A stretch of 64,000 nucleotides of DNA. Source: an uncultured Methylococcaceae bacterium. GTDB taxonomy: Bacteria; Pseudomonadota; Gammaproteobacteria; Methylococcales; Methylococcaceae. The DNA is taken from NCBI GenBank assembly GCA_903859815.1, contig CAIOOA010000303.1, forward strand, positions 4,513 through 68,512, in the 5' to 3' direction. The number at the start of each line of letters is the position of its first letter. Within the stretch, counting starts at the first letter, position 1. A program made the translations under genes and the position numbers. Shown here piece by piece: positions 1 to 64,000 of the stretch. The notes below the pieces were generated by a model. That model worked only from the letters and a program-made list of their open reading frames with translations. It was not told the DNA's origin and did no database searches.

Positions 1-236
1 TCCGGTGTTGTTTAGCGCATCCACCCCGGAAGAGCTTCAGCGCGAGCTTACAATTGGGTTACCCCCGGAACCAGCCGCCTATAAGCGGGCCGCTGGCCGA
101 AGGCTAGCTGACTTAAGCAGCTAGAGCGTAGTTGTCGTCGTTGGCAACTAAATGTTTGCAGATGGATTTACGAGGTATCCTGCACCTCGGCATGCACCTA
201 GGGTTTTGCGATCCACGTCGAAGCCATGTCGCCCCC
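1..236 (-). ncRNA. ssrA: tmRNA (SsrA), 5' portion; the 3' end runs off the left edge of the window
   Basis: The reverse complement of 113-145 reads GCC AAC GAC GAC AAC TAC GCT CTA GCT GCT TAA = ANDDNYALAA*, a canonical proteolysis tag. The reverse complement of 216-236 (GGGGGCGACATGGCTTCGACG) matches the conserved tmRNA 5' tRNA-like end. The intervening sequence (..AAACCCTAGGTGCATGCCGAGG..) parallels E. coli tmRNA. Confidence 0.88.
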
Positions 237-279
237 ATGTACTTTTTGACACTGTAACTTGGATTAAGTTTTCGGTAAT

Positions 280-364
280 TGGTGCGGATGGTCGGATTTG
301 AACCGACACGACTTACGTCACCACCCCCTCAAGATGGCGTGTCTACCAATTTCACCACATCCGC
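280..364 (-). tRNA. tRNA-Leu (anticodon GAG)
   Basis: 85-nt cloverleaf on the minus strand. Acceptor GCGGATG/CATCCGC followed by ACCA. Anticodon stem CCATC/GGTGG with loop TTGAGGG. Long variable arm and T-loop GGTTCAAATCC. It lies directly after secG, as in many gammaproteobacteria. Confidence 0.9.
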
Positions 365-374
365 AGTTTGACAG

Positions 375-749
375 TTATTTCCCACCGGGCAGGACAGGCG
401 GTTGATCGGGAAGATCGCTCTTGATAGGCGGAGCTACTGGCTGATTGCCTATTGGCGGGAGATCTGTCTTGACCTGTCCAGAAACTGGTGTATCCAGAAT
501 GTCTTGCCCCTTATTATCTTGCCTAGCGCCTAAATATGCAAGAAGTATGCTTGTCGAGAAAAACAGAATGGCAAGGATGGCAGTGCTACGGGACAAAAAA
601 GAGGCAGTGCCTCTCGCTCCAAATACCGTATTGGACGCTCCCCCACCAAAGCCCGCACCAGCATCGGCACCACGACCCTGCTGAAGCAATACCATACCGA
701 TAATTGCTATGGCAACGATGACATGTAAAATGGTAAGTACCTGAACCAT
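375..749 (-). CDS. secG: preprotein translocase subunit SecG
   Basis: 124 aa. N-terminus MVQVLTILHVIVAIAIIGMVLLQQGRGADAGAGFGGG is the conserved SecG signature. Second TM segment and Pro-rich tail present. Confidence 0.92.
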   Translation of the reverse strand: MVQVLTILHVIVAIAIIGMVLLQQGRGADAGAGFGGGASNTVFGARGTASFLSRSTAILAILFFSTSILLAYLGARQDNKGQDILDTPVSGQVKTDLPPIGNQPVAPPIKSDLPDQPPVLPGGK

Positions 750-756
750 ATGTCAC

Positions 757-1506
757 CTAGGCAGAATGACAAATTTTCAAGAATGAGTTGGCATCCAGCG
801 ATGCGCCCCCGATAAGGCCACCGTCTATATCAGGCATGGAGAACAAGGCTGCTGCATTGTCACCCTTTACGCTTCCCCCATAGAGAATTTGAATTTTTTC
901 CGCAACACTGGCATCAAGTTTTGCAATTTTGGCTCTGATCCAAGCATGAACTTCTTGAGCTTGCTCTGTAGAGGCGGTTTTGCCGGTTCCAATCGCCCAA
1001 ACCGGTTCATAAGCTATGACTGCTTTGGTCAAAGAAGCGACACCAGAAGAATTAAGAACGGCATCAAGCTGTTCGCCAATGACTTCAAATGTACGATCAG
1101 ATTCACGCTCTTCAAGTGTTTCACCGATGCACAAGATAGGAACAAGTCCATGCTGGATGGCTTTCGCATAGCGAGCGGCTACCAATGCACTAGATTCACC
1201 ATAAACCATACGCCGCTCTGAGTGTCCGACGATAGCCAGAGCGCACCCTAGTTCCAATAACATTGGCGCAGAAATCTCACCCGTGAATGCTCCCTCGTCT
1301 TGGTCGGCTACATTCTGTGAGCCAAGAAGCACGGAGGAACCCTTCAGCAACTCGCTCGCATCAGGAAGATGAACGTAAGGTGGGCAAACGCCTACGTCAA
1401 CATTGGCGAGTTGGCCCAAACCTGCCAAAATTTCACCCAGAAGCGCGCGCGTCTTGTCACGGCTACCATTCATTTTCCAATTACCAACCACTAAGGAACG
1501 ACGCAT
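757..1506 (-). CDS. tpiA: triosephosphate isomerase
   Basis: 249 aa with NWKMNG, VGHSERR, AYEPVWAIGTG and GGSVK/GGASL motifs. Confidence 0.95.
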   Translation of the reverse strand: MRRSLVVGNWKMNGSRDKTRALLGEILAGLGQLANVDVGVCPPYVHLPDASELLKGSSVLLGSQNVADQDEGAFTGEISAPMLLELGCALAIVGHSERRMVYGESSALVAARYAKAIQHGLVPILCIGETLEERESDRTFEVIGEQLDAVLNSSGVASLTKAVIAYEPVWAIGTGKTASTEQAQEVHAWIRAKIAKLDASVAEKIQILYGGSVKGDNAAALFSMPDIDGGLIGGASLDANSFLKICHSA

Positions 1507-1644
1507 TTCATGCTCTCCACGAAATAAAAGTCTTCATTTTAAGCAATTCATGTGATTAAATCAACATTGACATTTTTTTTGTATTTTGCTTCTTAACATC
1601 TACAACAAATAAATTTCTGATCATTTTTAAGTATCGACACTTCA

Positions 1645-2607
1645 ATGCTTAACGCCATATATCGTAGGGTAGGAAAACATTTGGCTCCACAAGGCGAGAG
1701 ATCACGCTTGAGCGTATTAATTTATCATCGAGTTCTAAAGGAAGAAGACCCACTTTTTCCAAATGAAGTGACCGCTGACTCCTTCGACAAACAGCTTGCA
1801 GAATTAGGTAAAGTTTTCAATATTTTACCACTTGAAGAAGCAATAATGAGATTAAAATGCAACGACCTTCCCACGTGTCCAGCATGTATAACTTTTGATG
1901 ATGGTTATGCCGATAACGTATCAATTGCATTGCCGATACTAAAAAAATATAATTTTCATGCTACTTTCTTCATTGCCACCTCCTATTTAGACGGTGGTCG
2001 AATGTTTAACGATACCATTATACACGCCATCCGTATGGCAAACAAAACTTATGCCGATCTTACTCAATTTGGTCTGCAAAAATATAAAATTGAAACCTTT
2101 GAAGATAAAACCCATGCCATAAACTCTATATTAAAATATGTCAAATACCTTTCTGTGTTTGAACGAGAGAATATAGCTAACAAAATTACTGAAAAGTTGA
2201 CAGATATAGAACCTCCGAAAGACTTGATGATGAGTTCTGAGCAAGTCAAAGAGTTAACTAGATTTGGCATGGGCGTAGGCGGTCACACGGCTCACCATCC
2301 TATATTGGCAAAACTAAATTCAAATGAGGTTAGGCAAGAAATTGAGGAAGGTAGAGAATATTTGGAGTCAGTGCTAGGTGAAAAGATTAAACTTTTTGCT
2401 TACCCCAATGGAAAGCCGGGAGTTGATTACCTTCCAGAACAATCCGATATTTTACGAAAAATGAATTTTTTAGCTGCATTTTCTACGCAATGGGGTGTAG
2501 CACATAGAAATAGTGACATTTTCCAAGTACCTAGATTTACCCCTTATACAAAAAAATTAGCGCATTTTACGCCAATGTTGATACGAAATTTAACGCATAA
2601 ACAATAA
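1645..2607 (+). CDS. polysaccharide deacetylase (NodB-type) family protein
   Basis: 320 aa. NodB motifs ITFDDGYADN and GGHTAHHP. First gene of an AT-rich block. Confidence 0.75.
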   Translation: MLNAIYRRVGKHLAPQGERSRLSVLIYHRVLKEEDPLFPNEVTADSFDKQLAELGKVFNILPLEEAIMRLKCNDLPTCPACITFDDGYADNVSIALPILKKYNFHATFFIATSYLDGGRMFNDTIIHAIRMANKTYADLTQFGLQKYKIETFEDKTHAINSILKYVKYLSVFERENIANKITEKLTDIEPPKDLMMSSEQVKELTRFGMGVGGHTAHHPILAKLNSNEVRQEIEEGREYLESVLGEKIKLFAYPNGKPGVDYLPEQSDILRKMNFLAAFSTQWGVAHRNSDIFQVPRFTPYTKKLAHFTPMLIRNLTHKQ

Positions 2608-2815
2608 GCTAAGGGTAACAGTTTTATTCGTCAAATGATGGTTATAGTTTTATGCGATGATCCAGTTTAATTTCCTTTATAAGTAGTAATGAAGTTAGTC
2701 TAATCTTGCCATGTTGCTCTGGTTAGAGCTTGACAGCTTTTATGTTTAATGTGATAATTTAATTGTTTATTATTATTTTTTGATTTCGAGAATTTTATAT
2801 AAAAGAACACTAAAC

Positions 2816-3067
2816 ATGATGACTAAAGATATCGTAAAGCAAATTATAATAAAGAACCTTAATCTCAGTGATCGTGTAGGCGAATTAACCATGTCAAGTC
2901 AACTTCTTGGTGCAATACCTGAACTGGATTCCATGGCTGTCGTGAGTATAATCACTGCCTTGGAAGATAGTTTTGGCTTTTCGGTGTACGATGATGAAAT
3001 CAGTTCAGAAAATTTCAAGAGCTTAGGAACTTTAGTTGATTTCGTGGAAAATAAATTGAATGAGTGA
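2816..3067 (+). CDS. acyl carrier protein-like (phosphopantetheine-binding)
   Basis: Small acidic protein with an attachment-type motif ELDSMAVVSII. The ATG at 2816 is preferred over the TTG at 2780 used in the ORF track. It overlaps the next gene by 8 bp. Confidence 0.7.
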   Translation: MMTKDIVKQIIIKNLNLSDRVGELTMSSQLLGAIPELDSMAVVSIITALEDSFGFSVYDDEISSENFKSLGTLVDFVENKLNE

Positions 3068-3896
3068 TGCCAGTCTATTTAGTATAGAGCCATTTTTTTT
3101 ACCACTTGGTTCCGAGTATATATTTTGTAATTTTATAACTCCAATAACTCGAAACCCAAAAGCTTGTGTTTTATACTTACACCCTTTCGCTGAGGAAATG
3201 CATAAATCACGCCGTATGGCGGCGCTTCAGGCACGCAAATTTGCAAGTCAAGGATACGCCGTACTTCAAATAGATTTAATGGGGTGTGGCGATAGCTCAG
3301 CGGATTTTGAAGATGCAAGCTGGGACATATGGAAAGAGTGTGCGAAAATAGGTGTTTGTTGGTTAACAAATAAGATGGATCTACCAATAATTTTGTGGGG
3401 TTTGAGATTAGGGGGACTGTTGGCGGTAGAAGTGTCTCGCCAACTTCCTAGGATTTCGGGATTGATTCTTTGGCAGCCAACAACCAATGGCGAAAATTTT
3501 ATCAACCAATTTTTACGGATTAGAATAGCAAGTGAAATGCTTGCACCAAATCAATTAAATATAGGAATAAAGCAGTTACGAGAAAAACTCAACTCAGGTG
3601 AATCGGTTGAAGTAGGTGGCTACTCATTATCATCGAAAATGGCACTTGCAATCGATAAATTACGTATAATGGATACAATGATTACTTGTGAGGTATTCTG
3701 GTTTGAATTATCAAATATTAATGCCACTACAATATCACCAGCAAGCATAAAAGTTATAGATTATTGGAAGAGTTTAGGAACTAAAGTACATGAATATAGT
3801 ATAAAGGGAGATTATTTTTGGCTAAGCCAAGAAATTCAGGAATGCCATGATTTATTAGATCAAACACAGAAAGCAATTCTCAAATTAGTCCCATGA
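3060..3896 (+). CDS. alpha/beta-hydrolase-fold protein, resembles exosortase-A-system-associated hydrolase 2
   Basis: 278 aa. LHPFAEEMHKSRRM...LQIDLMGCGDS pattern, with GLRLGG at the expected nucleophile elbow. 4-bp overlap with the next gene. The family name is recalled from memory of the TIGRFAM hydr2_PEP family and not verified. Confidence 0.6.
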   Translation: MSDASLFSIEPFFLPLGSEYIFCNFITPITRNPKACVLYLHPFAEEMHKSRRMAALQARKFASQGYAVLQIDLMGCGDSSADFEDASWDIWKECAKIGVCWLTNKMDLPIILWGLRLGGLLAVEVSRQLPRISGLILWQPTTNGENFINQFLRIRIASEMLAPNQLNIGIKQLREKLNSGESVEVGGYSLSSKMALAIDKLRIMDTMITCEVFWFELSNINATTISPASIKVIDYWKSLGTKVHEYSIKGDYFWLSQEIQECHDLLDQTQKAILKLVP

Positions 3897-4768
3897 AGTT
3901 TCACGAAAAGCCAATTATATTTGAATGTAAGGCCATGAGGTTAATTGGTATAATAACTTTATGTGAAAAGCCATCTAACGTCGCAGTTCTGATAGTTGTA
4001 GGTGGACCTCAGTATCGTTCAGGAAGCCATAGACAATTTACAATTCTTGCCAGACATCTAGCTATGAATGGAATCTCATCACTTCGTTTTGATCATCGAG
4101 GGATGGGAGACAGTGAAGGTAGTCCGAGAAGATTTACAGAATTGAATGATGATATAAGATTGGCCATAGATAATCTAATTAGCTCTTTAGAGAATATCAA
4201 TAGGATTTTCATTTGGGGTCTCTGTGATGCTGCATCTGCAATTTTATATTATGCCCATACCGATCCTAGAATCAACGGAATTATTTTATTGAATCCGTGG
4301 GTGCATACAGAAATAGGCGCCGAAAGAGCAAGATTAAAACATTACTACTTTTCACGTCTTGTGCAAAAATCATTTTGGTCAAAATTATGGTCTGGAGAAG
4401 TCAATATAATAGATTCAATGAAGGAAATATACTCAACAATTAATAACATGATATTAACCAAAATTTTGTCGGATAATCAGAAAATATTAATTACTGAATG
4501 TGATGATAAGCTTACATTTATTGATGACATGCTAATAGGCTTGAAACACTTTAAAGGAAAAGCTTTAGTCGTTTTAAGTGGTAACGATCTGGTTTCACAA
4601 GAGTTTCAGCAATTGATTGAGCATAATAAAGATTGGAGAAAACCTTTCACATCCTCAAGAATAGAAAAAGTTATGGTTAAAGATGCCAACCACACTTTTT
4701 CTAATAAACTATGGCGGAACCAGGTAAATGATTTGACAGTTAAATGGATAAATAAACAAATTAATTAA
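3893..4768 (+). CDS. alpha/beta-hydrolase-fold protein, resembles exosortase-A-system-associated hydrolase 1
   Basis: 291 aa. VGGPQYRSGSHRQF...LRFDHRGMGDSEG pattern, with the elbow reading GLCDAAS. The family name is recalled (hydr1_PEP) and not verified. Confidence 0.6.
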   Translation: MKFHEKPIIFECKAMRLIGIITLCEKPSNVAVLIVVGGPQYRSGSHRQFTILARHLAMNGISSLRFDHRGMGDSEGSPRRFTELNDDIRLAIDNLISSLENINRIFIWGLCDAASAILYYAHTDPRINGIILLNPWVHTEIGAERARLKHYYFSRLVQKSFWSKLWSGEVNIIDSMKEIYSTINNMILTKILSDNQKILITECDDKLTFIDDMLIGLKHFKGKALVVLSGNDLVSQEFQQLIEHNKDWRKPFTSSRIEKVMVKDANHTFSNKLWRNQVNDLTVKWINKQIN

Positions 4769-4794
4769 TACAACAACAATTGTTTTTCATAATT

Positions 4795-6045
4795 ATGGAA
4801 AAAAAAGTTTTAATGATTGCATTTCACTTTCCTCCTCTGAAAGGGAGTAGTGGAATTCAGCGTACTTTGAAATTTTGCCAATATTTACCAAACCGAGGAT
4901 GGAATCCAATAGTATTAAGTGCAAATGAAAGAGCTTACGAAGCTGTTAGCCAAGAACAAATTAAGGATATACCTCCTAATATTGTTGTGAAGCGTGCATT
5001 TGCCTTAGATACTAAGAAGCATCTATCGATAAAGGGACGCTATCCCATTTATTTGGTTTTACCTGATAGATGGTTTACTTGGTTTTTTGGTGGTGTTATC
5101 CAAGGGTATATTTTAGTCCATAGACACAAGCCATCTATTCTCTGGTCTACCTACCCAATTGCAACTGCGCATTTAATTGGATATGCGTTACACCGGATTA
5201 CTGGAATTCCTTGGGTTGCTGATTTACGTGACCCTATGGCTCAAGACGGTTATCCAGAAAACCCATTGCAATGGAAATTTTTTAAATGGATAGAAGATAG
5301 AATAGCTAAGTATGCATCAGCAGTGTGCTTTACAAGTCCAAACGCACTTGAAGAGTTCATGACCAAACATTCTATTGTTCTTGATAAATCAAAATTACAA
5401 TTAATAGAAAATGGATATGATGAAGAATCCTTTCAGGAGGCTTTGCAATATCTAAAGCTTAACCCACCTAACCTTAATAAGCCAACTACTTTATTACATA
5501 GTGGTATAATTTATCCATCTGAAAGAGATCCTGAGCCATTTTTCAAGGCAGTCTCAACATTAAAGAAAAATGGTAAACTTAATAGTAATATAATCAATAT
5601 TATTTTAAGGGCTACTAACCATGATGATATGCTTAATGGTCTGATAAGCTCATACGATATTAAAGATATTGTTATCTTAGCCCCACCCCTACCCTATATT
5701 GAAGCGTTAGCTGAGATGCTATGCGCAGATGGACTAATTTTATTTCAGGCCGCTAACTGTAATTATCAGATACCCGCAAAATTATATGAATATCTACGTA
5801 CTGGACGCCCCATTCTCGGGTTGACTGATGAAGAAGGAGATACAGCTTTAATATTGAAAAGGTTTCCAATAAATATGATATGCAATATAGCTTCTAGCAA
5901 AGAAATTGAATCAACATTATTTAAGTTTATTAGACAACTTAAAGACTTTTCTCCAATTTCTGATATGGCCTTTGAGCTTTCTCAATACTCACGACAACAA
6001 AAAACCTATGCTTTAGCAAATTTATTTGACAGAGTTATAAAATGA
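4795..6045 (+). CDS. glycosyltransferase (GT-B/GT4-like)
   Basis: About 416 aa from the ATG at 4795 (the ORF track starts at the TTG at 4780). N-terminal MIAFHFPPLKGSSGIQR and C-terminal PAKLYEYLRTGRPILG region typical of GT-B enzymes. Confidence 0.65.
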   Translation: MEKKVLMIAFHFPPLKGSSGIQRTLKFCQYLPNRGWNPIVLSANERAYEAVSQEQIKDIPPNIVVKRAFALDTKKHLSIKGRYPIYLVLPDRWFTWFFGGVIQGYILVHRHKPSILWSTYPIATAHLIGYALHRITGIPWVADLRDPMAQDGYPENPLQWKFFKWIEDRIAKYASAVCFTSPNALEEFMTKHSIVLDKSKLQLIENGYDEESFQEALQYLKLNPPNLNKPTTLLHSGIIYPSERDPEPFFKAVSTLKKNGKLNSNIINIILRATNHDDMLNGLISSYDIKDIVILAPPLPYIEALAEMLCADGLILFQAANCNYQIPAKLYEYLRTGRPILGLTDEEGDTALILKRFPINMICNIASSKEIESTLFKFIRQLKDFSPISDMAFELSQYSRQQKTYALANLFDRVIK

Positions 6046-6698
6046 TAAAGTATTTATGCCTTTTGATTAGTATTCTGTTTGGTATAACATATCAAACCTG
6101 TTATGCTGCAACCTTGGAATGTCCAAACGCAAGAGGAAGTACAAATGGCGGCCATTCAGGACAGTTTGGCCCTTTCGACTATAGAGACCCTGCTAATAGG
6201 ATTGGGCCATCTAGTCCACTGCATGTTGTAGAGATATATCATTTTACTACAGGTGTTGCAACATTGACCAAAGGGGAATCAAGTAGTGTCACTGGCGATC
6301 TTAGCTATACACTTAGAGCATTTCCAAACCATCACAGGGCTTTGCAATCCTTGGCAGATTTGGGCATTCAAGCCAAACGAATAAATGTTGGCGACCTACC
6401 TTACTCAATCCCGTGTTTTTTTATTAGAGCAAAAAACTATTCACCAACAGATGGTATGGTAGATGCCGTCTATGCGTATTATTTAGCCAATATGAATCAA
6501 AAAGATTTAGCTCGTATTGAAGCTGATCTGGCAATCAAAAAGGCAGATAATAATCCAAGAGTCTACTATGACTCTGGACTTGCATATTATTATATTGGAG
6601 ACTATAAAAAAGCAAAGGAATGTTCGGAAATGGCCAAAAAATTAGGGTCAACTGCTGTTGGTCTTGATACACTCTTATCGAAGGTTAATGTTAAATAA
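6042..6698 (+). CDS. secreted conserved hypothetical protein with TPR-like C-terminus
   Basis: 218 aa. Signal peptide MIKYLCLLISILFGITYQTCYA. C-terminal helical repeat (YYDSGLAYYYIGDYKKAKE). 4-bp overlap with the glycosyltransferase gene. Confidence 0.5.
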   Translation: MIKYLCLLISILFGITYQTCYAATLECPNARGSTNGGHSGQFGPFDYRDPANRIGPSSPLHVVEIYHFTTGVATLTKGESSSVTGDLSYTLRAFPNHHRALQSLADLGIQAKRINVGDLPYSIPCFFIRAKNYSPTDGMVDAVYAYYLANMNQKDLARIEADLAIKKADNNPRVYYDSGLAYYYIGDYKKAKECSEMAKKLGSTAVGLDTLLSKVNVK

Positions 6699-6893
6699 TT
6701 TATAGATAGCATAAATAACCAGCATTAATAACTAATAAATAGTAATACTCTAAAAACAATAAGCTAACTTGAAAATCAATTAATATATGTTTCCTTTTCC
6801 ATGTAGAGTGTATTTTTTATGGATACAAGGCTTAGATTATAAACTCATTTCTATCTAAGGAATCGAGATTTGCAATTTGTTATCTCTCAGAGT

Positions 6894-7346
6894 ATGCCTA
6901 TGCATTCCCGTATATACATTAGGAAGTGCATGATCATTCTATTATTCTCAATTCAACTTATAACTAGTAGCACGGCATTTTGTGAAGAAGTCGTTGTTGC
7001 TGTACATAAAGGTACTTCTGTAATTTCACCAATTTCACGGTACACATTATCTGCCATATTTGGAATGCGGTCGACAACGTGGACAGATGGAACAGCAATA
7101 AAGGTTTTTGTATTGCCTGATGATAGTCATTTACATTCACTTTTTTGCAAGCAAATCCTACATATATTTCCTCATCAACTTCGAACTGCTTGGGACAGAT
7201 TGGTTTACTCTGGAACAGGTCAAGCACCTATTGTTTTAGGTTCTGAGCAAGAAATGCAAGCACGTATAGCAAGCACACCTGGGGCGATAGGTTATTTACC
7301 AAAGGAAACGTTTGATGAAAATATTACCATATTACCTGTGGAATAG
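6894..7346 (+). CDS. small periplasmic substrate-binding-like (PstS/PBP-like) protein
   Basis: About 150 aa. Signal-like N-terminus. The core ...TLSAIFGMRSTTWTDGTAIKVFVLPDDS...PGAIGYLP resembles a phosphate-binding-protein-like half domain. The ATG at 6894 is preferred over the TTG at 6870. Confidence 0.55.
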   Translation: MPMHSRIYIRKCMIILLFSIQLITSSTAFCEEVVVAVHKGTSVISPISRYTLSAIFGMRSTTWTDGTAIKVFVLPDDSHLHSLFCKQILHIFPHQLRTAWDRLVYSGTGQAPIVLGSEQEMQARIASTPGAIGYLPKETFDENITILPVE

Positions 7347-7401
7347 TACGTTTCCTCCTTTAGTAAGTAACTTCGCATACTGCGAGAGATGTAGAAAACC
7401 T

Positions 7402-8685
7402 ATGTCGCTTAGTTTTAAGAAGTATTTTTTCAAGCGATTTATTATCTATATTATCCTTTTTTTGTTTAGTTTAACAACCAATGCGTTCGAACTTTTCGAC
7501 AGCGTACAAGTTCATGGTTTTGCTTCGCAGACTATGTTTATGACCTCTGGCAATAACATGTTTGGCCCTAGCATCCGAAATCCTAGCTTTGCATTTACAG
7601 AACTTGGAATTAATGGTTCTTGGTCACCTTTACCAAACTTGCGACTATCCATGCAACTTCTTTCGAGACGGGCTGGTGATTGGCATGATGGTTCACCGGT
7701 AATTGATTTCGGACTGTTTGATTATAGTTTCGAGTTTGACGGCGATTATCGTTTAGGCGTTCGAGCGGGTCGAGTTCGTCAACCCTACGGACTCTATAAT
7801 GATACTCGCGACGTTGCATTCACTAGACCCAGCATACTTTTACCACAATCAATATACCTAGAAGGCACTAGAGACTTCACTATCTCAGCAGATGGTGTCA
7901 TGATCTATGGCGAATCGAGAAAACCTTGGGGAAATTTGACCTTAGAATTATTCGGTGGATATGCCCGCACCAATGATACGGACACACAATTCTCATTTTT
8001 ATATGCAAATTATAATGGATCATTGGAGCCTAACCCATCATTTGTAGGAAGACTAAATTATGAAACCTATGATGGCAGTTTGAGACTCGCTTTGTCTGGT
8101 GCGTATACATCTATGACTTACAATCCAAGTAATGCACCCTTACCCCAACCATCAAAAGGATCAATATCCTTTAATCCTATCGTTCTATCAGCACAATATA
8201 ATACTGAAAATTGGACATTCTCTAGTGAATATCAAATGAACTACTTTCAAAGGTCAGGTTTGGATAACCCATTGTATGCAACCACTCAAGGTCTCGATTT
8301 TGATTTGTTTGGACAAAGTTATTATTTCCAGGCTGCATATCGTTTTGCTCCAAAATGGGAATTGATGGCTCGTTATGATGCAATGTATCCTAATAGCCAA
8401 GACATAAGTGGCAAAACCACCGAATTTACTTCATTAACTCAGAGTGCATTGGCTCAAAACCCTTTCTATTACATACCTGCTTATAGCCAGTATGCAAAAA
8501 CTTGGACAGTTGGTTTACGCTATGATATTTCCCCTTGGATGATGGTGAGGGCTGAGTACAATTATGTAAATGGAACAGCTTGGCTCCCAGCGGAAGGATA
8601 TCTTGGGCCTGACGGTAATCAAGATTTTTCTAAAACAGTAAAATACTGGGATATGTTTGGTTTTCTTGTTTCTCTTCGGTTTTAA
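7402..8685 (+). CDS. outer-membrane beta-barrel (porin-like) protein
   Basis: Signal peptide (KRFIIYIILFLFSLTTNAFE) after the internal Met at 7402. Alternating aromatic/polar strands. C-terminal ...FLVSLRF ending in Phe, as in OMPs. Confidence 0.6.
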   Translation: MSLSFKKYFFKRFIIYIILFLFSLTTNAFELFDSVQVHGFASQTMFMTSGNNMFGPSIRNPSFAFTELGINGSWSPLPNLRLSMQLLSRRAGDWHDGSPVIDFGLFDYSFEFDGDYRLGVRAGRVRQPYGLYNDTRDVAFTRPSILLPQSIYLEGTRDFTISADGVMIYGESRKPWGNLTLELFGGYARTNDTDTQFSFLYANYNGSLEPNPSFVGRLNYETYDGSLRLALSGAYTSMTYNPSNAPLPQPSKGSISFNPIVLSAQYNTENWTFSSEYQMNYFQRSGLDNPLYATTQGLDFDLFGQSYYFQAAYRFAPKWELMARYDAMYPNSQDISGKTTEFTSLTQSALAQNPFYYIPAYSQYAKTWTVGLRYDISPWMMVRAEYNYVNGTAWLPAEGYLGPDGNQDFSKTVKYWDMFGFLVSLRF

Positions 8686-8711
8686 GAATAATCATATAAA
8701 GATAAAATTCT

Positions 8712-11579
8712 ATGCGCCCTTCAAGCAATATAGGTATATTTATAAGCTTAAAATGGAAAGCTTTGTTGCTTACAAGTTTAGTATTGCTAATGGTTACAGG
8801 AATTTTTATATCTTCTACTTATTTAGAATTACAAAACCAGTTTAATGAGCGTAGAGAAAATTCGCAAAAGCAATATTCTCTTCAAGTGGAAGCATTGTTG
8901 AAGCAATTTAGTAATCGCTTATTGACCTTAAGCTCATTCATTGCAAATTTACAAACTACTGAGGCAGCATTCGATATCCAACATCAAAAAAAGGCCATTG
9001 AAAAGTTTGATTCTTTAAGTTTTAACTTAGGCTTTAACATGGGAATTGAGGTTGCCACAATAGTAACAGCGGACGGTAAGACAATTGCACAATTGCGCTC
9101 GTCTGATAACACTAAGCTAAACCAAAACATTTATTCTGCTGTAAGCGTAGTTGTCGCAACTGAAAAACCGACCACACTTATTGATTGCTTAAGCAACTGT
9201 CTGGTATACGCTATCGCTCCGGTTTTAAGCCAAAAAGGTGTTGATAGAGGATTAGTAGGTGCGATAGTTATCGCATCCTCTCTGGCTGATGTTATCCGTG
9301 ATTTTCAAAGTGTGTCTGGCACAGATATAGCCATCATAGTTCAGTCTCAATCACCCACCAAAGAGAAGTCACACTGGTTGGAATCTTGGAATAGTAGCAT
9401 TATTGGCTTGACAAATTCAGATAGAAATATAGAGCTTATCCGTAGTTTCTCCAATGAAAAAAAACACATCGATTCGGTTTTCAAAGCAACACAATTTCTT
9501 TACCAAGATAAACAATATCAAATTGTAATACGCCCTTTACCAGACTTAAACTTAACCGACAAAGCTTATTTAGCCATAATTGCCGATATTACCGAAGCCA
9601 TTCAACACATTCACAATTCGACTACCCATAGTATTTTTATTGGTGTTAGTGGCTTTCTTCTTTCTGAAATATTTCTGTTGTTTATCTTATGGTCACCTAT
9701 GTCCAGTCTACGCCGTTCCGCAGAAAATTTACCTCTGCTTGCCGACGGTGAATTCGATAAAGTTCGTATCGCTATTTCCTCAAGTCGTAGTAAAAGGATG
9801 TTTGGTGACGAAGTGGATGTCTTGAATGAAACTACCATATCCTTGACGGATCAACTGGAATCGTTGAATCATGAAGTTGCCAGTAGGATGGAGGAGATTA
9901 TTCGCGAGAAAAATTTCGTCAATAATGTACTTGATACTGCCCAAGCAATAATTCTTACCCAAAATGAAAATCAAGAAATACTTATGATAAACCCTTATGG
10001 TGCTAAAATCATGGGGTACAAGCAAGAAGAATTGCAGGGTCTTCATTTTTCAAAATTACTATTACAACAAAATAAGCAAAACAAAAACATAGATTATATT
10101 AAAGATATAATAACAGGTTTACATGAGCATATTGAATTCGAATGTGACATCCAATGTAAAGATGAAAATATTCTGAATGTTGTTTGGCAACATTCCAAAT
10201 TAAAATCGAAAATTAAGGACGGCCCTGTAATCTTATCCGTAGGAATGGATATTACTGCAAGGAAAAAAGCCGAGATGCGCCTAGCGTGGTTAGCTGATCA
10301 TGATCCATTGACAGGGTTGTACAATCGGCGTCGTTTCGAGAGTGAATTGGAAGATGCCATAGCCTTGGCAAAGCGTTATAGACATTCTGGTGCTTTACTT
10401 TTTTTTGATTTAGATCAATTCAAATATGTGAATGATACAAGTGGTCATGCCGCAGGCGACCGTTTATTAGTTATGCTCAGTAACAAGATACCCCTTCTCC
10501 TCAGAGAGGTTGATATTATTGGACGTCTTGGTGGTGATGAATTTGGAGTGATACTAAGCCATGCCAATGCTGCTGTCGCCATACAGGTGGCTAAGAAAAT
10601 TCTCAATCATATTAGAGATACTGAATTTCAAGTAGGGGATAGGGTTCACAAAATTTCTGCAAGCATTGGTATTGCTCTTTTCCCTGAACATGGCAGTGAT
10701 GTTCAGGATTTATTAGCCCGCACCGATCTTGCAATGTATCATGTTAAAGAAAGTGGCAGAGGTGGATGGTATTTATTATCTACTAATGACGATAGCCATC
10801 GAATCATGCAAGAACGGGTTTTGTGGAAACAGCGGATGGAAATTGCGCTTGCAGAAAACTTATTTGTTCTGTATGTACAACCTATAGTGAATATCAAAAG
10901 TGGGCTGACCAGTCACTATGAGGTTTTGTTACGCATGAGAGGAGAGGGGACAACTCTCATTGCGCCATCTCATTTCATTGAAATTGCGGAACATACCGGA
11001 CTCATTCACACACTAGACCGAATGGTTTTGTCGCAAGCTGCTTTTCAGCTTGCCTTGCTAAACGACCTTGGCAAGGATATAACCCTAACAATAAACCTAT
11101 CCGGCCACGCATTCACCGATCCTGAATTGTTAAATCATATTAAAAAGGTGATCCATCAAAACAAGCTAAATCCCAAACAAATTATTTTTGAAATGACGGA
11201 AACGGCTGCCGTTACTGATTTTGACTCAGTGCTAGAATTAATGAAATCGATCAATTCAATTGGTTGTCTATTTGCTTTGGATGATTTTGGAACTGGGTTT
11301 TCTTCTTTCTCTTACTTACGCCAGTTGCCATTTGAGTATATAAAAATTGACGGTTCGTTCATTCGCAATCTACGGACTAGGCCCGACGACCAAGTATTGG
11401 TTAAAGCCATTGCTGATATTGCTTTTGCTTTTAATAAAAAGACGATTGCTGAGCAAGTTGAAGATGCTGAAACACTTGATTATTTAAAAGAGATTGGAAT
11501 TGATTACTCTCAAGGTTTTTACACAGGTAGACCCATGGAAATAATGGAAGCATTCCGTCTAATTGGATTGGACAGTTAA
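8712..11579 (+). CDS. membrane sensor PAS-GGDEF-EAL protein (c-di-GMP turnover)
   Basis: 955 aa. Two TM segments flank a periplasmic domain of about 290 aa. PAS region, then RLGGDEFGV (GGDEF), then YEVLLR...DDFGTGFSS...EQVED (EAL). Confidence 0.88.
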   Translation: MRPSSNIGIFISLKWKALLLTSLVLLMVTGIFISSTYLELQNQFNERRENSQKQYSLQVEALLKQFSNRLLTLSSFIANLQTTEAAFDIQHQKKAIEKFDSLSFNLGFNMGIEVATIVTADGKTIAQLRSSDNTKLNQNIYSAVSVVVATEKPTTLIDCLSNCLVYAIAPVLSQKGVDRGLVGAIVIASSLADVIRDFQSVSGTDIAIIVQSQSPTKEKSHWLESWNSSIIGLTNSDRNIELIRSFSNEKKHIDSVFKATQFLYQDKQYQIVIRPLPDLNLTDKAYLAIIADITEAIQHIHNSTTHSIFIGVSGFLLSEIFLLFILWSPMSSLRRSAENLPLLADGEFDKVRIAISSSRSKRMFGDEVDVLNETTISLTDQLESLNHEVASRMEEIIREKNFVNNVLDTAQAIILTQNENQEILMINPYGAKIMGYKQEELQGLHFSKLLLQQNKQNKNIDYIKDIITGLHEHIEFECDIQCKDENILNVVWQHSKLKSKIKDGPVILSVGMDITARKKAEMRLAWLADHDPLTGLYNRRRFESELEDAIALAKRYRHSGALLFFDLDQFKYVNDTSGHAAGDRLLVMLSNKIPLLLREVDIIGRLGGDEFGVILSHANAAVAIQVAKKILNHIRDTEFQVGDRVHKISASIGIALFPEHGSDVQDLLARTDLAMYHVKESGRGGWYLLSTNDDSHRIMQERVLWKQRMEIALAENLFVLYVQPIVNIKSGLTSHYEVLLRMRGEGTTLIAPSHFIEIAEHTGLIHTLDRMVLSQAAFQLALLNDLGKDITLTINLSGHAFTDPELLNHIKKVIHQNKLNPKQIIFEMTETAAVTDFDSVLELMKSINSIGCLFALDDFGTGFSSFSYLRQLPFEYIKIDGSFIRNLRTRPDDQVLVKAIADIAFAFNKKTIAEQVEDAETLDYLKEIGIDYSQGFYTGRPMEIMEAFRLIGLDS

Positions 11580-11608
11580 CCCAATAGCCAGCCTAGGGAA
11601 GGCATGTC

Positions 11609-12847
11609 TTATCCGATTGACTGCAATATCAGTGAAAAATATTGGTTTGGTTCTATTCCAAAATCACTTGGTCGATGTACGGATGCAATCCGATAGGGAC
11701 GACCTTGATCGTCAACTTTCTTCTCTCCCAAATCAACGAATCTCTGGCATGGTTCCCTATGGTTGTCGCGCACGACTAAGACCTGAGGATGTTGACGATT
11801 TAATGGATCTGAGTTCACTACAATTGCCACCTCTTTGGAAGTAAGCTCAACTATGGAACCGGGCGGATAACCCCCTAGATATGAGATTAGCAGAGAACAA
11901 AGCCTCTCGTCGATTTTCTTTTCCTTGGCTAAATGGTTTAGTATGTAAATCGCCCTGAAATGATCCTTTGCCGGTCGAAATGGCATAGTGCTAGTGATTG
12001 CATCGTACTTGTCCACCACGCCCACTATTTTGCAAAACATACTGAGTTGATCACCTTGCAAACCCCGAGGATAGCCACTGCCGTCTAAATTTTCATGATG
12101 ACCATAAGCTACATCCGCAGTACCCAATGACAATGACCCACTAGACATGATAATGTCACGCCCTGCTTGGCTATGTCTTTGAATGATCGCATGTTCCTCG
12201 TCAGTCAGTTTACTTGTTTTGTTTAGTATGTCTTCAGGAATCAATACTTTTCCCATATCATGAAGAAGCGCACTGATTGCCAAATTATGCAATTGTTTAT
12301 GTGTGAGATTTAGCAGATTACCGATAAGCAGGGAATATACGCAACAGTTGAAAGCCTCTTGCCCCCTCAGCCCATCTTTGCTACGCAGTTGTACAAGGAA
12401 TATCATCAGTTCAGGATTGCGAAGCATAATGTCTACGCACTCATGGGCCGCGTCTTTAGCTAGATGTATATCAGGACTCATACCATATCGGATTTCATCC
12501 CAGAACGTATTGACTAGATTTGTGGTCTGCTTTCGAATGGTTTCTGCATTCTCAATTTCGTCAAGCAAAAAGGTTTTCCCTTTTTTGTTTAGTATTGAAC
12601 CAGAAGGCAACTGGTCTATGATGACATTCTCCACCTTGCTGCGATCTACGTCGATATGAACATACTCGCAATATTGTATCACCTCATTGATCAACTCCTC
12701 ACTCTCCACTGCAAAGCCTTGAAGTGGAAATGGGGTTTCCAGCCATGGCCGATCAATCTCGCATATAAACATTCCTTTTTTTAGGTCGCTGACGTGTAGC
12801 TTGACCTTCTCTAGTTTCCGATTGTTAATTGATATGTTATCTGACAC
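11609..12847 (-). CDS. HD-GYP domain c-di-GMP phosphodiesterase-like protein
   Basis: 412 aa. LLHDMGK and HHENLDGSGYPRGL motifs. N-terminal DUF3391-like region. Confidence 0.85.
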   Translation of the reverse strand: MSDNISINNRKLEKVKLHVSDLKKGMFICEIDRPWLETPFPLQGFAVESEELINEVIQYCEYVHIDVDRSKVENVIIDQLPSGSILNKKGKTFLLDEIENAETIRKQTTNLVNTFWDEIRYGMSPDIHLAKDAAHECVDIMLRNPELMIFLVQLRSKDGLRGQEAFNCCVYSLLIGNLLNLTHKQLHNLAISALLHDMGKVLIPEDILNKTSKLTDEEHAIIQRHSQAGRDIIMSSGSLSLGTADVAYGHHENLDGSGYPRGLQGDQLSMFCKIVGVVDKYDAITSTMPFRPAKDHFRAIYILNHLAKEKKIDERLCSLLISYLGGYPPGSIVELTSKEVAIVVNSDPLNRQHPQVLVVRDNHREPCQRFVDLGEKKVDDQGRPYRIASVHRPSDFGIEPNQYFSLILQSIG

Positions 12848-13067
12848 GGCGATCTCACATGGTTACACTGGAAATATATGCAGATAATATTCGAATATCT
12901 ATACTGTTGTTACTAAATATAAATATTCTATATTGCCTAAGATACTATATTTATTGAAGCAAAGGCTTTATGTTATATTTGCTGCGCTATAGTTTAAATT
13001 TTCCCTAGAACATTATGCAAAACCAGCACTCCATTTTCAAGATATTTTTAATGGAATCTGATCATGT

Positions 13068-15539
13068 TTATCCCTTTGGTTTAGGCTTAATCCCAGACAC
13101 TGGATTGTGAGTGTTTTCTGCAACAACGGACACTTGAAGCAGTGAATCCCTATCAAAATGGATGTCCCGTTGCGGGAAAGGAATCGAAATACCTGCTTTG
13201 CTCAAGGCATCAACGATCATGCAGCGTAAATCGCTCATCACCTGCGAGGAGCTGACTTTAGGACCCATTTTCAACCAGAAATACAAACCAAACACTAATG
13301 CATTGTCGCCGAAATCCTCCAGCCACACAAACGGCTCAGGATCATCCAGTATCTGACCGTGACGCTCGGCACAATCTAGCAATAGTTGGATCACTTCACG
13401 TGGGGAAGTGCCATACGCGACTCCAATACGAACCGAACGCCGAATGTTCGGATTGGTGTACGTCCAATTAGTCACTTTGCTTTCGAGGAATGTCGAGTTT
13501 GGAATCATCGTCTCCACTCCGTCGAATCCGTGGACAGTGGAGGACCGGATGTCTATTTCGGTAATTGTGCCAACGATATTATCCACTTCTACGACATCTC
13601 CCACTTTGATTTTATGTTCAAGCAGGATCATCACGCCGCTGATCAGATTTTTCAACATCGTTTGAGTTCCAAAACCGACACCGATAGCCAATGCACCCCC
13701 TAAAAACGCAAAAGCTGTCAATGGGATTCTGGCAAATGTTAACACCACGACTAATAAAATGAGCGACAAGGCTATCAATACCCATCGCCTCAGCACATTC
13801 GACTGGACTTCATCAATTCCGAAACGGAATACCAACATTCGCTGGAATCTCCGGGCAAGCCATTTGGCAAACCAGAAACCAATGATAAAAACTGCAAAGG
13901 CACTAAAAAATTTTCCTATGGTCACACCCCGGGTGATGCTGACTTTCTTGCCCTCAAAATCGACTTCATCGTCCACCGTGAACAATTCGAACTTATACAG
14001 TTGTTGCATGAAATTGACTGAGTCTTGAAGCTGTTCCTTGAACTTGTCCGAAACCGGCCTTTCCTTCAACTTCGATTTGTAGTCATTAAGCCACCGTGCA
14101 AGCATATGCTCGGTCCGGTCTGCAATTAGACGGATGCGCTCGGCAGATTGGCGCTTCAGTCGATAAGCCTCCAAAACCTGAGTTTCATAATGGCGTAAGG
14201 GTGATTCTTTGCCAATGCCGTCTAGTTTCGTCTGCTGGTTATACTCTTCGCTGACCGCCAACCTGAGGGTGTCCTGGGTAAAGGAACCCCATTGCTGTAG
14301 GCGTTCATAATCTCGTACCAACTGGTTGAACGTATTTTGCCGGATCTTGGGATCAGTCGTGGTTAGCAGGGTATATTGGTAGCTCCAAAATTCCTCAATA
14401 TGGCTATTGAAAACCACCAAGGTTCCTAATGTCTCAGTTTGTTGGCTGGTTGCAGAAACCCACGCATTGGCTGCACGCAAACGGGCATCAAGTATTTCCA
14501 TGCGCAAGCTATCTATGGCTGGGGCTTCCGCTTTCTCTGCATCGGCTTTGGCTGTTTCTATTTCCCTAACAATGGCATCTCGTTCTTTGTTCCATCGAGT
14601 GTTTTCGGATACGGACTTTTGCTGCTCCATTTCAAGCGCCTTTGTACTTAACCTCAGGCCGTCCCGGACTTTATCCAAGTCAGCATCGCTAAGTAAAGCT
14701 TGAGAGGCAGCTTGTTTGATTTTTTTCTCCAATAATACGAACTCAGCTTTGGTCGCTGCTAGTTTGGCATTCACTAGCCTTGCTTGGATTTCATTAAACC
14801 AAACCTTGCGCTCTGCATTGCGCACCCGCCATTCAGCGAAATCCTTCAGCCAGATTGCTTTGGCAGCGTCATCTGGGCTGTTGGCACGATCTACCGTCTC
14901 AGTTGCCGACCGCAAGGATGCATTGGCCCGAGACACTTCAGATTGGAGATTGGTGGAGTCCGTCTGCCAGCTTGCCAATGAAGATTCCAACACTGCCTGT
15001 TTGCCCCGCAATGCCTCCGCTTCCTCTTCCAAACCATACAACATCAACATTGAATAGGGCGGAGGAGTGGCGAAACCGGTCCATTTCTGGATTTGGGTTT
15101 CAATCGTTTTCAGTTTTTCCCGCTCAATATCCACTGCGTTTAGACTATTGAGTCCCTCTTGGTAAAAAAAGATCAGACTTTCGATCAATCGTCTCCTTTC
15201 GGTCACTTCTTCGGGTTTGATTCCTACGGGTGCTTTTGTGTCATAATTGCCGCCATCCAGTCGGTCACGGTAAGCTTGGATTTCATCAAGCCGCCGTTTG
15301 AGTTCTTCACGTATCTCTTCTGGCGACGGTGAAGCCTCTGCTTTTTTATTGTCTTTGTTGGCCGAAAGCATCTCTACCGGACTCAAGGCAGCATAAGCCA
15401 TTGGGTTGTTCAGCAACAGGGAGGCCAACATGACGATAGCCAATGTCATTCGACAAGCAGGACTCAAGTGACTGAGGTAGTCGTTTAGTGTGTGCGGCAT
15501 TTCCGCCAAATTGAACATTTGTGTGGGATGGACTTTCAT
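13068..15539 (-). CDS. large MscS-family mechanosensitive channel (MscK/MscM-like)
   Basis: 823 aa. Long coiled-coil periplasmic N-region, multiple TM segments, and a C-terminal MscS core (GDVVEVDNIVGTITEIDIRSSTV). The true start may be an internal Met (MTLAIVMLASLLL). Confidence 0.85.
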   Translation of the reverse strand: MKVHPTQMFNLAEMPHTLNDYLSHLSPACRMTLAIVMLASLLLNNPMAYAALSPVEMLSANKDNKKAEASPSPEEIREELKRRLDEIQAYRDRLDGGNYDTKAPVGIKPEEVTERRRLIESLIFFYQEGLNSLNAVDIEREKLKTIETQIQKWTGFATPPPYSMLMLYGLEEEAEALRGKQAVLESSLASWQTDSTNLQSEVSRANASLRSATETVDRANSPDDAAKAIWLKDFAEWRVRNAERKVWFNEIQARLVNAKLAATKAEFVLLEKKIKQAASQALLSDADLDKVRDGLRLSTKALEMEQQKSVSENTRWNKERDAIVREIETAKADAEKAEAPAIDSLRMEILDARLRAANAWVSATSQQTETLGTLVVFNSHIEEFWSYQYTLLTTTDPKIRQNTFNQLVRDYERLQQWGSFTQDTLRLAVSEEYNQQTKLDGIGKESPLRHYETQVLEAYRLKRQSAERIRLIADRTEHMLARWLNDYKSKLKERPVSDKFKEQLQDSVNFMQQLYKFELFTVDDEVDFEGKKVSITRGVTIGKFFSAFAVFIIGFWFAKWLARRFQRMLVFRFGIDEVQSNVLRRWVLIALSLILLVVVLTFARIPLTAFAFLGGALAIGVGFGTQTMLKNLISGVMILLEHKIKVGDVVEVDNIVGTITEIDIRSSTVHGFDGVETMIPNSTFLESKVTNWTYTNPNIRRSVRIGVAYGTSPREVIQLLLDCAERHGQILDDPEPFVWLEDFGDNALVFGLYFWLKMGPKVSSSQVMSDLRCMIVDALSKAGISIPFPQRDIHFDRDSLLQVSVVAENTHNPVSGIKPKPKG

Positions 15540-15578
15540 AGTGCGGTAAATTTTTTCAAGTTGGAGAGCCTTTGTTTA

Positions 15579-16655
15579 ATGAAAATTTCTTATTCCCTCG
15601 AATCTAACTCAAAAGAAGGATTTCCGCTACTGCGTCGTGGCTTTGAATACGGATGGATCACAGCGGCTGCCCGGCCTTCAATGCCCAGCGCTTCGGAGGT
15701 GAGCAAGGCTTGGCACAATCACGAACCCATTTTCTTGCCTGCCATTCTGGACGATACTTTACCGCTTTACCAGTCAGAATTGGCCCAGGCCAATCTTTTA
15801 ATGGAACAGATCAGGCAAGGTGCCGAGTTATCCGAGGTTTTGGAAACTGAAGCCTACGACAGTCGATTGCAACCTGCTTTCGAATTGTCGGGCGCTAGTT
15901 TTGAAGACAACGACGAGCAAGCCATCGAAAAAGTGATCTTTGATTGCTGGGAAAACGATGAAATGGTTGCCGACAATTTGTGGTGCAAGGCATCTTGGCT
16001 GTCTTTTGACGAGGAAGACGGTAGCCTAAGATTCCGCTTTTCATTCGGTTACGAAGGATATGAAGATGTGGCAGCCGACCCTGTCAGGCAAGGTCTGGCC
16101 GCAAAATTGACGGATACCATATTCCCGGAATCGGCGGCAGTCACCACTCACCCCACATTGAACACCATTTTGCAAACGATGTTGAATTGTAGTCGGGTTG
16201 GATTCATGGAGCGCATTGTTTATTTCAATGCACCCAACGGCGGTGCGCAAATGCATCATGATGTGGAACGTGGCCATGAGGGTGTGGTGTTTGCCCAGAT
16301 GAATGGTTCGACATTTTGGCTGGCATTGTCCAAACCGAAACTGATGGATGAAATCGAAGCATTTTTGGCGCGAGCCCCGTCTGATCAGTGGTCACATTTG
16401 CGTAAGCTTGCCTCTGATCGACAGGCTTTGTCGGACTATCTCGAAGATCGCGATCATGAATGGGCCGAGGAGTTGATCGATCGCACCCCTGCATTTTTCC
16501 AGCATTTGATCGAAGGTGGCTATGCCTATGTCCTTGAGCCGGGGGATGTATTGCTGATGCCACAACAGTCCCTGGAAACATGCGTCTGGCATTCGGTTAT
16601 TTGTTTGGGCGATGAAACCGGCGAGGGATTAAGTTTTGCCATTAAAAAGCTTTAG
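15579..16655 (+). CDS. hypothetical protein with cupin/JmjC-like motifs
   Basis: 358 aa from the ATG at 15579. MHHDVERGHEGVVFAQMNGSTFWLAL (HxD ... Q..G.K.W-like) and LEPGDVLLMPQQSLETCVWHSV (PGD...P...H-like). Confidence 0.45.
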   Translation: MKISYSLESNSKEGFPLLRRGFEYGWITAAARPSMPSASEVSKAWHNHEPIFLPAILDDTLPLYQSELAQANLLMEQIRQGAELSEVLETEAYDSRLQPAFELSGASFEDNDEQAIEKVIFDCWENDEMVADNLWCKASWLSFDEEDGSLRFRFSFGYEGYEDVAADPVRQGLAAKLTDTIFPESAAVTTHPTLNTILQTMLNCSRVGFMERIVYFNAPNGGAQMHHDVERGHEGVVFAQMNGSTFWLALSKPKLMDEIEAFLARAPSDQWSHLRKLASDRQALSDYLEDRDHEWAEELIDRTPAFFQHLIEGGYAYVLEPGDVLLMPQQSLETCVWHSVICLGDETGEGLSFAIKKL

Positions 16656-16727
16656 CATTGGTTGAACGTATCCTTCAGCACCTTCGCCTTCATTTAACCT
16701 TCATAGCCATCCGGGACATCAACTCCG

Positions 16728-17597
16728 ATGATGAAAAACTTAACCGAACACCTTTTTTCCCTGCCCCAGTACATTCTTCCCCATCACATCCTGTCTAGGG
16801 CCATGCATCGCCTTGCTCGTTGTGAAAACCAAGTCTGGAAAAATACCTTCATCAACAGCATAGTGCGTATTTATGGTGTTGATATGAGTGAGGCTGCGGA
16901 ATCGGACCCAAATGCCTATCCCAGCTTCAATGCCTTTTTCACCCGCGCACTAAAATCGGGCGTCCGTCCGCTTAGCCCTGAATCCGATGCGTTGCTTTGT
17001 CCGGCAGACGGGGCGATAAGCCAAATCGGCGACATAAGGGCTGGTCGCATTTTCCAGGCGAAGGGCAAGTATTTCAGTGCCGCCGAATTGCTGGGCGGGG
17101 ACACAGAACTGGCGAAACCCTTTGAAAACGGCAAATTTGCAACAATCTATCTGTCCCCTAAGGACTATCATCGGCTGCACATGCCACTGGATGGAACACT
17201 CCGCGAGATGGTGCATGTGCCGGGGCGATTGTTTAGTGTGAACGCCGCAACAGCCAATACCGTGCCAAATTTGTTTGCCCGCAATGAAAGAGTCGCGGCG
17301 ATTTTTGATACCGAAGTCGGACCCATGGCGCTGGTGCTAGTGGGTGCGATTTTTGTCGCAAGCATCGAAACTGTTTGGCACGGAGAGGTGACACCTCCCA
17401 CTGTCGCCGAAGTTAGAACATGGACTTATAGCGGTGATTCACCCAAGCTTGCCAAAGGCGAAGAAATGGGCCGCTTTAACATGGGTTCCACGATCATAGT
17501 GATGTTGGGTGAACAGGCTGTGGCTTGGGAAAATGCGCTTAAAGCCGGTGACAAGGTAAGGCTTAGGCAAACCCTGGGGCATTTGGCTAAAGGGTAA
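16728..17597 (+). CDS. psd: phosphatidylserine decarboxylase proenzyme
   Basis: 289 aa. Conserved YLSPKDYHRLHMP and the self-cleavage region FNMGSTIIV. Confidence 0.93.
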   Translation: MMKNLTEHLFSLPQYILPHHILSRAMHRLARCENQVWKNTFINSIVRIYGVDMSEAAESDPNAYPSFNAFFTRALKSGVRPLSPESDALLCPADGAISQIGDIRAGRIFQAKGKYFSAAELLGGDTELAKPFENGKFATIYLSPKDYHRLHMPLDGTLREMVHVPGRLFSVNAATANTVPNLFARNERVAAIFDTEVGPMALVLVGAIFVASIETVWHGEVTPPTVAEVRTWTYSGDSPKLAKGEEMGRFNMGSTIIVMLGEQAVAWENALKAGDKVRLRQTLGHLAKG

Positions 17598-17610
17598 GAA
17601 CTTGAATCCG

Positions 17611-20322
17611 CTATTTCAGCCATTTCCGCATGACTGTAAAGAGTGTGTCGGGGTCCACTGGCTTGGCGATGAAGTCACTCATACCCGCTTCTTCGCAGGC
17701 ACGACGGTCATCCTCGAAGGCATTCCCGGTCATTGCCAAAATGGGGGGGATTGTTAAATTCGGCAAAGCCCTAATGCGACGGGTGGCTTCAAGCCCGTCC
17801 ATATTGGGCATTTGCATATCCATAAGGATCAAATCGTAGGTTCCGCCCATGACTTTTTGGATGGCTTCAAAACCATCCGCAGCCGTATCAACCCTCATTC
17901 CCACATCGGTCAACAGTTCCACCGCCACTTCAGTGTTGATCTCGTCATCTTCAACCAAGAGGATGCTTGAGCCTTTGTGCTTCTGTCGCAGGAGGGTGCT
18001 GGCATGGGCGGATTGCGTCATGGATTCAATAGCCAAGCCACCCTCTGCCATTGCCATGCGGGCAGTGAACCAGAAAGTGCTTCCGACACCTAGCGTGCTT
18101 TCAACCCCTGCATCTCCACCCATCAGTTGAGCCAGCCGAAGGGTGATGGCAAGCCCTAGGCCAGTGCCTCCATATTTTCGGGTGGTCGAAACATCAGCCT
18201 GTTGAAATATTTTGAATAATCTATCCATTTGATCGGGGGCGATGCCAATCCCGGAATCGGTGACTTCGAAGCGCATCAGGCATTCCTCGCCGTAATTTTC
18301 CAACATCCTAGCCCTCAGCGTGACATGACCCCGCTCAGTAAATTTGATGGCATTGCTGAGATAATTGATCAGGGCTTGACTAATTCGGGTGGTGTCCCCC
18401 CTCAGCCACAGAGGAACAGCCTCGCATTCGATGTTGAGAACCAAACCCTTTTCGCGTGCAGTCTCACCGATCATGGACTCGACTTGTCCAAGGAGTGTAA
18501 AGAGTTCAAAATTGGAGAACTCCAGTTGCAAACTGCGTTCTTCAATCTTAGACAAATCGAGAATGTTGTTGATGATTGCCAGCAAATGTTTGCCCGCCGT
18601 GTCGATTTTGTACAATCGGTCAGCTTGTTTTAGGGTGATGCCATCACGTTGCAAAAGGTGGCTAAATCCAAGAATCGCGTTTAGGGGAGTGCGGATTTCG
18701 TGGCTCATGTTGGCTAGGAAGCTGCTTTTGGCCTGACTGGCCGCATCAGCCTTGAGTTTGGCTTCGGCCAATTCTGCCTCATAGTATTTCCGTTCGGTAA
18801 TATCGGTATGGGTTCCGACCGCGCGCAAAGGAACGCTACCCCTATCCCATTCAACGACCCGACCGCGACTCAGCACCCACCGGTAAGCCCCGTCCTTGCT
18901 ACGCAACCTGAACTCAATCTCAAAAAAGCCGGGGGATTTCAACTTTTGTCCTGCCAAAGCAACGGAGGCATCAATGTCATCGGGGTGCAATAATTGTAGC
19001 CAAGTGTTGACATGGCACGGAAATTCGCCCGGATCATAACCCAGCATTCCTAAATAAGCAGGGCTGTAATAGACTTCGTTAGTCTGCAATTGCCAATCCC
19101 AGATGCCATCGCTTGTCGCATCCATGGCATACCGGAGGCGTTCCCCGGTTTGCGCCAATTCCACCGTCTTGGCTGCGAGTTCGGCGGTTCGCTGTTCGAC
19201 CCGAGTTTCCAATTCGGCATTCAGTCGGCGCAAACCCTCTTGGCTTTCCTCCAAAGCAAGGCGGGCAAGCTTATTCTCGGTAATGTCATGACCCAAAAGA
19301 CTCCATCCCAGGTTTTTCCCTCGCTTATCACTAATCAGTGAGATAGTTAAATTATAGTTGCGAGCTTGGTTTTCAAGGGTAATTTCAACTTCTTTTTGAA
19401 TCGCATCCACATCGCCCAGATGACGAAACAACTCATCACAGGTTGTTGATAATCCATGGATATTTTTATTGATTACTGAAGCTTCCAAACCCCAGTCCTT
19501 AAACGCTGAGTGATTGAAATCAATGATTTTATAGTGATTGTCCAATACCACTAAAGGGTCGTCCAAGGTGTCCAGCACTACCCGCCTAGCCAAAGGCATT
19601 AAATCAAAGGCTCGCCCTTGTAAGAGTGCCGCGCTATAGAGAAGCCCGGTAAGTGCGAGTGAAGGGAAGCCAAAATTAAAACCAGGGACAGGTAACAGCT
19701 TAAGCTGAAAAAGGATATCTGTAATGATTGGAATCAAAATTCCAATCAATAGTAGAAGTGTATTACTGCGTTTCAGCTTAGGATATCTCAATGCAAGGAT
19801 TAAACCGCCACAGGTCACCAGTTCCACCAATAAAGCATAAGTATAATAGACGGTCCATAAAGGACCGCGGTCCCATAGCAAAACCGGTTGGATGCCACTC
19901 CACTCCAAGCGAAAGTTATTCCTAAATAAAGCATGTAACTCAGGATTCAATGGCAGCAAAGCGAGGATGACTGGCACTGTCAGCAAGGCGACCCAATGTT
20001 TCGTTGACAGTGCATGTATATGCCCGGTGTAGGCAAGCATGGTTGCGAACAAACTTGGATAAATGAAAAGGGTTGGGAAGTAGCGCAGTTGCGAAAAGAA
20101 AACCTTTAGAGGTAGCACTGTTGACGAAGCTTCAAGCGCATAAAGTATTTCAGTCAATGCCGTCAGAAACATAAAAATGGCACAAGGGATTGCCGCTTCA
20201 TTGCGAAGACGCCAAGCATACAGACCCAATCCACTCATGATCAGTGCAGCCAAAAAAAGCGGCCAAAGGTAGGGCGTAAAAACTAAATAAGGGTTGTTCA
20301 TTTGCTTTGAAAATCCTTGCAC
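17611..20322 (-). CDS. hybrid sensor histidine kinase/response regulator
   Basis: 903 aa. Polytopic N-terminal membrane domain, PAS regions, H-box [15 protein letters not shown]2 box GGTGLGLAI, and a receiver domain (LLVEDDEIN...[13 protein letters not shown]). Confidence 0.9.
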
Positions 20323-20435
20323 TGATTGCGCTAGTTCCCGGGGATGATTTTGACTTTAAATCATGGATGACATTAAGGGCATTCTCTCCCAATCGATGGA
20401 AGATTTCAATTGACTTTCAACAATCAACTGACCAT

Positions 20436-20960
20436 CTAACGCACATTGGGCGGTGGCTGATTAGGCGAGGGAGGGGGCAAGGAAGGGCTTGGATTTTTTT
20501 GCATAGTCGTCGTGCCAGTTTGATCGGTGAATTTCCCCCAGACTGGTACACGGTGTCCCTTGGCATACATGCATTGAATATAGCCATAATCGTATCGTTG
20601 CTGGGTGTCGCTTCCCGCGCTTTCGGCCATTCCCGCCCCGACCATGCTTCCACCCGCCAAGCCAACACCCGCGCCAACGGCGGCACCCTGCCCCCCGCCA
20701 ATCGCCGCCCCGCTGGCTGCGCCTACGGCGGTCCCTAAGGCGGCGCTGGTCAAGCCACTTTGGGCGGCAGACATCTGAGGGGTCACCCCACCTATTTGCA
20801 TCAAAGCAATTTGACGGCAGTAGTAGTCATCGCTGCGGAATTGTTCATAAGTTTTGCCGGTTCCCGGCAGCACCAACACACTCGGCCCGGTGGGAGTCAT
20901 CGCACACCCCCCCACCAGAACAAGCCCGGTTAGGAAAAAAATCGACAGGGTTTTACACAT
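20436..20960 (-). CDS. glycine-zipper lipoprotein
   Basis: 174 aa. Lipobox-like LVGGC. A long GxxxG-type run (GTAVGAASGAAIGGGQGAAVGAGVGLAGG). Pro-rich tail. Confidence 0.65.
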   Translation of the reverse strand: MCKTLSIFFLTGLVLVGGCAMTPTGPSVLVLPGTGKTYEQFRSDDYYCRQIALMQIGGVTPQMSAAQSGLTSAALGTAVGAASGAAIGGGQGAAVGAGVGLAGGSMVGAGMAESAGSDTQQRYDYGYIQCMYAKGHRVPVWGKFTDQTGTTTMQKNPSPSLPPPSPNQPPPNVR

Positions 20961-20975
20961 AAAATGAGGTCTCGT

Positions 20976-21593
20976 TTAATTTTCAGATTCCGACTTTGGT
21001 TTTATCGGTTGCCACGCTGACGAACATTCCCTGACATAAGGATAGTAGCCTTTGGGATTGTCGCAATAATACCAGTAATTGGGTTCCAAGCCCGGAGGTT
21101 GTGGTGCAACCGTTTGCCAGCCCTCTGCACACTCTTTGACATGGGGATAATAACCCGCCGGATTTTCACAATATCTCCATTCTGAGTTAGGGGCAGGCTC
21201 TTGGGTTCCGCCTTGCTCGATATACACGGGCGGCGAGGTGGGTACGACAACAGTTGGGGGCGAATAATAATAGGGATAATAATAGTAAGACGGCCCATAG
21301 TACCAGGGTTGACCATAATAGATGCCAAACCCTCCTCCGTAGCCTCCATACCCGCCGCCGTACCAGCCGCGTCCACCACCGTACCGGCCGCCAGCATAAC
21401 GACCACCGCCATAATAACCTCCCACATGGTGGCCGCCCCCATAGTAGCCACCGCCATGACCACCTCCCCAACCGTGGCCTCCACCAAATCCGCCTCCGAC
21501 GCGACCTCCACCTCCATGGGCGAAAGCCGAACCGATTAGGGCCAAGCTGGCTAGGATCATTACCAGTAAGCAATGGATAGTGTGTTGTTTCAT
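20976..21593 (-). CDS. secreted Gly/Tyr/His-rich low-complexity protein with two C-terminal YC-NP-GYYP-V-EC-W motifs
   Basis: 205 aa. Signal peptide ...LIGSAFA|HGGGG, about 100 aa of G/Y/H/R repeats, then WRYCENPAGYYPHVKECAEGW and WYYCDNPKGYYPYVRECSSAW. Confidence 0.6.
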   Translation of the reverse strand: MKQHTIHCLLVMILASLALIGSAFAHGGGGRVGGGFGGGHGWGGGHGGGYYGGGHHVGGYYGGGRYAGGRYGGGRGWYGGGYGGYGGGFGIYYGQPWYYGPSYYYYPYYYSPPTVVVPTSPPVYIEQGGTQEPAPNSEWRYCENPAGYYPHVKECAEGWQTVAPQPPGLEPNYWYYCDNPKGYYPYVRECSSAWQPIKPKSESEN

Positions 21594-21867
21594 GATGTTC
21601 TTTGCAATGCCGTGTCGGTTAATAGTCGGTGTGAAGGAAAGGGCAGCCTTTCAAGTACATGTTCAAGCTTGGCAAGCCTTGCATTCCCAAGCTAATTTCA
21701 TCAAATATAGGACTGCGATGCCTTGCCCCTGCCCTGCTCTTCTGGGCAAACCGTCACCGGCCTTGTGAATGCATTTTTTACAGAGGGCTGGTGTCATCAT
21801 ATAATCTAATCTCTTTTTGCCGAATTTTCAGAGCATGTACCCAATTACAGTAACACCATTCAGCCGC

Positions 21868-23808
21868 ATGGCCCACAGAAGATCGAAGATCAACATTGGC
21901 CTAGCTTGGCGGGCCTTTGTTTCCCTGTTCGTCCTATTTTGCCTGACCGCCTGTGTCCCGGCTGTCCGCGTGGCGAGGGTGGACGGTCAGGATGCCTATA
22001 AAATCATGACTGTCAATGCGTTGTCCAGCGAACAAGCCAGCGATTGGAGCCGCAACACGGTCAACGAATGGGGTTTGCTCAAACGTTTCGACGAACAGCC
22101 TGAAGCAGCATTGGCCGAACTGCGTGAAATCGTCACCAGTGGACGTGGTGGCCGGCGTGAATTATTCGCACTTGCCGAATTCTCCTTCCTTCACGCCAAA
22201 AAGACTGGCAAGAAACCCTACCATCTGGCGGCGGCCATCTACGCCTATGCCTATCTGTTCCCGACTAAATCCGAAGACTCAGCCGGCAAACTCGACCCGC
22301 GCAGACGCATATCCGCTGACCTCTATAATCGGGCCATCACCACGGCATTCAAGTCCAAAGAAGGCGGTTCAGTCGTGCTTGCTGCGGGTAAGTACCCTTT
22401 GCCGTTTGGAGAGATTGAACTGACCTTCGACCCGGAACAACTGAATTGGGGGGACCGTTATCTTGCTGATCTGACCCCAGTGACCGAGATCGAAGTCATC
22501 GGTATGCGAAACCGGCATCGGATTCCGGGTTTAGGGGCGGCGATGACGGCGCTTGCACTTCCCCGTGAGGGTGTGGATGTGCATAAGAGCTTGATTGCGC
22601 CTTCGGCCCAAGTGGCTGCCACCGTCATTCTTAGGGTTGAAAATGTGCGCGAAGGGATAGCCAGTGGTCAAATGAAGGGATCGCTTGATCTCTACAAAGC
22701 GAGCGAGACTGAAACCATCACGATGGAAGGCCGTGAGATGCCGTTGGAAATCGATGAAACCGGACCCATCGCCGTTCAACTTGCGGGTTCCCCCATTTGG
22801 AAGCAAGAGTTCTATGGGTTTTTCGGTAGGTCGGCAATGAATATGAAATTGCCGGCGCTGATGTCGCTAGAACCCTACCGCCCCGGTAGGATTCCGGTCG
22901 TTTTCGTCCATGGCACGGAATCCAGCCCGGCGCGTTGGGCAGACATGGCTAACGATTTGCTCGCAGACCCGTGGATACGCCAACACTTTCAATTCTGGTA
23001 TTTCTTCTATGACACCGGCAATCCCATCGCATTTTCCGCGATGCTATTACGCGACAAGATCACGGAAGCGATGCGACGCATGGACCCACAAGCCAAAGAT
23101 CGGTGTTTGAACGAAATCGTGGTGATTGGGCATAGTCAAGGCGGGATGCTGACCAAGTTGACGGCTGTTGACACGGGCGACCGCCTTTGGAATACCGTTT
23201 TCAGCATTGCTCCTGACAAGCTACCCAAAACTGTCCACTCCCGCGAATTGTTGGAAAAGGCCCTCATCATCAAACCAGTGCCGTCTGTGAAGAGGTTAGT
23301 CTTCATCGCGACCCCCCACCAAGGAAGCTTCATCGCCAGAAACTGGGTCAACAACTTACTCAGGAAGCTTATCCAACTCCCCGCCACCGTTGCCACATTG
23401 CCCTTGCAAGCACTGAAGGCGGCGGGGGCTTTTAACAGTGAAACCGAATTTAGTAAAGGGGATCTTCCAACATCAGTGGACAATATGACCCCAGGCAATC
23501 CTTTCTTGGAGGGGTATAAAGAGATTCCGGTCGTGGAGGGAGTCCCCTATCACTCAATCATTGCCGTCAAACCGGAATTCCCGATCATTGTGGAAGGTGA
23601 CGACGGGGTAGTGAAATACACTAGCGCCCACCTAGACGGGGCTGTCTCTGAGCTAGTGGTGCGGTCATCCCATTCGACTCAAGCTGAACCGCAGACGATT
23701 CAAGAGGTCAGACGGATTCTGCATGTGCATGGAAATGAATTGGAACAAAGGGGACTTGAATGCAGCCCAAGCCAAACCAAACTGACCAACGCCGAACGCA
23801 ACCCCTAG
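21868..23808 (+). CDS. lipoprotein with C-terminal alpha/beta hydrolase (esterase/lipase-like) domain
   Basis: Lipobox LTAC after the Met at 21868. VFVHGTESS and nucleophile elbow VIGHSQGG. Confidence 0.65.
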   Translation: MAHRRSKINIGLAWRAFVSLFVLFCLTACVPAVRVARVDGQDAYKIMTVNALSSEQASDWSRNTVNEWGLLKRFDEQPEAALAELREIVTSGRGGRRELFALAEFSFLHAKKTGKKPYHLAAAIYAYAYLFPTKSEDSAGKLDPRRRISADLYNRAITTAFKSKEGGSVVLAAGKYPLPFGEIELTFDPEQLNWGDRYLADLTPVTEIEVIGMRNRHRIPGLGAAMTALALPREGVDVHKSLIAPSAQVAATVILRVENVREGIASGQMKGSLDLYKASETETITMEGREMPLEIDETGPIAVQLAGSPIWKQEFYGFFGRSAMNMKLPALMSLEPYRPGRIPVVFVHGTESSPARWADMANDLLADPWIRQHFQFWYFFYDTGNPIAFSAMLLRDKITEAMRRMDPQAKDRCLNEIVVIGHSQGGMLTKLTAVDTGDRLWNTVFSIAPDKLPKTVHSRELLEKALIIKPVPSVKRLVFIATPHQGSFIARNWVNNLLRKLIQLPATVATLPLQALKAAGAFNSETEFSKGDLPTSVDNMTPGNPFLEGYKEIPVVEGVPYHSIIAVKPEFPIIVEGDDGVVKYTSAHLDGAVSELVVRSSHSTQAEPQTIQEVRRILHVHGNELEQRGLECSPSQTKLTNAERNP

Positions 23809-23994
23809 GGCTAGTATAGGTCGAAGGCTTTTATTGTGTACTTAGATTTGAATATTGGAAACCCAAGGCTTGCTTAACAGTAAACAACTAGTTTTTGGCG
23901 GAATCAAAAAACGGATTCCGCCGTATGATGGAATGAATAGCCGTTCTAATTCGGCGGTTCAAATCCCTGTATCAGCTTTACAAACTAGCAACTT

Positions 23995-24471
23995 TCAATC
24001 ATCCAGCTCAATTTTCGTTATCTTCCCACTGACATCAATATCCAATTCCACTTCCTTGCCCTTTTCCTTTAATTCGATTTCATAGCCTGCCGGATTTCCA
24101 TCAGCCATTATCTTCTTTTTCACTTCCTTGATTTTCGCTTTCGGATAGGAGGTTTTGATGGATTCCATAATGTTTGCCGGAAGTTCGGAAACATTGATTT
24201 CCTCGCTAGTTTCAAGCAAGGTTCCATCGGCTGCATAATAATATTCATGCTCTAGCCCGTTTTCCTTATATTCAAGTTCATAAAAGGATTGTCCATCATG
24301 ATTTTTTACTTCATATTCAGTCACTTTTGCTTTAGGTTTCGCAATGGCAAAAGCATCCAATACCGCTTTAGGCACTTGGCTCTTGCTCACTTCCTTGTCT
24401 TCAGCTTGTACGTTGGCGGCGAGCAACCCGTCTATGACGATTAAAGCAATAATAGTTTTATAGAGTTTCAT
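23995..24471 (-). CDS. periplasmic PepSY-like (beta-lactamase-inhibitor-like) repeat protein
   Basis: 158 aa. Signal peptide. Two repeats of the ...YE(L/I)E..K..G.E.E(Y/L)... type. Confidence 0.55.
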   Translation of the reverse strand: MKLYKTIIALIVIDGLLAANVQAEDKEVSKSQVPKAVLDAFAIAKPKAKVTEYEVKNHDGQSFYELEYKENGLEHEYYYAADGTLLETSEEINVSELPANIMESIKTSYPKAKIKEVKKKIMADGNPAGYEIELKEKGKEVELDIDVSGKITKIELDD

Positions 24472-24521
24472 TTTTTTCTCCTAGTGGTTTATATTGAAAA
24501 GAACAAAATATTTGGTATCTA

Positions 24522-25205
24522 TTATACTATGTGTGTCAATCCCCTAAGTTTATCCATCCACTCTCGAAAATGCCTACATTCTAGTTCTATTGTAGAGAGG
24601 GTAATGCGCTCGGCAGCGAGTGGTCCATGTCGTGTTTTGTGATAAGTTGGTTTGAGCAAATCTTCTAAGCGTTTTGAGGGCTTCGTAGCATAACCTTGGT
24701 TTATGTGTTCAGGCGTTTCAAATTCTTTGCGCACTTGTTTCAGCTTAATTAAATAATTAATCCATGAAGGCTCAACGCTTGTTAGCGCTTCAATATCGGA
24801 AAAAAGTAGACCTTCAAATTCATAAGGTTGAATATACGGTATGAAACGATCCGGCGGCTGGAATCCAACTTGCTCCATTAAAGTATCATACAAAGCATTT
24901 TCGAGTATATTTACTTTATCGTACAAATCAGCTTTCTTATTGGCTTCGTCAAATCTTGGAAAGTCTGTATCTAATGCGTATAAATCAATGAATGTAGTCA
25001 AGAACAAATTTGATTTACTTCTCAAAGTATTCCGTGCATTAAATCTAAGTCGGTCAAAGGTTATGGCCCCTCCTTTACTGTCTTTGGATGTTCTTAATAA
25101 TTGAGGTTTTACGAAAACCTGTAAGCGTCGCAAAGATGGCGCAATAAGTCTTTTAATGAACTGCTCTTCTGTTTGCCCCTCAGCAATAACAATTACTTCC
25201 CTCAT
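24522..25205 (-). CDS. DUF4276-like small protein (TOPRIM-like N-terminal motif), partner of the upstream ATPase
   Basis: 227 aa. N-terminus MREVIVIAEGQTEEQFIKRL (strand-EG-x-TE), later TTFIDLYALDTDFP. Starts 4 nt after the ATPase stop. AT-rich. Confidence 0.6.
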   Translation of the reverse strand: MREVIVIAEGQTEEQFIKRLIAPSLRRLQVFVKPQLLRTSKDSKGGAITFDRLRFNARNTLRSKSNLFLTTFIDLYALDTDFPRFDEANKKADLYDKVNILENALYDTLMEQVGFQPPDRFIPYIQPYEFEGLLFSDIEALTSVEPSWINYLIKLKQVRKEFETPEHINQGYATKPSKRLEDLLKPTYHKTRHGPLAAERITLSTIELECRHFREWMDKLRGLTHIV

Positions 25206-25209
25206 TTAT

Positions 25210-26298
25210 CTAGGGTCTCCCGCCTAGGATATTACGCTTCCAAAGCTCACCCAGAGAATACTCTGCTAACCAACAAGATAGTTCATTTTCGCTGAAACGA
25301 CGAAAGACAGATGCATCATCTTCATAATCTACTACAACCACGTCTTTAGGAGATAATTCGTTGACGAGTTCGACTGATTGGGTGGATAGGATTAATTGCC
25401 GTTGATCTGATATCTGCTTCAGAATTTCAGCTAGAACAGTCACAGCATATGGATGTAAACCTAGTTCTGGTTCATCTATAATCACTGTATCAGGCAAAAG
25501 CTCGATTGGTTGTAACAACAGAGTTGCAAGACAGATAAAGCGTAGAGTTCCATCTGATAACATATGGGCTTTGAATGGTGTGTCGGGTTTTCCTCGTTGC
25601 TTCCATTCTAATTCAATATATTCTTGTTCAAGTGGGCGATGGATAAAATCATCAAAGAAAGGTGCTACTAAGCGAATAGTTTCTACAATTCGCATATATT
25701 GAGATGGGTGTTTCTCGTATAACATTCTTAAATATGCGGCAAGATTAGCAGCATCTGATTTTAGATATAAATTATCATTTCCTGCTTGTAAACGTTTAAC
25801 CTTTGCTGACTCGCTTGTATTTCCAAAATGATAATTATGCCAGTCTCTAATGGTCTCACGGACAGGTGTATATTCATCAGGATATTTTTGAGAGCTAAGT
25901 ATCATAGAGTTATCTTTGGCGATACTAATTGAAGCAATACCAGAATCTGGGAAGCTGTAGGAACCAAACCATATACTTTCGTTTTCAACTATTAATCTAT
26001 TATCAACAGTTGGCGATAGTCTGCAACTATAACCGCCAGAGTCAAAACAAACCATAAATTGCAACACATCAGTGGTTTCTCGTCCAAAATGTAATAAAGC
26101 ATCCGGGCCTCCTTGTTTTTGAACATATAATTGCAATTGCTGCTCATATATCTGATTAAGAAATCGAAAAAGGCCAATTAAATTGCTTTTACCCGCGCCA
26201 TTGGCTCCAATCAGCACGTTCAAATTATTAAGTTTGAAATCGCGCAGTTCTCGAATCGATTTGTAGCCAACAATACTCAGGGAACTAACAGCAGACAT
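25210..26298 (-). CDS. ABC/SMC-like (AAA_21-type) ATPase
   Basis: 362 aa. Walker A GANGAGKSN, signature-like MLSDGTLRF, Walker B TVIIDEPELGLHP, C-terminal LGELWKRNILGGRP. Confidence 0.8.
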   Translation of the reverse strand: MSAVSSLSIVGYKSIRELRDFKLNNLNVLIGANGAGKSNLIGLFRFLNQIYEQQLQLYVQKQGGPDALLHFGRETTDVLQFMVCFDSGGYSCRLSPTVDNRLIVENESIWFGSYSFPDSGIASISIAKDNSMILSSQKYPDEYTPVRETIRDWHNYHFGNTSESAKVKRLQAGNDNLYLKSDAANLAAYLRMLYEKHPSQYMRIVETIRLVAPFFDDFIHRPLEQEYIELEWKQRGKPDTPFKAHMLSDGTLRFICLATLLLQPIELLPDTVIIDEPELGLHPYAVTVLAEILKQISDQRQLILSTQSVELVNELSPKDVVVVDYEDDASVFRRFSENELSCWLAEYSLGELWKRNILGGRP

Positions 26299-26330
26299 AA
26301 CTTATAAGAAAAAATCGTTCATTGAAATAA

Positions 26331-27764
26331 TTATGCTTTTACATTCCAACTAATAAACCCCTTCAAATCCTCCACATCCGCATCCATGACTTCATAATGC
26401 TGGGGTAGTTTTTCCATCCCTTCCATGCTGACGGGGCGCTCTGGCTCACGTCCCAAGGCTTCTCGTATCGTTTCCTCAAATTTTGCGGGTAACGCGGTTT
26501 CCAAACAAATGAGCGGTAAACCGCTTCGACGCTGTTCAATACCCACTTTCAGTCCATCGGCAGTATGGGTATCGATCATCATGCCATATTCTTCCCAAGT
26601 CTTCCGAATCGTGGCAAGGCGATCAGCATGGGTGCTTTTGCCTGAGACAAAGCCAAAGCCGGGAAGCGCATCCCAATAAGGAGTACCCTTGATGTCAAAC
26701 GCCCCACCCGCGTCGACTTGCCCCCAAAACTCTCTCAATTGAGCCGGGGCGTGCCCGACTAGATCAAAGATGAAACGCTCAAAGTTAGAAGCCTTGGAAA
26801 TGTCCATGGACGGGCTACTGGTATGGAAAGTCTGGGTCGTGCCGCGTGGTCGGTAGACACCGGTGCGAAAGAACTCATCAAGCACATCGTTTTCATTGGT
26901 GGCTAGGATCAACTGGGCAATAGGCAACCCCATCATCCGGGCGATGTGACCGGCACAGATGTTGCCAAAATTGCCGGAGGGGACCGAAAATGCCACTTGC
27001 TCATCGTTGGATTGTGTCGCGGCGAAATAGCCCTTGAAATAATACACCACTTGAGCGGAAATCCGGCCCCAATTGATCGAATTGACCGTGCCAATTTTAT
27101 ACTTCGCCTTGAAAGCCAAGTCATTGGAGACCGCTTTGACCAAATCCTGGGCATCGTCGAACACACCGCGGACAGCGATGTTAAAAATGTTAGGGTCTTG
27201 CAAGGAGTACATCTGTGCGGTTTGAAAAGCCGACATTTTGCCATGCGGGGAGAGCATGAAAACCCGAATGCCACGCTTGCCGCGCATCGCATATTCCGCC
27301 GCCGACCCGGTGTCGCCCGAAGTCGCTCCTAGAATATTCAATTCCTCGTGTTGTTTGCCTAAAGCATATTCAAACAAATTACCCAACAACTGCATTGCCA
27401 TGTCCTTAAATGCCAGAGTCGGCCCATTGGACAGTTCCAAAATGTGCAAACCCGGTTCCAACGTGCGCAGCGGGGCTATTTGGCTAGTATCCGAATCGGA
27501 GCGGGCGTTGCCGTATACTTCAGGAGTATAGGTTTTTTGGGTAATGGCCTTTAGGTCTGCGGAGGGAATGTCTGGGGCAAATTTGGACATCACTGCAAAG
27601 GCCAAATCCGCATAAGACAAGGTACGCCATTGATCCAATTCTTTGCGGGTTACTTGCGGATATTCCTCAGGCAAATACAGTCCACCATCGGGCGCGAGTC
27701 CGCCCAGCAGAATTTCAGTGAAGGTTTTGGAGGGGGAGTTACCACGGGTGGAGAGGTATTTCAT
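26331..27764 (-). CDS. thrC: threonine synthase (long form)
   Basis: 477 aa. MKYLSTRG N-terminus and PLP-lysine region GPTLAFKDMAMQ. Appears full length. Confidence 0.93.
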   Translation of the reverse strand: MKYLSTRGNSPSKTFTEILLGGLAPDGGLYLPEEYPQVTRKELDQWRTLSYADLAFAVMSKFAPDIPSADLKAITQKTYTPEVYGNARSDSDTSQIAPLRTLEPGLHILELSNGPTLAFKDMAMQLLGNLFEYALGKQHEELNILGATSGDTGSAAEYAMRGKRGIRVFMLSPHGKMSAFQTAQMYSLQDPNIFNIAVRGVFDDAQDLVKAVSNDLAFKAKYKIGTVNSINWGRISAQVVYYFKGYFAATQSNDEQVAFSVPSGNFGNICAGHIARMMGLPIAQLILATNENDVLDEFFRTGVYRPRGTTQTFHTSSPSMDISKASNFERFIFDLVGHAPAQLREFWGQVDAGGAFDIKGTPYWDALPGFGFVSGKSTHADRLATIRKTWEEYGMMIDTHTADGLKVGIEQRRSGLPLICLETALPAKFEETIREALGREPERPVSMEGMEKLPQHYEVMDADVEDLKGFISWNVKA

Positions 27765-27795
27765 TTGGGATGCCTGTTTTTGTATATGGGCAGGA

Positions 27796-28509
27796 TTAAG
27801 GGGTCATCTCTTGTATAATCCTATCAACATCATTGTGAAAAACTTCAGCTTGTGAACAGATTTTGCGAATCGTATTCCAGTTATTATAAATGCTGTAAGC
27901 ATGACGTATGTATACAGTCTTTGATTTCCTTATGCGTTTTACTTTCGGTAAATTAGCTAATTGGGTCGCCATGCCTTGATTGCACTCAAGCTCTCGGAGT
28001 AGCTTAGCATCTTCATCTTCACGAAAAACTGCTGCGGCAAGCCAAGCTTCACTGGACTTGGACGGTATACAGAACACCGATTTTCTGCCTAAATTTGCAA
28101 CCCCCAACCAAGATAAAAAAACAATTTTGAGCTTTTCGATAGTATCTGATGCTGGTGGACAAGGTGATGAGCAAGGCAATGATGCCAAGGCTTCTTCCTG
28201 AGCCATATTAGCTACGTTAACACCATAGTCGGCATATGATTTGTCCGCTACGTCGGCATCCAGATGTAAAATTACCATGTCGAAAAGTTCAAGTGTCGGA
28301 TCGCTCTCTACCGTAGCACAGCCCCGTACATGAAATTCCCGACACCACTTCATCACTTTGCCCCAGCCCTCTCCAAGATCCGGTCGAGTCCCTACCGGCG
28401 GTTGGTAGGTCAGAATAAATGGACAAGGCAATATTGCTTTTAACGCTGCTTCGATAATGACCTGATCAGTAGTCCCTTCCGCCACCAAGGCAATACGTAA
28501 ATCAGACAT
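27796..28509 (-). CDS. small TOPRIM-like protein (E ... DxD), partner of the upstream ATPase
   Basis: 237 aa. IALVAEGTTDQVII (Glu11) and MVILHLDADVAD (Asp84-x-Asp86). 8-bp overlap with the ATPase gene. Confidence 0.55.
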   Translation of the reverse strand: MSDLRIALVAEGTTDQVIIEAALKAILPCPFILTYQPPVGTRPDLGEGWGKVMKWCREFHVRGCATVESDPTLELFDMVILHLDADVADKSYADYGVNVANMAQEEALASLPCSSPCPPASDTIEKLKIVFLSWLGVANLGRKSVFCIPSKSSEAWLAAAVFREDEDAKLLRELECNQGMATQLANLPKVKRIRKSKTVYIRHAYSIYNNWNTIRKICSQAEVFHNDVDRIIQEMTP

Positions 28510-29704
28510 TCGGTATCGCCCCTAGGCTCCCCATCAGCCAAAGCCTTGAAAGTGGATAGTCATTGTTGAGTGCTGCCAAACGATCTGTTAGCAGGATGCG
28601 GTTGACTCTGGTATGACCGTCGCTGTTGCGATCCACAGCAAACAGACGAATTTCATTATCCGTTAAATCAAGTCCATCAAGTACGGCAGGGTTATGTGCG
28701 GTGAACAGGATTTGTCGCCCCTTCTTGTTAACCAGATTTAGCCATTCACCGAGCTTGCTGGTTAAGCGGGTCACTAGACGTGGATTTAAAGCTTGGTCTA
28801 GGTTGTCTATTGCAAATAATCTAGGGGATTTGGGAGATAGGCAGAGTATCGCCGTGAACAGCACATACAATGCACCTTCACTGGCATCCGAGGCAGTAAG
28901 AGTATTGCGCTCTTTCCTCATATAGCGGTCAGTGAACTTTAAAACTTCTTGGGTGCGCGCCACAGAAGGTGAAAGTAGGGAACCTGCCGCATTTGTCGCT
29001 TCGATGTCAACAACCCAATCAACTAATTCAAAGACGCTGTTTAGAAGGTCTTCGTCCTTGTCGAGAATGTCTTTGCGCAATTCTGCGAATGCTTCAGCTA
29101 AGCGACCACCCGAAAGCCCGACTGGTTCCCGTGATTGGGGATCACCCACCATGCCGCGCAAAGCAGGGGTGTTGGGGGAGTAAATCGCGTAATTTTGCAA
29201 GCGCCGCATCAGTTTAAATGCCTTATTTTCCTTGTTTAACTCCAAGATTTTCAACGCTGCAAGTCCCTGTGTCGAGTCTAGATTCTTCTTACCGCGCACT
29301 CCGTCTGATACGATTTCATTTTTTCCATCGTCAGTTAAAAATTCGGTTTTAAATGCCCAAGCCGGTTCCGGGTTCTCCAATGGATTAAGCAGCGAAATCC
29401 GATATTCCTGTTTGTTGATACCCGAAGCGGAAATAGCAATATGCGCTGGGGTTCTTTCAGTTTCAAAAGAAGATTTATAAAGGCGCGGTAAGCCGGGGCG
29501 TACACCACGACGCAACAGGGCTTCGTCATCCACCACTCCATTCGCCGCTGCGCCTAGTACACCAATTGCCTCTAAGATATTGCTTTTGCCTACGCCATTG
29601 GCTCCAATAAAACAATTGACCCTACCCAATTCCAAAGTCATTTCAGGGATAGATTTGAAACCGTTGATTGTAATTTTGCGAATCAATGAAATCTCCAAGT
29701 ACAA
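28502..29704 (-). CDS. ABC/SMC-like ATPase with non-canonical Walker B
   Basis: 400 aa. Walker A GANGVGKSN, signature-like ASDASEGALYV, Walker B position reads RLFAIDNLDQALNP (DN instead of DE), FTAHNP. The C-terminal LSRLWLMGSLGAIP is similar to the tail of the 25210-26298 protein. A likelier start is the TTG at 29686, preceded by GGAG. Confidence 0.75.
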   Translation of the reverse strand: MYLEISLIRKITINGFKSIPEMTLELGRVNCFIGANGVGKSNILEAIGVLGAAANGVVDDEALLRRGVRPGLPRLYKSSFETERTPAHIAISASGINKQEYRISLLNPLENPEPAWAFKTEFLTDDGKNEIVSDGVRGKKNLDSTQGLAALKILELNKENKAFKLMRRLQNYAIYSPNTPALRGMVGDPQSREPVGLSGGRLAEAFAELRKDILDKDEDLLNSVFELVDWVVDIEATNAAGSLLSPSVARTQEVLKFTDRYMRKERNTLTASDASEGALYVLFTAILCLSPKSPRLFAIDNLDQALNPRLVTRLTSKLGEWLNLVNKKGRQILFTAHNPAVLDGLDLTDNEIRLFAVDRNSDGHTRVNRILLTDRLAALNNDYPLSRLWLMGSLGAIPNV

Positions 29705-29835
29705 TCTGAGTAGTTTTCTCGATGACTTTTAGCACCTTGAATCCATTTATGGTTCGCAATAAACATTAAAATCCAAGGCTTTTGTGCGAATCATTCAGCA
29801 AAACTGCATAGACACTTGCAATTCAATACCTCAAT

Positions 29836-30507
29836 TTATCGGTTTCCGCTCGTCGGCTGAACAGGCTTTGCCGCTACAGGTTTACTACTCGAAGACGTTG
29901 TCGGTTTTGCCGTGCTGGTATTCTTCGCAGCCGGTTTTGCAGTTTTGAGTGCCTTCAAATCTGCTTGGGCAACCTCATCCCCTTGCTCGGCAGCTTTCCT
30001 CAGCCAGAGCGCGGCTTGCGTTACATCCTTCTTCACGCCTTGACCATCGCGATAAGCCAAGCCGAGATTATGTTGCGCCTGGGGGAAACCTTGATCGGAA
30101 GCCTTGCGGAACCAGTCGACTGCTTGCCCATAATCTTGGGTGACACCTTGCCCTTGCTTATAGAGTATTCCTAGGTTATTCTGCGCTTGCGGCAAGCCTT
30201 GGAGGGCGGCCTTGCGATACCATTGAGCGGCTTGTGTGTAATCTTGATCCACACCTTGACCCGTATCATAAGCCATGCCTAAATTATATTGGGCTTTGGC
30301 ATCACCTTGATCGGCCGCTTTGCGGAACATTTCAGCGGCAAGTTTGTAATCCTTGCGTTGATACGCATCCTTCGCAGCTTGCATGGACGATTGCGGGGTT
30401 TCCTCGGTGCCAGTCTTCACCGCTTGGGTACAGGCAATCAAACCCGAAACTGAAACCCAAAAGACCACACCCAAACGTAACACGGAACGCAGTTTCATCT
30501 TCATCAC
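29836..30507 (-). CDS. Sel1-repeat lipoprotein
   Basis: 223 aa. Lipobox LIAC. About 4 Sel1 repeats (AQWYRKAALQG.P.AQNNLG..Y..GQGV..D). Ser/Pro/Lys-rich tail. Confidence 0.8.
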   Translation of the reverse strand: MMKMKLRSVLRLGVVFWVSVSGLIACTQAVKTGTEETPQSSMQAAKDAYQRKDYKLAAEMFRKAADQGDAKAQYNLGMAYDTGQGVDQDYTQAAQWYRKAALQGLPQAQNNLGILYKQGQGVTQDYGQAVDWFRKASDQGFPQAQHNLGLAYRDGQGVKKDVTQAALWLRKAAEQGDEVAQADLKALKTAKPAAKNTSTAKPTTSSSSKPVAAKPVQPTSGNR

Positions 30508-30653
30508 CTTAGTTTAAAATTTTTTAGGAAACCATCCAGTGCGGTAACCAACCTTTTCAAGCGCTATTCACATGGGCAGGGTGATTGAATAATCCTTGCC
30601 CGTCATCCAGTATCACTCGTCAGTTACCCATAAGCTCGCAGAACGAATTATTA

Positions 30654-32384
30654 TTACATCCCACCCTTGGCACCAGGATTGTAACCCTGCTGCATTGCCT
30701 TCATTTTTAGTTCGTTGGCCAAATCGGAGTTACGCTCTACGCCAATGCCATCTTGATAGGCAAGACCCAAGGTATATTGGGCAGGGGGATAATTCTGGTC
30801 CGCCGCCTTGCGTATCCACTCGACAGCAAGCTTATCGTCTTGAGGCACACCCTGACCGTTATGATAAAAAACCCCGAGACTGAACTGTGAAGGGGCATAG
30901 CCTTGCTCGGCTGCTTTGCGGAACCAAGCGGCAGCTTGGGCTTCGTCCTGCTTTATCGAGGTTCCCGTCTGATAGGAAACTCCGAGACTATGCTGAGCAT
31001 TGGCAAGACCCTTATCAGCGGCTTTTTGCACCCATTGTAGGGCTTGGTTCTCATCTAGCGGAACTCCTTGCCCATTATGATATAAAAGTGCAAGATTGTA
31101 TTGCGCCATTACATGCCCTTGATCGGCCGCCTTGCGATACCATTGCGCTGCTTGGGTAAGGTCGCGAACCACGCCTTGGCCCTCTTGGTATACATAACCT
31201 AGTCTGTATTGAGCATTTGCGTCCCCTTTTTCTGCCGCTTTGCGGGTATCGACAAGCGTGGAGTCCTCGGTTGCCGCTTGGGTGGCTTTGGGGGGACGGA
31301 AACCTTGAACCATTGCCTTCAGTTTCAGTTCATTGGCTTTTTCGTTGTTTCTTTCGACACCGCGACCAGATTCGTACAATAAACTTAAGGCATATTGCGC
31401 ATTGGCAAAGCCCTGTTCAGCCGACTTAGCATACCAAACGGCAGCTTGCGAATCGTCTTGGGCGACACCCAAGCCATCTTGATGCAATGCGCCCAACACA
31501 AATTGGGCATTCGCATTGCCCTGCTCGGCGGCTTTGCGAAACCATGCGGCGGCTTCTTGATGGTTTTTTGCGCGCAACGCGACAAAGCCCTCCCTGACTT
31601 GGGCAAGCGCTGAGCCTTGCTCGGCCGCCTTGCGATACCACAAGTTTGCTTGGCCCAAATCTTTTGCAACACCTTGCCCCTTCTCGTAAGCATAGGCCAG
31701 GTTGTATTGCCCATACGGTGAACCACTATCGGCCGCCCTGCGATACCACTGCGCGGCTTGCTCTAAATCTTTGGGGACACCCTTGCCCTGTTCGTAAAGC
31801 TGGCCTAAGTTTATTTGCGATGAGGCATCCCCCCGTTCGGCTGCTTTACGAAACCACTTGACCGCTTGGTTAAAGTCTTGTTGCTGGACGCCCTGTCGAT
31901 CCCGATACATCACCCCCAGGTTACCCATAGCCTTGGCATCCCCTTGATCAGCCGCCTTGCGATACCACAAAAGGGCGCTGGCATAGTCTTGAGGTATCCC
32001 CTTGCCCGTATAGTAATAATTTCCCAAGGCTTGCTGTGCTTCAATTGCTCCCTGTTCGGCAGCCCGACTTATCCATTGGAAGGCTTGAGCATAATCTTGT
32101 GGGACACCCTGCCCAAATTGGTATTGCATTCCCAAATTGTATTGTGCCCACGCATCGCCAAGGTCACCTGCCTTTTGCAGCCATTCAGCCGCGTGGACAA
32201 AATCCTTGCGCTCATAGGCTTCCTTGGCTGCTTCGTGGGCGTCACGAACCGATTTCTGCATGTTGGCAACTTCAGTTTCTTGACTGAGTGATCGCTCTTG
32301 CGACAAGGAAAAATTTTGCAACGGCAGGGAAATCGAGGTGGAACTCATGGCAAGCAAACAAGCAGCCACTGCCAATCGCCACAT
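30654..32384 (-). CDS. large Sel1-repeat protein
   Basis: About 576 aa from the ATG at 32384 (the ORF track starts at the TTG at 32414). Signal peptide. About 14 Sel1 repeats of the WYRKAA(E/D)QG...AQ.NLG type. Confidence 0.8.
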   Translation of the reverse strand: MWRLAVAACLLAMSSTSISLPLQNFSLSQERSLSQETEVANMQKSVRDAHEAAKEAYERKDFVHAAEWLQKAGDLGDAWAQYNLGMQYQFGQGVPQDYAQAFQWISRAAEQGAIEAQQALGNYYYTGKGIPQDYASALLWYRKAADQGDAKAMGNLGVMYRDRQGVQQQDFNQAVKWFRKAAERGDASSQINLGQLYEQGKGVPKDLEQAAQWYRRAADSGSPYGQYNLAYAYEKGQGVAKDLGQANLWYRKAAEQGSALAQVREGFVALRAKNHQEAAAWFRKAAEQGNANAQFVLGALHQDGLGVAQDDSQAAVWYAKSAEQGFANAQYALSLLYESGRGVERNNEKANELKLKAMVQGFRPPKATQAATEDSTLVDTRKAAEKGDANAQYRLGYVYQEGQGVVRDLTQAAQWYRKAADQGHVMAQYNLALLYHNGQGVPLDENQALQWVQKAADKGLANAQHSLGVSYQTGTSIKQDEAQAAAWFRKAAEQGYAPSQFSLGVFYHNGQGVPQDDKLAVEWIRKAADQNYPPAQYTLGLAYQDGIGVERNSDLANELKMKAMQQGYNPGAKGGM

Positions 32385-32513
32385 TTGCGAATTATTCACC
32401 CATTTTCTCCACAAAGTCCAACCGTTTAAAATATCTTATCAAAAGCTGACAACGCTTAAACATGGAGTTTATAGGTAAATGATGCCATGAGGATGATTGA
32501 TGCGGTGTCATTA

Positions 32514-33815
32514 CTAGCCCAAAGTTTCCAAACGAATTAATTTTATTGATTTATTGATTGTGGGCAGTGCTTCGATTTCTGCCACTGCCGCCTTCAATTC
32601 ACGTTCCAAGGTTTTATGGGTAAGCATGATGATGGGCACAAATGTCTCCCCGGCATGGGGTTCCTTCTGGAGTATGGCTTCAATGCTAATGTTGTGGTTA
32701 GCCAAAATGCGTGTCACATTCGCCAACACACCTGGCTTGTCCTCGGCTGACAGGCGCAAGTAATAAGCGGTCTTGACGGCCTCAATCGGCAATATGGGTA
32801 TGTCAGTGATATGCTGCGGCTGAAAAGCCAAATGTGGAACCCGGTTTTCCGGGTCCGATGTGAGCGTCCTCACTACATCGACAATATCGGCAACCACAGC
32901 CGATGCCGTAGGCTCGGCCCCGGCCCCCGCCCCGTAGTAGAGCGTCGGACCAACGGCATCGCCTTTGACCAACACGGCATTCATCACTCCGTCAACATTG
33001 GCTATCAACCGGCGTTCGGGGATCATCGTGGGGTGAACTCGCAATTCCACACCCAGTTCGGTCCGGCGGGCAAGACCCAGCAACTTGATCCGATAACCCA
33101 ATTCTTCGGCATAGGCGACATCGACACGGCTAATGCCGCTTATCCCTTCAATATAAACCTTGTCAAACTGCAAGGGAATGCCAAATGCAATGGAGGCCAG
33201 TATGGTAAGCTTATGGGCGGCATCGATGCCTTCCACATCGAAGGTGGGATCGGCTTCGGCATACCCTTTTGCCTGAGCCTCTGCCAGCACGTCGGTAAAT
33301 TCACGACCCTTGTCCCGCATTTCAGTGAGAATGAAATTGCAAGTCCCATTGATGATGCCCGCCACCCATTCGATCTTATTTCCGGTCAAACCCTCGCGCA
33401 ATGCCTTGATGATCGGTATGCCCCCGGCAACGGCGGGCTCGAAGGCAACCATCAAGCCCATCTCGCTGGCTTTCGCAAATATTTCGTTGCCATGTTTCGC
33501 AATCAATGCCTTATTGGCGGTCACCACATGCTTGCCATTGGCAAGGGCGGTGAGGATGAGTTGCTTGGCCGGTTCTTCGCCCCCAATCAGTTCGACAACA
33601 ATATCCACCTCGGGATCGTTGACAACCTCAAAACCGTCTTCCGTCAATGGAATGCCGGTCGTGTCGCAGGTGCATTTCCCTCTGGCCGCAGCCCGGTAGA
33701 TTTGAATCTCCCGCCCTGCCCTGCGGCTAATTTCCGAGGCATTTCTACGCAATACATTGACGGTGCCGCCACCGACAGTGCCCAGTCCGAGCAAACCAAT
33801 TTTTACGGGCTTCAA
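32514..33815 (-). CDS. hom: homoserine dehydrogenase
   Basis: 433 aa. NAD site IGLLGLGTVGGG, the conserved catalytic domain, and a C-terminal ACT domain. Confidence 0.93.
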   Translation of the reverse strand: MKPVKIGLLGLGTVGGGTVNVLRRNASEISRRAGREIQIYRAAARGKCTCDTTGIPLTEDGFEVVNDPEVDIVVELIGGEEPAKQLILTALANGKHVVTANKALIAKHGNEIFAKASEMGLMVAFEPAVAGGIPIIKALREGLTGNKIEWVAGIINGTCNFILTEMRDKGREFTDVLAEAQAKGYAEADPTFDVEGIDAAHKLTILASIAFGIPLQFDKVYIEGISGISRVDVAYAEELGYRIKLLGLARRTELGVELRVHPTMIPERRLIANVDGVMNAVLVKGDAVGPTLYYGAGAGAEPTASAVVADIVDVVRTLTSDPENRVPHLAFQPQHITDIPILPIEAVKTAYYLRLSAEDKPGVLANVTRILANHNISIEAILQKEPHAGETFVPIIMLTHKTLERELKAAVAEIEALPTINKSIKLIRLETLG

Positions 33816-33850
33816 ATCGCTGTCCTCTAAAGTTAGGGGGAAGATGCAAA

Positions 33851-35035
33851 TTATACCGAGTTGTCTGAGCGGAACATATTGCGGATTCCGCGAATGGCCT
33901 GACGGGTGCGATGCTCGTTTTCGATGAGGCTGAAGCGCACATGATCGTCGCCATATTCTCCGAAACCGATTCCCGGCGACACGGCAACTTTGGCATCAAT
34001 CAAAAGTTTCTTGGCAAAATCCAAGGAACCCAATTCACGGTATTGTTCGGGAATCGGAACCCAAACAAACATCGTAGCCTTAGGCTTTTCCACTGCCCAA
34101 CCAACGTCGTTCAAACCCTTGCATAGAGTGTCCCGTCGATGGAGGTACAATTGGCGTATTTCCTCAACGCAATCCTGCGGCCCTTCCAGTGCGGTGATCG
34201 CAGCAACTTGGATGGGGGTGAACGTTCCATAATCCAAATAGGACTTTATCTTCCCCAAGGCTGCAACCAGTTCGCGGTTTCCGCACATGAAGCCGACGCG
34301 CCAACCCGGCATGTTATAACTCTTGGACAGGGTGAAAAACTCAACCGCCACATCCATGGCTCCGGGGACTTGCAGGATGGACGGGGCAACATACCCGTCA
34401 AACACCAAGTCGGCATAAGCCAAGTCATGCACCACCCAAATCTTATACTCCCTCGCCATTTCCACGACCTTTTCGAAAAAATCCATTTCGACGCATTGGG
34501 TGGTGGGATTTCCGGGAAAGTTTAAGACCAGCATCTTAGGCTTCGGCCAAGACAATTTAATCGCCTTTTCCAATTCGGCAAAAAAATCCACGCCGTCCAC
34601 TAGGGGGACATGACGGACATCGGCCCCGGCTATGATACAGCCGTATGGGTGAATAGGATAAGCCGGGTTGGGTACAAGCACAGCGTCGCCTGGGCCCAAG
34701 GTGGCAAGCATTAAATGCGCCAAGCCTTCTTTGGAACCGATTGTAGTAATGGCCTGGTAATCCGGGTCCAATTCCACCCCGTATCGGGTCAGGTACCAAT
34801 TGCAAATGGCTTTGCGCAGCCGAAGAATTCCTTTGGAAACCGAATAACGGTGTGCCGAAGGTTTTTGGGCGACCTCGATCAGTTTGTCAACAATGTGTTG
34901 CGGCGTAGGCCGGTCAGGGTTGCCCATGCCAAAATCAATGATATCTTCGCCTTGTGCGCGTTGCTTGGCTTTCAGCTCGTTGACAATATTGAAAACATAG
35001 GGGGGCAAACGTTTGATGCGTTGAAACTCTTCCAT
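33851..35035 (-). CDS. class I/II PLP-dependent aminotransferase (AlaC-like)
   Basis: 394 aa. LPPYVF N-terminus, NPGNPTT-like region, [12 protein letters not shown] with the PLP lysine. Confidence 0.88.
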
Positions 35036-35198
35036 CCTAGGCTCTTTTTGTGAAATTAATAATTTTAAGGCAAAGACTCATCATTGTGAAAAGCCTTAGC
35101 CAAGGCGGCAACCTTTGGAAGCCGGGCTAATTTAACCAAAAAAACAATTAAAAATACTGTTGTAGAGGCCAACTGTCAACGGCTGAAGCCATATAAGC

Positions 35199-35612
35199 TT
35201 ATTTGTCCACCTTGTCTTTTCTCGCTTCCCCGAGCATCGGCTGGCCTCTACTCAGCCGTGTCCACCCTTGACCGATACGATAAACCAGCCACAAAACGGT
35301 TGGTGCCAAGATGAAAACCCCAATCGGTGTCGCTAGGGTGGGTATGGCAATGATAAATCCTATTAAACTAAACCAGAATGTGTTTAATTGCCAGCGCAGA
35401 TGCGATTCCACCCAAGTTCCCTTCGCCTGCTTTCGTTTCCAAAGAACAAGCAAAGGCGCAATGAAGTAAGTGACCACCAAGGGCATGGTGGCCGCTTGCA
35501 AGGCGTAAACCACTGTGGCTAAATTTTTCAATGCCTTGATTTCGCTTGCGGTTTTTTGTGGTTCTGGGGTGATCATCGAAAGCCTCCGGTGGGATGTGGT
35601 CGTTTTAAACAA
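35199..35612 (-). CDS. small integral membrane protein
   Basis: 137 aa with 3-4 hydrophobic segments. No recognisable catalytic motif. Confidence 0.5.
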   Translation of the reverse strand: MFKTTTSHRRLSMITPEPQKTASEIKALKNLATVVYALQAATMPLVVTYFIAPLLVLWKRKQAKGTWVESHLRWQLNTFWFSLIGFIIAIPTLATPIGVFILAPTVLWLVYRIGQGWTRLSRGQPMLGEARKDKVDK

Positions 35613-35614
35613 GC

Positions 35615-37320
<1,706 letters not shown>

Positions 37321-37562
37321 ATGTGCTAAGATTCCTGATCGAAAAATTCTTAATTGCTGTTGATGATGATGCGTTAGAATGTGCCATTATCGTATTATTT
37401 CACCACAAAACCGCGCCCTTAAGATATGCCACCTTTGTTTATACAATTTTTAAGCAAACAAATTTTGATGCCAGCCACGATCATCATCATGCATGAAATG
37501 CCTTCTTCCGAAGGATTTCCTGTTATTTAATGTTTACTCTGACTCGCATTGGTCGCGGAACA

Positions 37563-40500
37563 ATGACCCTTCCAAACAGGAAGCCAATTTATTTCTGGGT
37601 GCTGCTGGCACTTGGCCCAGCCGATGTTTTCGCTGCTGGATGGGATTGCCTGCCCGGCGATGTTGGCAAAGACTGGGTTTGCGTCTCCGGCACGAGGAAA
37701 CCCACCGCGACTGGGCTTAACTCGAAAATTCCTTCAGCCTCGCCAAAAGCGGCTGATTCGAAAACCAGATCGGCCGAGGAACCGGAAAACTCAAGCAAGG
37801 AAACGGAATCGAGTCGATCCAAAACGGCAGGGCGTGCAAAGCCAGCCGAAACCGAGGACCAAGCCGACGAGTCTGAGCGCCAAGACGAAGAGGAATCGAC
37901 TGCCCCTGAACCGTCAAACCGCCAAACACCCGTAAAAAAAGCAGGGCTTGCCCCCAATACTCCGCCGCCAGCAAACAGCAACGGCTCAGCAACACCTGCA
38001 CCAGAAGGCTCGGTCACCACCAAATCAGGCTGGAATTGTCGGCCCTCAGCCGATAAAACTTGGGATTGCTCATTGTCTGGCCCTGACTCGCATGGCGAAG
38101 CCCATATTGTCGGAACCGGGGAAAGTCAGGCCGAAAGCTGGTCGCAATCCTCAGACATGACCCGTCAAGACGAACAGCGCTTCTCAAGAATCTTAGCGCG
38201 TATGCCTGCCGACCCGTGGGCATTAAGTTGTGGCAGACGCAATAATGAACATACGGTAAGCAGCGAATTCCTGCTGTCCGATGCAGACCGAACCTTGCGC
38301 GAAAAATCCCCTTTGCAAATCACAGCAGACCGCGCCGAATTGGTTCATGGCGAAGCCTCCAACTATCTGGGGGGGGCGGAACTGAAACGCGCCGATCAAA
38401 GCCTGTTTGGGGATTTTGTCACTCACAACAGCAAAGGTGGGGTCATCAACGCCAAGGGGGAGGTCATTTACCGCGAAAAGGGCTTGGCTTTAGCCGGCGA
38501 CACGGCCTTCATGAAGTTGAATTCTGACGAAGGCATATTGCGAAACTCACAATTCATCTTGGAAACCGTTCCCGCGCGCGGGACTTCCCGGGTGACTCAC
38601 ATCGACAGCAAAACCAAATCCCGGTACGAAACTGCCACCTATACGACCTGTCCACCCGGCGACCAAGACTGGATGCTGCATGCGTCGCATGTGACCCTAG
38701 ACAAAGATGCTGGCAGAGGAACCGCCAAAAATGCATGGCTGAAATTTAAGGGGGTGCCTTTTTTATATACCCCTTGGATGTCATTCCCCATTGATGATCG
38801 CCGCAAAAGCGGTTTTTTGGCACCTTATTTTGGCTACAGTAAATTAAATGGGTTCGATTTCACGCTGCCTTATTATCTAAACTTGGCACCCAATTATGAT
38901 TTGACCCTATTACCACGTGTTTTATCAGGCCGTGGCGAATTGCTGCGCTCCGATTTCCGTTACCTGACCGACTATGGCGCAGGCAGATTGTTTTTCGACA
39001 TTATGCCGTGGGATAGACAAGAACAAAAAACCCGTGGTCAAGTGGGTTGGATTAACCAAAGCCGGTTTAGTGAAAAAATCACTTCACAAATTGATTTGCA
39101 TTTGGTGTCTGACAACCTCTACATTCAACAGTTGGGCAATCTGTTGGCTATCAATAACAGCACTTTCCTACGCAGTTTTGCTACGCTGAATTACGGTGTT
39201 GGGGAACTATTTGGCGGTAGCTACACTGCCAATTTGATGGTGGATTATTATCAGAGCTTAGACCCAACCATCACTGACAAAAACCTTCCTTACCGCCGAA
39301 TGCCTCAGCTTAATTTAACCTATAACCGGGCCATTGGGGACACTGGCCTGCAATTCCAAAGTGCGGCAGAGATAACCCGTTTTGACCAACAATATTTGGT
39401 GAATGGGGAACGATTGAATCTACGTCCTCGCATCTATTATCCTTTCCGGGACGTGGCAGGCTACGTCACTCCAAGCCTTTCGCTGCAACATACTGAATAC
39501 TGGTTGCAAAATATAGGGCCGACTGAATCCAGCAATTTCTCTATGACAGCTCCCATTTTTTCGGTGGATAGTGGAGCGTATTTTGAAAATGATTTTAACC
39601 TTTTCGATTCTCCCATGCAGCAAACCCTGGAGCCTAGGTTATTTTATCTGTTTGTCCCCAAGGTTACCCAACCTTATGAATACAATCCAGGATACACCCT
39701 CGTCATTAACCCCTACACACAACTACCTATCTATGGGTATAATGGCTTAAATTTCGACTCAGCCGAATATGACTTCAACTTTTATCAGTTATTCCGCGAA
39801 AATCGGTTTGCCGGCGTGGATCGAATATCGGATGCCAATAATATCACCCCCGCTCTGACCACGCGGCTAATCAGTCAAAATTCGGGCTTGGAACGCCTTA
39901 AGGTGAGTGTCGGCAAAGTTTTCTACCTGAAAGACCCCCAAGTGGTTCTCAGCCCTGCTTATAACCCGCCCCCCCCTACTTACAAGAACAATATTGTGGG
40001 CGAAGTGTCTTCCATGCTGAGCGAACATTGGTCCCTACGCTCAACCACCCAATGGAACCCCTCCTTTAATAGGCTGGACCGGCAACAAGCTGTGCTGCAA
40101 TATAATAACTTCAACAATAACTTGTTGAACATTAGCTATCGATACCGCCGCGACCCCTACGATGGTTCAAACCCTCGTTATCCAGATAATGATTTCAACC
40201 CAAGAACCATCAACCAGACCGATATTTCCACCCGCTTACCCATTGGTTTGGGATGGTTTGCCATCGGGCGCTGGCAATATGACTTAGCCAGCAATGTGAC
40301 CGTGGAAGCCATGGCCGGCGTTGAAAAGGAAACGTGTTGTTGGCGCTTTAGTCTGATCGGATTGCGCTATGTTAACGGCGTGACCAGCAATAGTGGAACC
40401 TTGACCACCGTCACTGGCACGACTGTGGTCACTGCCAATGATACCACCGTCAATAATGCCGTCTTCTTCCAGTTTGAGCTAAAGGGCTTGGGTCGCTTTG

Positions 40501-40595
40501 GCGATCAAGTCGATACTCTGCTACTACAAAACTTTAGTGGATACCGGACGGACTATGAACTTCCCGGTATTTACCGACAAGCTGCGGCAAACTAA
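37563..40595 (+). CDS. lptD: LPS-assembly protein LptD with extended N-terminus
   Basis: About 1010 aa from the Met at 37563. Signal peptide. OstA-like N-domain and a large beta-barrel. Followed by surA-pdxA-rsmA. Confidence 0.9.
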   Translation: MTLPNRKPIYFWVLLALGPADVFAAGWDCLPGDVGKDWVCVSGTRKPTATGLNSKIPSASPKAADSKTRSAEEPENSSKETESSRSKTAGRAKPAETEDQADESERQDEEESTAPEPSNRQTPVKKAGLAPNTPPPANSNGSATPAPEGSVTTKSGWNCRPSADKTWDCSLSGPDSHGEAHIVGTGESQAESWSQSSDMTRQDEQRFSRILARMPADPWALSCGRRNNEHTVSSEFLLSDADRTLREKSPLQITADRAELVHGEASNYLGGAELKRADQSLFGDFVTHNSKGGVINAKGEVIYREKGLALAGDTAFMKLNSDEGILRNSQFILETVPARGTSRVTHIDSKTKSRYETATYTTCPPGDQDWMLHASHVTLDKDAGRGTAKNAWLKFKGVPFLYTPWMSFPIDDRRKSGFLAPYFGYSKLNGFDFTLPYYLNLAPNYDLTLLPRVLSGRGELLRSDFRYLTDYGAGRLFFDIMPWDRQEQKTRGQVGWINQSRFSEKITSQIDLHLVSDNLYIQQLGNLLAINNSTFLRSFATLNYGVGELFGGSYTANLMVDYYQSLDPTITDKNLPYRRMPQLNLTYNRAIGDTGLQFQSAAEITRFDQQYLVNGERLNLRPRIYYPFRDVAGYVTPSLSLQHTEYWLQNIGPTESSNFSMTAPIFSVDSGAYFENDFNLFDSPMQQTLEPRLFYLFVPKVTQPYEYNPGYTLVINPYTQLPIYGYNGLNFDSAEYDFNFYQLFRENRFAGVDRISDANNITPALTTRLISQNSGLERLKVSVGKVFYLKDPQVVLSPAYNPPPPTYKNNIVGEVSSMLSEHWSLRSTTQWNPSFNRLDRQQAVLQYNNFNNNLLNISYRYRRDPYDGSNPRYPDNDFNPRTINQTDISTRLPIGLGWFAIGRWQYDLASNVTVEAMAGVEKETCCWRFSLIGLRYVNGVTSNSGTLTTVTGTTVVTANDTTVNNAVFFQFELKGLGRFGDQVDTLLLQNFSGYRTDYELPGIYRQAAAN

Positions 40596-41944
40596 TGAAT
40601 CTAGTTTATCTATCGACAAAATTGAATAGGCACAAAATAAATTTTGTGTTACTGGCTACCCTGCAACTCTGCGGCTTCTGGCTTGCGCTTACCCTAAGCG
40701 AGGCTAGGGCTGCTGCGGGCGGAACGCAAAATGTGGACCAGATTGTCGCTGTGGTCGAGGATGGTGTCATCACGGCAGGCGAGTTAGGTGAAAAGGTCGC
40801 CATGATTAAGAAAGGACTCAGGCAGAACAATACCACGGTACCACCCGACAAAGTCCTGATAAAGCAGGTGTTGGAAAGGATGATCATTGACAAGATTCAA
40901 TTGCAGCTTGCCGAAAAGGCAGGGATTAAAGTAGACGAGGAAACCCTTCGCGCTGCCGTCAAGCAAATCGCCGAACGCAACAACTTAACGGTGGATGAAT
41001 TTCGCCGATCACTGATGGCGGAGGGAATCGTTTATGCAGAATTTGCAGAACAAATCCGCACCGAAATCACCCTCAACCGTTTGCGCTCCAACCAAGTCAA
41101 CAGCCAAATCAAAGTCAGTGACCGGGAAATCGAAAACCACCTGAAATCCCAAACCAGCCACTCGGGTAATGTCGATACCGAATACCTGTTAGGCCACATT
41201 CTGATCTCCACCCCTCAAGCGGCCTCCACTAGCGATGTGCAAAGTGCCAAGGAGAAGGCCGACAATCTGATCGCAGAAATCAAAAAGGGCTTGGACTTCA
41301 AACAAGCCGCATTGGGTTCGTCGGACGATGAACATGCCCTAAAAGGTGGCGATCTTGGCTGGCGTAAAAAAAGCCAAATCCCGGCTGTTTTCACCGATTA
41401 TGTTGACAAAATGAAGGAAGGCGACATCGAGGGCCCAATCCGCAGTTCCAGCGGTTTCCATATCATCAAAATGCTCGGACTCAAGCGGGCGGGCGGGGTC
41501 ACCATTACGAAAACCCGGGTCCGCCATATCCTCATCAAGCCCACTGAGGTCATCACTGACGAGGAAGCCAAAGAAAAACTGCTTTCCCTGCGCCATCGAA
41601 TTGAGGGTGGCGAGGATTTTGCCGAAATTGCCCGGGGAAACTCCGACGACAAAGGCTCGGCGGTCAAAGGAGGCGAACTCGGCTGGGTGCAACCGGGAGC
41701 CTTGGTTCCCCCCTTCGAGCAAGCCATGGAGAGCTTGAAACCCAACGAACTCAGTGATCTGGTGCAAACGCAATTTGGCTGGCATTTGATTCAAGTGCTT
41801 GAGCGTCAGGAAACCAACGATATGGGCGAGATCGAAAAAAGCAAAGCGAGGGAGGAAATCTTCAAGCGCAAAGTGGAGGAGGAAACCGAGCTTTGGCTAC
41901 GCAAAATCAGGGATGAAGCCTACGTAGAGATACGCTTGGATTGA
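40595..41944 (+). CDS. surA: periplasmic chaperone/PPIase SurA
   Basis: 449 aa. SurA N-domain plus two parvulin domains ([16 protein letters not shown]). Confidence 0.92.
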
Positions 41945-41972
41945 ATCATTCGCTAGTCGCATTCGCATCATT

Positions 41973-43016
41973 ATGACAGCTTCCTTGCCCACTCGCATTC
42001 TGCTTAGTGCAGGGGAACCGGCTGGCATTGGACCTGACTTATGCGTGATGATCGCGCAAATGCCGCTGCCCTGTGCATTGACGGTAGTGGCTGACCCTCA
42101 GGTTCTGACCAGCCGTGCCGCGAAACTCGGCATTGAATTAGCTTTGACTTGCGTGAATGCAACGGATTCGCCGCAATTGCACCAACCTGGTCAGTTGCAG
42201 GTCTTGCCGGTTCTGTGCCCTTCGCCCACAACCTGCGGCGAATTGGATCAGGCCAATGCCCTGGCCGTGCTGGACACCATCGCCACCGGGATAAGGGCTT
42301 GCCTAACCGGGCATTATGATGCGCTAGTGACCGCGCCTGTCCACAAAGGCATCATCAACGAGGCAGGTTTTGCTTTCACCGGACACACCGAATTCATCGC
42401 CGACATCACAGGCGGACACCCGGTCATGATGCTGGCAACCGAGGGTTTGAGAGTCGCCTTGGCGACCACCCACTTGCCATTAAAAGACGTGAGCGCCGCC
42501 ATCACGGCAGACAGGCTCACGACCGTCATTAAAATATTGCACCACGATCTACAACATCGTTTTGGCATTTTAACCCCAAGGATTTTGGTTTGCGGGCTGA
42601 ACCCCCATGCCGGTGAAGGAGGTCATCTAGGCCGGGAGGAAATCGATGTCATCAACCCGGTTTTGGACGCACTGAGGCAAGAAGGCATGGACTTGCTTGG
42701 ACCCTTGCCCGCCGACACCTTATTCTTACCCAAATATCTGGACCAAGCCGACGCGGTGTTAGCCATGTACCATGACCAAGGGCTTCCTGTCCTGAAACAC
42801 ATGGGCTTTGGACGGGCGGTCAATATCACCCTTGGGCTTCCCATCATCCGCACCTCGGTGGATCATGGCACGGCCCTCGATTTGGCCGGAACCGGGCGGA
42901 TTGACATCGGCAGCTTGGAAACCGCCATTCATGCCGCCATTGATATGGGCCGATGCGCTCGCTCCCTGCCGAAAGACCGACCCGGTTTGCAAAGTCGGTC
43001 ACAAAGTCCACATTGA
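41973..43016 (+). CDS. pdxA: 4-hydroxythreonine-4-phosphate dehydrogenase
   Basis: 347 aa. [16 protein letters not shown] and [10 protein letters not shown] motifs. Confidence 0.93.
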
Positions 43017-43025
43017 AGGATAAGT

Positions 43026-43823
43026 TTGATGGGCCATCAACCGCGTAAGCGTTTCGGGCAGAATTTCCTTGTGGATGATCGTGTGGTATACGCCATCGTA
43101 TCGGCCATCTCCCCGCGCAATGACGAGCATCTGGTTGAAATTGGGCCGGGACAAGGGGCATTGACATTGCGCTTATTGCGCGAATGTGCTCAATTGGACG
43201 TGATTGAACTGGATCGGGATTTGGTCAGCTTGCTACAGAAGAAATTCGCCCATGAGGAAAAGCTTCACATCCATTCGGGCGATGCGATGAAGTTCGACTA
43301 TGCCAGCCTTGCCGAAGCTGGCCCATTAAGAGTAATTGGCAACCTACCCTATAACATCTCCACACCCTTGTTGTTTCATCTGTTTGAATACAGCCACGTG
43401 ATCAAGGACATGCACTTCATGCTGCAAAAGGAAGTGGTGGATCGCTTGTGCGCCCAAGCCGGCGACAAAGACTATGGACGCCTAGGCGTGATGGCGAGTT
43501 ATTATTGCAGCATGGAATCCCTGTTGGACGTCTATCCTGAGAGTTTCAACCCTAGACCTAAGATCATTTCCTCCGTCGTGCGCCTTGTCCCGCATCGACA
43601 AAAGCCCGTCGCACTCCCGCATGAAGTGTTAAACCGCGTCGTCACCGCCGCCTTTTCACAACGTCGCAAGACCCTGCGCAATTCCTTGAACACCCTGCTG
43701 ACCGCCGATGACATTGCCAGCGTGGGCATAGAACCAGGTGAACGGGCGGAGCGATTGAGCTTGGCCGATTTTGCCAAACTTGGGGAATTGCTGTTGGAAC
43801 GGGAAAACCGAAGGTCGGAGTAA
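43026..43823 (+). CDS. rsmA: 16S rRNA (adenine1518/1519-N6)-dimethyltransferase
   Basis: 265 aa. KRFGQNFL, EIGPGQGALT and GNLPYNISTP motifs. Confidence 0.94.
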   Translation: MMGHQPRKRFGQNFLVDDRVVYAIVSAISPRNDEHLVEIGPGQGALTLRLLRECAQLDVIELDRDLVSLLQKKFAHEEKLHIHSGDAMKFDYASLAEAGPLRVIGNLPYNISTPLLFHLFEYSHVIKDMHFMLQKEVVDRLCAQAGDKDYGRLGVMASYYCSMESLLDVYPESFNPRPKIISSVVRLVPHRQKPVALPHEVLNRVVTAAFSQRRKTLRNSLNTLLTADDIASVGIEPGERAERLSLADFAKLGELLLERENRRSE

Positions 43824-44104
43824 TTCGGTAGTTTTTAAATTTATTCGAGTTGTATGCTGGCTCGGTAGAATACACCCGTTTTTTCCCAAACTGTCACCCA
43901 TTATCCAAAGAATATATGAATACTCAACAGTGGATTTCCCAATTGTTTGCAACGATAGACAAAAAAGATTCAGTTAAATTTAAAACCTTCCATATGGATT
44001 CCTCGCGCTGATTGCTATAACGCAACAACTGATTGATAGCTTGGCCTACAGGCGACTCAATGCTGGGGCTTTTGAACTCCGCCTAGCCAAAAAAATATCC
44101 CGAA

Positions 44105-47100
44105 CTAATGATAAACCACTGCGCCCTTAGTATTCCTATTGGAAGCAAACAAATGCGCAAATACCAAGTCTGCTTTGTATTCGATTTCATCGTTTGAATA
44201 AGATTCCGGCGGCAGATTCATTAATAAATGGTCGATGATGCTGATTTTGACTTTGGCTTGGGCGCTGGCTTTTTCACGCCAATGATCGATTTCCCGCATC
44301 AAACTATCGAGTTTTTCCGACAATTCCACGGCGACTTTCTTGATTTTTTCCTGTTCACCCGGCTTAAGCTTGTCTTTGGTCAACAAATCGAAGACGGCAA
44401 GTTGTGCTTCGCTCCCCAAGCCTGCGCGGATATAGCGCCGCTCTTCATGGTCGAGTTCGCCCTCGAATTTCCTGAGTTTATCGAAAACTTGCTGAATGGC
44501 GACTGCATCCTTGTCCTGATTATAGGCTTTGACGATGTTCAAATAGCGCTCGTAAAGGTTTACCCGAGTGGGGTTGGCAGCAATCATGGCTTGCAATCGT
44601 TGCTCAAGCTTTTCGCGCAAACTCAGCGCTTTTAAATGATGGCAATTGCGTTCAAACTCGGCTTGCAGCCTGGAGAAATCAAAATTCGTGAGATCATAAC
44701 GTGCATGTTTCTTCACGGCTTTATCTTCGAGCGTCATGCCCACCGCAGTATCCACGAGTTGGTATAAGGACTTTAGCATGGCGGTAATATCCTTGGCAGT
44801 GCGAACTTTTTGAATACCTCGATTCAAGGCATTCAACGCAGATTCCTCCGGGTCATACTCAAACAAACCGGGGTCAGGAAAAAGGCCCAAGCGACGAGTT
44901 TGAATATCGGCAAGCAATAGCTCATAGGTTTTGCGGCTCTCGTCAGTGCGACAGAGCGCATTAGCCCCCAATAGGATCAGATGCTGTTTTTCCTCGCCCT
45001 TAGCTTGCATCAAATCAAACAAATCAAACCCCAAATCGGACAAATGCTGTTTGGCGAGTCGAATACTGTCTGCATATTCCGCCAATGCCTCGGAATTATC
45101 GAGCAGAGTTTTTTCTTCGTCGCCCTCCCCTTCCTTACCGATTCGGTTTCCCTTGGCAAAGGTCGCCAGCGCCCTGCGCAAGCTTTTTAACATCCCGTTA
45201 TAATCGATAATCAAACCATTATGCTTGCCCTGATAAACCCTATTGGCACGGGCAATGGCTTGCATCAAAGTATGCCCCCGCAAGGGTTTATCCAAATAGA
45301 GGGTAGACAAACATTTCACATCAAACCCCGTCAGCCACATCGCGCAGACAATGGCAACGCGGAAGGGATTCTCGGGCTTTTTGAATTCCAATTCCAATTT
45401 ACGCTTGACCATTTTCTCCCGGTGCTTTTCGATGTCAAGCCCCCATTGCTTGAATTCCTCCACTTCGCCTTGCTCGGGGGAAATCACCACGCAAAACTCC
45501 GTCGTTTTCATCCACTCGACTTGAACCCGCAACTGCTGCAAATCTTCATCCGGGGTACTGCCCAATTCCGCATAGCGGGTTTCCTCGACAATCACCCAAG
45601 TTTCCAATTCTTCGATTTTTTTATTCCATTTATCCTCAATGAGTTCAAACATCTTCACGCAAGTAATTTTATCCAAGCAGACGAATAACGCCTTGCCGGT
45701 TTGATAGCGTTGGTGATAATGGTTGACGAAATCCTGCGCCACTTTTTCTAAGCGCTTCGGCGAAGTCAGTATGGGATAATCACGGGCCAATTTCCGATAA
45801 AGCCTTTCCTCTTGTACTTCGTCCAATTCACCGCGTTCCTTGGCGGCATCAATCCGTTTAGTGATGCGCTCGTTAATCGCAGGGTCCACCAGGTGCAAAC
45901 TTTCCCCCCGGCTTTCATAATACAAGGGCAAAGTTGCCCCATCCGCCACCGCCCGTTGAAAATCATAAATCGACACATAATCGCCGAATATCTCCCTCGT
46001 CAATTGCTTGTCTTGATTTTCAATTAACGGCGTTCCGGTGAAACCAATGAATTTGGCATTCGGCAGGGCTTTGCGCATATTCAAAGCCAAGCGACCATAT
46101 TGGGTCCGATGCGCTTCATCGGAAATCACAATAATATCGTCGCGTGTACTATAAGGTGTGGCTGGCGGAGAGTGGAATTTATGAATCAGGCTGAAAACAT
46201 AGCGATGGTCTTGCCTCAGCAAACTTTCCAAGCCCCTGCCATTGCGAGCTTGAGCGCGTTTGTCAGTGGATGCGCCCACGCAGGAAAATGTGCGGAAAAT
46301 TTGACCATCCAACTCGCTGCGGTCGGTCATCACCAGAAAGGTATATTGTGCGGACAGTTTGCGATGAATTTTTTCGCTCAAAAAAGCCATCGAATACGAT
46401 TTACCCGAACCCTGCGTATGCCAGAACACCCCTAACCTGCCCTTCTCCATATCCTGCTTGATTTCGGGATCATCCGACACCAAGCGGTTAACCACCCGGT
46501 TCACGCCTAGGAATTGATGATTGCGCGCGATGATTTTCTGCACCTCGTCTTCGCTGCGATCAAACAAAATAAAGTTTTCCACCAAGTCCAGCAACTGGGT
46601 TTTGTCCAACATTCCACGCAATAATACTGGCAGCAAAGGCTGGTCTTTCTTTGGTTCCGGGTCGTCTTCATCCAATCTCTTCCAACGGGAAAAATGCTCC
46701 CATGGCGTGGTAATCGAACCATAAAGCCCGTCCAAGCCATTGGAAAGAATAGCAAAGGCATTCCAATGGAACAACTGCGGAATGGTATCTTTATAATCGC
46801 TGAAATTGCCGTCAAAAGCGCTGCGAATATCCTTGTCAAAGCGCTTCAATTCGATGAACACCAAGGGCAAACCATTGACGAAACCGACCAGATCGGCCCG
46901 GCGTCGCCACAAGCGGCCTTGCACCCATAACTCCCGCACCACTAAATAGCGATTATTGCCGGGTTCGTCAAAATCCAGCAAGCGCAAGCGTTTTTCAATC
47001 ATCCTGCCGTCGGAATCGCGCAGTGTAATCGGAATGCCATGCTTGAGCAGTTCATATTTTTCCTCGTTGGCTTGCAGCAAGGTCTTGGCAGTGTCAATCT

Positions 47101-47344
47101 GCATGACTTGAACAAGAGCCTCATGATAAGCCTCTTCCGGCAAGCCGGGGTTTAGTCTGCGCAAAGCCGCATCAACATCCCGCCTTAATACCGTTTCCCG
47201 ATCAGACAATCGCCCCAACAAACTATCCGCCCCGAAGGTTTCCTTATCGAAAGCAAACACCGAATCCCAATGCAATTCCTTTTCCAATAACTCGGCGGCG
47301 GGTAGCTGGATGAGTTGGTCTTCGGAATAATCCTTGCGCGTCAT
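44105..47344 (-). CDS. hsdR: type I restriction enzyme R subunit
   Basis: 1079 aa. Helicase motif I WHTQGSGKSYSM, DEAH box VISDEAHRTQYG, long C-terminal helical region. The ORF is uninterrupted. Confidence 0.92.
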   Translation of the reverse strand: MTRKDYSEDQLIQLPAAELLEKELHWDSVFAFDKETFGADSLLGRLSDRETVLRRDVDAALRRLNPGLPEEAYHEALVQVMQIDTAKTLLQANEEKYELLKHGIPITLRDSDGRMIEKRLRLLDFDEPGNNRYLVVRELWVQGRLWRRRADLVGFVNGLPLVFIELKRFDKDIRSAFDGNFSDYKDTIPQLFHWNAFAILSNGLDGLYGSITTPWEHFSRWKRLDEDDPEPKKDQPLLPVLLRGMLDKTQLLDLVENFILFDRSEDEVQKIIARNHQFLGVNRVVNRLVSDDPEIKQDMEKGRLGVFWHTQGSGKSYSMAFLSEKIHRKLSAQYTFLVMTDRSELDGQIFRTFSCVGASTDKRAQARNGRGLESLLRQDHRYVFSLIHKFHSPPATPYSTRDDIIVISDEAHRTQYGRLALNMRKALPNAKFIGFTGTPLIENQDKQLTREIFGDYVSIYDFQRAVADGATLPLYYESRGESLHLVDPAINERITKRIDAAKERGELDEVQEERLYRKLARDYPILTSPKRLEKVAQDFVNHYHQRYQTGKALFVCLDKITCVKMFELIEDKWNKKIEELETWVIVEETRYAELGSTPDEDLQQLRVQVEWMKTTEFCVVISPEQGEVEEFKQWGLDIEKHREKMVKRKLELEFKKPENPFRVAIVCAMWLTGFDVKCLSTLYLDKPLRGHTLMQAIARANRVYQGKHNGLIIDYNGMLKSLRRALATFAKGNRIGKEGEGDEEKTLLDNSEALAEYADSIRLAKQHLSDLGFDLFDLMQAKGEEKQHLILLGANALCRTDESRKTYELLLADIQTRRLGLFPDPGLFEYDPEESALNALNRGIQKVRTAKDITAMLKSLYQLVDTAVGMTLEDKAVKKHARYDLTNFDFSRLQAEFERNCHHLKALSLREKLEQRLQAMIAANPTRVNLYERYLNIVKAYNQDKDAVAIQQVFDKLRKFEGELDHEERRYIRAGLGSEAQLAVFDLLTKDKLKPGEQEKIKKVAVELSEKLDSLMREIDHWREKASAQAKVKISIIDHLLMNLPPESYSNDEIEYKADLVFAHLFASNRNTKGAVVYH

Positions 47345-47400
47345 GAATGAATGCCCTAGCGTTGAGTCAGTTGCAAATTAGGATTATAGCCTTATGAAGT

Positions 47401-47590
47401 CAGTAATTCTCAGTTTGGCAACAAAAGGTTTCACGCAACGGCGCAACGAAGAGCCGCATTACGCAGTAATTCTCGGTTTGGCGTAAAGTCTTGGAGGTTC
47501 TGGCATCTCGCAACAAAAGGTTTCACGCAACGGCGTAACGAAGAGTCGCTTTACGTTGCGCCGTTGCGTCGTTGCGTGAGGTTTTCTTTT
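47401..47590. repeat. REP-like cluster: two direct copies plus one inverted copy of AAAAGGTTTCACGCAACGGCG(C/T)AACGAAGAG
   Basis: CAGTAATTCTC(A/G)GTTTGGC...AAAAGGTTTCACGCAACGGCG.AACGAAGAG occurs at about 47401 and about 47464. 47556-47585 is the inverted complement, giving a long hairpin. A related copy (GCGGCGTAACGAAGAG) lies at about 49277. Confidence 0.7.
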
Positions 47591-47659
47591 GGGACGATGA
47601 CATCACAATGCCTAAGTCATAGTTCTTCAGGTCATAATGTGAATTGCTGCCAAGCCAAT

Positions 47660-47716
47660 GGGCTACCTTGCCGATTTGTCCGGCATTCCCTTTGGCGGAA
47701 TGACGAGCCGGTTTCC
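47660..47716. repeat. REP-like element, copy A (directly repeated at 49164-49214)
   Basis: GGCTACCTTGCCGATTTGTCCGGCATTCC...GGAATGACG compared with GGCTATCCTGCCGATTTGCCCGGCATCCATGCCGGTATGACGG. Both copies are in the same orientation and they bracket hsdS. Confidence 0.7.
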
Positions 47717-47717
47717 T

Positions 47718-48971
47718 TCATGCGATTGATCTGATTTGACTGACATCTAATGCACCGGACATCAGCTTGGGGAGAAGCAGGTCGCGGGATTGTGCAAGTT
47801 GCATGTTCATTTCATGGAGATATATCCGTTGCCAAAGTAAATCATTTAGATATTTTAAACAAACATCTAATCCCCTAGGAATTAGCAAATTAATTTCTTT
47901 TAAATGCTTTGTTCCTAAATGCGCCACCGTTGCACCTTGAATTGTAGATTCATAATACTTAATTGGCTCAATTAGAGCAAGACTAACAAAAGCAAGTAAT
48001 ATTTCAACTTTTGGCCTGAATTTACAAACACGCTGAACCAGATAACCTGTTTTACCAGCCCAATTATTCATATGAAAAATTCCATCCATACCTATTAATA
48101 AATCTCCTCTTCTAACTAAATAGGATTCATCTATCTCTTCGATTGTATATGTATTTGATTTCATTTCAGGAATATCGCGTATTCTTATAATTTGCGTCCC
48201 TATTCCTTCGCAATTAAATAGATTAGCTTTGAATGGATAGCCATAAGTTACATCGCAAACTTCAAATAAATTGGCTTTCCTCCACCCCTCCGGCACTCCG
48301 TCTTTGATCGGCACGGTTTCATGCCCCGGAAAGCGTAGATTGACGAACCATTCGCGGTAGAGCAAGCGGGCGGATTCTTCCAGTAATTGAATGCGGCGTT
48401 GATTTGTTTTGATTAAATGGTCATAAGAAAGCAATATTTCTGCAATTTTGGCTTGAGTCTTTACGTCGGGGGCACGCACCATAACACGATAGATTCTTTC
48501 CGGTGCGGTATGTCTCACCTTAGTACCCGAAGCACTACCATTAATCTGATTACGGACTAAACTGGAGTTGAACAGAAAATATAAAAATAACTTATCCAAT
48601 AAATTGGTGTCGATATGATCGACTAAACCCAATCGTTGATTGTGAAGATAGCGGTTTTCTGAGGGTATAAGAGCCGAGCTTCCCAGTAATCCTGGCCCCT
48701 GTTCTGTCATAGCAATGATTAAACTACCTTTTTCTAAAATAAATGCCTTTGGAAAATCGCTAGTATAATAACGTTCTTTATCTGGGCGAATACGAAATCC
48801 ACCTTCTTCAAAAAAATTTCCCGGTGTTAGAACAATATAATCACCCTTATCTGAAAAAAATTCACCTTTAAAAGCATAGCCATGCTTTATATGAATTGCA
48901 TTTCCAAGAGCAAACTCATTCCATATCATGCCTAAATAAACCTTTAAATAATTTGTATTGATCGTCCCCAA
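47718..48971 (-). CDS. hsdS: type I restriction-modification specificity subunit
   Basis: 417 aa. Two AT-rich target-recognition halves. Conserved central spacer (RRIQLLEESARLLYREWFVNLRFPGHE) and C-terminal LLLPKLMSGALDVS. Confidence 0.88.
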   Translation of the reverse strand: MGTINTNYLKVYLGMIWNEFALGNAIHIKHGYAFKGEFFSDKGDYIVLTPGNFFEEGGFRIRPDKERYYTSDFPKAFILEKGSLIIAMTEQGPGLLGSSALIPSENRYLHNQRLGLVDHIDTNLLDKLFLYFLFNSSLVRNQINGSASGTKVRHTAPERIYRVMVRAPDVKTQAKIAEILLSYDHLIKTNQRRIQLLEESARLLYREWFVNLRFPGHETVPIKDGVPEGWRKANLFEVCDVTYGYPFKANLFNCEGIGTQIIRIRDIPEMKSNTYTIEEIDESYLVRRGDLLIGMDGIFHMNNWAGKTGYLVQRVCKFRPKVEILLAFVSLALIEPIKYYESTIQGATVAHLGTKHLKEINLLIPRGLDVCLKYLNDLLWQRIYLHEMNMQLAQSRDLLLPKLMSGALDVSQIRSIA

Positions 48972-48997
48972 GCTCTGGCGCTCATCAGGTTACACAA

Positions 48998-49400
48998 ATG
49001 CTGGAAGATCGTCATTTCGGCATGGATGCCGAAATCCAGCGTCCAGGGATGGCAAAATGGAACCTGTCGCAATGCTTAACGCAACCGACAAGTGACCTTC
49101 CATGGCCTGGATGCATTCGGGACTTCCTTGTCCCGAACCCTGCGGGCGGCGGAGCCGTGCAAATCGGCTATCCTGCCGATTTGCCCGGCATCCATGCCGG
49201 TATGACGGCTTTACTGAATGGCAGTGATGCAGAACATGGGAACGATAAGATATTATGTCTTACGCCAAGCTCGCAGCGGCGTAACGAAGAGAGCTTTATC
49301 GTCAACAACTCATTATAAACCATCGTAGGAGTGGGCCATGCCCACGAAAATAAGCTGTAGCCCGGATGTAGCCGCTTTGCGGCGAAATCCGGGATGTTCG
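48998..49400. repeat. cluster of REP-like elements
   Basis: 49010-49053 (CGTCATTTCGGCATGGATGCCGAAATCCAGCGTCCAGGGATGGC) recurs inverted at 56759-56803. 49164-49214 is copy B of the hsdS-flanking element. 49350-49398 matches the reverse complement of 56902-56950 at 48 of 49 positions. Confidence 0.75.
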
Positions 49401-49439
49401 TGGCACGTAATTTCCCAGAGGCAAATCCACTGCATATCG

Positions 49440-49775
49440 CCCATTCCAATTTCTTTTGGGCAAATCCACAACTTTTCCGCGAATCCAATTTCTTTTGGGC
49501 AAATCCAATTTGCTTTTCCGCGATTCCAATTTACTTTTCGGCAAAGTAAATTGGATTTGGCGAAAAGCATGTTTACTTTGGGCAAAAGCAAATTGGATTT
49601 GGCCGATTCCAATTGGATTTAGGCAAAAGCAAATTGGATTTTGCCGATTCCAATTGGATTTAGGCAAAAGCAAATTGGATTTGGCCGATTCCAATTGGAT
49701 TTAGGCAAAAGCAAATTGGATTTGGCTGATTCCAATTGGATTTGGGCAAAAGACAATTGGATTTGGCCGATTCCA
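49440..49775. repeat. iteron-like tandem array: 41-bp unit made of two half-units of about 20.5 bp with core AATTGGATTT
   Basis: The unit CCGATTCCAATTGGATTTAGGCAAAAGCAAATTGGATTTGG starts at 49603, 49644, 49685, 49726 and 49767 (period exactly 41). Degenerate copies in the opposite orientation lie at 49458-49540. The dyad CCAATTTACTTT-TCGGC-AAAGTAAATTGG is centred near 49540. Confidence 0.9.
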
Positions 49776-49921
49776 CAGCGATTTTATTGGAATTCCAATA
49801 GAAAAGCCCGGTTTCCAATTGACCTAGACGCTAAACCTGTTTGCTTTTTCCAGCCGCTTTCTGGCAAATTGTAAATCATCCCTGCTTGCCTGCCAAACCG
49901 AGCGCAATGGCCAACTTATTT

Positions 49922-51705
49922 CTATTTTAGCAAAATTTCAAAATTTTCTTGGATGCGTGCTGCCAATAAGACCGCTTTCTGATTCAATTCGTCCAATTCC
50001 AAATGAATGTCCGCCAAGCGTTCTTTGAAATCCTCCTCGTCTTCCTCTGGTTCCACTGTCACGCCGACATAACGGCCCGGAGTCAGGCTGTAATCATTGG
50101 CGGCAATCTCGGTGCGACTCACTAATTTGCACAAGCCCGGCACATCGTCGTATAGACCTAAGGGGAAACGATGGTGCAGCCAATGGGTTTGTTGGATGAA
50201 ATAAACCGCTTGCTTGAATGCTTCCAACACGTGGTCTCGAACACTGGGTTCTTGGTCTTTGCCAAAATCGGCTGAGGTCAGCGCCTTTTTCAATTCGCGG
50301 GCGCGTTTGGCGTTGAATTCCACCCCATTCAATAGGCGTTGAGAGCCTAAAGCCCGGTAATGCTTGTCGGCGGTATCCAATAGCTTGAGCCATGTTTTAT
50401 TCTGGGCTTCGACTTCGGTTTGGGCTGCTTTCAACAGCGGGATGAGCGTTTCCAATTCGGTTTGCCGCCGGACTTGGGCGGTATGCGGGTCTTTCTCGCT
50501 TGGTTCTGGCTCGACGACAACGCGGCCCAAGGTTTCGGTTAGTTTTTCGACGCTGGAGGGGGCTAGTGTGGGGGTTTGCGCGAGAGCGAGTTCGGCGAGA
50601 AAGGCGGGGATGTTCGGCTCACTTGAAATCAATTCGGCATGGCCTTGAAGGGAATCGGCAAAACTTCTTAGCCATCCAGCCAATTCACACAAGCTTTCAT
50701 TATGGGCCTCGATCCGCTGCGGCAAGCAGCTTAGCCATTTCGCCGACGTCTGTTGATACTGGCCGACTAGCGCGATGAATTTTTCCCGCTCGCCGCGATA
50801 AATCCACACGATGGCGCTCAGATTGGCGAGTTGTTCTTCGGTGAATACATGCGAGCGGGCGGATACGACATGGTAGACATGGCGGGCATCTATCATCAAC
50901 ACAGAATCTAGCAAATCTTCCGGCTTGCCTTTGTCGAAAAACCACAGGGTGCAGGGAAGGCTGCGGGTATAGAAGAATTTGGGTCCTATCGACATCATCA
51001 CATCGACATGGCCGGTTTCCACCAGTTTTTGCCGAATATCGCGGTCTTTGTTGCCGGCATCCGAGGCGCTGGAAGCCATGACAAAGCCTGCCCTTCCCGT
51101 GGCATTCAGGAAAGCATAGAAATATTGAATCCACAGGCCATTGGCGTTGGAAATGGCCCCGTTCTTGGCATTGGTTCCGGGAAGGCCAAATGGCAAGCGT
51201 CCGCCTTCACCCACTTGGCCTTCAACCCGTTTGGTATCGACCATGTCAACATTGAACGGCGGATTCGCCATGACGAAATCACACCGCCCGGTCAGCGTGT
51301 GTTGGTCTTCATAAAACGTATTGCCTTGCAAGATGTTGCCGTCCAATCCATGCACGGCGAGGTTCATTTGAGGATTTCGTATTGGTCCTCGATCAGTTGC
51401 ATTGCATCGTCAATCGCCTGACCTACATTCTGGCCCTGCGGAAGGGTGGCGAGGAAATGAAAACGGGCTTGTTCCGGCAAGAATATTGCCGCTTGTCCGG
51501 TGAAATCTTCCTTGCGCGGTTCGCGCAAGGGCTTTCCATCGCGCATAGGGAGTTTTGCCAACACCTGTTTTAATACCGCTTGGTATCGGTTGTCGGCATG
51601 ACGGAGAAAGATGAGTCCCAACACCGGCATGGAGTATTCCGCCGCCGTCAATTTGGAATTGGCGCGGAGTTCGTCCGCGGCTTCCCAGAGTTCAGTTTCT
51701 ATCAA
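49922..51705 (-). pseudogene. hsdM: type I R-M methyltransferase subunit with internal deletion (two ORFs overlapping at ATGA)
   Basis: 51705-51364 encodes the HsdM N-terminal domain (ELWEAADELR...) and stops. 51367-49922 begins MNLAVHGL...FVMANPPFNV (motif IV). No motif I (DPxCGSG-type AdoMet site) is present in either ORF. Confidence 0.7.
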
Positions 51706-51721
51706 GGGAATATCGAAGATT

Positions 51722-51797
<76 letters not shown>

Positions 51798-51878
51798 ATA
51801 ATTTGATTAGCGGATTGGAGTGTGGTGTAAGTATAACTTACACCTATTATAATAACGCTATTGTTGGAGTATTTCAAT

Positions 51879-52122
51879 CTTAGACCAGCAATTCTCATTT
51901 TGAGAAATCGTAGGGTGGGCTAGGTGCGCATTTCAGAAAACCTTCCGTTTATCGTTAAGCTTGGAGCGCACCGTAGCCCACCATTGCCAATCCGCCGCTA
52001 GTTTGGTGGGCTATGGCGCACGGAAAGCACCGAGTGAGGTCAAGGTTCTCGGTGTGTGCGCCTAGCCCACCCTACGGTAGGAGCGTTGGTCACCCCAAAA
52101 TGAGAATTGCTGAGCTTAGACC
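51879..52122. mobile_element. MITE-like element with terminal and nested inverted repeats
   Basis: A 16-17 bp perfect TIR, (C)AGCAATTCTCATTTTG, at 51886-51902 and 52096-52112. Inner inverted repeat CGTAGGGTGGGCTAGG at 51909-51930 and 52057-76. A further pair GCGCACCGTAGCCCACC / GGTGGGCTATGGCGC. CTTAGAC(C) lies on both outer sides. No ORF. Confidence 0.6.
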
Positions 52123-52149
52123 GACTAGGTTTTGAAAACCGAGTCGGTC
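52119..52149. repeat. palindromic element GACCGACT(A/C)GGTTTT-AAAACCGAGTCGGTC, copy 1 (10 nt after the cysG stop)
   Basis: Near-perfect hairpin. An almost identical copy lies at 59086-59114, just after the proA stop. No U-tract follows either copy on the transcribed strand. Confidence 0.65.
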
Positions 52150-52159
52150 AACTTTCCTT

Positions 52160-53542
52160 TTATCCATTACCGAACCACGCCAGTTTTTCATGCAGCCTCA
52201 CCACGTCTCCGACAATCACTAAGGTGGGGGCTTTCACATCGGTGTTAGCCACTTTTACCGGCAAATCGGCCAATGTTCCCGTCAATACCCGTTGATGGCG
52301 GGTAGTACCTTGTTGAATCAACGCGGCGGGTAAATTGGATGGGCAACCGTGATTGATGAGTTCGGCGCAGATTTGCGACAAACCTTGCAAACCCATGTAA
52401 ATCACCAACGTTTGATTGGGAACCGCCAGCCGGTCCCATTCCAAATCGATGGTTCCATCTTTCAAATGCCCGGTGACGAACGCACAAGATTGGGCATAAT
52501 CCCGATGGGTCAACGGTATGCCGGCATAAGCGGCACAACCGGAGGCAGCCGTGATGCCCGGCACGACTTGGAAATGGATGCCCTCCCCCATCAAAGTTTC
52601 GATTTCCTCGCCGCCTCGACCAAAGATGAACGGATCGCCGCCTTTCAAACGCACCACTCGACGACCGGCTTTGGCGAGCTCAATCAGCAAGCGGTTGATT
52701 TCCGGTTGCGGCAAGGCATGGTTGCTGCTTTGTTTGCCGGCGTAAATTTTCTCCGAATCTTTGCGCAATAATCCCATGATTTCCGGCGATACCAGCCGGT
52801 CATACACCACGACATCGGCTTCTTGCATCAAGCGCAGGGCGCGCAAGGTCAGCAAATCCGGGTCTCCCGGACCCGCACCCACTAAGAAGACCATCCCGGT
52901 TTTGGATGTGTCTGTTTCCCGTAAACGCTGCTCCAATTGTAAAGCCGCGTCGTCTTCACGGCCTGCCAGAGCAAGATCAGCCACTTGGCCTTGCAAGACT
53001 TCTTCCCAGAAATGTCGGCGTTGCTCGCCATCGGAAATGACTTGTTTGACGGGTTGCCGAAAGCGGTCCGCCAATCTTGCCAAGGAACCATATCCCGGCG
53101 GAATTAAAGCTTCCAGCTTGATTCTTAACAATCTTGCCAATACTGGCGACGATCCTCCTGATGAAATCGCCGCCACGATGGGTGAGCGGTCAATGATGGC
53201 AGGAAAAATGAAGCTGCACAATGACGGGCAATCAACGACATTCACCGGGATATTGCGCGATTGGGCGGCATGGTAAACCTGCTCGTTAACCGAGCGGAGG
53301 GAAGTCGCGCTGATGACGAGTTTGAAGCCGTCCACATCGTCGGGTGTGAATAGCTTTTCCCACCAGACTATCTCGCCAAGTTGATGCAATGCTTGCAAAG
53401 AGGAATACAATTGCGGGGACACCACGGTGACTTTCGCGCCCGCTTGGCGTAAGGTGGCAAGCTTGCGCGAGGCCACTTCACCGCCGCCGACAATCAGGCA
53501 TGGTTGGTCGGTTAGTTTGAAAAACAGGGGTAAATAATCCAT
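52160..53542 (-). CDS. cysG: siroheme synthase (multifunctional CysG)
   Basis: 460 aa from the ATG at 53542. [23 protein letters not shown] (NAD site) and [17 protein letters not shown] (SAM methylase). The 581-aa ORF-track version adds an unsupported extension antisense to tusA. Confidence 0.9.
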
Positions 53543-53602
53543 AGACCTTCGCTTTTGGTAGAATCGTAAGTCTATTGTATGTCGGGAGACGAAACAGTGA
53601 CT

Positions 53603-53836
53603 ATGCCAGAATTCGATTTTGAGGTGGATGCTTGCGGGCTGATGTGCCCCCTGCCCTTGTTGCGACTGAAAAAAGCCCTGCAAGGCTTGGAAAACGGGAA
53701 GGTTGTCTTGGTATTGGCGACCGACCCCGCCGCCGTGCTGGATTTTGGCGTGTTCATCGAACAAGCCGGCCATGCGTTGTTGCACAGCGAAGAACAGAAT
53801 GGGGTGTTGAGGTTTTTGATTAGGAAGGGGGGGTAG
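53603..53836 (+). CDS. tusA: TusA/SirA-family sulfurtransferase
   Basis: [14 protein letters not shown] (CPxP motif), DPAAVLDF, and a C-terminal FLIRKGG as in E. coli TusA. An alternative ATG lies at 53579. Confidence 0.85.
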
Positions 53837-53842
53837 GATTTT

Positions 53843-55162
53843 ATGGAAGCTAATGAAATGATTTATCCAGTCGCTACCGTGGCCGATGCGTATGATGTCT
53901 GCCACCCTGAAACCCCATTGGAAGACGTGAATGACACCCGCTTCGTGGATTTGACTGCGGTTCGAGGCGGTGAAAATTTAGTCAACTCTATAGCCTTTGC
54001 CATTGAACGCACCCGTTCACCTAATTTTCACCGGCAATTAGTCACCGGGCATAAGGGATGCGGCAAGACCACAGAATTATTTCGCTTGAAAGACAGGCTA
54101 GAAAATCATGGTTTTTTTGTTGTTTACCTAGATGTGCAGGAAATTTTGGACTTAGGTGATATTAGTTACCTTGATGTAATCATAGGTATTGCCAAGGCAA
54201 TCGTGGGAAATTTAGATGCTGCCGGTATTGGACTCAACAAAGAATTGTTGCATGAAATACTTCAATGGTTTGCAGAAAAATCCATTATTGAAGAGCGCAA
54301 TACGGAATCCGAAGGTAAAGTCAAGGTAGGCTTTAGCATTTCGGCAAGTATTCCATTCTTATCTAAGGCTCTAGCTGAAACCACAGGCCATATCAAAAGT
54401 GGCAGCAAACGACGTGAGGAAATCCGCACGACCTTGGAACGTGAGCTATCCCAGTTGCTTGAACGTTTAAACACTTTAATTGATGATGCCAGAACTCGAC
54501 TAAGGCAGAATGATTACAAAGATTTAGTGGTCATTGTGGATCAACTTGAAAAAATGGCTTATCGAACTAACAAGGATGGCCTATCTAACCAAAAGGAGCT
54601 TTTTGTTCATCATGCAGGTCAATTGAAAAGTCTGCATTGCCATACCATTTATACAGTACCCATCAATCTTGTCTATAGTGCCAATCTAGGGGATACTTTT
54701 GGAAGTGATGCTACTTTTATCATTCCAATGGTGGATACCCAGAAAACTGATGGCAAGGAAAAACTTACTCAGGTGGTAGCCCGCCGTATTAATATTGACC
54801 AAGTATTCGCGGAAGCTGAATTGGTAGACAAGTTAATCATGATGTGTGGCGGCTCCTTGCGCGACCTATTCAGATTAATCCGCTTAGCTTGTCAAAATAC
54901 CGATGAAAAAATCACCTTAGAAGATGTCGAAAGGGCCATACGCGCCTTGATTCGGGAATTTGATCTTTTAGTTCGGGAAGAAGACATTCCGTTATTGAAA
55001 AGGGTTGAAAAAATCAAACATGTCGATAGAAGTTTTGCCGATTTATTGGAACGCCGTATTATTCACGAATACCAAAATGGTGAACGTTGGGCTGATTTGC
55101 ATCCGGCGGTTCGGGCAATTGCATGGGTTGATCGCGAACTGAATCCACCAGCTATCTTATGA
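53843..55162 (+). CDS. ORC/Cdc6-like AAA+ (P-loop) ATPase
   Basis: 439 aa. Walker [13 protein letters not shown], Walker B-like [10 protein letters not shown], lid/sensor-2-like [14 protein letters not shown], helical (winged-helix-like) C-terminus. AT-rich. Confidence 0.65.
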
Positions 55163-56577
55163 AAACTGAAAGTGTTATTGATCAGGCTGATCGTGAATCT
55201 GAGCTACCTCGATTGCTCTGGGTATTGCGCCACGGCAAAGGGTTTGGATTGTATTTTGTCTGTTGCAATGCCCTTGCCTATCGTCGTGAGTTAGTCGAAA
55301 AGATCAAAGCCGAATATGCTCAACCCATTCTTGAATTCGATCTAACCGGGCATGATGGCGAAGCCTATATCGATCATCGGTTACTGACTTGGGCCGAGGA
55401 TAAAACGCCCGGAGCGCCGGTGTTTTGTTATGGTTTGGAAACTTTATTGCCTACCCGTGATGAGGATCGCCAATTCCGCACCTTACAGGAAATCAATTGG
55501 CGGCGGAATGTGTATAGCCAACTCAACCGTAATTTGGTGATTTGGTTGCCGGAATATGCGCTTAACCTGTTGGCGCGAACCGCATCGGATTTTTATGACT
55601 GGCACACTGCGGTATTTGAGTTTCCCGTGCCGGATTCGGAAAAATCTCATTTGATCGGACAATCCATGTTGGGTTTTATGGAAGGGGAAACCCATGCCGC
55701 CAACCGAATGACTTTGGAGGAAAAAAAGCGTTGGTTAAGTGTGTTGAATGGACTATTGGATGAAACGCCCAAGGATACTGTGGAATATGCTAGGTTGTTA
55801 TATGATAGGGGGCGTTTGTTTAGATCATTCGCAAAATATGAGGATGCTTTAAATGATCATCTGCAATGCCTAACTATATATCAATCTTTGGATGATAAAA
55901 AATGCATTAGCATGGCATTGAATGATATTTCAAGAATATATCGTATTATTGGAGATTATGATAAGGCACTATACTATATTGATATTGCTCTTGCTGTCGC
56001 TAATGAAATGGGAAATCACTTAGAGGAGCAGTTAACACTTAATAATATTGGAAGGTTATATTTCTCCATGGGAGATTACGATAAGGCATTGGCTATTTTC
56101 GAAAAAGCTCTGGATTATCGACAGTTAACTGGTGATAGAGCTACAGAAGCAGCAACTTTAGATAATATTGCTCTTATTTATATTAAAAAGGGATTATATG
56201 AAAAGTCATTAGAATATCTAAGAGAGGTATTGTCAATATGTCGTGAAATTGGACATCGCGCTCTTGAAGCATCAGCTATCAATAACATGTCGCGCATATA
56301 TTTAGCATTAGGTAATTATAATAAAGCTTTGGCTTTTGCTGAAGACGCGCAAGAAATTCAGCAAGAAATCGGTCATCTTGCTGGTTTATGTAGGAGTTTA
56401 TCGAATAAGGGAATGATATATTTTAAACAAGGAAACCTAACTGAAGCCGAATTTGCATGGTTACAAGCTTTTCGTATAGCCAAAGAAATCGGCCTTGCAG
56501 AAACCTTGCAAGAATTAGAAAAATATGCAAATGATTTAGGAAATAATGGTTTGAAATTTTGGGAATCCAAAGTGTAA
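55159..56577 (+). CDS. TPR-repeat protein with P-loop-less NTPase-like N-terminal domain
   Basis: 472 aa. 4-bp ATGA overlap with the ATPase gene. The N-terminal ~170 aa has strand-like FGLYFVCCN / PVFCYGLE / NLVIWLP segments but no GK[ST]. The C-terminal half holds about 6-7 KLC-type repeats of about 40 aa (LNNIGRLYFSMGDYDKALAIFEKAL...). Confidence 0.7.
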   Translation: MKTESVIDQADRESELPRLLWVLRHGKGFGLYFVCCNALAYRRELVEKIKAEYAQPILEFDLTGHDGEAYIDHRLLTWAEDKTPGAPVFCYGLETLLPTRDEDRQFRTLQEINWRRNVYSQLNRNLVIWLPEYALNLLARTASDFYDWHTAVFEFPVPDSEKSHLIGQSMLGFMEGETHAANRMTLEEKKRWLSVLNGLLDETPKDTVEYARLLYDRGRLFRSFAKYEDALNDHLQCLTIYQSLDDKKCISMALNDISRIYRIIGDYDKALYYIDIALAVANEMGNHLEEQLTLNNIGRLYFSMGDYDKALAIFEKALDYRQLTGDRATEAATLDNIALIYIKKGLYEKSLEYLREVLSICREIGHRALEASAINNMSRIYLALGNYNKALAFAEDAQEIQQEIGHLAGLCRSLSNKGMIYFKQGNLTEAEFAWLQAFRIAKEIGLAETLQELEKYANDLGNNGLKFWESKV

Positions 56578-56659
56578 GGTGGTTTGATGCCTGAGGAATC
56601 TACATATATTGAGAAAATATTATGCTCGTTTCCAAGTTCCTTCTTCACTTCCATTAGGT

Positions 56660-57140
56660 TAAGCCGTCATACTGGCATGAATACCGGTATCTAGGGCATG
56701 GATGGTTACTATCAGTTGGCATAAGTGCTTGATTAAGCGTAAAAGCTGATTATAGCTTGCCATCCATGGACGCTGGATTCCGACATCCCTGATCGGAATG
56801 ACGGTTTTTCCTGTTTCATGCGATAGCCTTGGTCTTAACCCGAAAGGAGCTAAAGTAATCCTTGATAATCGGAGCCACGAACCCGTCGGCTTCAATCAGA
56901 TAACATCCCGGATTACGCCGCAAAGCGGCTACATCCGGGCTACAGCTTATGCCTTAACTTAAAGGCAGTGACGCTTCAAGGGGGTACTGTATTTTCGCTC
57001 GTTCCTAAGCTCCAGAGACTGTGAAAATATTCGATTTTTTTGACCCTTGTGAGTAGGGGCATTAGGCGGATAACGGAATGTAATCCGCCGAATCGCCAAT
57101 CCCTCCATTCGGCGGAACCCGTCCTTAGGTTCCGCCTTTA
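56660..57140. repeat. intergenic cluster of REP-like elements
   Basis: 56759-56803 and 56902-56950 are inverted copies of elements at 49010-49053 and 49350-49398. 57055-57140 carries GGCGGATAACGGAATGTAATCCGCC-type palindromes. Confidence 0.7.
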
Positions 57141-57152
57141 CGATCCTTACAT

Positions 57153-58598
57153 CTACTTTAATTTGCAATCTGCAGTGGATAGCCATTGATCCAACGGACC
57201 TTCGTTTATAACGTTCCCACTCTTGTCCTTGAAATAGACATTTTTATCGATATTATTATTGGCCTTGGAAGCAAAAAGACAAGTATTGGCCTTGGAATAG
57301 CAGCGATAAGTCCAGTCTGGTGAATCCTTAGTAGTTTCATGGGTTAGAAACGCATCGTAGTATTTTCTTTCAGCCCAATCAAACAGGCATTCAGTTGGAG
57401 ACGGGGTTAGGTTCTGCGCTTTAAGAAAGCTAGGGTCTTCCACCGGCATGAACGGCGATTGCGTTTCCAGATCGGCCATTGTGAGTTTGTTCACCTCTGT
57501 AAAATCCAAATTGGCAAGATCGATCAAACGCAAAGAATTGTTTTCCGCGCTGCGGAAGTAGAGCTTGGAAGTGCTTCTTCCGTTTTTGTCTGGAAAACCA
57601 TGTACACGCAACACGGTCCATTGCGTGTACGCGACTCCTTCAGCCCCCTTTGAGTCGTCATAGGTTTCGCCCTTGGCGTTCTCAACCCGCCCAATCAGTT
57701 TTGCGGCAGCTTGCAGCGTGTCGTTTTCACTCAACAACGGGTTGCTGCCCTGCGCGGTCGGCCCCACCAATTCATGAGTGGCACATTGCCTAAGTTTGGC
57801 CAGCACGACAAAGCGGCTCTTTGCATCAAAGTCGCCGGGCATACCTTTTAGCCCCTCATCTTCATTGACAACACCGCATTGCAGCTTGGTAAATTGCGGC
57901 AAGTAAAGGTGGCTTAGTTGCAATGCATAGTCCGGGGAGTTGGTCATGACACCCTCGTACTGCTGATTGTCATCATCATAAATCTGAGTACCCTTGTTCA
58001 TCCATTCGATGACCATCGACTTGCCAGAGGCATCGTGCAACACCGCATGTAAGTTAGGCATTTGACCACCAAGCTCTTTGGACGTTTCACCCACAACGAC
58101 TACCCTATTCAATGCGGCTTTCACTTCCGCGACCGACTGGAATTGGCCTAACGCCCAAGCAGCAAAATCTTGTATGGACAACGCCTTGGTATTGTCGGGA
58201 CTCACTGGAAAATCAGTTCCGGTTAACCAAAGAAGACCTACCGACAAGCCCATCTCGTTGATGCCTTCGGCAAATTTGTATTTTTGATCCAACTGGTTTA
58301 TCCCGACAAAACCATATTGGTTGGTCCATGTCACCCCAGGCTTAGTGGCGTCGAGAGAGTCACCCGCATTGTTGACCCATTTAATCCCGCGTGGAACTTT
58401 TACAATTTGGGACTTCAAATCCATGAAAAATTCCATCGTGCGCGCAGAAACCACAGGCAGTGGTTTGATGCGTGTGTTGCCGGTGATAATTACATCGGAG
58501 CAGGCCCATAGGGATTGGGTCGATAGGGCAAGCAAAAATCCAAGGATAAATGCAAGATGCTTGGTTAGGTGAGATTGTGTTCGAATGCGAGTGTTCAT
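57153..58598 (-). CDS. Ntn hydrolase of the choloylglycine hydrolase / penicillin V acylase family with C-terminal Cys-containing extension
   Basis: 481 aa. A signal peptide ending ...SLWA is followed by Cys (CSDVIITG), the N-terminal nucleophile. The C-terminal ~130 aa carries the ECLFDWAERKYYDAF...YRCYS...TCLF...WLSTADC pattern. Confidence 0.7.
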   Translation of the reverse strand: MNTRIRTQSHLTKHLAFILGFLLALSTQSLWACSDVIITGNTRIKPLPVVSARTMEFFMDLKSQIVKVPRGIKWVNNAGDSLDATKPGVTWTNQYGFVGINQLDQKYKFAEGINEMGLSVGLLWLTGTDFPVSPDNTKALSIQDFAAWALGQFQSVAEVKAALNRVVVVGETSKELGGQMPNLHAVLHDASGKSMVIEWMNKGTQIYDDDNQQYEGVMTNSPDYALQLSHLYLPQFTKLQCGVVNEDEGLKGMPGDFDAKSRFVVLAKLRQCATHELVGPTAQGSNPLLSENDTLQAAAKLIGRVENAKGETYDDSKGAEGVAYTQWTVLRVHGFPDKNGRSTSKLYFRSAENNSLRLIDLANLDFTEVNKLTMADLETQSPFMPVEDPSFLKAQNLTPSPTECLFDWAERKYYDAFLTHETTKDSPDWTYRCYSKANTCLFASKANNNIDKNVYFKDKSGNVINEGPLDQWLSTADCKLK

Positions 58599-58630
58599 AA
58601 GTATTTCTCCGGTTATGTAGTTTTATTAAA

Positions 58631-58647
58631 CTTGCATCGTATGCAAG
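58631..58647. promoter_or_regulatory. operator-like palindrome CTTGCAT-CGT-ATGCAAG upstream of the Ntn hydrolase gene
   Basis: 7-bp perfect inverted arms with a 3-bp spacer, about 33 bp upstream of the start codon at 58598. Confidence 0.25.
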
Positions 58648-59085
58648 TGATATTAAAAGCACATTATTCATGGCAAATTCAATGCCAGAGTTTTAAACCT
58701 TTGCGGCATTTTGAGCTAAACCGGTATAGAAAATAAGCCAAACAGGTTTGAGACTAGTGATTTTGAATCGCTTATTGCGTGATGACTGGGACTTATACGT
58801 GAAAGGGGAAGCACCTTACCGATTGTTTAATCGTGAGAGATGGGTAAATCCAACAGAATTGTCGCTAATTTATGACACCAAAGACCATCAATAGCTCTAA
58901 ATGAAACTAGGTTTTCATTACTATTCAATAGATTGGTAAATCCATCAAAACTGTCGCCAAATCAAAACATCAGAAACTTGTTAAGCCCATCACTAGCCGG
59001 CGTGACCCGGATGTAGCGTGGCGAATTCCGAGTAGTGATAGCCCAACCCGGATTCCACTTCGTTCCATCCGGGTTACCCGCTAAC

Positions 59086-59114
59086 ACCGACTCGGTTTTA
59101 AAAACCGAGTCGGT
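59086..59114. repeat. palindromic element ACCGACTCGGTTTT-AAAACCGAGTCGGT, copy 2 (after the proA stop)
   Basis: 14-bp perfect arms. Same sequence family as 52119-52149. Confidence 0.65.
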
Positions 59115-59127
59115 CTACCTCATTAAA

Positions 59128-60387
59128 CTATCCCCTCACCTGCCCATCCCCCAACACCACGAACTTCTGCGTGGTCAGACCTTCCAAACCCACCGGGCCA
59201 CGGGCATGGAGCTTGTCGGTGCTGATGCCGATTTCCGCACCTAGGCCATATTCAAAGCCATCGGCAAAACGGGTGGAGGCATTGACCATCACCGAACTGG
59301 AATCGACCTCACGCAAGAAGCGGCGAGCGCGGGTGTAGTCCTCGGTGACAATGGCTTCAGTATGTTGGGAACTGTGGTTATGGATATGCTCCATGGCTTC
59401 ATCCAAGCCAGCCACGATGCGGATGGACAGAATCGCCGCCAAATATTCAGTGTCCCAATCTTCTTCGGTGGCGGGGATTGCGTCGGGTATCCATTCCAAA
59501 GTTTTCGGGCATCCTCGCAATTCCACGCCTTTTTCCTTCAACAAGCCCGCCAATTCCGGCAAAATACTTGCGGCGATGCCTTCCGCCACCAGCAAAGTTT
59601 CCATCGCGTTGCAGACTCCATAGCGATGCGTTTTGGCATTCATCGCTATGCGTATGGCTTTATCAGGGTCGGCCTTGTCGTCAATGTAAACATGGCAGAT
59701 GCCATCCAAGTGTTTGATGATGGGGATGCGTGATTCCGCCATGATGCGCTCGATCAAGCCTTTGCCGCCGCGAGGCACGATCACATCGACGAATTGCTCC
59801 ATCCGCAATAATTCACCCACCGCGGCCCGGTCGGTCGTGTCAATCAATTGCACGGCTCCTTCGGGCAAACCGGCCTCAGCCAATCCAGCACGGACGCGCT
59901 CGGCAATGGCACGATTGGAATGTATCGCCTCGGATCCGCCTCGCAGGATGCAAGCATTGCCCGATTTCAGGCATAAGGCCGCCGCGTCTGCGGTCACATT
60001 GGGGCGGGATTCATAAATGATGCCGATGACACCCAGCGGAACCCGCATCCGCCCAACCTGAATGCCGGAAGGACGGTAGGCCAGCCCGGTAATTTCCCCA
60101 ACCGGGTCGGCCAAGGCTGCGACTTCACGCAAACCCTCAGCCATGGCTTTGACACTCTTGGCTGTGAGGGTCAGGCGGTCCAGCATCGCCGCATCCAAGC
60201 CTTTGGCGCGACCTGCCTCCAAATCCTTCGCGTTTTCGCCGATGAGGGCTTGTGCGTCGTCCTCCAAGCGATTGGCTATGGCCAACAAAGCGCGATTCTT
60301 GGCTGCCGTGTCAGCACGGCCCATCAAACGGGAAGTGGCGCGGGCTTGCTCTCCGACGGAGTGCATATATTCTTTAATATCATGCAT
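59128..60387 (-). CDS. proA: gamma-glutamyl phosphate reductase
   Basis: 419 aa. Aldehyde dehydrogenase fold with the catalytic Cys region [11 protein letters not shown]. Confidence 0.94.
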
Positions 60388-60413
60388 AAGTGTGTTTGAT
60401 CGCTTGAAAAAAA

Positions 60414-62861
60414 TTAAAACGGTAGTTGGATGTCGGGTTTGATAGCCAAAAGCAACTCTCTGAATTGCTGTTGGATATGGGCGAGTGCCTTTTCATTGTC
60501 GGCTTCAAACCGGAAGGTGATGGCCGGCAAGGTATTGGATGCCCTCACCAAACCCCATCCTTCCAAGAAGTCCACGCGCAGACCGTCAATGTCGGTTATG
60601 CGGGCATCGCTAAACTCGGCAAAGGCGAGCACTTTTGCCATCAGTGCAATGTTTTCGCCTTCTTCAAGCTGCACGCCCATTTCAGGCGTGTTGATGCTGT
60701 CAGGCAATTTGGCAAACACTTCGGCACTGGATTCAGATGCGTTGGACAAAATTTCAATCATGCGTGTACTGGCGTAGATGGCATCGTCAAAACCATACCA
60801 ACGTTCCTGGAAGAAGATATGACCGCTCAACTCACCCGCCAGCATAGCGCCAGTTTCCTTGAGTTTGGCTTTCATCGGCGCATGACCGGATTTCGCCAGG
60901 ATCGGCCGCCCGCCGCTTTTAACGATTTGGCTTGGTAGGTTTCTCGTACATTTGACATCATAAATAATGTCCGCACCCGGTTCCCGCGACAGCACATCAG
61001 CCGCCAACACCATCATTTGCCGGTCAGGCCAAATAATCTTTCCACTGGAATCGACCAAACCCAAGCGGTCCCCGTCGCCATCGTAGGCCACACCCAAATC
61101 CGCTTCGTTTTGCAACACGGTTCTGATCAACTCCTCCAAATTTTCCGGGTTGCCAGGGTCGGGGTGGTGATTGGGGAAACGACCATCCACTTCACAAAAC
61201 AATTCGATGACCTCACAACCCAGCGAGCGTATTAATTTAGGGGCAACGACACTGGCCGATCCATTGCCGCAATCCATGACAATTTTTAACGGACGCCCAA
61301 GCTGGGTATCGCCAACCACCCGTTCAATATATTCAGGCAGTAGATTGTAAGTGTTCATCCTACCCTTGCCAGTGACAAAACTGCCGTTTTCAATGCGTAA
61401 ACGCAGATTCTGTATATCCTGACCGGACAGGGTATCGCCACTAAGCACTATTTTCAGCCCGTTGTAGTTCGGTGGATTGTGGCTACCGGTAATGATCACA
61501 CCGGATTGTGCGTTCATGGTGTGAGTGGCGAAATGCATCAAGGGAGTTGGCACTAAGCCGATATTGATGACTGTGCGCCCACTATCCACCAAGCCCTTGC
61601 AAAGGGATTTGCAAAGTTCAGGGCTTGAAAGCCTACCATCATGACCAACGGCAATGAAATTTTCACCCCGTTCTGCCATTTCTGCTGCAATGGCAAGTCC
61701 AATCGCGTAGGTCACATCCGGGTTGATGGTTTCACCGAGTATGCCCCGTATATCATTTTGACAGAATATGGTTTTAGAAATCTTGACTGAAGACGCACGT
61801 CCACTGCGAACCTCGGGTTCTTGTGGTTTTTCTTCTGTCTTTTCCACTGGCGTTTCAGGTTTCGCAATCGGTTGCGGCTGAAGTTCGGGCTTTGCCGTCT
61901 GCACCCTAGTGTCACGTTGCACTCTCTTCAACCTTGAGATTTCCGTGGCGATGTGCTCTATTTCCTTAATTTTAAATACAAAATCGCCAAGAGGGCTATT
62001 GTTGATCATATCATTGGCTAGAATCAGCAAGCTTTTGCGATCTTGACGCAATGCGGCATACTGAAGGCGGATCAGCATTATTCCCAAACCGCCAATGACC
62101 ACCAAGGAAACCAGTAAGCTGGCAACAAACCAAATAATATTCAATGGGACATCGGGCCGAACCCAATAAGCTATTTTCCACGGGGTGCCTTTGACTTCCA
62201 CTTCCCCGTCCGGTTCTTTGTCCTTACAATTCGGCCCACCTTGATAAAGTATGTTGACGTTTTCCTGTCGCAATGCCATCCCGCAAGCACCCTCATAGGC
62301 CAATTCACCATTCAGTATCTTGACTGGCCAACTGACATGGACGACGCCGCCTCCATTGGTCAGACGTTGCGCCATCGCCAAATGAGTATCGGGCGAATTG
62401 GGAAGATGAATGGCCGGGGGCACTGCTCCATTGACAGCACCGATAACCATGTGCAAATCTGAAAAGCCCATTTTTGGGGTTCGGCTTTCATCGGGCGTAT
62501 CGAGTCCCTCAGGCAATAACCTGACCAGCCAAGCGCTTGACACCGCACGGGTGATGCGTTCTTCCTCTTGCCGAATCAGCCCCGGATCGGATTGGTTGAT
62601 TAGGCTTGCCAGCTTGGCATCCCCGGCTAGGGCCAGCATACTTTGGTTTAGTATATTGATAAGACTGGTCAAGCTGCTCGCATCGTTTTGCGCCGAATTC
62701 AAGGCGCTTTGTTGGTTATATTCATTAACCGTGCGCGAACAAGTCCAAAACAGCACGGCATGAGCCAGTATGATGACGATGAGAGCCACGATGACCAAAC
62801 TTCCAGTGATGCCCGCAAATGTCAATTTGGTCTTGATAATCCCAGAAGAACGCTTACTCAT
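60414..62861 (-). CDS. algC: phosphomannomutase/phosphoglucomutase with long membrane-anchored N-terminal extension
   Basis: C-terminal ~455 aa carries [11 protein letters not shown] (phosphoserine loop), DGDGDRLG (Mg loop) and GELSGH. The N-terminal ~360 aa has two TM segments flanking a domain of ~220 aa. The start is taken at the Met at 62861, just after the dut stop. Confidence 0.85.
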
Positions 62862-62865
62862 AGTT

Positions 62866-63318
62866 CTACCGTCCTGTATGCCCAAAACCGCCTTGCGAGC
62901 GGATCGTTTCAGTGAATTCTTCCACCCGCTCAAACTTCACCTTGGCAACCGGTACAAAAACCATTTGGGCAATCCGCTCGCCTACCTGGATTTCATAGGC
63001 TTGACCGCTGCGATTCCAGCACGAAACAAACACCTGGCCTTGGTAATCGGAGTCTATCAGTCCAACCAGATTACCCAACACGATGCCATGTTTGTGACCC
63101 AAGCCCGAACGCGGCAATAACACCGCAGCCAAATGCGGGTCGTCAATGTGAATGGCAAGGCCAGTCGGAATCAGGCAAGTCTCGCCGGCAGCAATTGTTA
63201 AGGGTTCCGGTATGCAGGCCCTCAGATCCAAACCCGCCGACCCATGAGTGGCGTATTCAGGAAATGGGATTGCATGTCCAAGACGCTCATCCAGAATTTT
63301 TAGTTGAATGTTTCGCAC
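62866..63318 (-). CDS. dut: dUTP diphosphatase
   Basis: 150 aa. [18 protein letters not shown] and GGFGHTGR motifs. Confidence 0.95.
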
Positions 63319-64000
63319 GATAGTTTTCCGAGATCAATTCGATAAGTTGAATGGCGATAGTTTGTTTGGAGGCGAGCGGCAAAACCGTTTCCCCGCCGTT
63401 CCAAGCGACCCAAAGGGCGTTATCTGGGCTATCAAAGCCGCCCTCGGGCTGTCCGACCCGGTTCGCGGCTATCATGTCCAAACCTTTCCCTTCCAACTTG
63501 GCCTTGGCGTAAGCCTCGACATGGTCGGTTTCGGCGGCAAAACCCACGGTGTAGGGCTTGTTGGGAAGGCTGGCAACCGCAGCCAAGATGTCGCGTGTCC
63601 GGGTCAATTGAATGGCCAAAGATTCTTTGCTTTTTTTAATTTTTTCTTCCGCCACGGCAACCGGGGTGTAGTCGGCCACCGCCGCAGTGCCAATGTAAAT
63701 ATCCTGATGCGGGGCCAGACTCATCACCGCATCGAACATATCAGCCGCACTCTGCACCTGCACCACAGTCGCATCATAGGGAGGTGGCAGGGCTACCGGC
63801 CCGCTGACTAAGGTGACTTTAGCACCGGCGGCAATGGCGGCTTGTGCCAAGCAATAGCCCATTTTGCCAGAACTCCGGTTGGTCAAGTAACGCACCGGGT
63901 CGATGGGCTCACGGGTTGGCCCGGCGCTAATCATCACTGAAATACCGGACAATTGGCTACGGCTGAAGAATTTTTCTATTGCGCGGCAAATGTCGGCTGG
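63287..64000 (-). CDS. coaBC: bifunctional phosphopantothenoylcysteine decarboxylase/synthetase, C-terminal (CoaB) part; the 5' end lies beyond the window
   Basis: [25 protein letters not shown] and AAVADY motifs of the CoaB half. The reading frame stays open to the right edge. coaBC-dut-algC order as in Pseudomonas. Confidence 0.88.

Follow-up and report, generated by a model that had tools for sequence, protein, structure and literature searches.

An intact, stand-alone copy of the candidate defense system HEC-01 directly downstream of thrC in an uncultured Methylococcaceae bacterium

What is the pair of genes that directly follows the threonine synthase gene in an uncultured Methylococcaceae bacterium, and does it belong to the defense repertoire of its host? 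The window, by which we mean the whole 64,000-nucleotide stretch of DNA that was analyzed, carries thrC on the minus strand (26331..27764; NCBIfam TIGR00260, 7.4e-69), followed on the same strand by an ORF for an ABC-type (AAA_21) ATPase of 362 amino acids (25210..26298) and one for a DUF4276 protein of 227 amino acids, a predicted Toprim-like metal-dependent nuclease (24522..25205). The initial annotation had described these ORFs exactly as we find them, and had proposed a second candidate defense module besides the other ATPase-partner pair of this region. That proposal agrees with our finding that the gene pair represents the catalogued candidate defense system HEC-01, intact and standing alone: the genes are adjacent on one strand and match both PADLOC models, PDLC04175 for HEC-01A (4.3e-139, 461.6 bits; residues 3-362, profile positions 5-362 of 363) and PDLC04188 for HEC-01B (3.7e-73; residues 1-223). 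HEC-01 has been described as an ABC ATPase plus a TOPRIM protein whose metal site is shared with BpOLD (Payne et al., bioRxiv 10.1101/2024.01.29.577857), and DUF4276 has been placed in the Toprim superfamily and linked to Mad4 (PMC12065111). Because the pairing was already catalogued and the Toprim assignment already in print, the novelty first attributed to the module was overrated; the literature does agree that the mechanism of such ATPase-DUF4276 pairs is poorly characterized.

HEC-01A contains all the motifs first ascribed to it: Walker A GANGAGKSN (residues 31-39), the signature LSDG (247-250), Walker B IIDEPELGLHP (273-283), STQS (305-308), and a C-terminal tail that reads LGELWKRNILGGRP. 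It matches Pfam AAA_21 at 1.8e-27 (97.6 bits versus a gathering threshold of 27), and Walker A, LSDG, and Walker B are conserved among its homologues (n = 120). STQS places Gln307 at the H-loop position, where His is absent; the ATPase of the other module has TAHN there. Since STQS is present in 118 of the 120 best HEC-01A homologues, it is no lesion; without the H-loop His, however, HEC-01A may hydrolyze ATP slowly or not at all, and an analogy to OLD and Gabija may therefore fail in detail. Other models match HEC-01A far less well. The best NCBIfam match is MAD3 (3.3e-26; 92.4 bits versus a cut-off of 420), and PADLOC gives mad3 at 3.1e-28, AriA at about 1e-26 and 1e-14, AbiLi at 7e-21, and Old and GajA at only 1e-14 to 1e-15; a sequence search of the PDB yielded only weak, motif-level matches (PstB, AriA, the retron Ec78 ATPase, and OLD).

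HEC-01B begins with MREVIVIAEGQTEEQF and reads FIDLYALDTDFP at residues 72-83, both of which had been pointed out before. Its DUF4276 membership, proposed in the initial annotation, is verified by a full-length match to Pfam PF14103 (1.8e-47; 162.6 bits versus a gathering threshold of 30.2; profile positions 1-192 of 192). A housekeeping family had been raised as the counter-case; profile searches with the 227-residue protein matched none, and a Pfam search found no DUF4435 in it. All 28 HEC-01B homologues compared retain E9-G10, D74, E129, and E131, and conservation of metal-site residues in DUF4276/HEC-01B has been reported (PMC12065111; bioRxiv 10.1101/2024.01.29.577857). In the AlphaFold2 model (pLDDT 89.3), E9-G10 directly follow strand 2-8, D74 ends strand 67-74 (strand 3), and E129/E131 are located at strand 4. 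After strand 3 the protein reads D-L-Y, with D74 alone invariant and D79 and D81 variable: judged from the residues themselves, the classical Toprim DxD appears incomplete. When the model was searched against the PDB with Foldseek, the only credible matches were to the C-terminal Toprim region of OLD nuclease (6njx/6njv; prob 1.00, E 1e-3), at TM scores of 0.45-0.49, i.e., below 0.5. A structure search of a viral library returned an RloB-like protein as the best match, and a PDB sequence-profile search with the DUF4276 alignment returned nothing, even at E 10. HEC-01B is predicted to be a Toprim-like metal-dependent nuclease.

The H-loop Gln, set against TAHN in the other ATPase, and the single conserved Asp of the DxD might be read as damage that disabled both enzymes and left an inactive remnant. 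Both features are family-wide, however, as the STQS count and the invariance of D74, E129, and E131 attest, and both ORFs are full length relative to the profiles. In addition, dN/dS relative to a sister strain is 0.19 for HEC-01A and 0.09 for HEC-01B (thrC, 0.09), values which indicate that HEC-01 is under purifying selection. This conservation largely refutes the remnant explanation, and we consider it highly improbable.

The layout of the cassette suggests that its genes are expressed together. Four nucleotides (ATAA) separate the HEC-01A stop codon (TAG, 25212..25210) from the HEC-01B ATG (25205), which is the spacing originally given, and a Shine-Dalgarno-like GGGAG (25221..25217) sits within the 3' end of the HEC-01A gene; junctions in homologous A-B cassettes are 0-3 nt long, with GGGAG just before them. 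As read from the sequence, this minus-strand junction (25206..25221), with its internal GGGAG and short gap, is consistent with translational coupling of HEC-01A and HEC-01B. Upstream, the thrC stop at 26331 and the HEC-01A ATG at 26298 leave an AT-rich spacer of 32 nt (26299..26330, minus strand); a terminator scan found no hairpin in it, so read-through from thrC into HEC-01A is possible. A promoter scan found no promoter-like site before HEC-01A. Overall, counts of promoter and terminator sites equal the shuffle expectation, and for this reason we infer, rather than observe, the transcription units around the cassette. The first terminator-like site downstream of thrC on this strand, a hairpin followed by a T-run at 23910..23922 (terminator scan; a consensus match only), lies after the next gene, which encodes a PepSY-like secreted protein of 158 amino acids (23995..24471, minus strand; Pfam PepSY_like, 1.5e-12; GC 0.40). 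This gene accompanies HEC-01 beside thrC in two lineages (loci L093/L094 and L095/L096), in different order, and is absent at HEC-01 loci L087, L090, and L092; on gene content, its product is probably a passenger and no component of the system.

The GC content of the cassette is 0.38 versus 0.51 for thrC, as expected from the earlier remark that the module is the more AT-rich, and 0.47 for the whole window; other HEC-01 cassettes elsewhere likewise fall below their own flanks. The initial annotation had taken the pair to be accessory, and left the decision to a comparison of relatives: HEC-01 did not occur within about 10 kb of thrC in any of 80 loci from related species, and is therefore accessory. 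Homologues of about 65% identity are scattered among Pedobacter, Thiotrichaceae, Deltaproteobacteria, and Sulfuriferula. HEC-01 was horizontally acquired into one of the variable slots that flank thrC, the one immediately downstream; by this comparison the host reads as a betaproteobacterium related to Gallionellaceae. The family as a whole is large (the analysis counted >8000 clusters of the ATPase and about 1570 of DUF4276), with homologues in only 13 plasmid records; we found no HEC-01B homologue in phage database records. Several cassettes lie between housekeeping genes, outside defense islands; in two divergent Gallionellaceae genomes, for example, the order is dapE-methyltransferase-[A-B]-squalene synthase genes, all in the same orientation and only very short spacers apart. 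This fits the remark of Payne et al. that most of the candidates they shortlisted showed no enrichment near defense systems (bioRxiv 10.1101/2024.01.29.577857).

The other module, whose genes encode PDC-M31A (ATPase; 28502..29704, minus strand; PADLOC, 3.9e-186) and PDC-M31B (27796..28509, minus strand; PADLOC, 9.5e-92), has a different history. The claim that the two modules are not recent duplicates holds, both because PADLOC assigns them to different families (PDC-M31 and HEC-01) and because sister strains show separate histories for them. HEC-01A and PDC-M31A can be aligned in just two places, the N-terminus/Walker A (44% over 41 amino acids) and the C-terminal half (26% over 149 amino acids), which accords with the view that they share little beyond nucleotide-binding motifs and a tail. 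Their partners were likewise thought to share only an N-terminal strand: BLASTP found no significant similarity between HEC-01B and PDC-M31B, and profile-profile comparison of DUF4276 with PDC-M31B aligned no more than the first 18-24 residues (E 0.27, and 0.026 for the 24-residue alignment), which does not establish common ancestry of the two partners. The further claim that both modules are of the same architectural type stands in part. PDC-M31B does have Toprim-like E-G and DxD motifs and the same strand-helix order as HEC-01B; on the other hand, it has no match to Pfam DUF4276, and Foldseek found no credible match for its confident model.

The sister strains are 96-97% identical to the window over thrC, HEC-01, and the PepSY-like gene, and this homology begins at the thrC ATG; at the site of PDC-M31 they carry a type II restriction-modification (R-M) system, consisting of an Eco57I-like methylase and a BsuBI/PstI endonuclease. 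The R-M/PDC-M31 swap next to an untouched HEC-01 bears on the idea that the pair is a detached nuclease module of the Mad3-Mad4 type which, not being autonomous, needs methyltransferase, MADS, or Hma partners, such as the type I R-M system that lies 18 kb away within the window (44105..51367). A case for such dependence can be made: HEC-01 was first found inside Hma systems, DUF4276 is the Mad4 domain, MAD3 and mad3 are the closest non-HEC-01 relatives of HEC-01A in NCBIfam and PADLOC, and in MADS, deletion of mad5 succeeded only alongside deletion of mad2 or mad3 (bioRxiv 10.1101/2023.03.30.534895). The MAD3 score, however, is so far below the cut-off that HEC-01A is a MAD3 paralogue, not an equivalog. 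We found no MADS- or Hma-like large genes within 10 kb either side of HEC-01, where the neighbors are thrC, PDC-M31, Sel1 proteins, hom, the PepSY-like gene, a lipase-like protein, and a histidine kinase; furthermore, no fewer than five independent contexts show the pair on its own (the window, loci L087/L092, L090, and L095, and plasmids). We therefore regard dependence on such partners as decidedly unlikely.

We consider it probable, although well short of assured, that the window's HEC-01 is a horizontally acquired, stand-alone, ATPase-controlled Toprim nuclease directed against phages or mobile elements. HEC-01A, a compact ABC-type ATPase that most likely dimerizes on ATP, would act as sensor and regulator, and HEC-01B, with its predicted Toprim fold and metal-dependent nuclease activity, as effector. 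The two probably form a complex. By analogy to OLD, Gabija, PARIS, AbiL, and Mad3-Mad4 of MADS, HEC-01A would hold HEC-01B inactive until it senses a phage or other invader; it would then license nucleic acid cleavage by HEC-01B, whereby the invader would be stopped or the infection aborted.

Direct tests of the family have given opposite results. The representative of Payne et al. gave no protection to E. coli against any phage tested (bioRxiv 10.1101/2024.01.29.577857), while with another, E. coli was protected from one or more of T4, T5, and T7 (PMC12881386); given the former, anti-phage activity of HEC-01 rests on one positive assay of a homologue different from the window's copy. The negative assay fits a non-immune role, either as a selfish addiction-type module or as a Rad50/RecF-like DNA maintenance or repair ATPase with its nuclease, hard to lose or mildly useful. 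So do the co-oriented cassettes wedged into strings of housekeeping genes, the vertical inheritance with thrC under purifying selection, and the missing homologues among phage records. The patchy, cross-phylum distribution, a GC content foreign to the host, and the lack of HEC-01 in most relatives are harder to reconcile with such a role, as are the phage protection by one homologue and the bona fide defense genes that otherwise occupy the thrC slots. PARIS, AbiL, and Mad3/4, all of the characterized two-gene ATPase-Toprim relatives, are defense systems. We judge a non-immune role unlikely, if less so than dependence on MADS- or Hma-type partners.

What else do the thrC slots hold? In the closest other species the two slots contain a PLD nuclease and a TIR-ThsA_Macro protein, and among relatives a PIN/NYN protein also occurs in the slots. 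Exact-sequence look-ups with thrC and the Sel1 proteins found the same arrangement only and no further slot variants. In other members of the Gallionellaceae, the small ORFs that separate hom from thrC code mainly for cupin and SRPBCC proteins, and one BrnT toxin and GIY-YIG genes occur among them, so the term defense hotspot holds for the window's clade only. No meaningful mobile-element signature emerged around the island (23400-30700) from a scan that covered integrases, tRNA genes, and repeats in direct or inverted orientation. Just one repeat stands out, a 30-nt Walker A coding stretch common to the HEC-01A and PDC-M31A genes, and the nearest tRNA genes are at positions 280 and 51722. At locus L096, a 51-nt in-frame relic of the thrC 3' end lies upstream of HEC-01A, and the thrC/HEC-01A spacer is partly conserved with this relic.

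A more specific reading, which we hold to be possible but doubtful, is that the thrC flanks form an integrase-free locus for defense swapping by recombination anchored on thrC, with HEC-01 transcribed by read-through from thrC, an essential gene, and working as a PARIS-like Gln switch. The basis of this reading is the homology break at the thrC ATG together with the thrC relic before HEC-01A; in it, HEC-01A would be a slow or non-hydrolyzing, ATP-bound switch that frees the DUF4276 nuclease upon sensing a phage protein. In Pseudomonas and E. coli pangenomes, core-gene-flanked hotspots hold differing defense cargo in one slot between core genes. Similarly, the thrC slots hold different defense cargo among close relatives, with neither integrase nor att repeats; they differ in that thrC itself serves as the anchor and has a variable slot on either side, in what is a small genome sample.

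HEC-01 is among the more abundant candidate defense types in environmental genomes, belonging to the top 12 system types by abundance in those from cold seeps (PMC12881386), and yet its two activity tests disagree. The window's locus leaves this knowledge of HEC-01 unchanged and adds a clean natural example of an intact, selected, stand-alone cassette; the swapping of its neighbors among close strains supports the view that HEC-01 works alone as part of the defense gene pool. Mutational studies could take the conserved H-loop Gln and the non-canonical DxD as concrete starting points, and thrC-anchored slots are relevant to the movement of defense genes without dedicated mobile elements.

[quoted passage not shown] HEC-01, for Hma-embedded candidate 01, was discovered embedded in Hma systems (bioRxiv 10.1101/2024.01.29.577857), whereas the window's pair stands alone beside thrC with no Hma around; its identity to the bulk of its own subfamily is about 65%, and both published tests, one negative and one positive, concern homologues other than this copy. 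In Mad3-Mad4 of MADS, a DUF4276 protein is similarly encoded after an AAA_21-type ATPase, and deletion of either mad3 or mad4 lowers phage resistance (bioRxiv 10.1101/2023.03.30.534895), but its partners Mad1, Mad2, and Mad5-8 are not near the window's HEC-01; a MADS/Hma operon must contain Mad6-8 and a methyltransferase. OLD and Gabija GajA (6njx, 6njv, 6nk8, 6p74) resemble HEC-01 in that the OLD C-terminal Toprim region is the best structural neighbor of HEC-01B and in that HEC-01A has DUF2813/OLD-type ABC head motifs. In OLD and GajA, however, ATPase and Toprim are fused in one polypeptide and the H-loop His and DxD are kept, as opposed to two genes, a Gln, and one conserved Asp after strand 3 in HEC-01; nor is GajB or another UvrD-like helicase adjacent to HEC-01. 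ATPase-TOPRIM systems also include MADS3-4 and AbiL (PMC11464382). AbiL (AbiLi-AbiLii) is likewise a two-gene system of ATPase and Toprim-like partner, but the AbiLi match to HEC-01A is far weaker than that of HEC-01, and its partner belongs to a family other than DUF4276. PARIS, which pairs the ABC ATPase AriA with the Toprim nuclease AriB (PMC11464382), shares with HEC-01 its two genes and a separate Toprim-family effector; AriA models score HEC-01A far below the HEC-01 model, and AriB is a DUF4435 rather than a DUF4276 protein. PARIS senses Ocr and cleaves tRNA (PMC11464382), whereas the substrate of HEC-01 may be DNA or tRNA. By analogy, PARIS is likely the appropriate working model for HEC-01, in which the ATPase would serve as scaffold or sensor and would release or activate the nuclease.

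The two-gene cassette beside thrC consists of an ABC-type ATPase gene, HEC-01A (362 aa; 25210..26298, minus strand), and a DUF4276 gene, HEC-01B (227 aa; 24522..25205, minus strand); the six-frame ORF list and the sequence agree with the initial annotation on both ORFs and on the 4 nt (ATAA) between the HEC-01A TAG stop and the HEC-01B ATG. A GGGAG motif lies 11 nt 5′ of that ATG, within the end of the HEC-01A gene. The end of thrC (26331..27764, minus strand; NCBIfam thrC, 7.4e-69) is 32 nt from the start of the HEC-01A ORF. As had been proposed, the cassette is more AT-rich than thrC: its GC content is 0.38, versus 0.51 for thrC and 0.47 for the whole window. The GC dip spans ~23850 to 26330, taking in the adjacent low-GC gene for a PepSY-like protein with a signal-peptide-like N terminus (23995-24471, minus strand). 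This PepSY-like gene accompanies HEC-01 beside thrC in two lineages, with differing gene order, and is missing from HEC-01 loci elsewhere.

HEC-01A hits Pfam AAA_21 (1.8e-27), flanked at the protein ends by matches to SMC_N and DUF2813, and aligns end to end with HEC-01A of PADLOC-DB (4.3e-139), a candidate defense family; matches of the pair to mad3, AriA, AbiLi, Old, GajA, and PtuA in the same database are much weaker. Its top NCBIfam match is the MADS ATPase MAD3, but the score is 92 bits against a cutoff of 420 bits; thus, HEC-01A is a relative, not an equivalog. The motifs GANGAGKSN, LSDG, IIDEPELGLHP, and STQS, the LGELW...LGGRP tail, and, in HEC-01B, VIVIAEGQTEEQF and FIDLYALDTDFP are all present as first read. 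The observation that STQS stands where relatives have T(T/A)HS also holds: among the best 120 HEC-01A homologues, the H-loop site is STQS in 118 and SSQS in one, and Walker A, LSDG, and Walker B are kept as well. The H-loop Gln is therefore fixed in the HEC-01A subfamily rather than a sign of decay.

HEC-01B, recognized earlier as DUF4276-like, covers the entire Pfam DUF4276 profile (1.8e-47; 162.6 bits, cutoff 30.2) and matches PADLOC-DB HEC-01B end to end (3.7e-73). Residues E9-G10, D74, E129, E131, H167, and H193 are invariant across 28 aligned DUF4276 homologues. The AlphaFold2 model built from this alignment is confident (pLDDT 89.3; pTM 0.87) and runs strand-helix-strand-helix-strand, continuing with helices and a fourth strand before a helical C-terminal half. 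Foldseek against the PDB returned only 6njx and 6njv as credible matches, both corresponding to the Toprim-containing C-terminal part of Xanthomonas OLD (probability 1.00, E ~1e-3, TM 0.45 to 0.49); an RloB-like protein was the top match in a viral structure library, and a PDB sequence-profile search with HEC-01B/DUF4276 gave no match. The moderate fold match, the invariant Glu after strand 1, and the invariant Asp after strand 3 together underlie the prediction of a Toprim domain, in which the DxD motif reads D-L-Y, without its canonical second Asp. Published work agrees with this assignment: PMC12065111 counts DUF4276 and RloB among new members of Toprim, in which the catalytic residues are conserved, and links DUF4276 to Mad4, and Payne et al. 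reported a metal site common to HEC-01B and BpOLD.

On the opposite flank of thrC lies the other module, consisting of the PDC-M31A ATPase (28502..29704, minus strand; PADLOC PDC-M31, 3.9e-186) and its partner PDC-M31B (27796..28509, minus strand; PADLOC PDC-M31, 9.5e-92), which matched no Pfam family. The two ATPases have in common only an N-terminal/Walker A stretch and a C-terminal half at 26% identity. The small partners were said to be alike only at the N-terminal strand, and this is what we found: profile-profile comparison aligned just the first 24 residues (the A-E-G-x-T-(E/D) strand; E 0.026), and BLASTP detected no similarity. In PDC-M31B homologues, E11-G12 and a classical D84-A-D86 are invariant, and the confident PDC-M31B model (pLDDT 91.4) has a Toprim-like strand/helix order, the same as that of HEC-01B. 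Because Foldseek found no credible PDB neighbor for this model, the proposal that both modules are of the same architectural type is plausible and goes no further; their independence is upheld by separate PADLOC families and by a swap in sister strains (below). One PDC-M31B homologue is named "DUF4276 family protein" by NCBI. The Walker A coding stretches of the two ATPases form a 30-nt direct repeat (26182-26211 and 29579-29608; 27/30 identical), which could in principle provide enough short homology for recombination that deletes thrC; we saw no sign of such events.

The best thrC matches (81 to 83% identical) are from Gallionella, Sideroxydans, and Nitrotoga MAGs, a similarity that puts the organism near the Gallionellaceae and relatives. 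In 80 related species loci, the usual order is aminotransferase-hom-thrC, and in all 80 both HEC-01 and PDC-M31 are absent within ~10 kb of thrC. Every contig whose thrC or Sel1 protein is identical has the window's arrangement. Two sister strains (L093 and L094) are 96 to 97% identical to the window from the thrC ATG through HEC-01A, HEC-01B, and PepSY and on into the gene that follows, and in their Sel1-thrC slot (window 27765-29923; L093 198-2848) an Eco57I-like methylase and a BsuBI/PstI-type endonuclease replace PDC-M31. Homology breaks at the thrC start codon, with no similarity upstream, and resumes inside the Sel1 gene at ~29924. The closest other species (L009; MAG MFD01476.bin.2.76; aminotransferase 90%, hom 87%, and thrC 83% identical) carries low-GC inserts at both thrC slots (8679-9665 and 11525-13090): a PLD-like nuclease upstream, and downstream a TIR plus ThsA-Macro protein accompanied by a DUF1810 gene, then recJ. 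Two further loci, L095 and L096, have the order thrC-PepSY-HEC-01A-HEC-01B-PIN/NYN-recJ; their thrC product is 86% identical to that of the window, and identities are 66% for HEC-01A, 73% for HEC-01B, and 78% for PepSY. These comparisons show that both thrC flanks are variable slots with defense-type cargo in the window's clade and that the HEC-01 and PDC-M31 modules have independent histories.

In L096, where the PepSY gene parts thrC from the cassette, a 51-nt in-frame relic of a thrC 3′ end (ADVKALRAFIVANAEG*; 2930-2980) lies directly 5′ of HEC-01A, and the spacer after it starts like the window's thrC/HEC-01A spacer. The relic suggests a duplication-deletion event or movement of the cassette together with a thrC tail; thus, the thrC/HEC-01A junction either is of long standing or moves along with the cassette. 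We found no integrase, tRNA, or flanking repeat associated with the island. Among Gallionellaceae at a greater distance, the interval between hom and thrC is occupied mainly by small cupin and SRPBCC genes, plus one BrnT toxin and GIY-YIG genes, so the hotspot statement does not extend to the family. Hom and thrC are adjacent in most relatives; in the window, two Sel1-repeat proteins (586 and 223 aa; 29836-32414, minus strand) are inserted between them, and L009 carries a single Sel1 homologue in the corresponding position.

Direct tests of HEC-01 are contradictory: one representative gave no protection in E. coli (Payne et al.), whereas another, in a cold-seep study, protected against one or more of T4, T5, and T7. 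For the window versus L093, dN/dS is 0.19 for HEC-01A, 0.09 for HEC-01B, 0.11 for PepSY, and 0.09 for thrC, with comparable synonymous divergence over all four, so the cassette has been inherited together with thrC since the strain split and is under purifying selection. Of three rivals to a defense role, inactivity of the pair is very unlikely.

A selfish or repair-type role is a second, less likely rival to defense, on which the wider distribution bears. Homologues (1571 DUF4276 clusters and at least 8000 ATPase clusters) are scattered taxonomically at ~65% identity; every context examined has an AAA_21 gene just ahead of the DUF4276 gene, at a junction of 0 to 3 nt, and the cassettes have lower GC than their flanks. 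Two divergent Gallionellaceae genomes (L087 and L092; both 6918-8675) carry the pair in the same position, with a dapE-methyltransferase string on one side and squalene-synthase genes on the other and with spacers of 32 to 34 nt upstream and 8 to 10 nt downstream, an arrangement that resembles a long-standing insertion within housekeeping operons. In a Thiotrichaceae MAG, the pair sits between ftsH and a PemK/MazE pair. No phage record held a HEC-01B homologue; 13 plasmid records hold distant homologues, each adjoining an AAA ATPase.

A third rival, also improbable, is that the pair depends on a methylation system. The window encodes a type I restriction-modification system (44105-51367, minus strand), comprising hsdR (44105..47344), hsdS (47718..48971), and, ~950 bp away, hsdM (49922..51367), all on the minus strand, near a tRNA-Ala (51722-51797). 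The hsdM ORF (N6_Mtase) matches its Pfam profile only from position 95 and may be truncated or have a mis-set start. Elsewhere in the window, a glycine/tyrosine-rich 205-aa protein (20976-21593, minus strand) with GGGH/GGYYGG runs and two C-terminal Cys-containing repeats (YC.NP.GYYP.V.EC) adjoins a Gly-zipper lipoprotein; it had no Pfam match.

The finding of the initial annotation is thus real and its interpretation essentially right. The candidate family had already been catalogued, and the Toprim character of DUF4276 had been published; our analysis adds evidence that the pair is autonomous, under selection, and accessory, together with the conserved Gln at the H-loop and the swap slots anchored on thrC. 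By analogy, the best-supported reading is that the HEC-01 pair would be a Toprim nuclease under ATPase control, like OLD, Gabija, PARIS, AbiL, and Mad3-4: HEC-01A would sense infection and then license the nuclease HEC-01B, with trigger, substrate (DNA or tRNA), and stoichiometry all inferred. Genetic support comes from MADS, a multigene system with a Mad3 ATPase and a DUF4276 protein, Mad4: deletion of mad3 or mad4 lowers phage resistance, and mad5 could be deleted only when mad2 or mad3 was deleted too; the authors of that work suggest that loss of mad5 alone is lethal.

Follow-up and report, generated by a model that had tools for sequence, protein, structure and literature searches.

Few immune architectures of bacteria are as widespread as the modules that combine an ABC ATPase with a TOPRIM protein or domain (OLD, Gabija, PARIS, RloAB, HEC-01); to our knowledge, a trigger has been worked out for no more than a handful of these modules. 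PrrC consists of one polypeptide, with a nuclease domain of a different type. In PARIS, AriA sequesters AriB, and the substitution E393Q in AriA abolishes hydrolysis, the response to Ocr and defence, Glu393 being needed for release of the effector (PMC10802264). [quoted passage not shown] In GajA, NTPs are bound but not hydrolysed, and their binding inhibits its TOPRIM nuclease (PMC8136825). HEC-01, which corresponds to Mad3/Mad4 in the methylation-associated defence system (MADS), was protective to some extent in one study but not in another. PADLOC-DB v2.0.0 lists a further pair, PDC-M31, as a 'phage defence candidate'. It is the cassette CAS_00126, FAM_00005>>FAM_00304, named PDC-M31 by guilt-by-embedding, the criterion for a PDC being embedding in type I restriction-modification, BREX or DISARM loci (Payne et al., bioRxiv 10.1101/2024.01.29.577857). 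The name PDC-M31 was not found in any of the paper texts that could be searched, nor was a domain description, mechanism or assay of the candidate found in the text read, and no phenotype is reported for any member.

We have found that two adjacent genes, A and B, on the minus strand of the window (the whole stretch of 64,000 nucleotides of DNA from an uncultured Methylococcaceae bacterium analysed here) belong to this candidate. Protein A matches the PADLOC model PDC-M31A (PDLC04570) with E 3.9e-186 and 616.9 bits, its residues 8–400 covering model positions 2–395 of 395, and protein B matches PDC-M31B (PDLC04571) with E 9.5e-92 and 305 bits, its residues 1–232 covering positions 1–230 of 233. 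Both proteins of the PDC-M31 definition are present, with B downstream of A, adjacent and on the same strand. Since both matches are full length, the pair is a member of the catalogued candidate, with which it shares sequence families, gene order and orientation; no sequence difference separates them, and this copy is distinguished by standing alone in a slot between hom and thrC, not within a restriction-modification operon. The preliminary description had read the pair as a defence-type module of an ABC ATPase and a small protein with acidic motifs, either PARIS-like or of a sibling family. As a candidate, such a module is supported by the PADLOC HMMs and by the linkage and neighbours described below. 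The searches with PADLOC and Pfam HMMs place it in PDC-M31, that is, in a sibling family rather than in PARIS itself; PARIS, AbiL, OLD and Gabija were rejected as identities, the best PADLOC models being PDC-M31A and PDC-M31B. Protein A also matches Pfam AAA_21 (E 7.9e-23), and 572 database clusters match B at E<=1e-3, its family having 945 representatives (50% identity); the two ORFs are thus not due to chance. B has no match in Pfam or NCBIfam, and it deserves a family model of its own for annotation. PGAP labels it 'hypothetical protein'. The features of the locus are listed here in order of position in the window.

24522..26298 (-), HEC-01, a separate system just downstream of thrC and not part of PDC-M31
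24522-25205 (-), HEC-01B, DUF4276 TOPRIM-like protein (PADLOC E 3.7e-73; DUF4276 E 1.8e-47)
25210-26298 (-), HEC-01A, ABC ATPase with the canonical Walker B IIDEPE (PADLOC E 4.3e-139)
26331..27764 (-), thrC (threonine synthase), conserved right flank of the slot, ATG at 27764
27765..29923 (no strand), variable cargo slot from the 3' tail of a Sel1-repeat gene to the thrC ATG, holding PDC-M31
27796..28509 (-), PDC-M31B, putative metal-dependent TOPRIM-like effector, 237 aa, ATG start
28045..28074 (-), strand β4 of B and the segment Pro149-Ser-Lys-x-x-Glu154, from alignment and model
28249..28278 (-), motif II of B, strand β3 and Asp84-x-Asp86 (MVILHLDADV), from alignment and model
28465..28500 (-), motif I of B, strand β1 and Glu11-Gly12-x-x-Asp15 (LRIALVAEGTTD), from alignment and model
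28502..28509 (-), 8-nt overlap of the A stop and the B start, ATGTCTGA
28502..29686 (-), PDC-M31A, ABC-type (AAA_21/AAA_15 clan) ATPase, 394 aa from the probable TTG start
28688..28705 (-), H-loop region FTAHNP (His337) of A
28778..28819 (-), degenerate Walker B and D-loop of A, LFAIDNLDQALNPR, Asp300 retained, Asn301 and Asn307 substituted
28868..28891 (-), ABC signature-like SDASEGAL (Ser275-Glu276-Gly277) of A, from the homologue alignment
29579..29605 (-), Walker A (P-loop) GANGVGKSN (Lys40) of A, from the homologue alignment
29687..29835 (-), non-coding leader from the stop of the Sel1-repeat gene to the start of A, containing GGAG

The two minus-strand ORFs are as the preliminary description gave them, and every motif that it quoted translates exactly at its position. 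Gene A was first listed as an ORF of 400 aa with a TTG start (29704..28502, minus strand); the ORF is there, and its true start is probably the TTG at 29686, 18 nt inside, which shortens the protein to 394 aa. A GGAG lies 6 nt 5' of this TTG, the first position of the PADLOC model and of nearly all A homologues coincides with it, and nucleotide homology to the syntenic locus L083 starts exactly there. The leader contains no convincing promoter, the scan being not above shuffled expectation. The 8-nt overlap that had been claimed between A and B was located at 28502..28509 and the same spacing recurs in most of 78 genome loci; such an overlap implies that translation of A and B would be coupled. 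The position directly upstream of thrC was also borne out, 31 nt separating the B stop from the thrC ATG. No terminator is predicted on the minus strand between B and thrC; the terminator scan, like the promoter scan, gave nothing above shuffled expectation.

Conservation of the motifs of A was counted in 74 homologues. Walker A is intact, with G34, G37, G39, K40 and N42 invariant (74/74) and S41 in 73 of them, as are the signature, in which S275 and G277 are invariant and E276 is found in 73/74, and the H-loop, with H337 in 73/74. The SDASEGAL of A aligns with LSDGTL of the neighbouring HEC-01A. The catalytic Glu of Walker B, by contrast, is absent. Residues D300, N301, D303 and N307 are the same in every one of the 74 homologues; Asn301 stands at the position of the catalytic Glu, aligning with the Glu of IIDEPE (HEC-01A), LDEVD (SMC, 1e69) and LIDEID (9n69_A), and Asn307 stands at that of the D-loop Asp. 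The reading AIDNLDQ in place of hhhhDE, pointed out in the preliminary description, is thus a trait of the family. Judged from these residues, A has the ABC fold but probably not the catalytic activity, and we infer that ATP hydrolysis has been lost; the invariant Asp303, two residues on from Asn301, could serve as an alternative base.

A TOPRIM is defined by a conserved Glu after β1 and a DxD after β3 (PMC12065111), and both are found in B when conservation is counted in 91 diverse homologues. Residues E11 and G12 are present in 91/91 and D15 in 90/91, while D84 and D86 are again invariant (91/91), so that the acidic pattern noticed earlier in the single sequence holds across the family. Further along, C147 (88/91), P149 (90/91) and a Glu or Asp at position 154 (83/91) are conserved. 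The AlphaFold model of B (pLDDT 93.7) consists of an N-terminal four-strand α/β core (~residues 1–165) and a C-terminal helical region, with β1 at residues 4–9, β3 at 78–82 and β4 at 144–147. The TOPRIM fold has three α/β layers and a sheet whose four strands are arranged 2-1-3-4; the succession of elements along the model, β1-α-β2-α-β3-α-β4, fits that of TOPRIM secondary structure, and a TOPRIM-like succession is seen in both of two high-confidence models (pLDDT 93.7 and 85.7).

Significant similarity of sequence or structure to an accepted TOPRIM family was not found for B. In Foldseek searches of the PDB, the full-length model matched PurE and other generic Rossmann-like folds at E>=0.076 and the core (residues 1–165) matched TIR-STING, PurE and CheY receivers, in each case with no TOPRIM entry; all of these are 2-1-3-4(-5) Rossmann-like folds (PurE, CheY, TIR) and none has E<0.01, the top match of the core, TIR-STING 9lmr_F, having E 0.013 and probability 0.85. 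The top viral match is RloB-like (E 0.054, probability 0.90, TM-score 0.36-0.39) and is suggestive only. Sub-threshold Pfam matches among the 91 homologues were to DUF4276 (6), OLD-like_TOPRIM (3) and Toprim (2), with a best E of 0.0026, and these are the only families that recur. Comparison by hhalign of two B-family alignments with DUF4276 gave E 0.014-0.025 and a probability <4%, limited to about 25 to 80 N-terminal columns, and a local hmmsearch cross-comparison gave P about 1e-4 to 1e-3 over the first ~35 residues only. The B-family consensus sequences had no match in Pfam, B had none in PHROGs and the B-family profile found only spurious coiled-coil matches among PDB sequences. The TOPRIM fold proposed in the preliminary description stays likely, and unproven, because the structure and profile searches gave no significant TOPRIM match: the invariant acidic residues and the predicted succession of secondary-structure elements speak for it, but the PDB matches of the model are generic.

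Gene A lies directly upstream of B in all 78 genome loci, a set that spans about ten phyla or classes of bacteria. Over 2,628 pairs, the pairwise identities of A correlate with those of B (r = 0.85). A and B form an obligate, co-evolving pair. Of the two, B evolves faster, with a mean pairwise identity of 52% compared with 67% for A and a dN/dS relative to L083 of 0.21 compared with 0.07. Usually it is the sensor that varies and the effector that is conserved. Identity to L083 is 88% for A and 57% for B; a recombination breakpoint was rejected as the cause, as the sliding-window identity falls gradually with no sharp edge. The phyletic distribution of the pair is patchy. One of 72,556 plasmids carries it, and no phage-borne copy was found in 50,697 phage records.

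About a quarter of the PDC-M31 loci are within type I restriction-modification operons, directly after hsdS. HsdS is the immediate upstream neighbour in 17 of 72 loci, and the 75 downstream neighbours include 8 HsdR and 5-6 N6 methylases; the orders hsdM-hsdS-[A-B]-hsdR and hsdR-hsdS-[A-B]-hsdM were confirmed in L004, L035, L059 and L075. Other neighbours are MmeI, GmrSD, DarT, PIN, Fic and GT4-conflict proteins, and on the Enterobacter plasmid pE5_001 the pair adjoins an operon with CBASS-like gene content (SAVED, ThiF, Mov34), so that restriction-modification and other conflict genes dominate around the homologues. No conserved helicase neighbour was found around the loci. The embedding by which a PDC is recognised is therefore seen in relatives; the copy in the window lies outside a restriction-modification operon and its restriction link is by analogy with them.

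The setting of this copy is itself variable. Homology to the related locus L081, with a flank 96.7% identical, stops at 29924 and restarts exactly at 27764. In the slot between these points L085 has no cargo, L081 and L082 have an Eco57I-type methylase and a BsuBI/PstI endonuclease (a type II restriction-modification pair), and L083 and L084 have another PDC-M31. The slot next to thrC swaps cargo. On its right flank, thrC is 100% identical to P0390, and Pfam Thr_synth_N/THR4_C is found in related contigs; terminal repeats or att-like sites were sought around the cassette and gave short matches only, consistent with chance. This slot is a clear case of a hot spot for defence genes in an amino-acid biosynthesis operon of an uncultured gammaproteobacterium, and its variants in close relatives provide matched, naturally 'isogenic' contexts for metagenomic study. 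A copy of HEC-01 lies 1.5 kb from PDC-M31 in the window, with a GC of 0.383 compared with 0.468 for the window. A recent duplication of the HEC-01 pair was considered and rejected, as the ATPases align over the 41-residue P-loop only and the small proteins have no significant alignment.

Taken as a whole, we think it fairly probable that the chromosomal PDC-M31 is a two-gene anti-phage candidate, probably of the abortive-infection type, in which an ABC ATPase sensor is paired with a TOPRIM-like nuclease effector. A would oligomerise via its ATP-bound heads and keep B inactive. Hydrolysis at a normal rate is probably beyond A, so that ATP would be a bound ligand or clamp and not a fuel, as in GajA and unlike in AriA. 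Infection would lift the restraint, either through a phage protein (for example an anti-restriction factor) that binds A or through a fall in nucleotide levels, the anti-restriction route fitting the frequent position directly after hsdS, the niche of prrC and rloAB. The freed B would then cut nucleic acid via its Glu/Asp-x-Asp metal site, stopping phage production; candidate targets are tRNA or other RNA, as for PARIS, PrrC and OLD, or DNA, as for Gabija.

More tentatively, and with a good deal of doubt, we suggest that the pair could be a hydrolysis-independent variant of the ABC-ATPase/TOPRIM design, an ATP-clamped cage for a TOPRIM-like nuclease family that backs up type I restriction. The catalytic Glu and the D-loop Asp would be permanently lost, B would represent a previously unclassified TOPRIM-like family, and the back-up layer would be set off by the disabling of the restriction complex or by a collapse of nucleotide pools. 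If true, this would make it distinct from PARIS, where hydrolysis is obligatory, and the faster evolution of B would make the nuclease partner, rather than the ATPase, the surface contested with phage.

Several other explanations can be set against the favoured reading of an anti-phage sensor and effector. That the pair is a subtype of PARIS, in which Ocr or a similar anti-restriction protein sets off hydrolysis and a TOPRIM tRNase is thereby freed, has in our judgement a slim chance of being right. The layout of an ABC ATPase gene followed by the gene of a small acidic-motif protein is shared, A matches the PADLOC AriA model at E 1.2e-21, and the relatives in type I restriction-modification operons would fit an anti-anti-restriction role; but the AriA match, over model positions 1-304 of 304, has the protein span and model length of Pfam AAA_21, and A scores 76 bits on AriA against 617 bits on PDC-M31A. 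Moreover, no solved AriA chain is among the PDB matches of the A-family profile at E<=0.01, none of the 50,697 phage records carries a copy, and B has no AriB, DUF4435 or AbiLii match, so that 'PARIS-like', a term of the preliminary description, is not supported in its strict sense. The native Asn in place of Glu in 74/74 homologues, set beside the Glu-to-Gln change that leaves AriA defence-dead (E393Q; PMC10802264), makes a PARIS-style, hydrolysis-driven release unlikely. An addiction or toxin-antitoxin-like module, or a restriction-modification accessory, in which B is the toxin and A the antitoxin and which stabilises the locus or modulates restriction in place of stand-alone defence, is unlikely, if not to be neglected. 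It would account for the tight pairing with overlapping stop and start and for the insertion in essential or selfish operons, after hsdS in relatives and between hom and thrC in the window with no terminator before thrC. However, the slot is empty or otherwise filled in close relatives and the module is thus readily lost or replaced, and for toxin-antitoxin modules that stabilise plasmids it would be unusual to occur on 1 of 72,556 plasmids only; moreover, toxin-antitoxin behaviour does not exclude defence by abortive infection.

Two explanations concern the nature of B and of the pair as a whole. B might be no nuclease but have a TIR-like or receiver-like core acting in signalling, nucleotide binding or NAD+ degradation, with A as its regulator, a reading to which we attach very little probability. 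Receiver domains also bear acidic residues after β1 and β3, and the top PDB matches from Foldseek are TIR-STING (9lmr_F) and CheY-type receivers; these TIR and CheY-type matches are, however, all non-significant with TM-scores about 0.3, the recurrent sub-threshold Pfam families are all of TOPRIM type, the top viral match is RloB-like, and E-G-x-x-D together with h-h-h-D-x-D-h is the classical TOPRIM signature (PMC12065111). A housekeeping DNA-repair pair like RecF (ABC ATPase) and RecR (TOPRIM) is scarcely credible, although the N-terminus of A matches RecF TIGR00611 at E 4.6e-10 and RecF structures at E about 0.01. The match is to the ~45-residue P-loop region and scores 39 bits against a cut-off of 172, the distribution is patchy, and the neighbourhoods are those of restriction-modification and defence. 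The pair is also missing at the same locus in close relatives, and this presence/absence pattern effectively refutes a RecF/RecR-like role.

The interest of PDC-M31 as an anti-phage candidate is that it offers a natural experiment, in which the Walker B change that inactivates PARIS when made artificially is the natural state of every member examined. Knowing how it is still switched would show whether immune sensors of this class need ATP hydrolysis or can do without it.

Compared with the known systems, PDC-M31 is like PARIS in having two genes, for an ABC ATPase and a separate small Glu/DxD protein, and in a conceptual link to restriction, PARIS sensing the anti-restriction protein Ocr (PMC10802264). 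It differs in that neither a DUF4435/AriB effector nor an AriA-type ATPase with a Walker B Glu is found: B has no AriB/DUF4435 match in PADLOC or Pfam across the 91 homologues, and A, smaller by about 100 aa than AriA (55 kDa), has the counterpart of the defence-dead E393Q as its native sequence. A further difference is that the phage records searched contain no PDC-M31. The AbiL pair is not found either, A matching AbiLi at E 2.9e-19, which is generic, and B having no AbiLii match. HEC-01 is similar in two-gene architecture, protein sizes and ATPase clan, its HEC-01A models are the next-best PADLOC matches of A (about 80 bits), and an N-terminal h-h-h-AEG-x-T-[DE] motif is common to B and the DUF4276 partner. 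B, however, is not DUF4276 (no Pfam match; hhalign probability <4%), it matches one HEC-01B model over residues 1-24 only (E 0.0052), and the DUF4276 partner that marks HEC-01 and MADS is thus lacking; the Walker B of HEC-01A is a canonical DEPE where A has DNLD, and A and HEC-01A are about 44% identical over 41 residues only. With RloA/RloB and PrrC the pair shares a genomic position immediately behind hsdS, with hsdR or hsdM following, and the best viral structural match of B is an RloB-like protein, but no B-family member matches Pfam RloB at E<=1. OLD and GajA carry ATPase and TOPRIM domains on a single polypeptide, whereas PDC-M31 has separate genes, and A matches the Old and GajA models through its ~45-residue N-terminus only. 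An ABC-type ATPase is nevertheless combined with a TOPRIM Glu/DxD site in both designs, and the nucleotide-gated, non-hydrolysing ATPase-like domain of GajA shows the very behaviour predicted for the Glu-less Walker B of A.

The minus strand at 27796–29704, directly upstream of thrC, carries two ORFs, A and B, as the preliminary description had it, and all of the motifs quoted there translate exactly at their positions in the window.

The gene pair (ORF listing)
TTG at 29704, minus strand: A, ABC-type ATPase, 400 aa as listed
ATG at 28509, minus strand: B, partner protein, 237 aa

The two overlap by 8 nt (ATGTCTGA). The stop of B lies 31 nt from the start of thrC, and a scan of the minus strand between them predicted no terminator. 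The real start of A, judged from sequence, is probably the TTG at 29686, which would give a protein of 394 aa; GGAG lies 6 nt upstream of this codon, the PADLOC model starts at the residue encoded there, as do nearly all homologues, and nucleotide homology to the syntenic contig L083 begins at exactly the same position.

Searches of PADLOC-DB v2 matched A to PDC-M31A (E = 3.9e-186) and B to PDC-M31B (E = 9.5e-92), both end to end. The next-best matches of A, at ~80 bits or less, include HEC-01A, the generic AriA model, PDC-M25A, PDC-M07A, AbiLi, NsnB and Mad3. In Pfam, A is matched by AAA_21 (E = 7.9e-23) and at its N-terminus by AAA_15 and SMC_N; B has no match in Pfam or NCBIfam. The PDCs are a set of 145 “phage defence candidates” from Payne et al. 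(bioRxiv 10.1101/2024.01.29.577857), who drew them from BREX, DISARM and type I restriction–modification loci on the principle of “guilt-by-embedding”. In the supplement of that paper, the entry for cassette CAS_00126 (FAM_00005>>FAM_00304), which has a count of 102, reads “Assign as candidate PDC-M31”; none of the paper texts searched mentions PDC-M31. The earlier reading as a defence-type module was the right one, the pair being an instance of an already catalogued candidate family and not a new architecture. Three features are of most interest: A has lost its catalytic Glu throughout the family, B represents an orphan, TOPRIM-like effector family, and the cargo-swapping slot at thrC is well resolved.

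At E ≤ 1e-3, the B family numbers 572 clusters when grouped at 90% identity and 945 representatives when grouped at 50%. A genome scan found 80 loci, in Gamma-, Beta- and Alphaproteobacteria, Desulfobacterota/Geobacter and Myxococcota as well as in Cyanobacteria, Spirochaetota, Bacteroidia, Lentisphaerae and Anaerolineae. In every locus with upstream DNA (78/78), a homologue of A ends at the start of B, usually with the 8-nt overlap. The pairwise identities of A and B are correlated (r = 0.85, 2,628 pairs), with B evolving faster than A (mean pairwise identity 52% versus 67%). The window and L083 (27796–29686 and 6081–7965, respectively) depart from this trend by −3.8 SD, with A 88% identical and B just 57%. 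Between these two contigs, B has a dN/dS of 0.21, against 0.07 in A and 0.03 in thrC, and A is less diverged at synonymous sites (dS 0.89) than hom and thrC on its flanks (1.9–2.5). No sharp recombination breakpoint was found within A–B in this comparison; partial gene conversion or accelerated evolution of B is possible.

Conserved in A are the Walker A K40, the signature S275-E276-G277, the Walker B Asp300 and the H-loop His337. The altered Walker B noticed in the ATPase proves to be a property of the whole family: 74/74 homologues have Asn in place of the catalytic Glu after Asp300, and just as many (74/74) have Asn at the D-loop position (Asn307). In alignments with A, the catalytic Glu of the neighbouring HEC-01A (IIDEPE), of SMC 1e69 (LDEVD) and of 9n69_A (LIDEID) falls at N301. 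The invariant Asp303 could act as an alternative general base.

For B, conservation was assessed in 91 homologues 29–50% identical to the window protein. E11, G12, W49, D84, D86 and W156 are invariant; D15, E175, P149, W211, K195 and C147 are nearly so, each being kept by 86 or more of these homologues, and 83 of the 91 have Glu or Asp at position 154. The AlphaFold model (pLDDT 93.7, pTM 0.90) begins with β1 (4–9), a helix, β2 (31–35), a helix and β3 (78–82), followed by helices, a further α-helix (121–135), β4 (144–147) and a helical C-terminal region. E-G-x-x-D thus follows β1 and D-x-D follows β3, the pattern of the TOPRIM definition (quoted in PMC12065111). The invariant acidic residues and their predicted placement fit the TOPRIM fold proposed for this protein; no search gave a significant sequence or structure match to TOPRIM. 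Foldseek against the PDB, with the full model and the 1–165 core, returned just PurE, CheY-receiver, TIR and designed Rossmann folds (E > 0.01), and against viral models its best match was an RloB-like protein (E = 0.054, probability 0.90, TM-score 0.36–0.39). With hhalign, the N-terminal region alone of the B family matched DUF4276, and B-family consensus sequences had no match in Pfam. The one positive signal came from searching the 91 homologues singly, where the only Pfam families matched more than once, all below threshold, were DUF4276 (6), OLD-like_TOPRIM (3) and Toprim (2). We consider it likely that B belongs to the TOPRIM superfamily, an assignment for which statistical confirmation failed in every search.

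B also has six conserved cysteines (residues 56, 113, 117, 147, 176 and 218), all present in 49/91 homologues. No single one is invariant, which makes an essential Fe–S or Zn cluster improbable. Of the 11 sequences without C117, 9 have also lost C176, a hint of contact between these two residues as a disulfide or metal site.

The thrC of the window is 100% identical to the protein of an ENA contig (64,368 bp), and the closest named relative by thrC is Candidatus Methylumidiphilus (90%). Related contigs differ in what lies upstream of this gene.

Content of the thrC slot and downstream genes in related contigs
L081/L082: flank 96.7% identical to the window in nucleotides; slot with an Eco57I-type methylase and a BsuBI/PstI endonuclease; thrC, HEC-01 and PepSY genes common to the window at 96.7% nucleotide identity
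L083/L084 (L083 6081–7965): thrC 88% identical (aa); slot with another PDC-M31; downstream PepSY and DUF29 genes, then HEC-01, followed in L083 by an NYN/PIN7 gene
L085 (7836–8000): thrC 89% identical (aa); slot empty (Sel1 gene, 98 nt, thrC); downstream without HEC-01
L086/L087 (L086 5282–7912): thrC 87% identical (aa); slot with a Uma2-family gene and unknown genes; downstream PepSY and unknown genes, then recJ

Homology between the window and L081 stops at 29924 and restarts exactly at the thrC ATG, 27764; L081 has its methylase and endonuclease cargo (198–2848) where the window has PDC-M31, with the thrC ATG as the right junction. The interval 27765–29923 thus acts as a defence slot in which cargo is swapped, and by gene order it is inside an aminotransferase–hom–...–thrC string. 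Neither terminal repeats nor recombinase genes were found flanking it in the window, and with a GC content of 0.462 it matches the window mean of 0.468. Between hom (32514–33815) and the slot are two proteins with Sel1 repeats, of 586 and 223 aa (29836–32414, minus strand); the low-complexity Pro/Ala/Lys/Ser tail of the smaller forms the left, variable slot edge and varies from one sister strain to another. At both cassette edges, at the thrC start and just past the Sel1 stop, is an imperfect inverted repeat of 13 nt (27753–27765, GAGGTATTTCATT; 29820–29832, AATTCAATACCTC; 85% complementary); it is probably due to chance, since 15 comparable pairs, this one included, occur in 2.4 kb. A 339-aa ORF antisense to hom (32811–33830, plus strand) is almost certainly a shadow ORF and not a gene.

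Directly downstream of thrC is HEC-01, a separate system unrelated to PDC-M31.

The HEC-01 pair (Pfam, PADLOC)
25210–26298, minus strand: HEC-01A, ABC ATPase, 362 aa, canonical DEPE Walker B
24522–25205, minus strand: HEC-01B, DUF4276 protein, 227 aa

Thus thrC is flanked on both sides by ABC-ATPase/TOPRIM-type candidates. The GC content of the HEC-01 pair (0.383, versus 0.468 for the window) indicates that it was probably acquired horizontally. Payne et al. (bioRxiv 10.1101/2024.01.29.577857) saw no protection by HEC-01, and a cold-seep study reported some. Elsewhere in the window are a tmRNA gene cut off by the window start (1–236, minus strand, 118.6 bits), an adjoining tRNA-Leu(GAG) call (280–364) that overlaps a marginal “permuted tmRNA” match, and a tRNA-Ala(CGC) (51722–51797).

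In other genomes, HsdS is the immediate upstream neighbour of the pair in 17/72 loci, and HsdR (8/75) and N6 methylases (5–6/75) are found downstream; further neighbours are MmeI, GmrSD, DarT, PIN, Fic, caspase-like and GT4-conflict proteins. The orders hsdM-hsdS-[A-B]-hsdR and hsdR-hsdS-[A-B]-hsdM show that the cassette follows hsdS, a position that the PrrC gene also occupies. RloAB has likewise been reported within a type I restriction–modification locus (PMC10802264). Only one of 72,556 plasmids carries the pair, Enterobacter hormaechei pE5_001 (NZ_CP042572.1; locus L088, 5821–13828), where PGAP names A “ATP-binding protein” and B “hypothetical protein”. This copy lies between traI/dsbA and an operon with CBASS gene content (SAVED, ThiF, Mov34/JAB), with a tyrosine recombinase beyond. 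None of the phage records searched carries the pair.

Beyond the pairing, motifs, conservation and genomic contexts, which are observed, we infer that A and B form a complex with an anti-phage effect. A would be an ABC scaffold that binds ATP, hydrolyses it poorly and keeps B inactive. On infection, binding of a phage protein to A, or depletion of nucleotides, would free B, and the Glu/DxD metal site of B would then cut RNA or DNA and so abort the infection. In PARIS, the AriA E393Q mutation abolishes hydrolysis and makes AriA insensitive to Ocr, AriB stays bound and defence is abolished (PMC10802264). Since A natively has Asn at the catalytic position, PDC-M31 cannot simply work by the release mechanism of PARIS. 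A nearer precedent than AriA is the Gabija nuclease GajA, whose ATPase-like domain shows no ATPase activity and, when it binds NTPs, inhibits the TOPRIM nuclease (PMC8136825).

What the first reader, a model, noticed from the sequence alone, without database searches (positions are those of the whole stretch)
53843..56577. Overlapping pair: ORC/Cdc6-like AAA+ ATPase plus a P-loop-less NTPase-like/TPR protein with no recognisable effector
Seen in sequence:
- A 439-aa protein has an intact Walker A (GHKGCGKTT), a Walker B-like strand (VVIVDQLE), a lid motif [14 protein letters not shown] reminiscent of ORC/Cdc6 sensor 2, and a helical C-terminus.
- Its stop overlaps (ATGA) the start of a 472-aa protein.
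- The first ~170 residues of that second protein look like a degenerate NTPase core. Hydrophobic strands FGLYFVCCN, PVFCYGLE and NLVIWLP are present but there is no GK[ST].
- Its C-terminal half is an array of about 6-7 KLC-type TPR repeats.
- The pair is AT-richer than its neighbours. It begins 6 nt after tusA and is followed by a REP cluster.

Established knowledge: NTPase plus TPR-sensor architectures characterise STAND/Avs-type immune and signalling proteins, and ORC/Cdc6-like ATPases occur in predicted bacterial conflict systems.

Inference: this is a split NTPase-sensor module. No nuclease, protease, TIR or other effector domain is visible, so its output is unknown.
Basis: partly seen in the sequence, partly recalled or inferred. 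Interest (0 to 1): 0.65.

Follow-up and report, generated by a model that had tools for sequence, protein, structure and literature searches.

The report
Conserved ATPase plus hypervariable TPR-sensor pair
Two overlapping genes encode an ATP-driven switch protein and a partner with a constant, undescribed N-terminal domain and a fast-changing repeat "sensor"; the pair recurs across bacteria and archaea, looks like a new effector-less relative of NLR-type immune receptors, and is untested.

Summary

- **A:** an AAA+ ATPase with a core, a ~110-aa helical insert, a lid and a winged helix. Its best structural matches are archaeal Orc1/Cdc6, then RFC, HslU, CED-4, NLRP3 and RdrA.
- **B:** a ~165-aa alpha/beta N-domain with no Pfam, NCBIfam or PDB sequence match, followed by about 7 TPRs.
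- **Linkage:** the N-domain gene lies directly downstream of A in 73 of 74 informative loci, spread over many bacterial phyla and archaea. No third gene recurs.
- **Variable sensor:** the N-domain is constant while the C-terminal part varies (TPR, HEAT, WD40, sometimes with its own NACHT or NB-ARC).
- **Rates:** against a syntenic orthologue, identity is 87% for the N-domain, 75% for A and 33% for the TPRs. The TPR segment has GC3 of 0.24.
- **Related systems:** an A-like module sits in the effector position of a VMAP/MoxR-vWA conflict system. A is remotely similar to the validated anti-phage ATPase DS-41.

Best reading: a self-contained, NLR-like, NTP-dependent sensor cassette, probably for biological conflict, with unknown output. 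The claim that B's N-domain is a degenerate NTPase is unproven. A is not simply the missing half of a split STAND protein.

The parts
53843..55162 (+). Gene A: 439-aa AAA+ ATPase with an N-terminal arm, P-loop core, helical insert, lid and winged helix. It founds a family of about 430-460-aa proteins.
   Evidence: ORF. AAA_16 E 6e-8, 33.7 bits against a 32.6 cutoff. 77 cluster representatives and at least 583 genomic loci. AF2 pLDDT 85.7, pTM 0.85. Foldseek best matches Orc1/Cdc6, RFC, HslU, CED-4, NLRP3 and RdrA.
54047..54073 (+). Walker [10 protein letters not shown] (aa 69-77).
   Evidence: G69, G72, G74 and K75 are invariant in 22 family members.
54167..54508 (+). Helical insert of about 110 aa between strand 2 and Walker B (aa 109-222), with a disordered loop at aa 150-175.
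   Evidence: AF2 secondary structure and pLDDT. This region drives the profile match to RdrA/KAP and probably the HslU hits.
54527..54550 (+). Walker B strand, VVIVDQLE (aa 229-236).
   Evidence: I231, D233 and L235 are at least 90% conserved. Strand E228-233 in the model.
54848..54868 (+). Lid motif GGSLRDL (aa 336-342), with a sensor-2-like arginine at R340.
   Evidence: G336, G337 and R340 are invariant. The lid region gives weak matches to clamp-loader DnaX models.
54977..55141 (+). C-terminal winged-helix domain (aa 379-433) with the conserved hairpin motif EYxNGxRWxxxHP.
   Evidence: Helices 379-403 and strands 407-411 and 415-419. Y410 and P421 are invariant; E409, N412, W416 and H420 are at least 90% conserved.
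55159..55162 (+). ATGA overlap of A's stop codon and B's start codon, suggesting translational coupling.
   Evidence: Sequence. The syntenic relative L083 has the same 4-nt overlap in its called genes.
55159..56577 (+). Gene B: 472-aa protein made of a constant N-domain, a linker and a TPR array.
   Evidence: ORF. AF2 pLDDT 86.6. Pfam finds TPR families only.
55189..55653 (+). B N-domain (about aa 11-165): an uncharacterised (beta-alpha)5 domain without a P-loop. Conserved motifs are F.L.FV.CN, GLE, LNxxR, LP(D/E)YA and APDFxxW.
   Evidence: Alignments A2 and A6. No Pfam match in 36 members and no PDB sequence match. 3575 representative clusters, with the domain always N-terminal. Strands 31-35, 58-61, 88-91, 126-130 and 151-154.
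55804..56574 (+). B TPR sensor array (aa 216-472, about 7 KLC/LGN-type repeats). It is hypervariable and compositionally foreign.
   Evidence: TPR_12 E 2.4e-36. Foldseek matches LGN and KLC. 33% identity to the syntenic orthologue against 87% for the N-domain. GC 0.34 and GC3 0.24.
53579..53836 (+). tusA, 6 nt upstream. It is context only, though the order cysG-tusA-A-B is kept in Ca. Methylumidiphilus relatives.
   Evidence: Pfam TusA E 1e-20. Synteny in L083 and L084. It is not linked to the pair in other phyla.
56757..56950 (.). Two short dispersed repeats downstream of B (56757-56788 and 56902-56950), also present at 49024-49055 and 49350-49398.
   Evidence: No inverted-repeat REP array was found.

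Best explanation
A and B form a self-contained, horizontally mobile, two-protein NTP-dependent sensor system of the NLR/STAND type. It most likely acts in biological conflict, for example sensing a phage, another mobile element or another foreign protein or peptide.

**Proposed mechanism (all steps inferred).**
1. B's TPR array is the ligand-binding, rapidly diversifying sensor.
2. B's constant N-terminal alpha/beta domain is the coupling module that contacts A.
3. Ligand binding releases or clusters the N-domain. This drives ATP-dependent oligomerisation or conformational switching of A, through its Walker A/B motifs, sensor-2-like R340 and a winged helix carrying an MHD-like HP motif.
4. The A oligomer is the output or recruits it. 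Candidates are nucleic-acid binding through the winged helix and the helical insert, ATP consumption, or recruitment of an effector encoded elsewhere.

**Shown here.** The domain anatomy, the obligate linkage, the co-variation of A with the N-domain, the exchangeability and hypervariability of the sensor, and the kinship of A to modules in known or validated conflict systems.

**Not shown.** Physical interaction of A with B, the ligand, the ATPase activity and the output.
For: **Obligate pair.**
- The N-domain gene lies immediately downstream of A, on the same strand, in 73 of 74 loci with room. These span Chloroflexota, Cyanobacteria, Thiotrichales/Beggiatoa, cable bacteria, Acidobacteriota, Planctomycetota, Methanothrix and Halobacteria.
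- The start and stop codons overlap.
- Pairwise identities of A and the N-domain co-vary: Pearson 0.90, Mantel p = 0.001.

**Nothing else conserved.** Clustering of 838 neighbouring ORFs yields only A and B as recurrent families. The two flanking genes on each side fall into 169 and 144 different Pfam families.

**NLR-like logic.**
- The N-domain is always N-terminal.
- It is followed by TPR alone, NACHT+HEAT (L051), NB-ARC+TPR or AAA_16+TPR (P0326 and P0223), or TPR + P-loop + WD40 in a 1844-aa Nostoc plasmid protein next to an A gene.

**Sensor diversification.**
- Against the syntenic orthologue L083, identities are CysG 85%, TusA 91%, A 75%, N-domain 87% and TPR 33%. Against L084 the N-domain is 83% and the TPRs 42%.
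- Over 87 related locus pairs the mean identities are A 71.5%, N-domain 62.1% and repeats 46.5%.
- The TPR segment has GC3 of 0.24, against 0.47 for the N-domain and 0.54-0.69 for neighbouring genes.

**A's kinship.**
- Fold matches to Orc1/Cdc6, CED-4, NLRP3 and RdrA.
- Profile hit to RADAR RdrA at 8.6e-5.
- A full A-like module (E 1.4e-60) is fused to the vWA protein of a VMAP-MoxR-vWA ternary conflict system, in the position where PMC7159879 places effectors.
- 17 of 22 family members weakly match the validated anti-phage protein DS41_1.

**Distribution.** The pair is patchy, often multicopy, found on cyanobacterial megaplasmids and AT-rich relative to its host. The taxa are rich in filamentous or multicellular prokaryotes, as for the conflict systems of PMC7159879.
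Against: - No recognisable effector domain is present in A, B or any conserved neighbour.
- No PADLOC system matches. The best hits for A are P-loop-only matches at E about 0.01.
- The immediate neighbours in about 60 loci are mostly housekeeping or signalling genes, not defence genes. The type I R-M system in this window is a separate tRNA-Ala-linked island, separated from the pair by cysG and tusA.
- No copies occur on 50,697 phage records or in IMG/VR. This is neutral for host immunity but gives no positive mobile-element link.
- There is no experimental evidence for this family.
- Faster divergence of repeat arrays can partly reflect alignment ambiguity and relaxed constraint.
Confidence: 0.55

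Rival explanations
1. A ligand-responsive regulatory switch of the MalT/AfsR/GutR type in split form. B's TPRs bind a metabolite or peptide signal. A, a STAND-like ATPase, oligomerises and uses its winged helix to bind DNA and control transcription or another cellular process such as development in filamentous prokaryotes. This would be signalling, not immunity.
For: - AAA_16 plus MalT-like TPR are the hallmark domains of bacterial STAND transcription regulators. PMC7159879 notes that bacterial STANDs have mainly been studied as transcription regulators.
- A ends in a winged helix.
- Neighbours include PAS, sigma-70, sigma-54 activator and response-regulator genes.
- The taxa are enriched in developmentally complex prokaryotes.
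- No effector is present.
Against: - No neighbouring gene is conserved, so there is no recognisable cognate regulon.
- The winged-helix hairpin is almost invariant across phyla. That fits an intramolecular, MHD-like role better than recognition of diverse operators.
- There is no LuxR, SARP or other canonical DNA-binding output domain.
- The sensor is hypervariable between syntenic orthologues (33% against 87%) and interchangeable with HEAT, WD40 or full NLR bodies. This is unusual for a metabolite sensor.
- Distribution is patchy, multicopy and plasmid-borne.
Confidence: 0.2
2. A chaperone and co-chaperone pair. A is an AAA+ remodeller and B is a TPR adaptor that delivers client proteins, by analogy with MoxR-vWA or Hsp-TPR co-chaperones. 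The pair would assemble or disassemble some complex, with no sensing role of its own. It could also serve as the thresholding module for effectors encoded elsewhere.
For: - Foldseek also matches HslU, FtsH, p97 and proteasomal Rpt ATPases.
- The helical insert lies where HslU has its I-domain.
- TPR arrays of the KLC/LGN type bind peptides.
- An A-like module occurs inside a MoxR-vWA chaperone-based system.
- PMC7159879 describes AAA+ chaperones as thresholding switches.
Against: - The best structural matches are initiator, clamp-loader and STAND-type switches, not classical unfoldases.
- No conserved arginine finger is evident from the alignment at the canonical position in helix 4 before strand 5; the invariant arginines are R41, R315 and R340 (inspection only). 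Pore loops were not examined.
- A housekeeping chaperone would be expected to show a broad vertical distribution and conserved clients or neighbours. Neither is seen.
- Hypervariable TPRs argue against a fixed client.
Confidence: 0.12
3. A selfish maintenance or addiction module, or another accessory function of a mobile element. One example would be a target-selection or replication-control ATPase akin to IstB, TnsC, MuB or Orc1, with B as its regulator.
For: - A's fold clusters with the initiator/loader clade, and weak matches to TnsC and Orc1 models appear.
- The pair is compositionally foreign, is flanked by dispersed repeats here and lies on megaplasmids elsewhere.
- A TnpB gene lies nearby on the Nostoc plasmid.
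Against: - No transposase, integrase, replication or partition gene is conserved next to the pair.
- The pair is stably syntenic (cysG-tusA-A-B) in related methanotroph genomes.
- It is absent from phage and viral collections.
- The TnsC and Orc1 sequence matches are not significant (E above 0.3, about 0.009).
Confidence: 0.05

Closest known systems
STAND/NLR-type pattern-recognition NTPases (bacterial Avs/AVAST, bNACHT; APAF-1/CED-4, NLRs)
   Same: - NTPase core + lid + winged helix in A, with fold hits to CED-4 and NLRP3.
- Repeat sensors (TPR, HEAT, WD40) that vary between relatives and diverge fast.
- A constant N-terminal module in the position of NLR signalling domains.
- Some B relatives are complete N-domain-NACHT/NB-ARC-repeat proteins.
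   Different: - In the window the NTPase and the sensor are separate polypeptides.
- No nuclease, protease, TIR or SIR2 effector is present.
- A has a sensor-2-type GGSxR lid motif and a 110-aa insert that are atypical of STANDs.
- No Avs or other PADLOC model matches.
Archaeal Orc1/Cdc6 initiators
   Same: They are the best structural matches (2qby_A, 2v1u_A and 1fnn_A, E 9e-7 to 5e-6). The architecture is the same: AAA+ base, lid and C-terminal winged helix, with a sensor-2 arginine in the lid.
   Different: - TM-scores are only 0.37-0.45 and sequence identity is about 13%.
- Orc1/Cdc6 sequence models are not matched by the window protein, and by only 2 of 22 relatives at E about 0.009.
- There is no replication context. 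The pair is obligately coupled to a TPR protein and occurs mainly in bacteria.
RADAR RdrA / KAP-family NTPases
   Same: RdrA is the best PDB sequence-profile hit (8fnu_A, E 8.6e-5), covering Walker A through the insert to Walker B. It is also a Foldseek hit. Some relatives hit Pfam KAP_NTPase or are annotated as KAP.
   Different: - No RdrB adenosine deaminase partner is present.
- The AF2 model gives the insert as helices plus a disordered loop, whereas classic KAP proteins carry transmembrane helices there (my knowledge); transmembrane prediction was not run.
- RdrA is about 900 aa, against 439 aa here.
VMAP-MoxR-vWA ternary conflict systems (Kaur et al. 2020, PMC7159879)
   Same: [quoted passage not shown] That is the position the paper assigns to effector or NTPase domains. 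The taxonomic bias towards multicellular prokaryotes is similar.
   Different: The window has no VMAP, MoxR or vWA gene. The VMAP locus has no N-domain protein.
DS-41 ('AAA2'), an anti-phage ATPase from E. coli listed among the validated systems (DefensePredictor, PMC13092281)
   Same: The NCBIfam DS41_1 profile is 448 positions long, close to A's 439 aa. 17 of 22 A-family members match it weakly (best E 1.6e-7). The supplement row names one product, a hypothetical protein with no effector annotation. This would be a precedent for defence by an ATPase of this general kind.
   Different: The scores (at most about 30 bits) are far below the 370-bit equivalog cutoff, so A is not a member. In the supplement row DS-41 names a single protein, with no N-domain/TPR partner listed.
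iSTAND modules (BrxB/BrxF of BREX; the third component of iSTAND ternary systems)
   Same: As described in PMC12839542, iSTANDs are compact five-stranded alpha/beta/alpha domains with eroded Walker motifs and no C-terminal helical bundle, proposed to act as sensor or coupling parts next to active ATPases. B's N-domain has the same secondary-structure order and lacks a P-loop.
   Different: No sequence or profile similarity to any P-loop family was found. The strand order of the model could not be checked. There is no three-stranded cap insert and no BREX or MoxR-vWA context.

Membership tests
ORC/Cdc6 initiator family | Architecture of AAA+ base + lid + C-terminal winged helix. | tested here: met
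   AF2 model. The top Foldseek hits are 2qby_A, 2v1u_A and 1fnn_A.
ORC/Cdc6 initiator family | Significant match to Orc1/Cdc6 sequence models. | tested here: not met
   The window protein has no Orc1/Cdc6 hit in Pfam or NCBIfam. Only 2 of 22 relatives reach E about 0.009 to TIGR02928. ORC4 in the PDB scores E 0.35.
ORC/Cdc6 initiator family | Origin binding or a replication context. | not testable with these tools
   Neighbourhoods show no conserved replication genes. DNA binding is untested.
STAND NTPases (NLR/Avs-like) | NOD module: P-loop NBD + helical domain + winged helix. | tested here: met
   AAA_16 scores 33.7 bits, just above the 32.6 cutoff. Foldseek hits CED-4 at 1.5e-4 and NLRP3 at 9.6e-4. 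Domain order.
STAND NTPases (NLR/Avs-like) | Repeat sensor fused C-terminally to the NOD in one polypeptide. | tested here: not met
   A ends after the winged helix. The TPRs are in the separate gene B.
STAND NTPases (NLR/Avs-like) | N-terminal effector or adaptor domain on the NTPase protein. | tested here: not met
   A's first 60 residues form an arm of the AAA_16 domain. No effector family was detected.
STAND NTPases (NLR/Avs-like) | Conserved winged-helix histidine (MHD-type) contacting the nucleotide. | tested here: inconclusive
   H420-P421 near the end of the winged helix is at least 90% conserved or invariant. Contact with the nucleotide cannot be assessed.
Known defence systems in PADLOC-DB v2 (Avs, Septu, RADAR, Iet, PDC candidates and others) | Significant match of A or of B's N-domain to a system HMM. 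| tested here: not met
   A's best hits are PtuA and mad8 at E about 0.012, the PtuA match covering only the P-loop region (aa 65-89). B hits only generic TPR models.
RADAR (RdrA/RdrB) | RdrA-type ATPase together with an adjacent RdrB deaminase. | tested here: not met
   There is remote profile similarity to RdrA, but the only conserved neighbour is the TPR protein.
VMAP/MoxR-vWA ternary systems | Linked VMAP, MoxR and vWA genes. | tested here: not met
   They are absent from the window and from the clustered neighbours. Only the A-like module is shared.
DS-41 anti-phage protein (NCBIfam NF053860) | Score above the equivalog cutoff of 370 bits. | tested here: not met
   The window protein scores 16.5 bits. 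The best family member reaches E 1.6e-7.
Sll1717-family P-loop ATPase (NCBIfam NF047389) | Score above the subfamily cutoff of 75 bits. | tested here: not met
   33.2 bits, E 3.1e-8, over aa 61-368. 17 of 22 relatives match weakly. This is the nearest curated family, but A is not a member.
Inactive P-loop / iSTAND domain (for B's N-domain) | Five-stranded alpha/beta/alpha P-loop-type core (strand order 5-1-4-3-2) with eroded Walker motifs. | tested here: inconclusive
   The order of secondary-structure elements and an N-terminal helix fit, and Foldseek aligns the whole of B to the STAND-TPR protein 6mfv at rank 24. However, the strand order could not be read, hhalign against the A family gives 2.6% probability, and there is no Pfam or PDB sequence hit.
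TPR proteins (for B's C-terminal half) | Tandem 34-residue helix-turn-helix repeats. | tested here: met
   TPR_12 E 2.4e-36, TPR_10 E 1.6e-26. AF2 helix pairs from aa 186 to 471. LGN and KLC structural matches.

The most novel reading that the evidence does not exclude
The pair is the founding example of a widespread, previously undescribed class of two-component, effector-less NLR-like immune systems. Supporting numbers are at least 583 loci among GTDB species representatives and about 3,500 N-domain clusters at 50% identity. In this reading a new constant N-terminal domain, an inactive P-loop-like or otherwise novel alpha/beta fold, couples hypervariable repeat sensors in trans to an ORC/Cdc6-like AAA+ ATPase. 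That ATPase is itself the executioner, for example by ATP-dependent assembly on DNA or by nucleotide consumption.
Probability: 0.3. Interest if true: 0.8.

Novelty: new variant of a known kind. Interest (0 to 1): 0.6.

Why it matters
If the pair is an immune or conflict sensor, it would extend the NLR/STAND paradigm in three ways:
- a split architecture with trans coupling;
- a new, very common N-terminal coupling domain that no domain database covers;
- an output carried out by, or through, an ORC/Cdc6-like ATPase rather than a classical nuclease, protease or NADase effector.

The same N-domain heads bona fide NACHT and NB-ARC proteins. Understanding it would therefore annotate thousands of proteins in cyanobacteria, Chloroflexota, giant sulfur bacteria, cable bacteria and methanogens.

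The sharp boundary between conserved and variable segments (87% against 33% identity, with a GC3 drop to 0.24) gives a natural system for studying sensor swapping.

If instead the pair is a signalling or chaperone module, it is still a large uncharacterised family with a clear, testable two-protein design.

Tried and rejected
- **Single-sequence word-indexed search with B's N-domain.** It found only one homologue, which is a limitation of the index. The profile search and the exhaustive search recovered the family.
- **Is the N-domain a diverged copy of A's ATPase core?** hhalign of A2 against A1 gives 2.6% probability, so there is no support.
- **Pfam scan of 36 N-domains at E up to 5 and PDB profile search.** Nothing recurrent appeared. 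TIR, PIN, Toprim, receiver and vWA were considered from motif patterns, but nothing supports any of them.
- **Foldseek of the full B model against PDB and BFVD.** The results are dominated by TPR proteins and cannot classify the N-domain.
- **A conserved third gene or effector.** All-against-all clustering of 838 neighbouring ORFs and Pfam counts on 204 flanking proteins found none.
- **PADLOC membership.** Rejected.
- **Phage or viral carriage.** None found.
- **Link to the nearby type I R-M system.** Rejected as part of the system. It is a separate tRNA-Ala-associated island, separated from the pair by cysG and tusA, and R-M genes do not recur next to the pair elsewhere.
- **tusA as a functional partner.** Rejected. 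It is linked only within the Methylumidiphilus lineage (against 11, 45).
- **Promoter and terminator scan.** No better than shuffled sequence.
- **Literature searches.** They found related concepts but no description of this pair. 'Sll1717' occurs in no searchable paper.

Full report
**1. Observation**

The window holds two same-strand ORFs, 53843-55162 (439 aa, 'A') and 55159-56577 (472 aa, 'B'). Their stop and start codons overlap as ATGA.

A carries [17 protein letters not shown] and GGSLRDL. In an alignment of 22 family members G69, G72, G74, K75, T271, R315, G336, G337, R340, Y410 and P421 are invariant. D233, H420 and others are at least 90% conserved.

The pair is AT-rich. GC is 0.424 for A and 0.396 for B, against 0.54 for cysG and tusA and 0.57 for proA. 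It starts 6 nt after tusA.

The 'REP cluster' is only partly confirmed. Two dispersed repeats (56757-56788 and 56902-56950) also occur near 49.0-49.4 kb, and no palindromic array was found.

**2. Protein A**

Family scans:
- Pfam gives AAA_16 just above its gathering score (33.7 against 32.6 bits), with sub-threshold ATPase_2 and AAA_22 matches.
- NCBIfam gives only sub-threshold matches. The best is the Sll1717-family P-loop ATPase (E 3e-8, aa 61-368).
- PADLOC gives nothing beyond weak matches at E about 0.01, the PtuA one confined to the P-loop.

The AF2 model is confident (pLDDT 85.7, pTM 0.85). It shows:
- an N-terminal arm;
- a P-loop core with strands at 64-69, 92-97, 228-233, 267-271 and 291-294;
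- a ~110-residue helical insert between strand 2 and Walker B, with a disordered loop at 150-175;
- a helical lid carrying GGSxR;
- a C-terminal winged helix whose hairpin bears the near-invariant EYxNGxRWxxxHP motif.

Foldseek against the PDB ranks archaeal Orc1/Cdc6 first (2qby_A 9e-7, 2v1u_A, 1fnn_A). RFC subunits, HslU, eukaryotic ORC/Cdc6, CED-4 (1.5e-4), NLRP3 and RADAR RdrA follow. The best sequence-profile hit in the PDB is RdrA, a KAP NTPase, at E 8.6e-5 across Walker A, the insert and Walker B.

A is therefore a switch-type AAA+ ATPase on the ORC/Cdc6-STAND-KAP border. It has an ORC/Cdc6-like fold but is not a member of that family by sequence.

**3. Protein B**

The AF2 model (pLDDT 86.6) gives an N-terminal helix and then five beta-alpha units, with strands at 31-35, 58-61, 88-91, 126-130 and 151-154. 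A linker helix follows, and then paired helices run from 186 to 471. The TPR part matches LGN and KLC TPR domains.

The N-domain has no match in Pfam (36 members scanned, E up to 5), NCBIfam or PDB sequences. It shows no profile similarity to the A family (hhalign 2.6%).

Its conserved residues (N37, G92, E94, N113, R116, P131, D144, W148) lie mostly at or just after the C-terminal ends of strands 1, 3 and 4, or in the segment before strand 5. Alpha/beta domains usually bind ligands or partners in this region.

A P-loop-less AAA+/STAND-like core is compatible with the topology. Foldseek also aligns full-length B to the STAND-TPR protein 6mfv at rank 24. But the strand order could not be inspected, so this point stays open.

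**4. The pair elsewhere**

A has 77 cluster representatives in the protein collection.

The 80 best loci span:
- Chloroflexota, Cyanobacteria and Acidobacteriota;
- Thiotrichales, Beggiatoa, Thiomargarita and Leucothrix;
- Methylococcales and Gallionella;
- Electrothrix and other Desulfobacterota;
- Planctomycetota, Bacteroidota and Heliomicrobium;
- Methanothrix and Halobacteria.

This list is rich in filamentous or multicellular prokaryotes.

A single-sequence tblastn with B's N-domain hits directly downstream of A in 67 of 74 loci that have at least 500 nt of room. A profile of the N-domain finds it in all the rest, giving 73 loci. Pairwise identities of A and the N-domain co-vary (Pearson 0.90, Mantel p = 0.001).

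Nothing else is conserved. Clustering 838 ORFs leaves only the A and B families. The next family occurs in 14 loci. The two flanking genes on each side fall into 169 and 144 Pfam families, mostly housekeeping or signalling.

A occurs on 10 plasmid records, mainly cyanobacterial megaplasmids and often in several copies. It occurs on none of 50,697 phage records and on no IMG/VR contig.

**5. Architecture of the N-domain family**

An exhaustive profile search finds 3575 representative clusters (1713 at E up to 1e-10). In all 150 listed matches but one (P0200, which starts at residue 139) the domain begins within the first 80 residues of the protein.

Most members continue into TPRs. Informative exceptions exist:
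- N-domain + NB-ARC + TPR (P0326);
- N-domain + TPR + AAA_16 + TPR (P0223);
- N-domain + NACHT + HEAT, next to an A gene in a Binatia genome (L051);
- on Nostoc sp. ATCC 53789 plasmid pNsp_c, an A gene followed by a 1844-aa protein with the N-domain (E 1.5e-20), TPR-like helices, a P-loop (GQSGVGKS at 522) and WD40 propellers.

The N-domain thus occupies the place where NLR/STAND proteins carry their signalling or effector domain. The C-terminal sensor is interchangeable. This revises the 'split STAND' idea, because A is retained even when B has its own NOD.

**6. Evolutionary rates and composition**

Related Ca. Methylumidiphilus contigs keep the same order, cysG(-)-tusA-A-B. This allows an internal control.

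| Protein or segment | Identity to L083 |
|---|---|
| CysG | 85% |
| TusA | 91% |
| A | 75% |
| B N-domain (aa 1-165) | 87% |
| B linker (aa 166-215) | 78% |
| B TPRs (aa 216-311) | 33% |

Against L084 the N-domain is 83% identical and the TPRs 42%.

The break at about aa 215 coincides with a compositional break. GC falls from 0.46 to 0.34 and GC3 from 0.47 to 0.24. This suggests replacement or very fast turnover of the sensor segment.

Across 87 locus pairs with A at least 60% identical, the mean identities are A 71.5%, N-domain 62.1% and repeat region 46.5%. Repeat alignments are imprecise, but the direction is consistent.

**7. Links to known systems**

A Nostoc sp. C057 plasmid carries a VMAP-MoxR-vWA ternary system (VMAP-M1 and VMAP-C domains, a MoxR gene). 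The C-terminus of its 974-aa vWA protein (aa 554-970) is a complete A-like module (profile E 1.4e-60; BLAST 28% identity, 3e-24). In PMC7159879 that position holds the effector or NTPase domains of these conflict systems, which are concentrated in multicellular prokaryotes.

Seventeen of 22 A-family members weakly match NCBIfam DS41_1 (best 1.6e-7). DS-41, also called 'AAA2', is listed among the E. coli anti-phage systems validated in PMC13092281, and its supplement row names a single protein. These are remote similarities and do not make A a member of either family.

PMC12839542 describes compact inactive STAND modules (BrxB/BrxF) as coupling or sensing parts next to active ATPases. That is a conceptual parallel for B's N-domain. 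I found no paper describing this pair. Unsearched literature or supplements may hold one.

**8. Interpretation**

The evidence best fits a self-contained NTP-dependent sensor cassette built on NLR logic:
- a hypervariable repeat sensor (B's C-terminus);
- a constant coupling domain (B's N-terminus);
- a switch or output AAA+ ATPase (A).

The cassette is mobile and patchy, and it is probably used in biological conflict (confidence about 0.55). The interaction, the ligand and the output are inferred. The lack of any effector and the non-defence neighbourhoods are the main weaknesses.

Rival readings:
- a split MalT/AfsR-like regulator (about 0.2);
- an AAA+/TPR chaperone or thresholding pair (about 0.12);
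- a mobile-element accessory function (about 0.05).

**9. Context in the window**

Upstream lie lptD-surA-pdxA-ksgA. Next comes a type I R-M island (hsdR, hsdS and a split hsdM) abutting tRNA-Ala, then cysG(-) and tusA. Downstream lie a choloylglycine-hydrolase-family gene and proA. The R-M island is separate from the pair.

**10. Verdict**

The finding is a new variant of a known kind (NLR/STAND-like NTPase-sensor systems), with an uncharacterised, very common N-terminal domain. Interest is 0.6.

Noticed in passing
window 44105-51797: A type I restriction-modification island (hsdR 44105-47344, hsdS 47718-48971, hsdM) lies directly next to tRNA-Ala(CGC) at 51722-51797. hsdM is split into two ORFs (51364-51705, HsdM_N; 49922-51367, N6_Mtase) with a 4-nt overlap, so it is either a frameshifted or a genuinely split gene. 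hsdS has low GC (0.377).
   Followed up: partly
window 56757-56788 and 56902-56950; 49024-49055 and 49350-49398: Two short dispersed repeats (32 nt at 91% and 49 nt at 98% identity, in opposite orientation) are shared between the intergenic region after gene B and the gap between hsdS and hsdM. They may be REP- or MITE-like elements of this genome.
   Followed up: partly
window 55804-56574: The TPR-coding segment of gene B has GC3 of 0.24, against 0.47 for the 5' part of the same gene. This intragenic compositional break coincides with the drop in identity to orthologues.
   Followed up: yes
L084:303-1859: In a related metagenomic contig the A gene is called as two pieces (358 aa and 78 aa) and B starts at the equivalent of residue 76. 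This is either decay of the cassette or assembly or frameshift errors.
   Followed up: no
L025:5358-7882: A second N-domain gene (377 aa, profile E 5e-36) lies upstream of the A-B pair, followed by a 447-aa ORF that does not match the A profile. It may be a diverged tandem copy of the system.
   Followed up: no
L082:3036-8209: A complete VMAP-MoxR-vWA ternary system on Nostoc sp. C057 plasmid p057_J. Its vWA protein is annotated 'SAV_2336 N-terminal domain-related protein' and ends in an A-like ATPase. HEAT-repeat and formylglycine-generating-enzyme-family genes lie nearby.
   Followed up: partly
window 57153-58598 (-): A 481-aa choloylglycine hydrolase (CBAH) family protein with a hydrophobic, signal-like N-terminus lies downstream of the pair. 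It is unrelated to the finding.
   Followed up: no
L083 and L084 (Ca. Methylumidiphilus relatives): tusA sits 7 nt upstream of A in both relatives, as in the window (6 nt). In this lineage the cassette is therefore probably co-transcribed with tusA. This link is absent in other phyla.
   Followed up: partly
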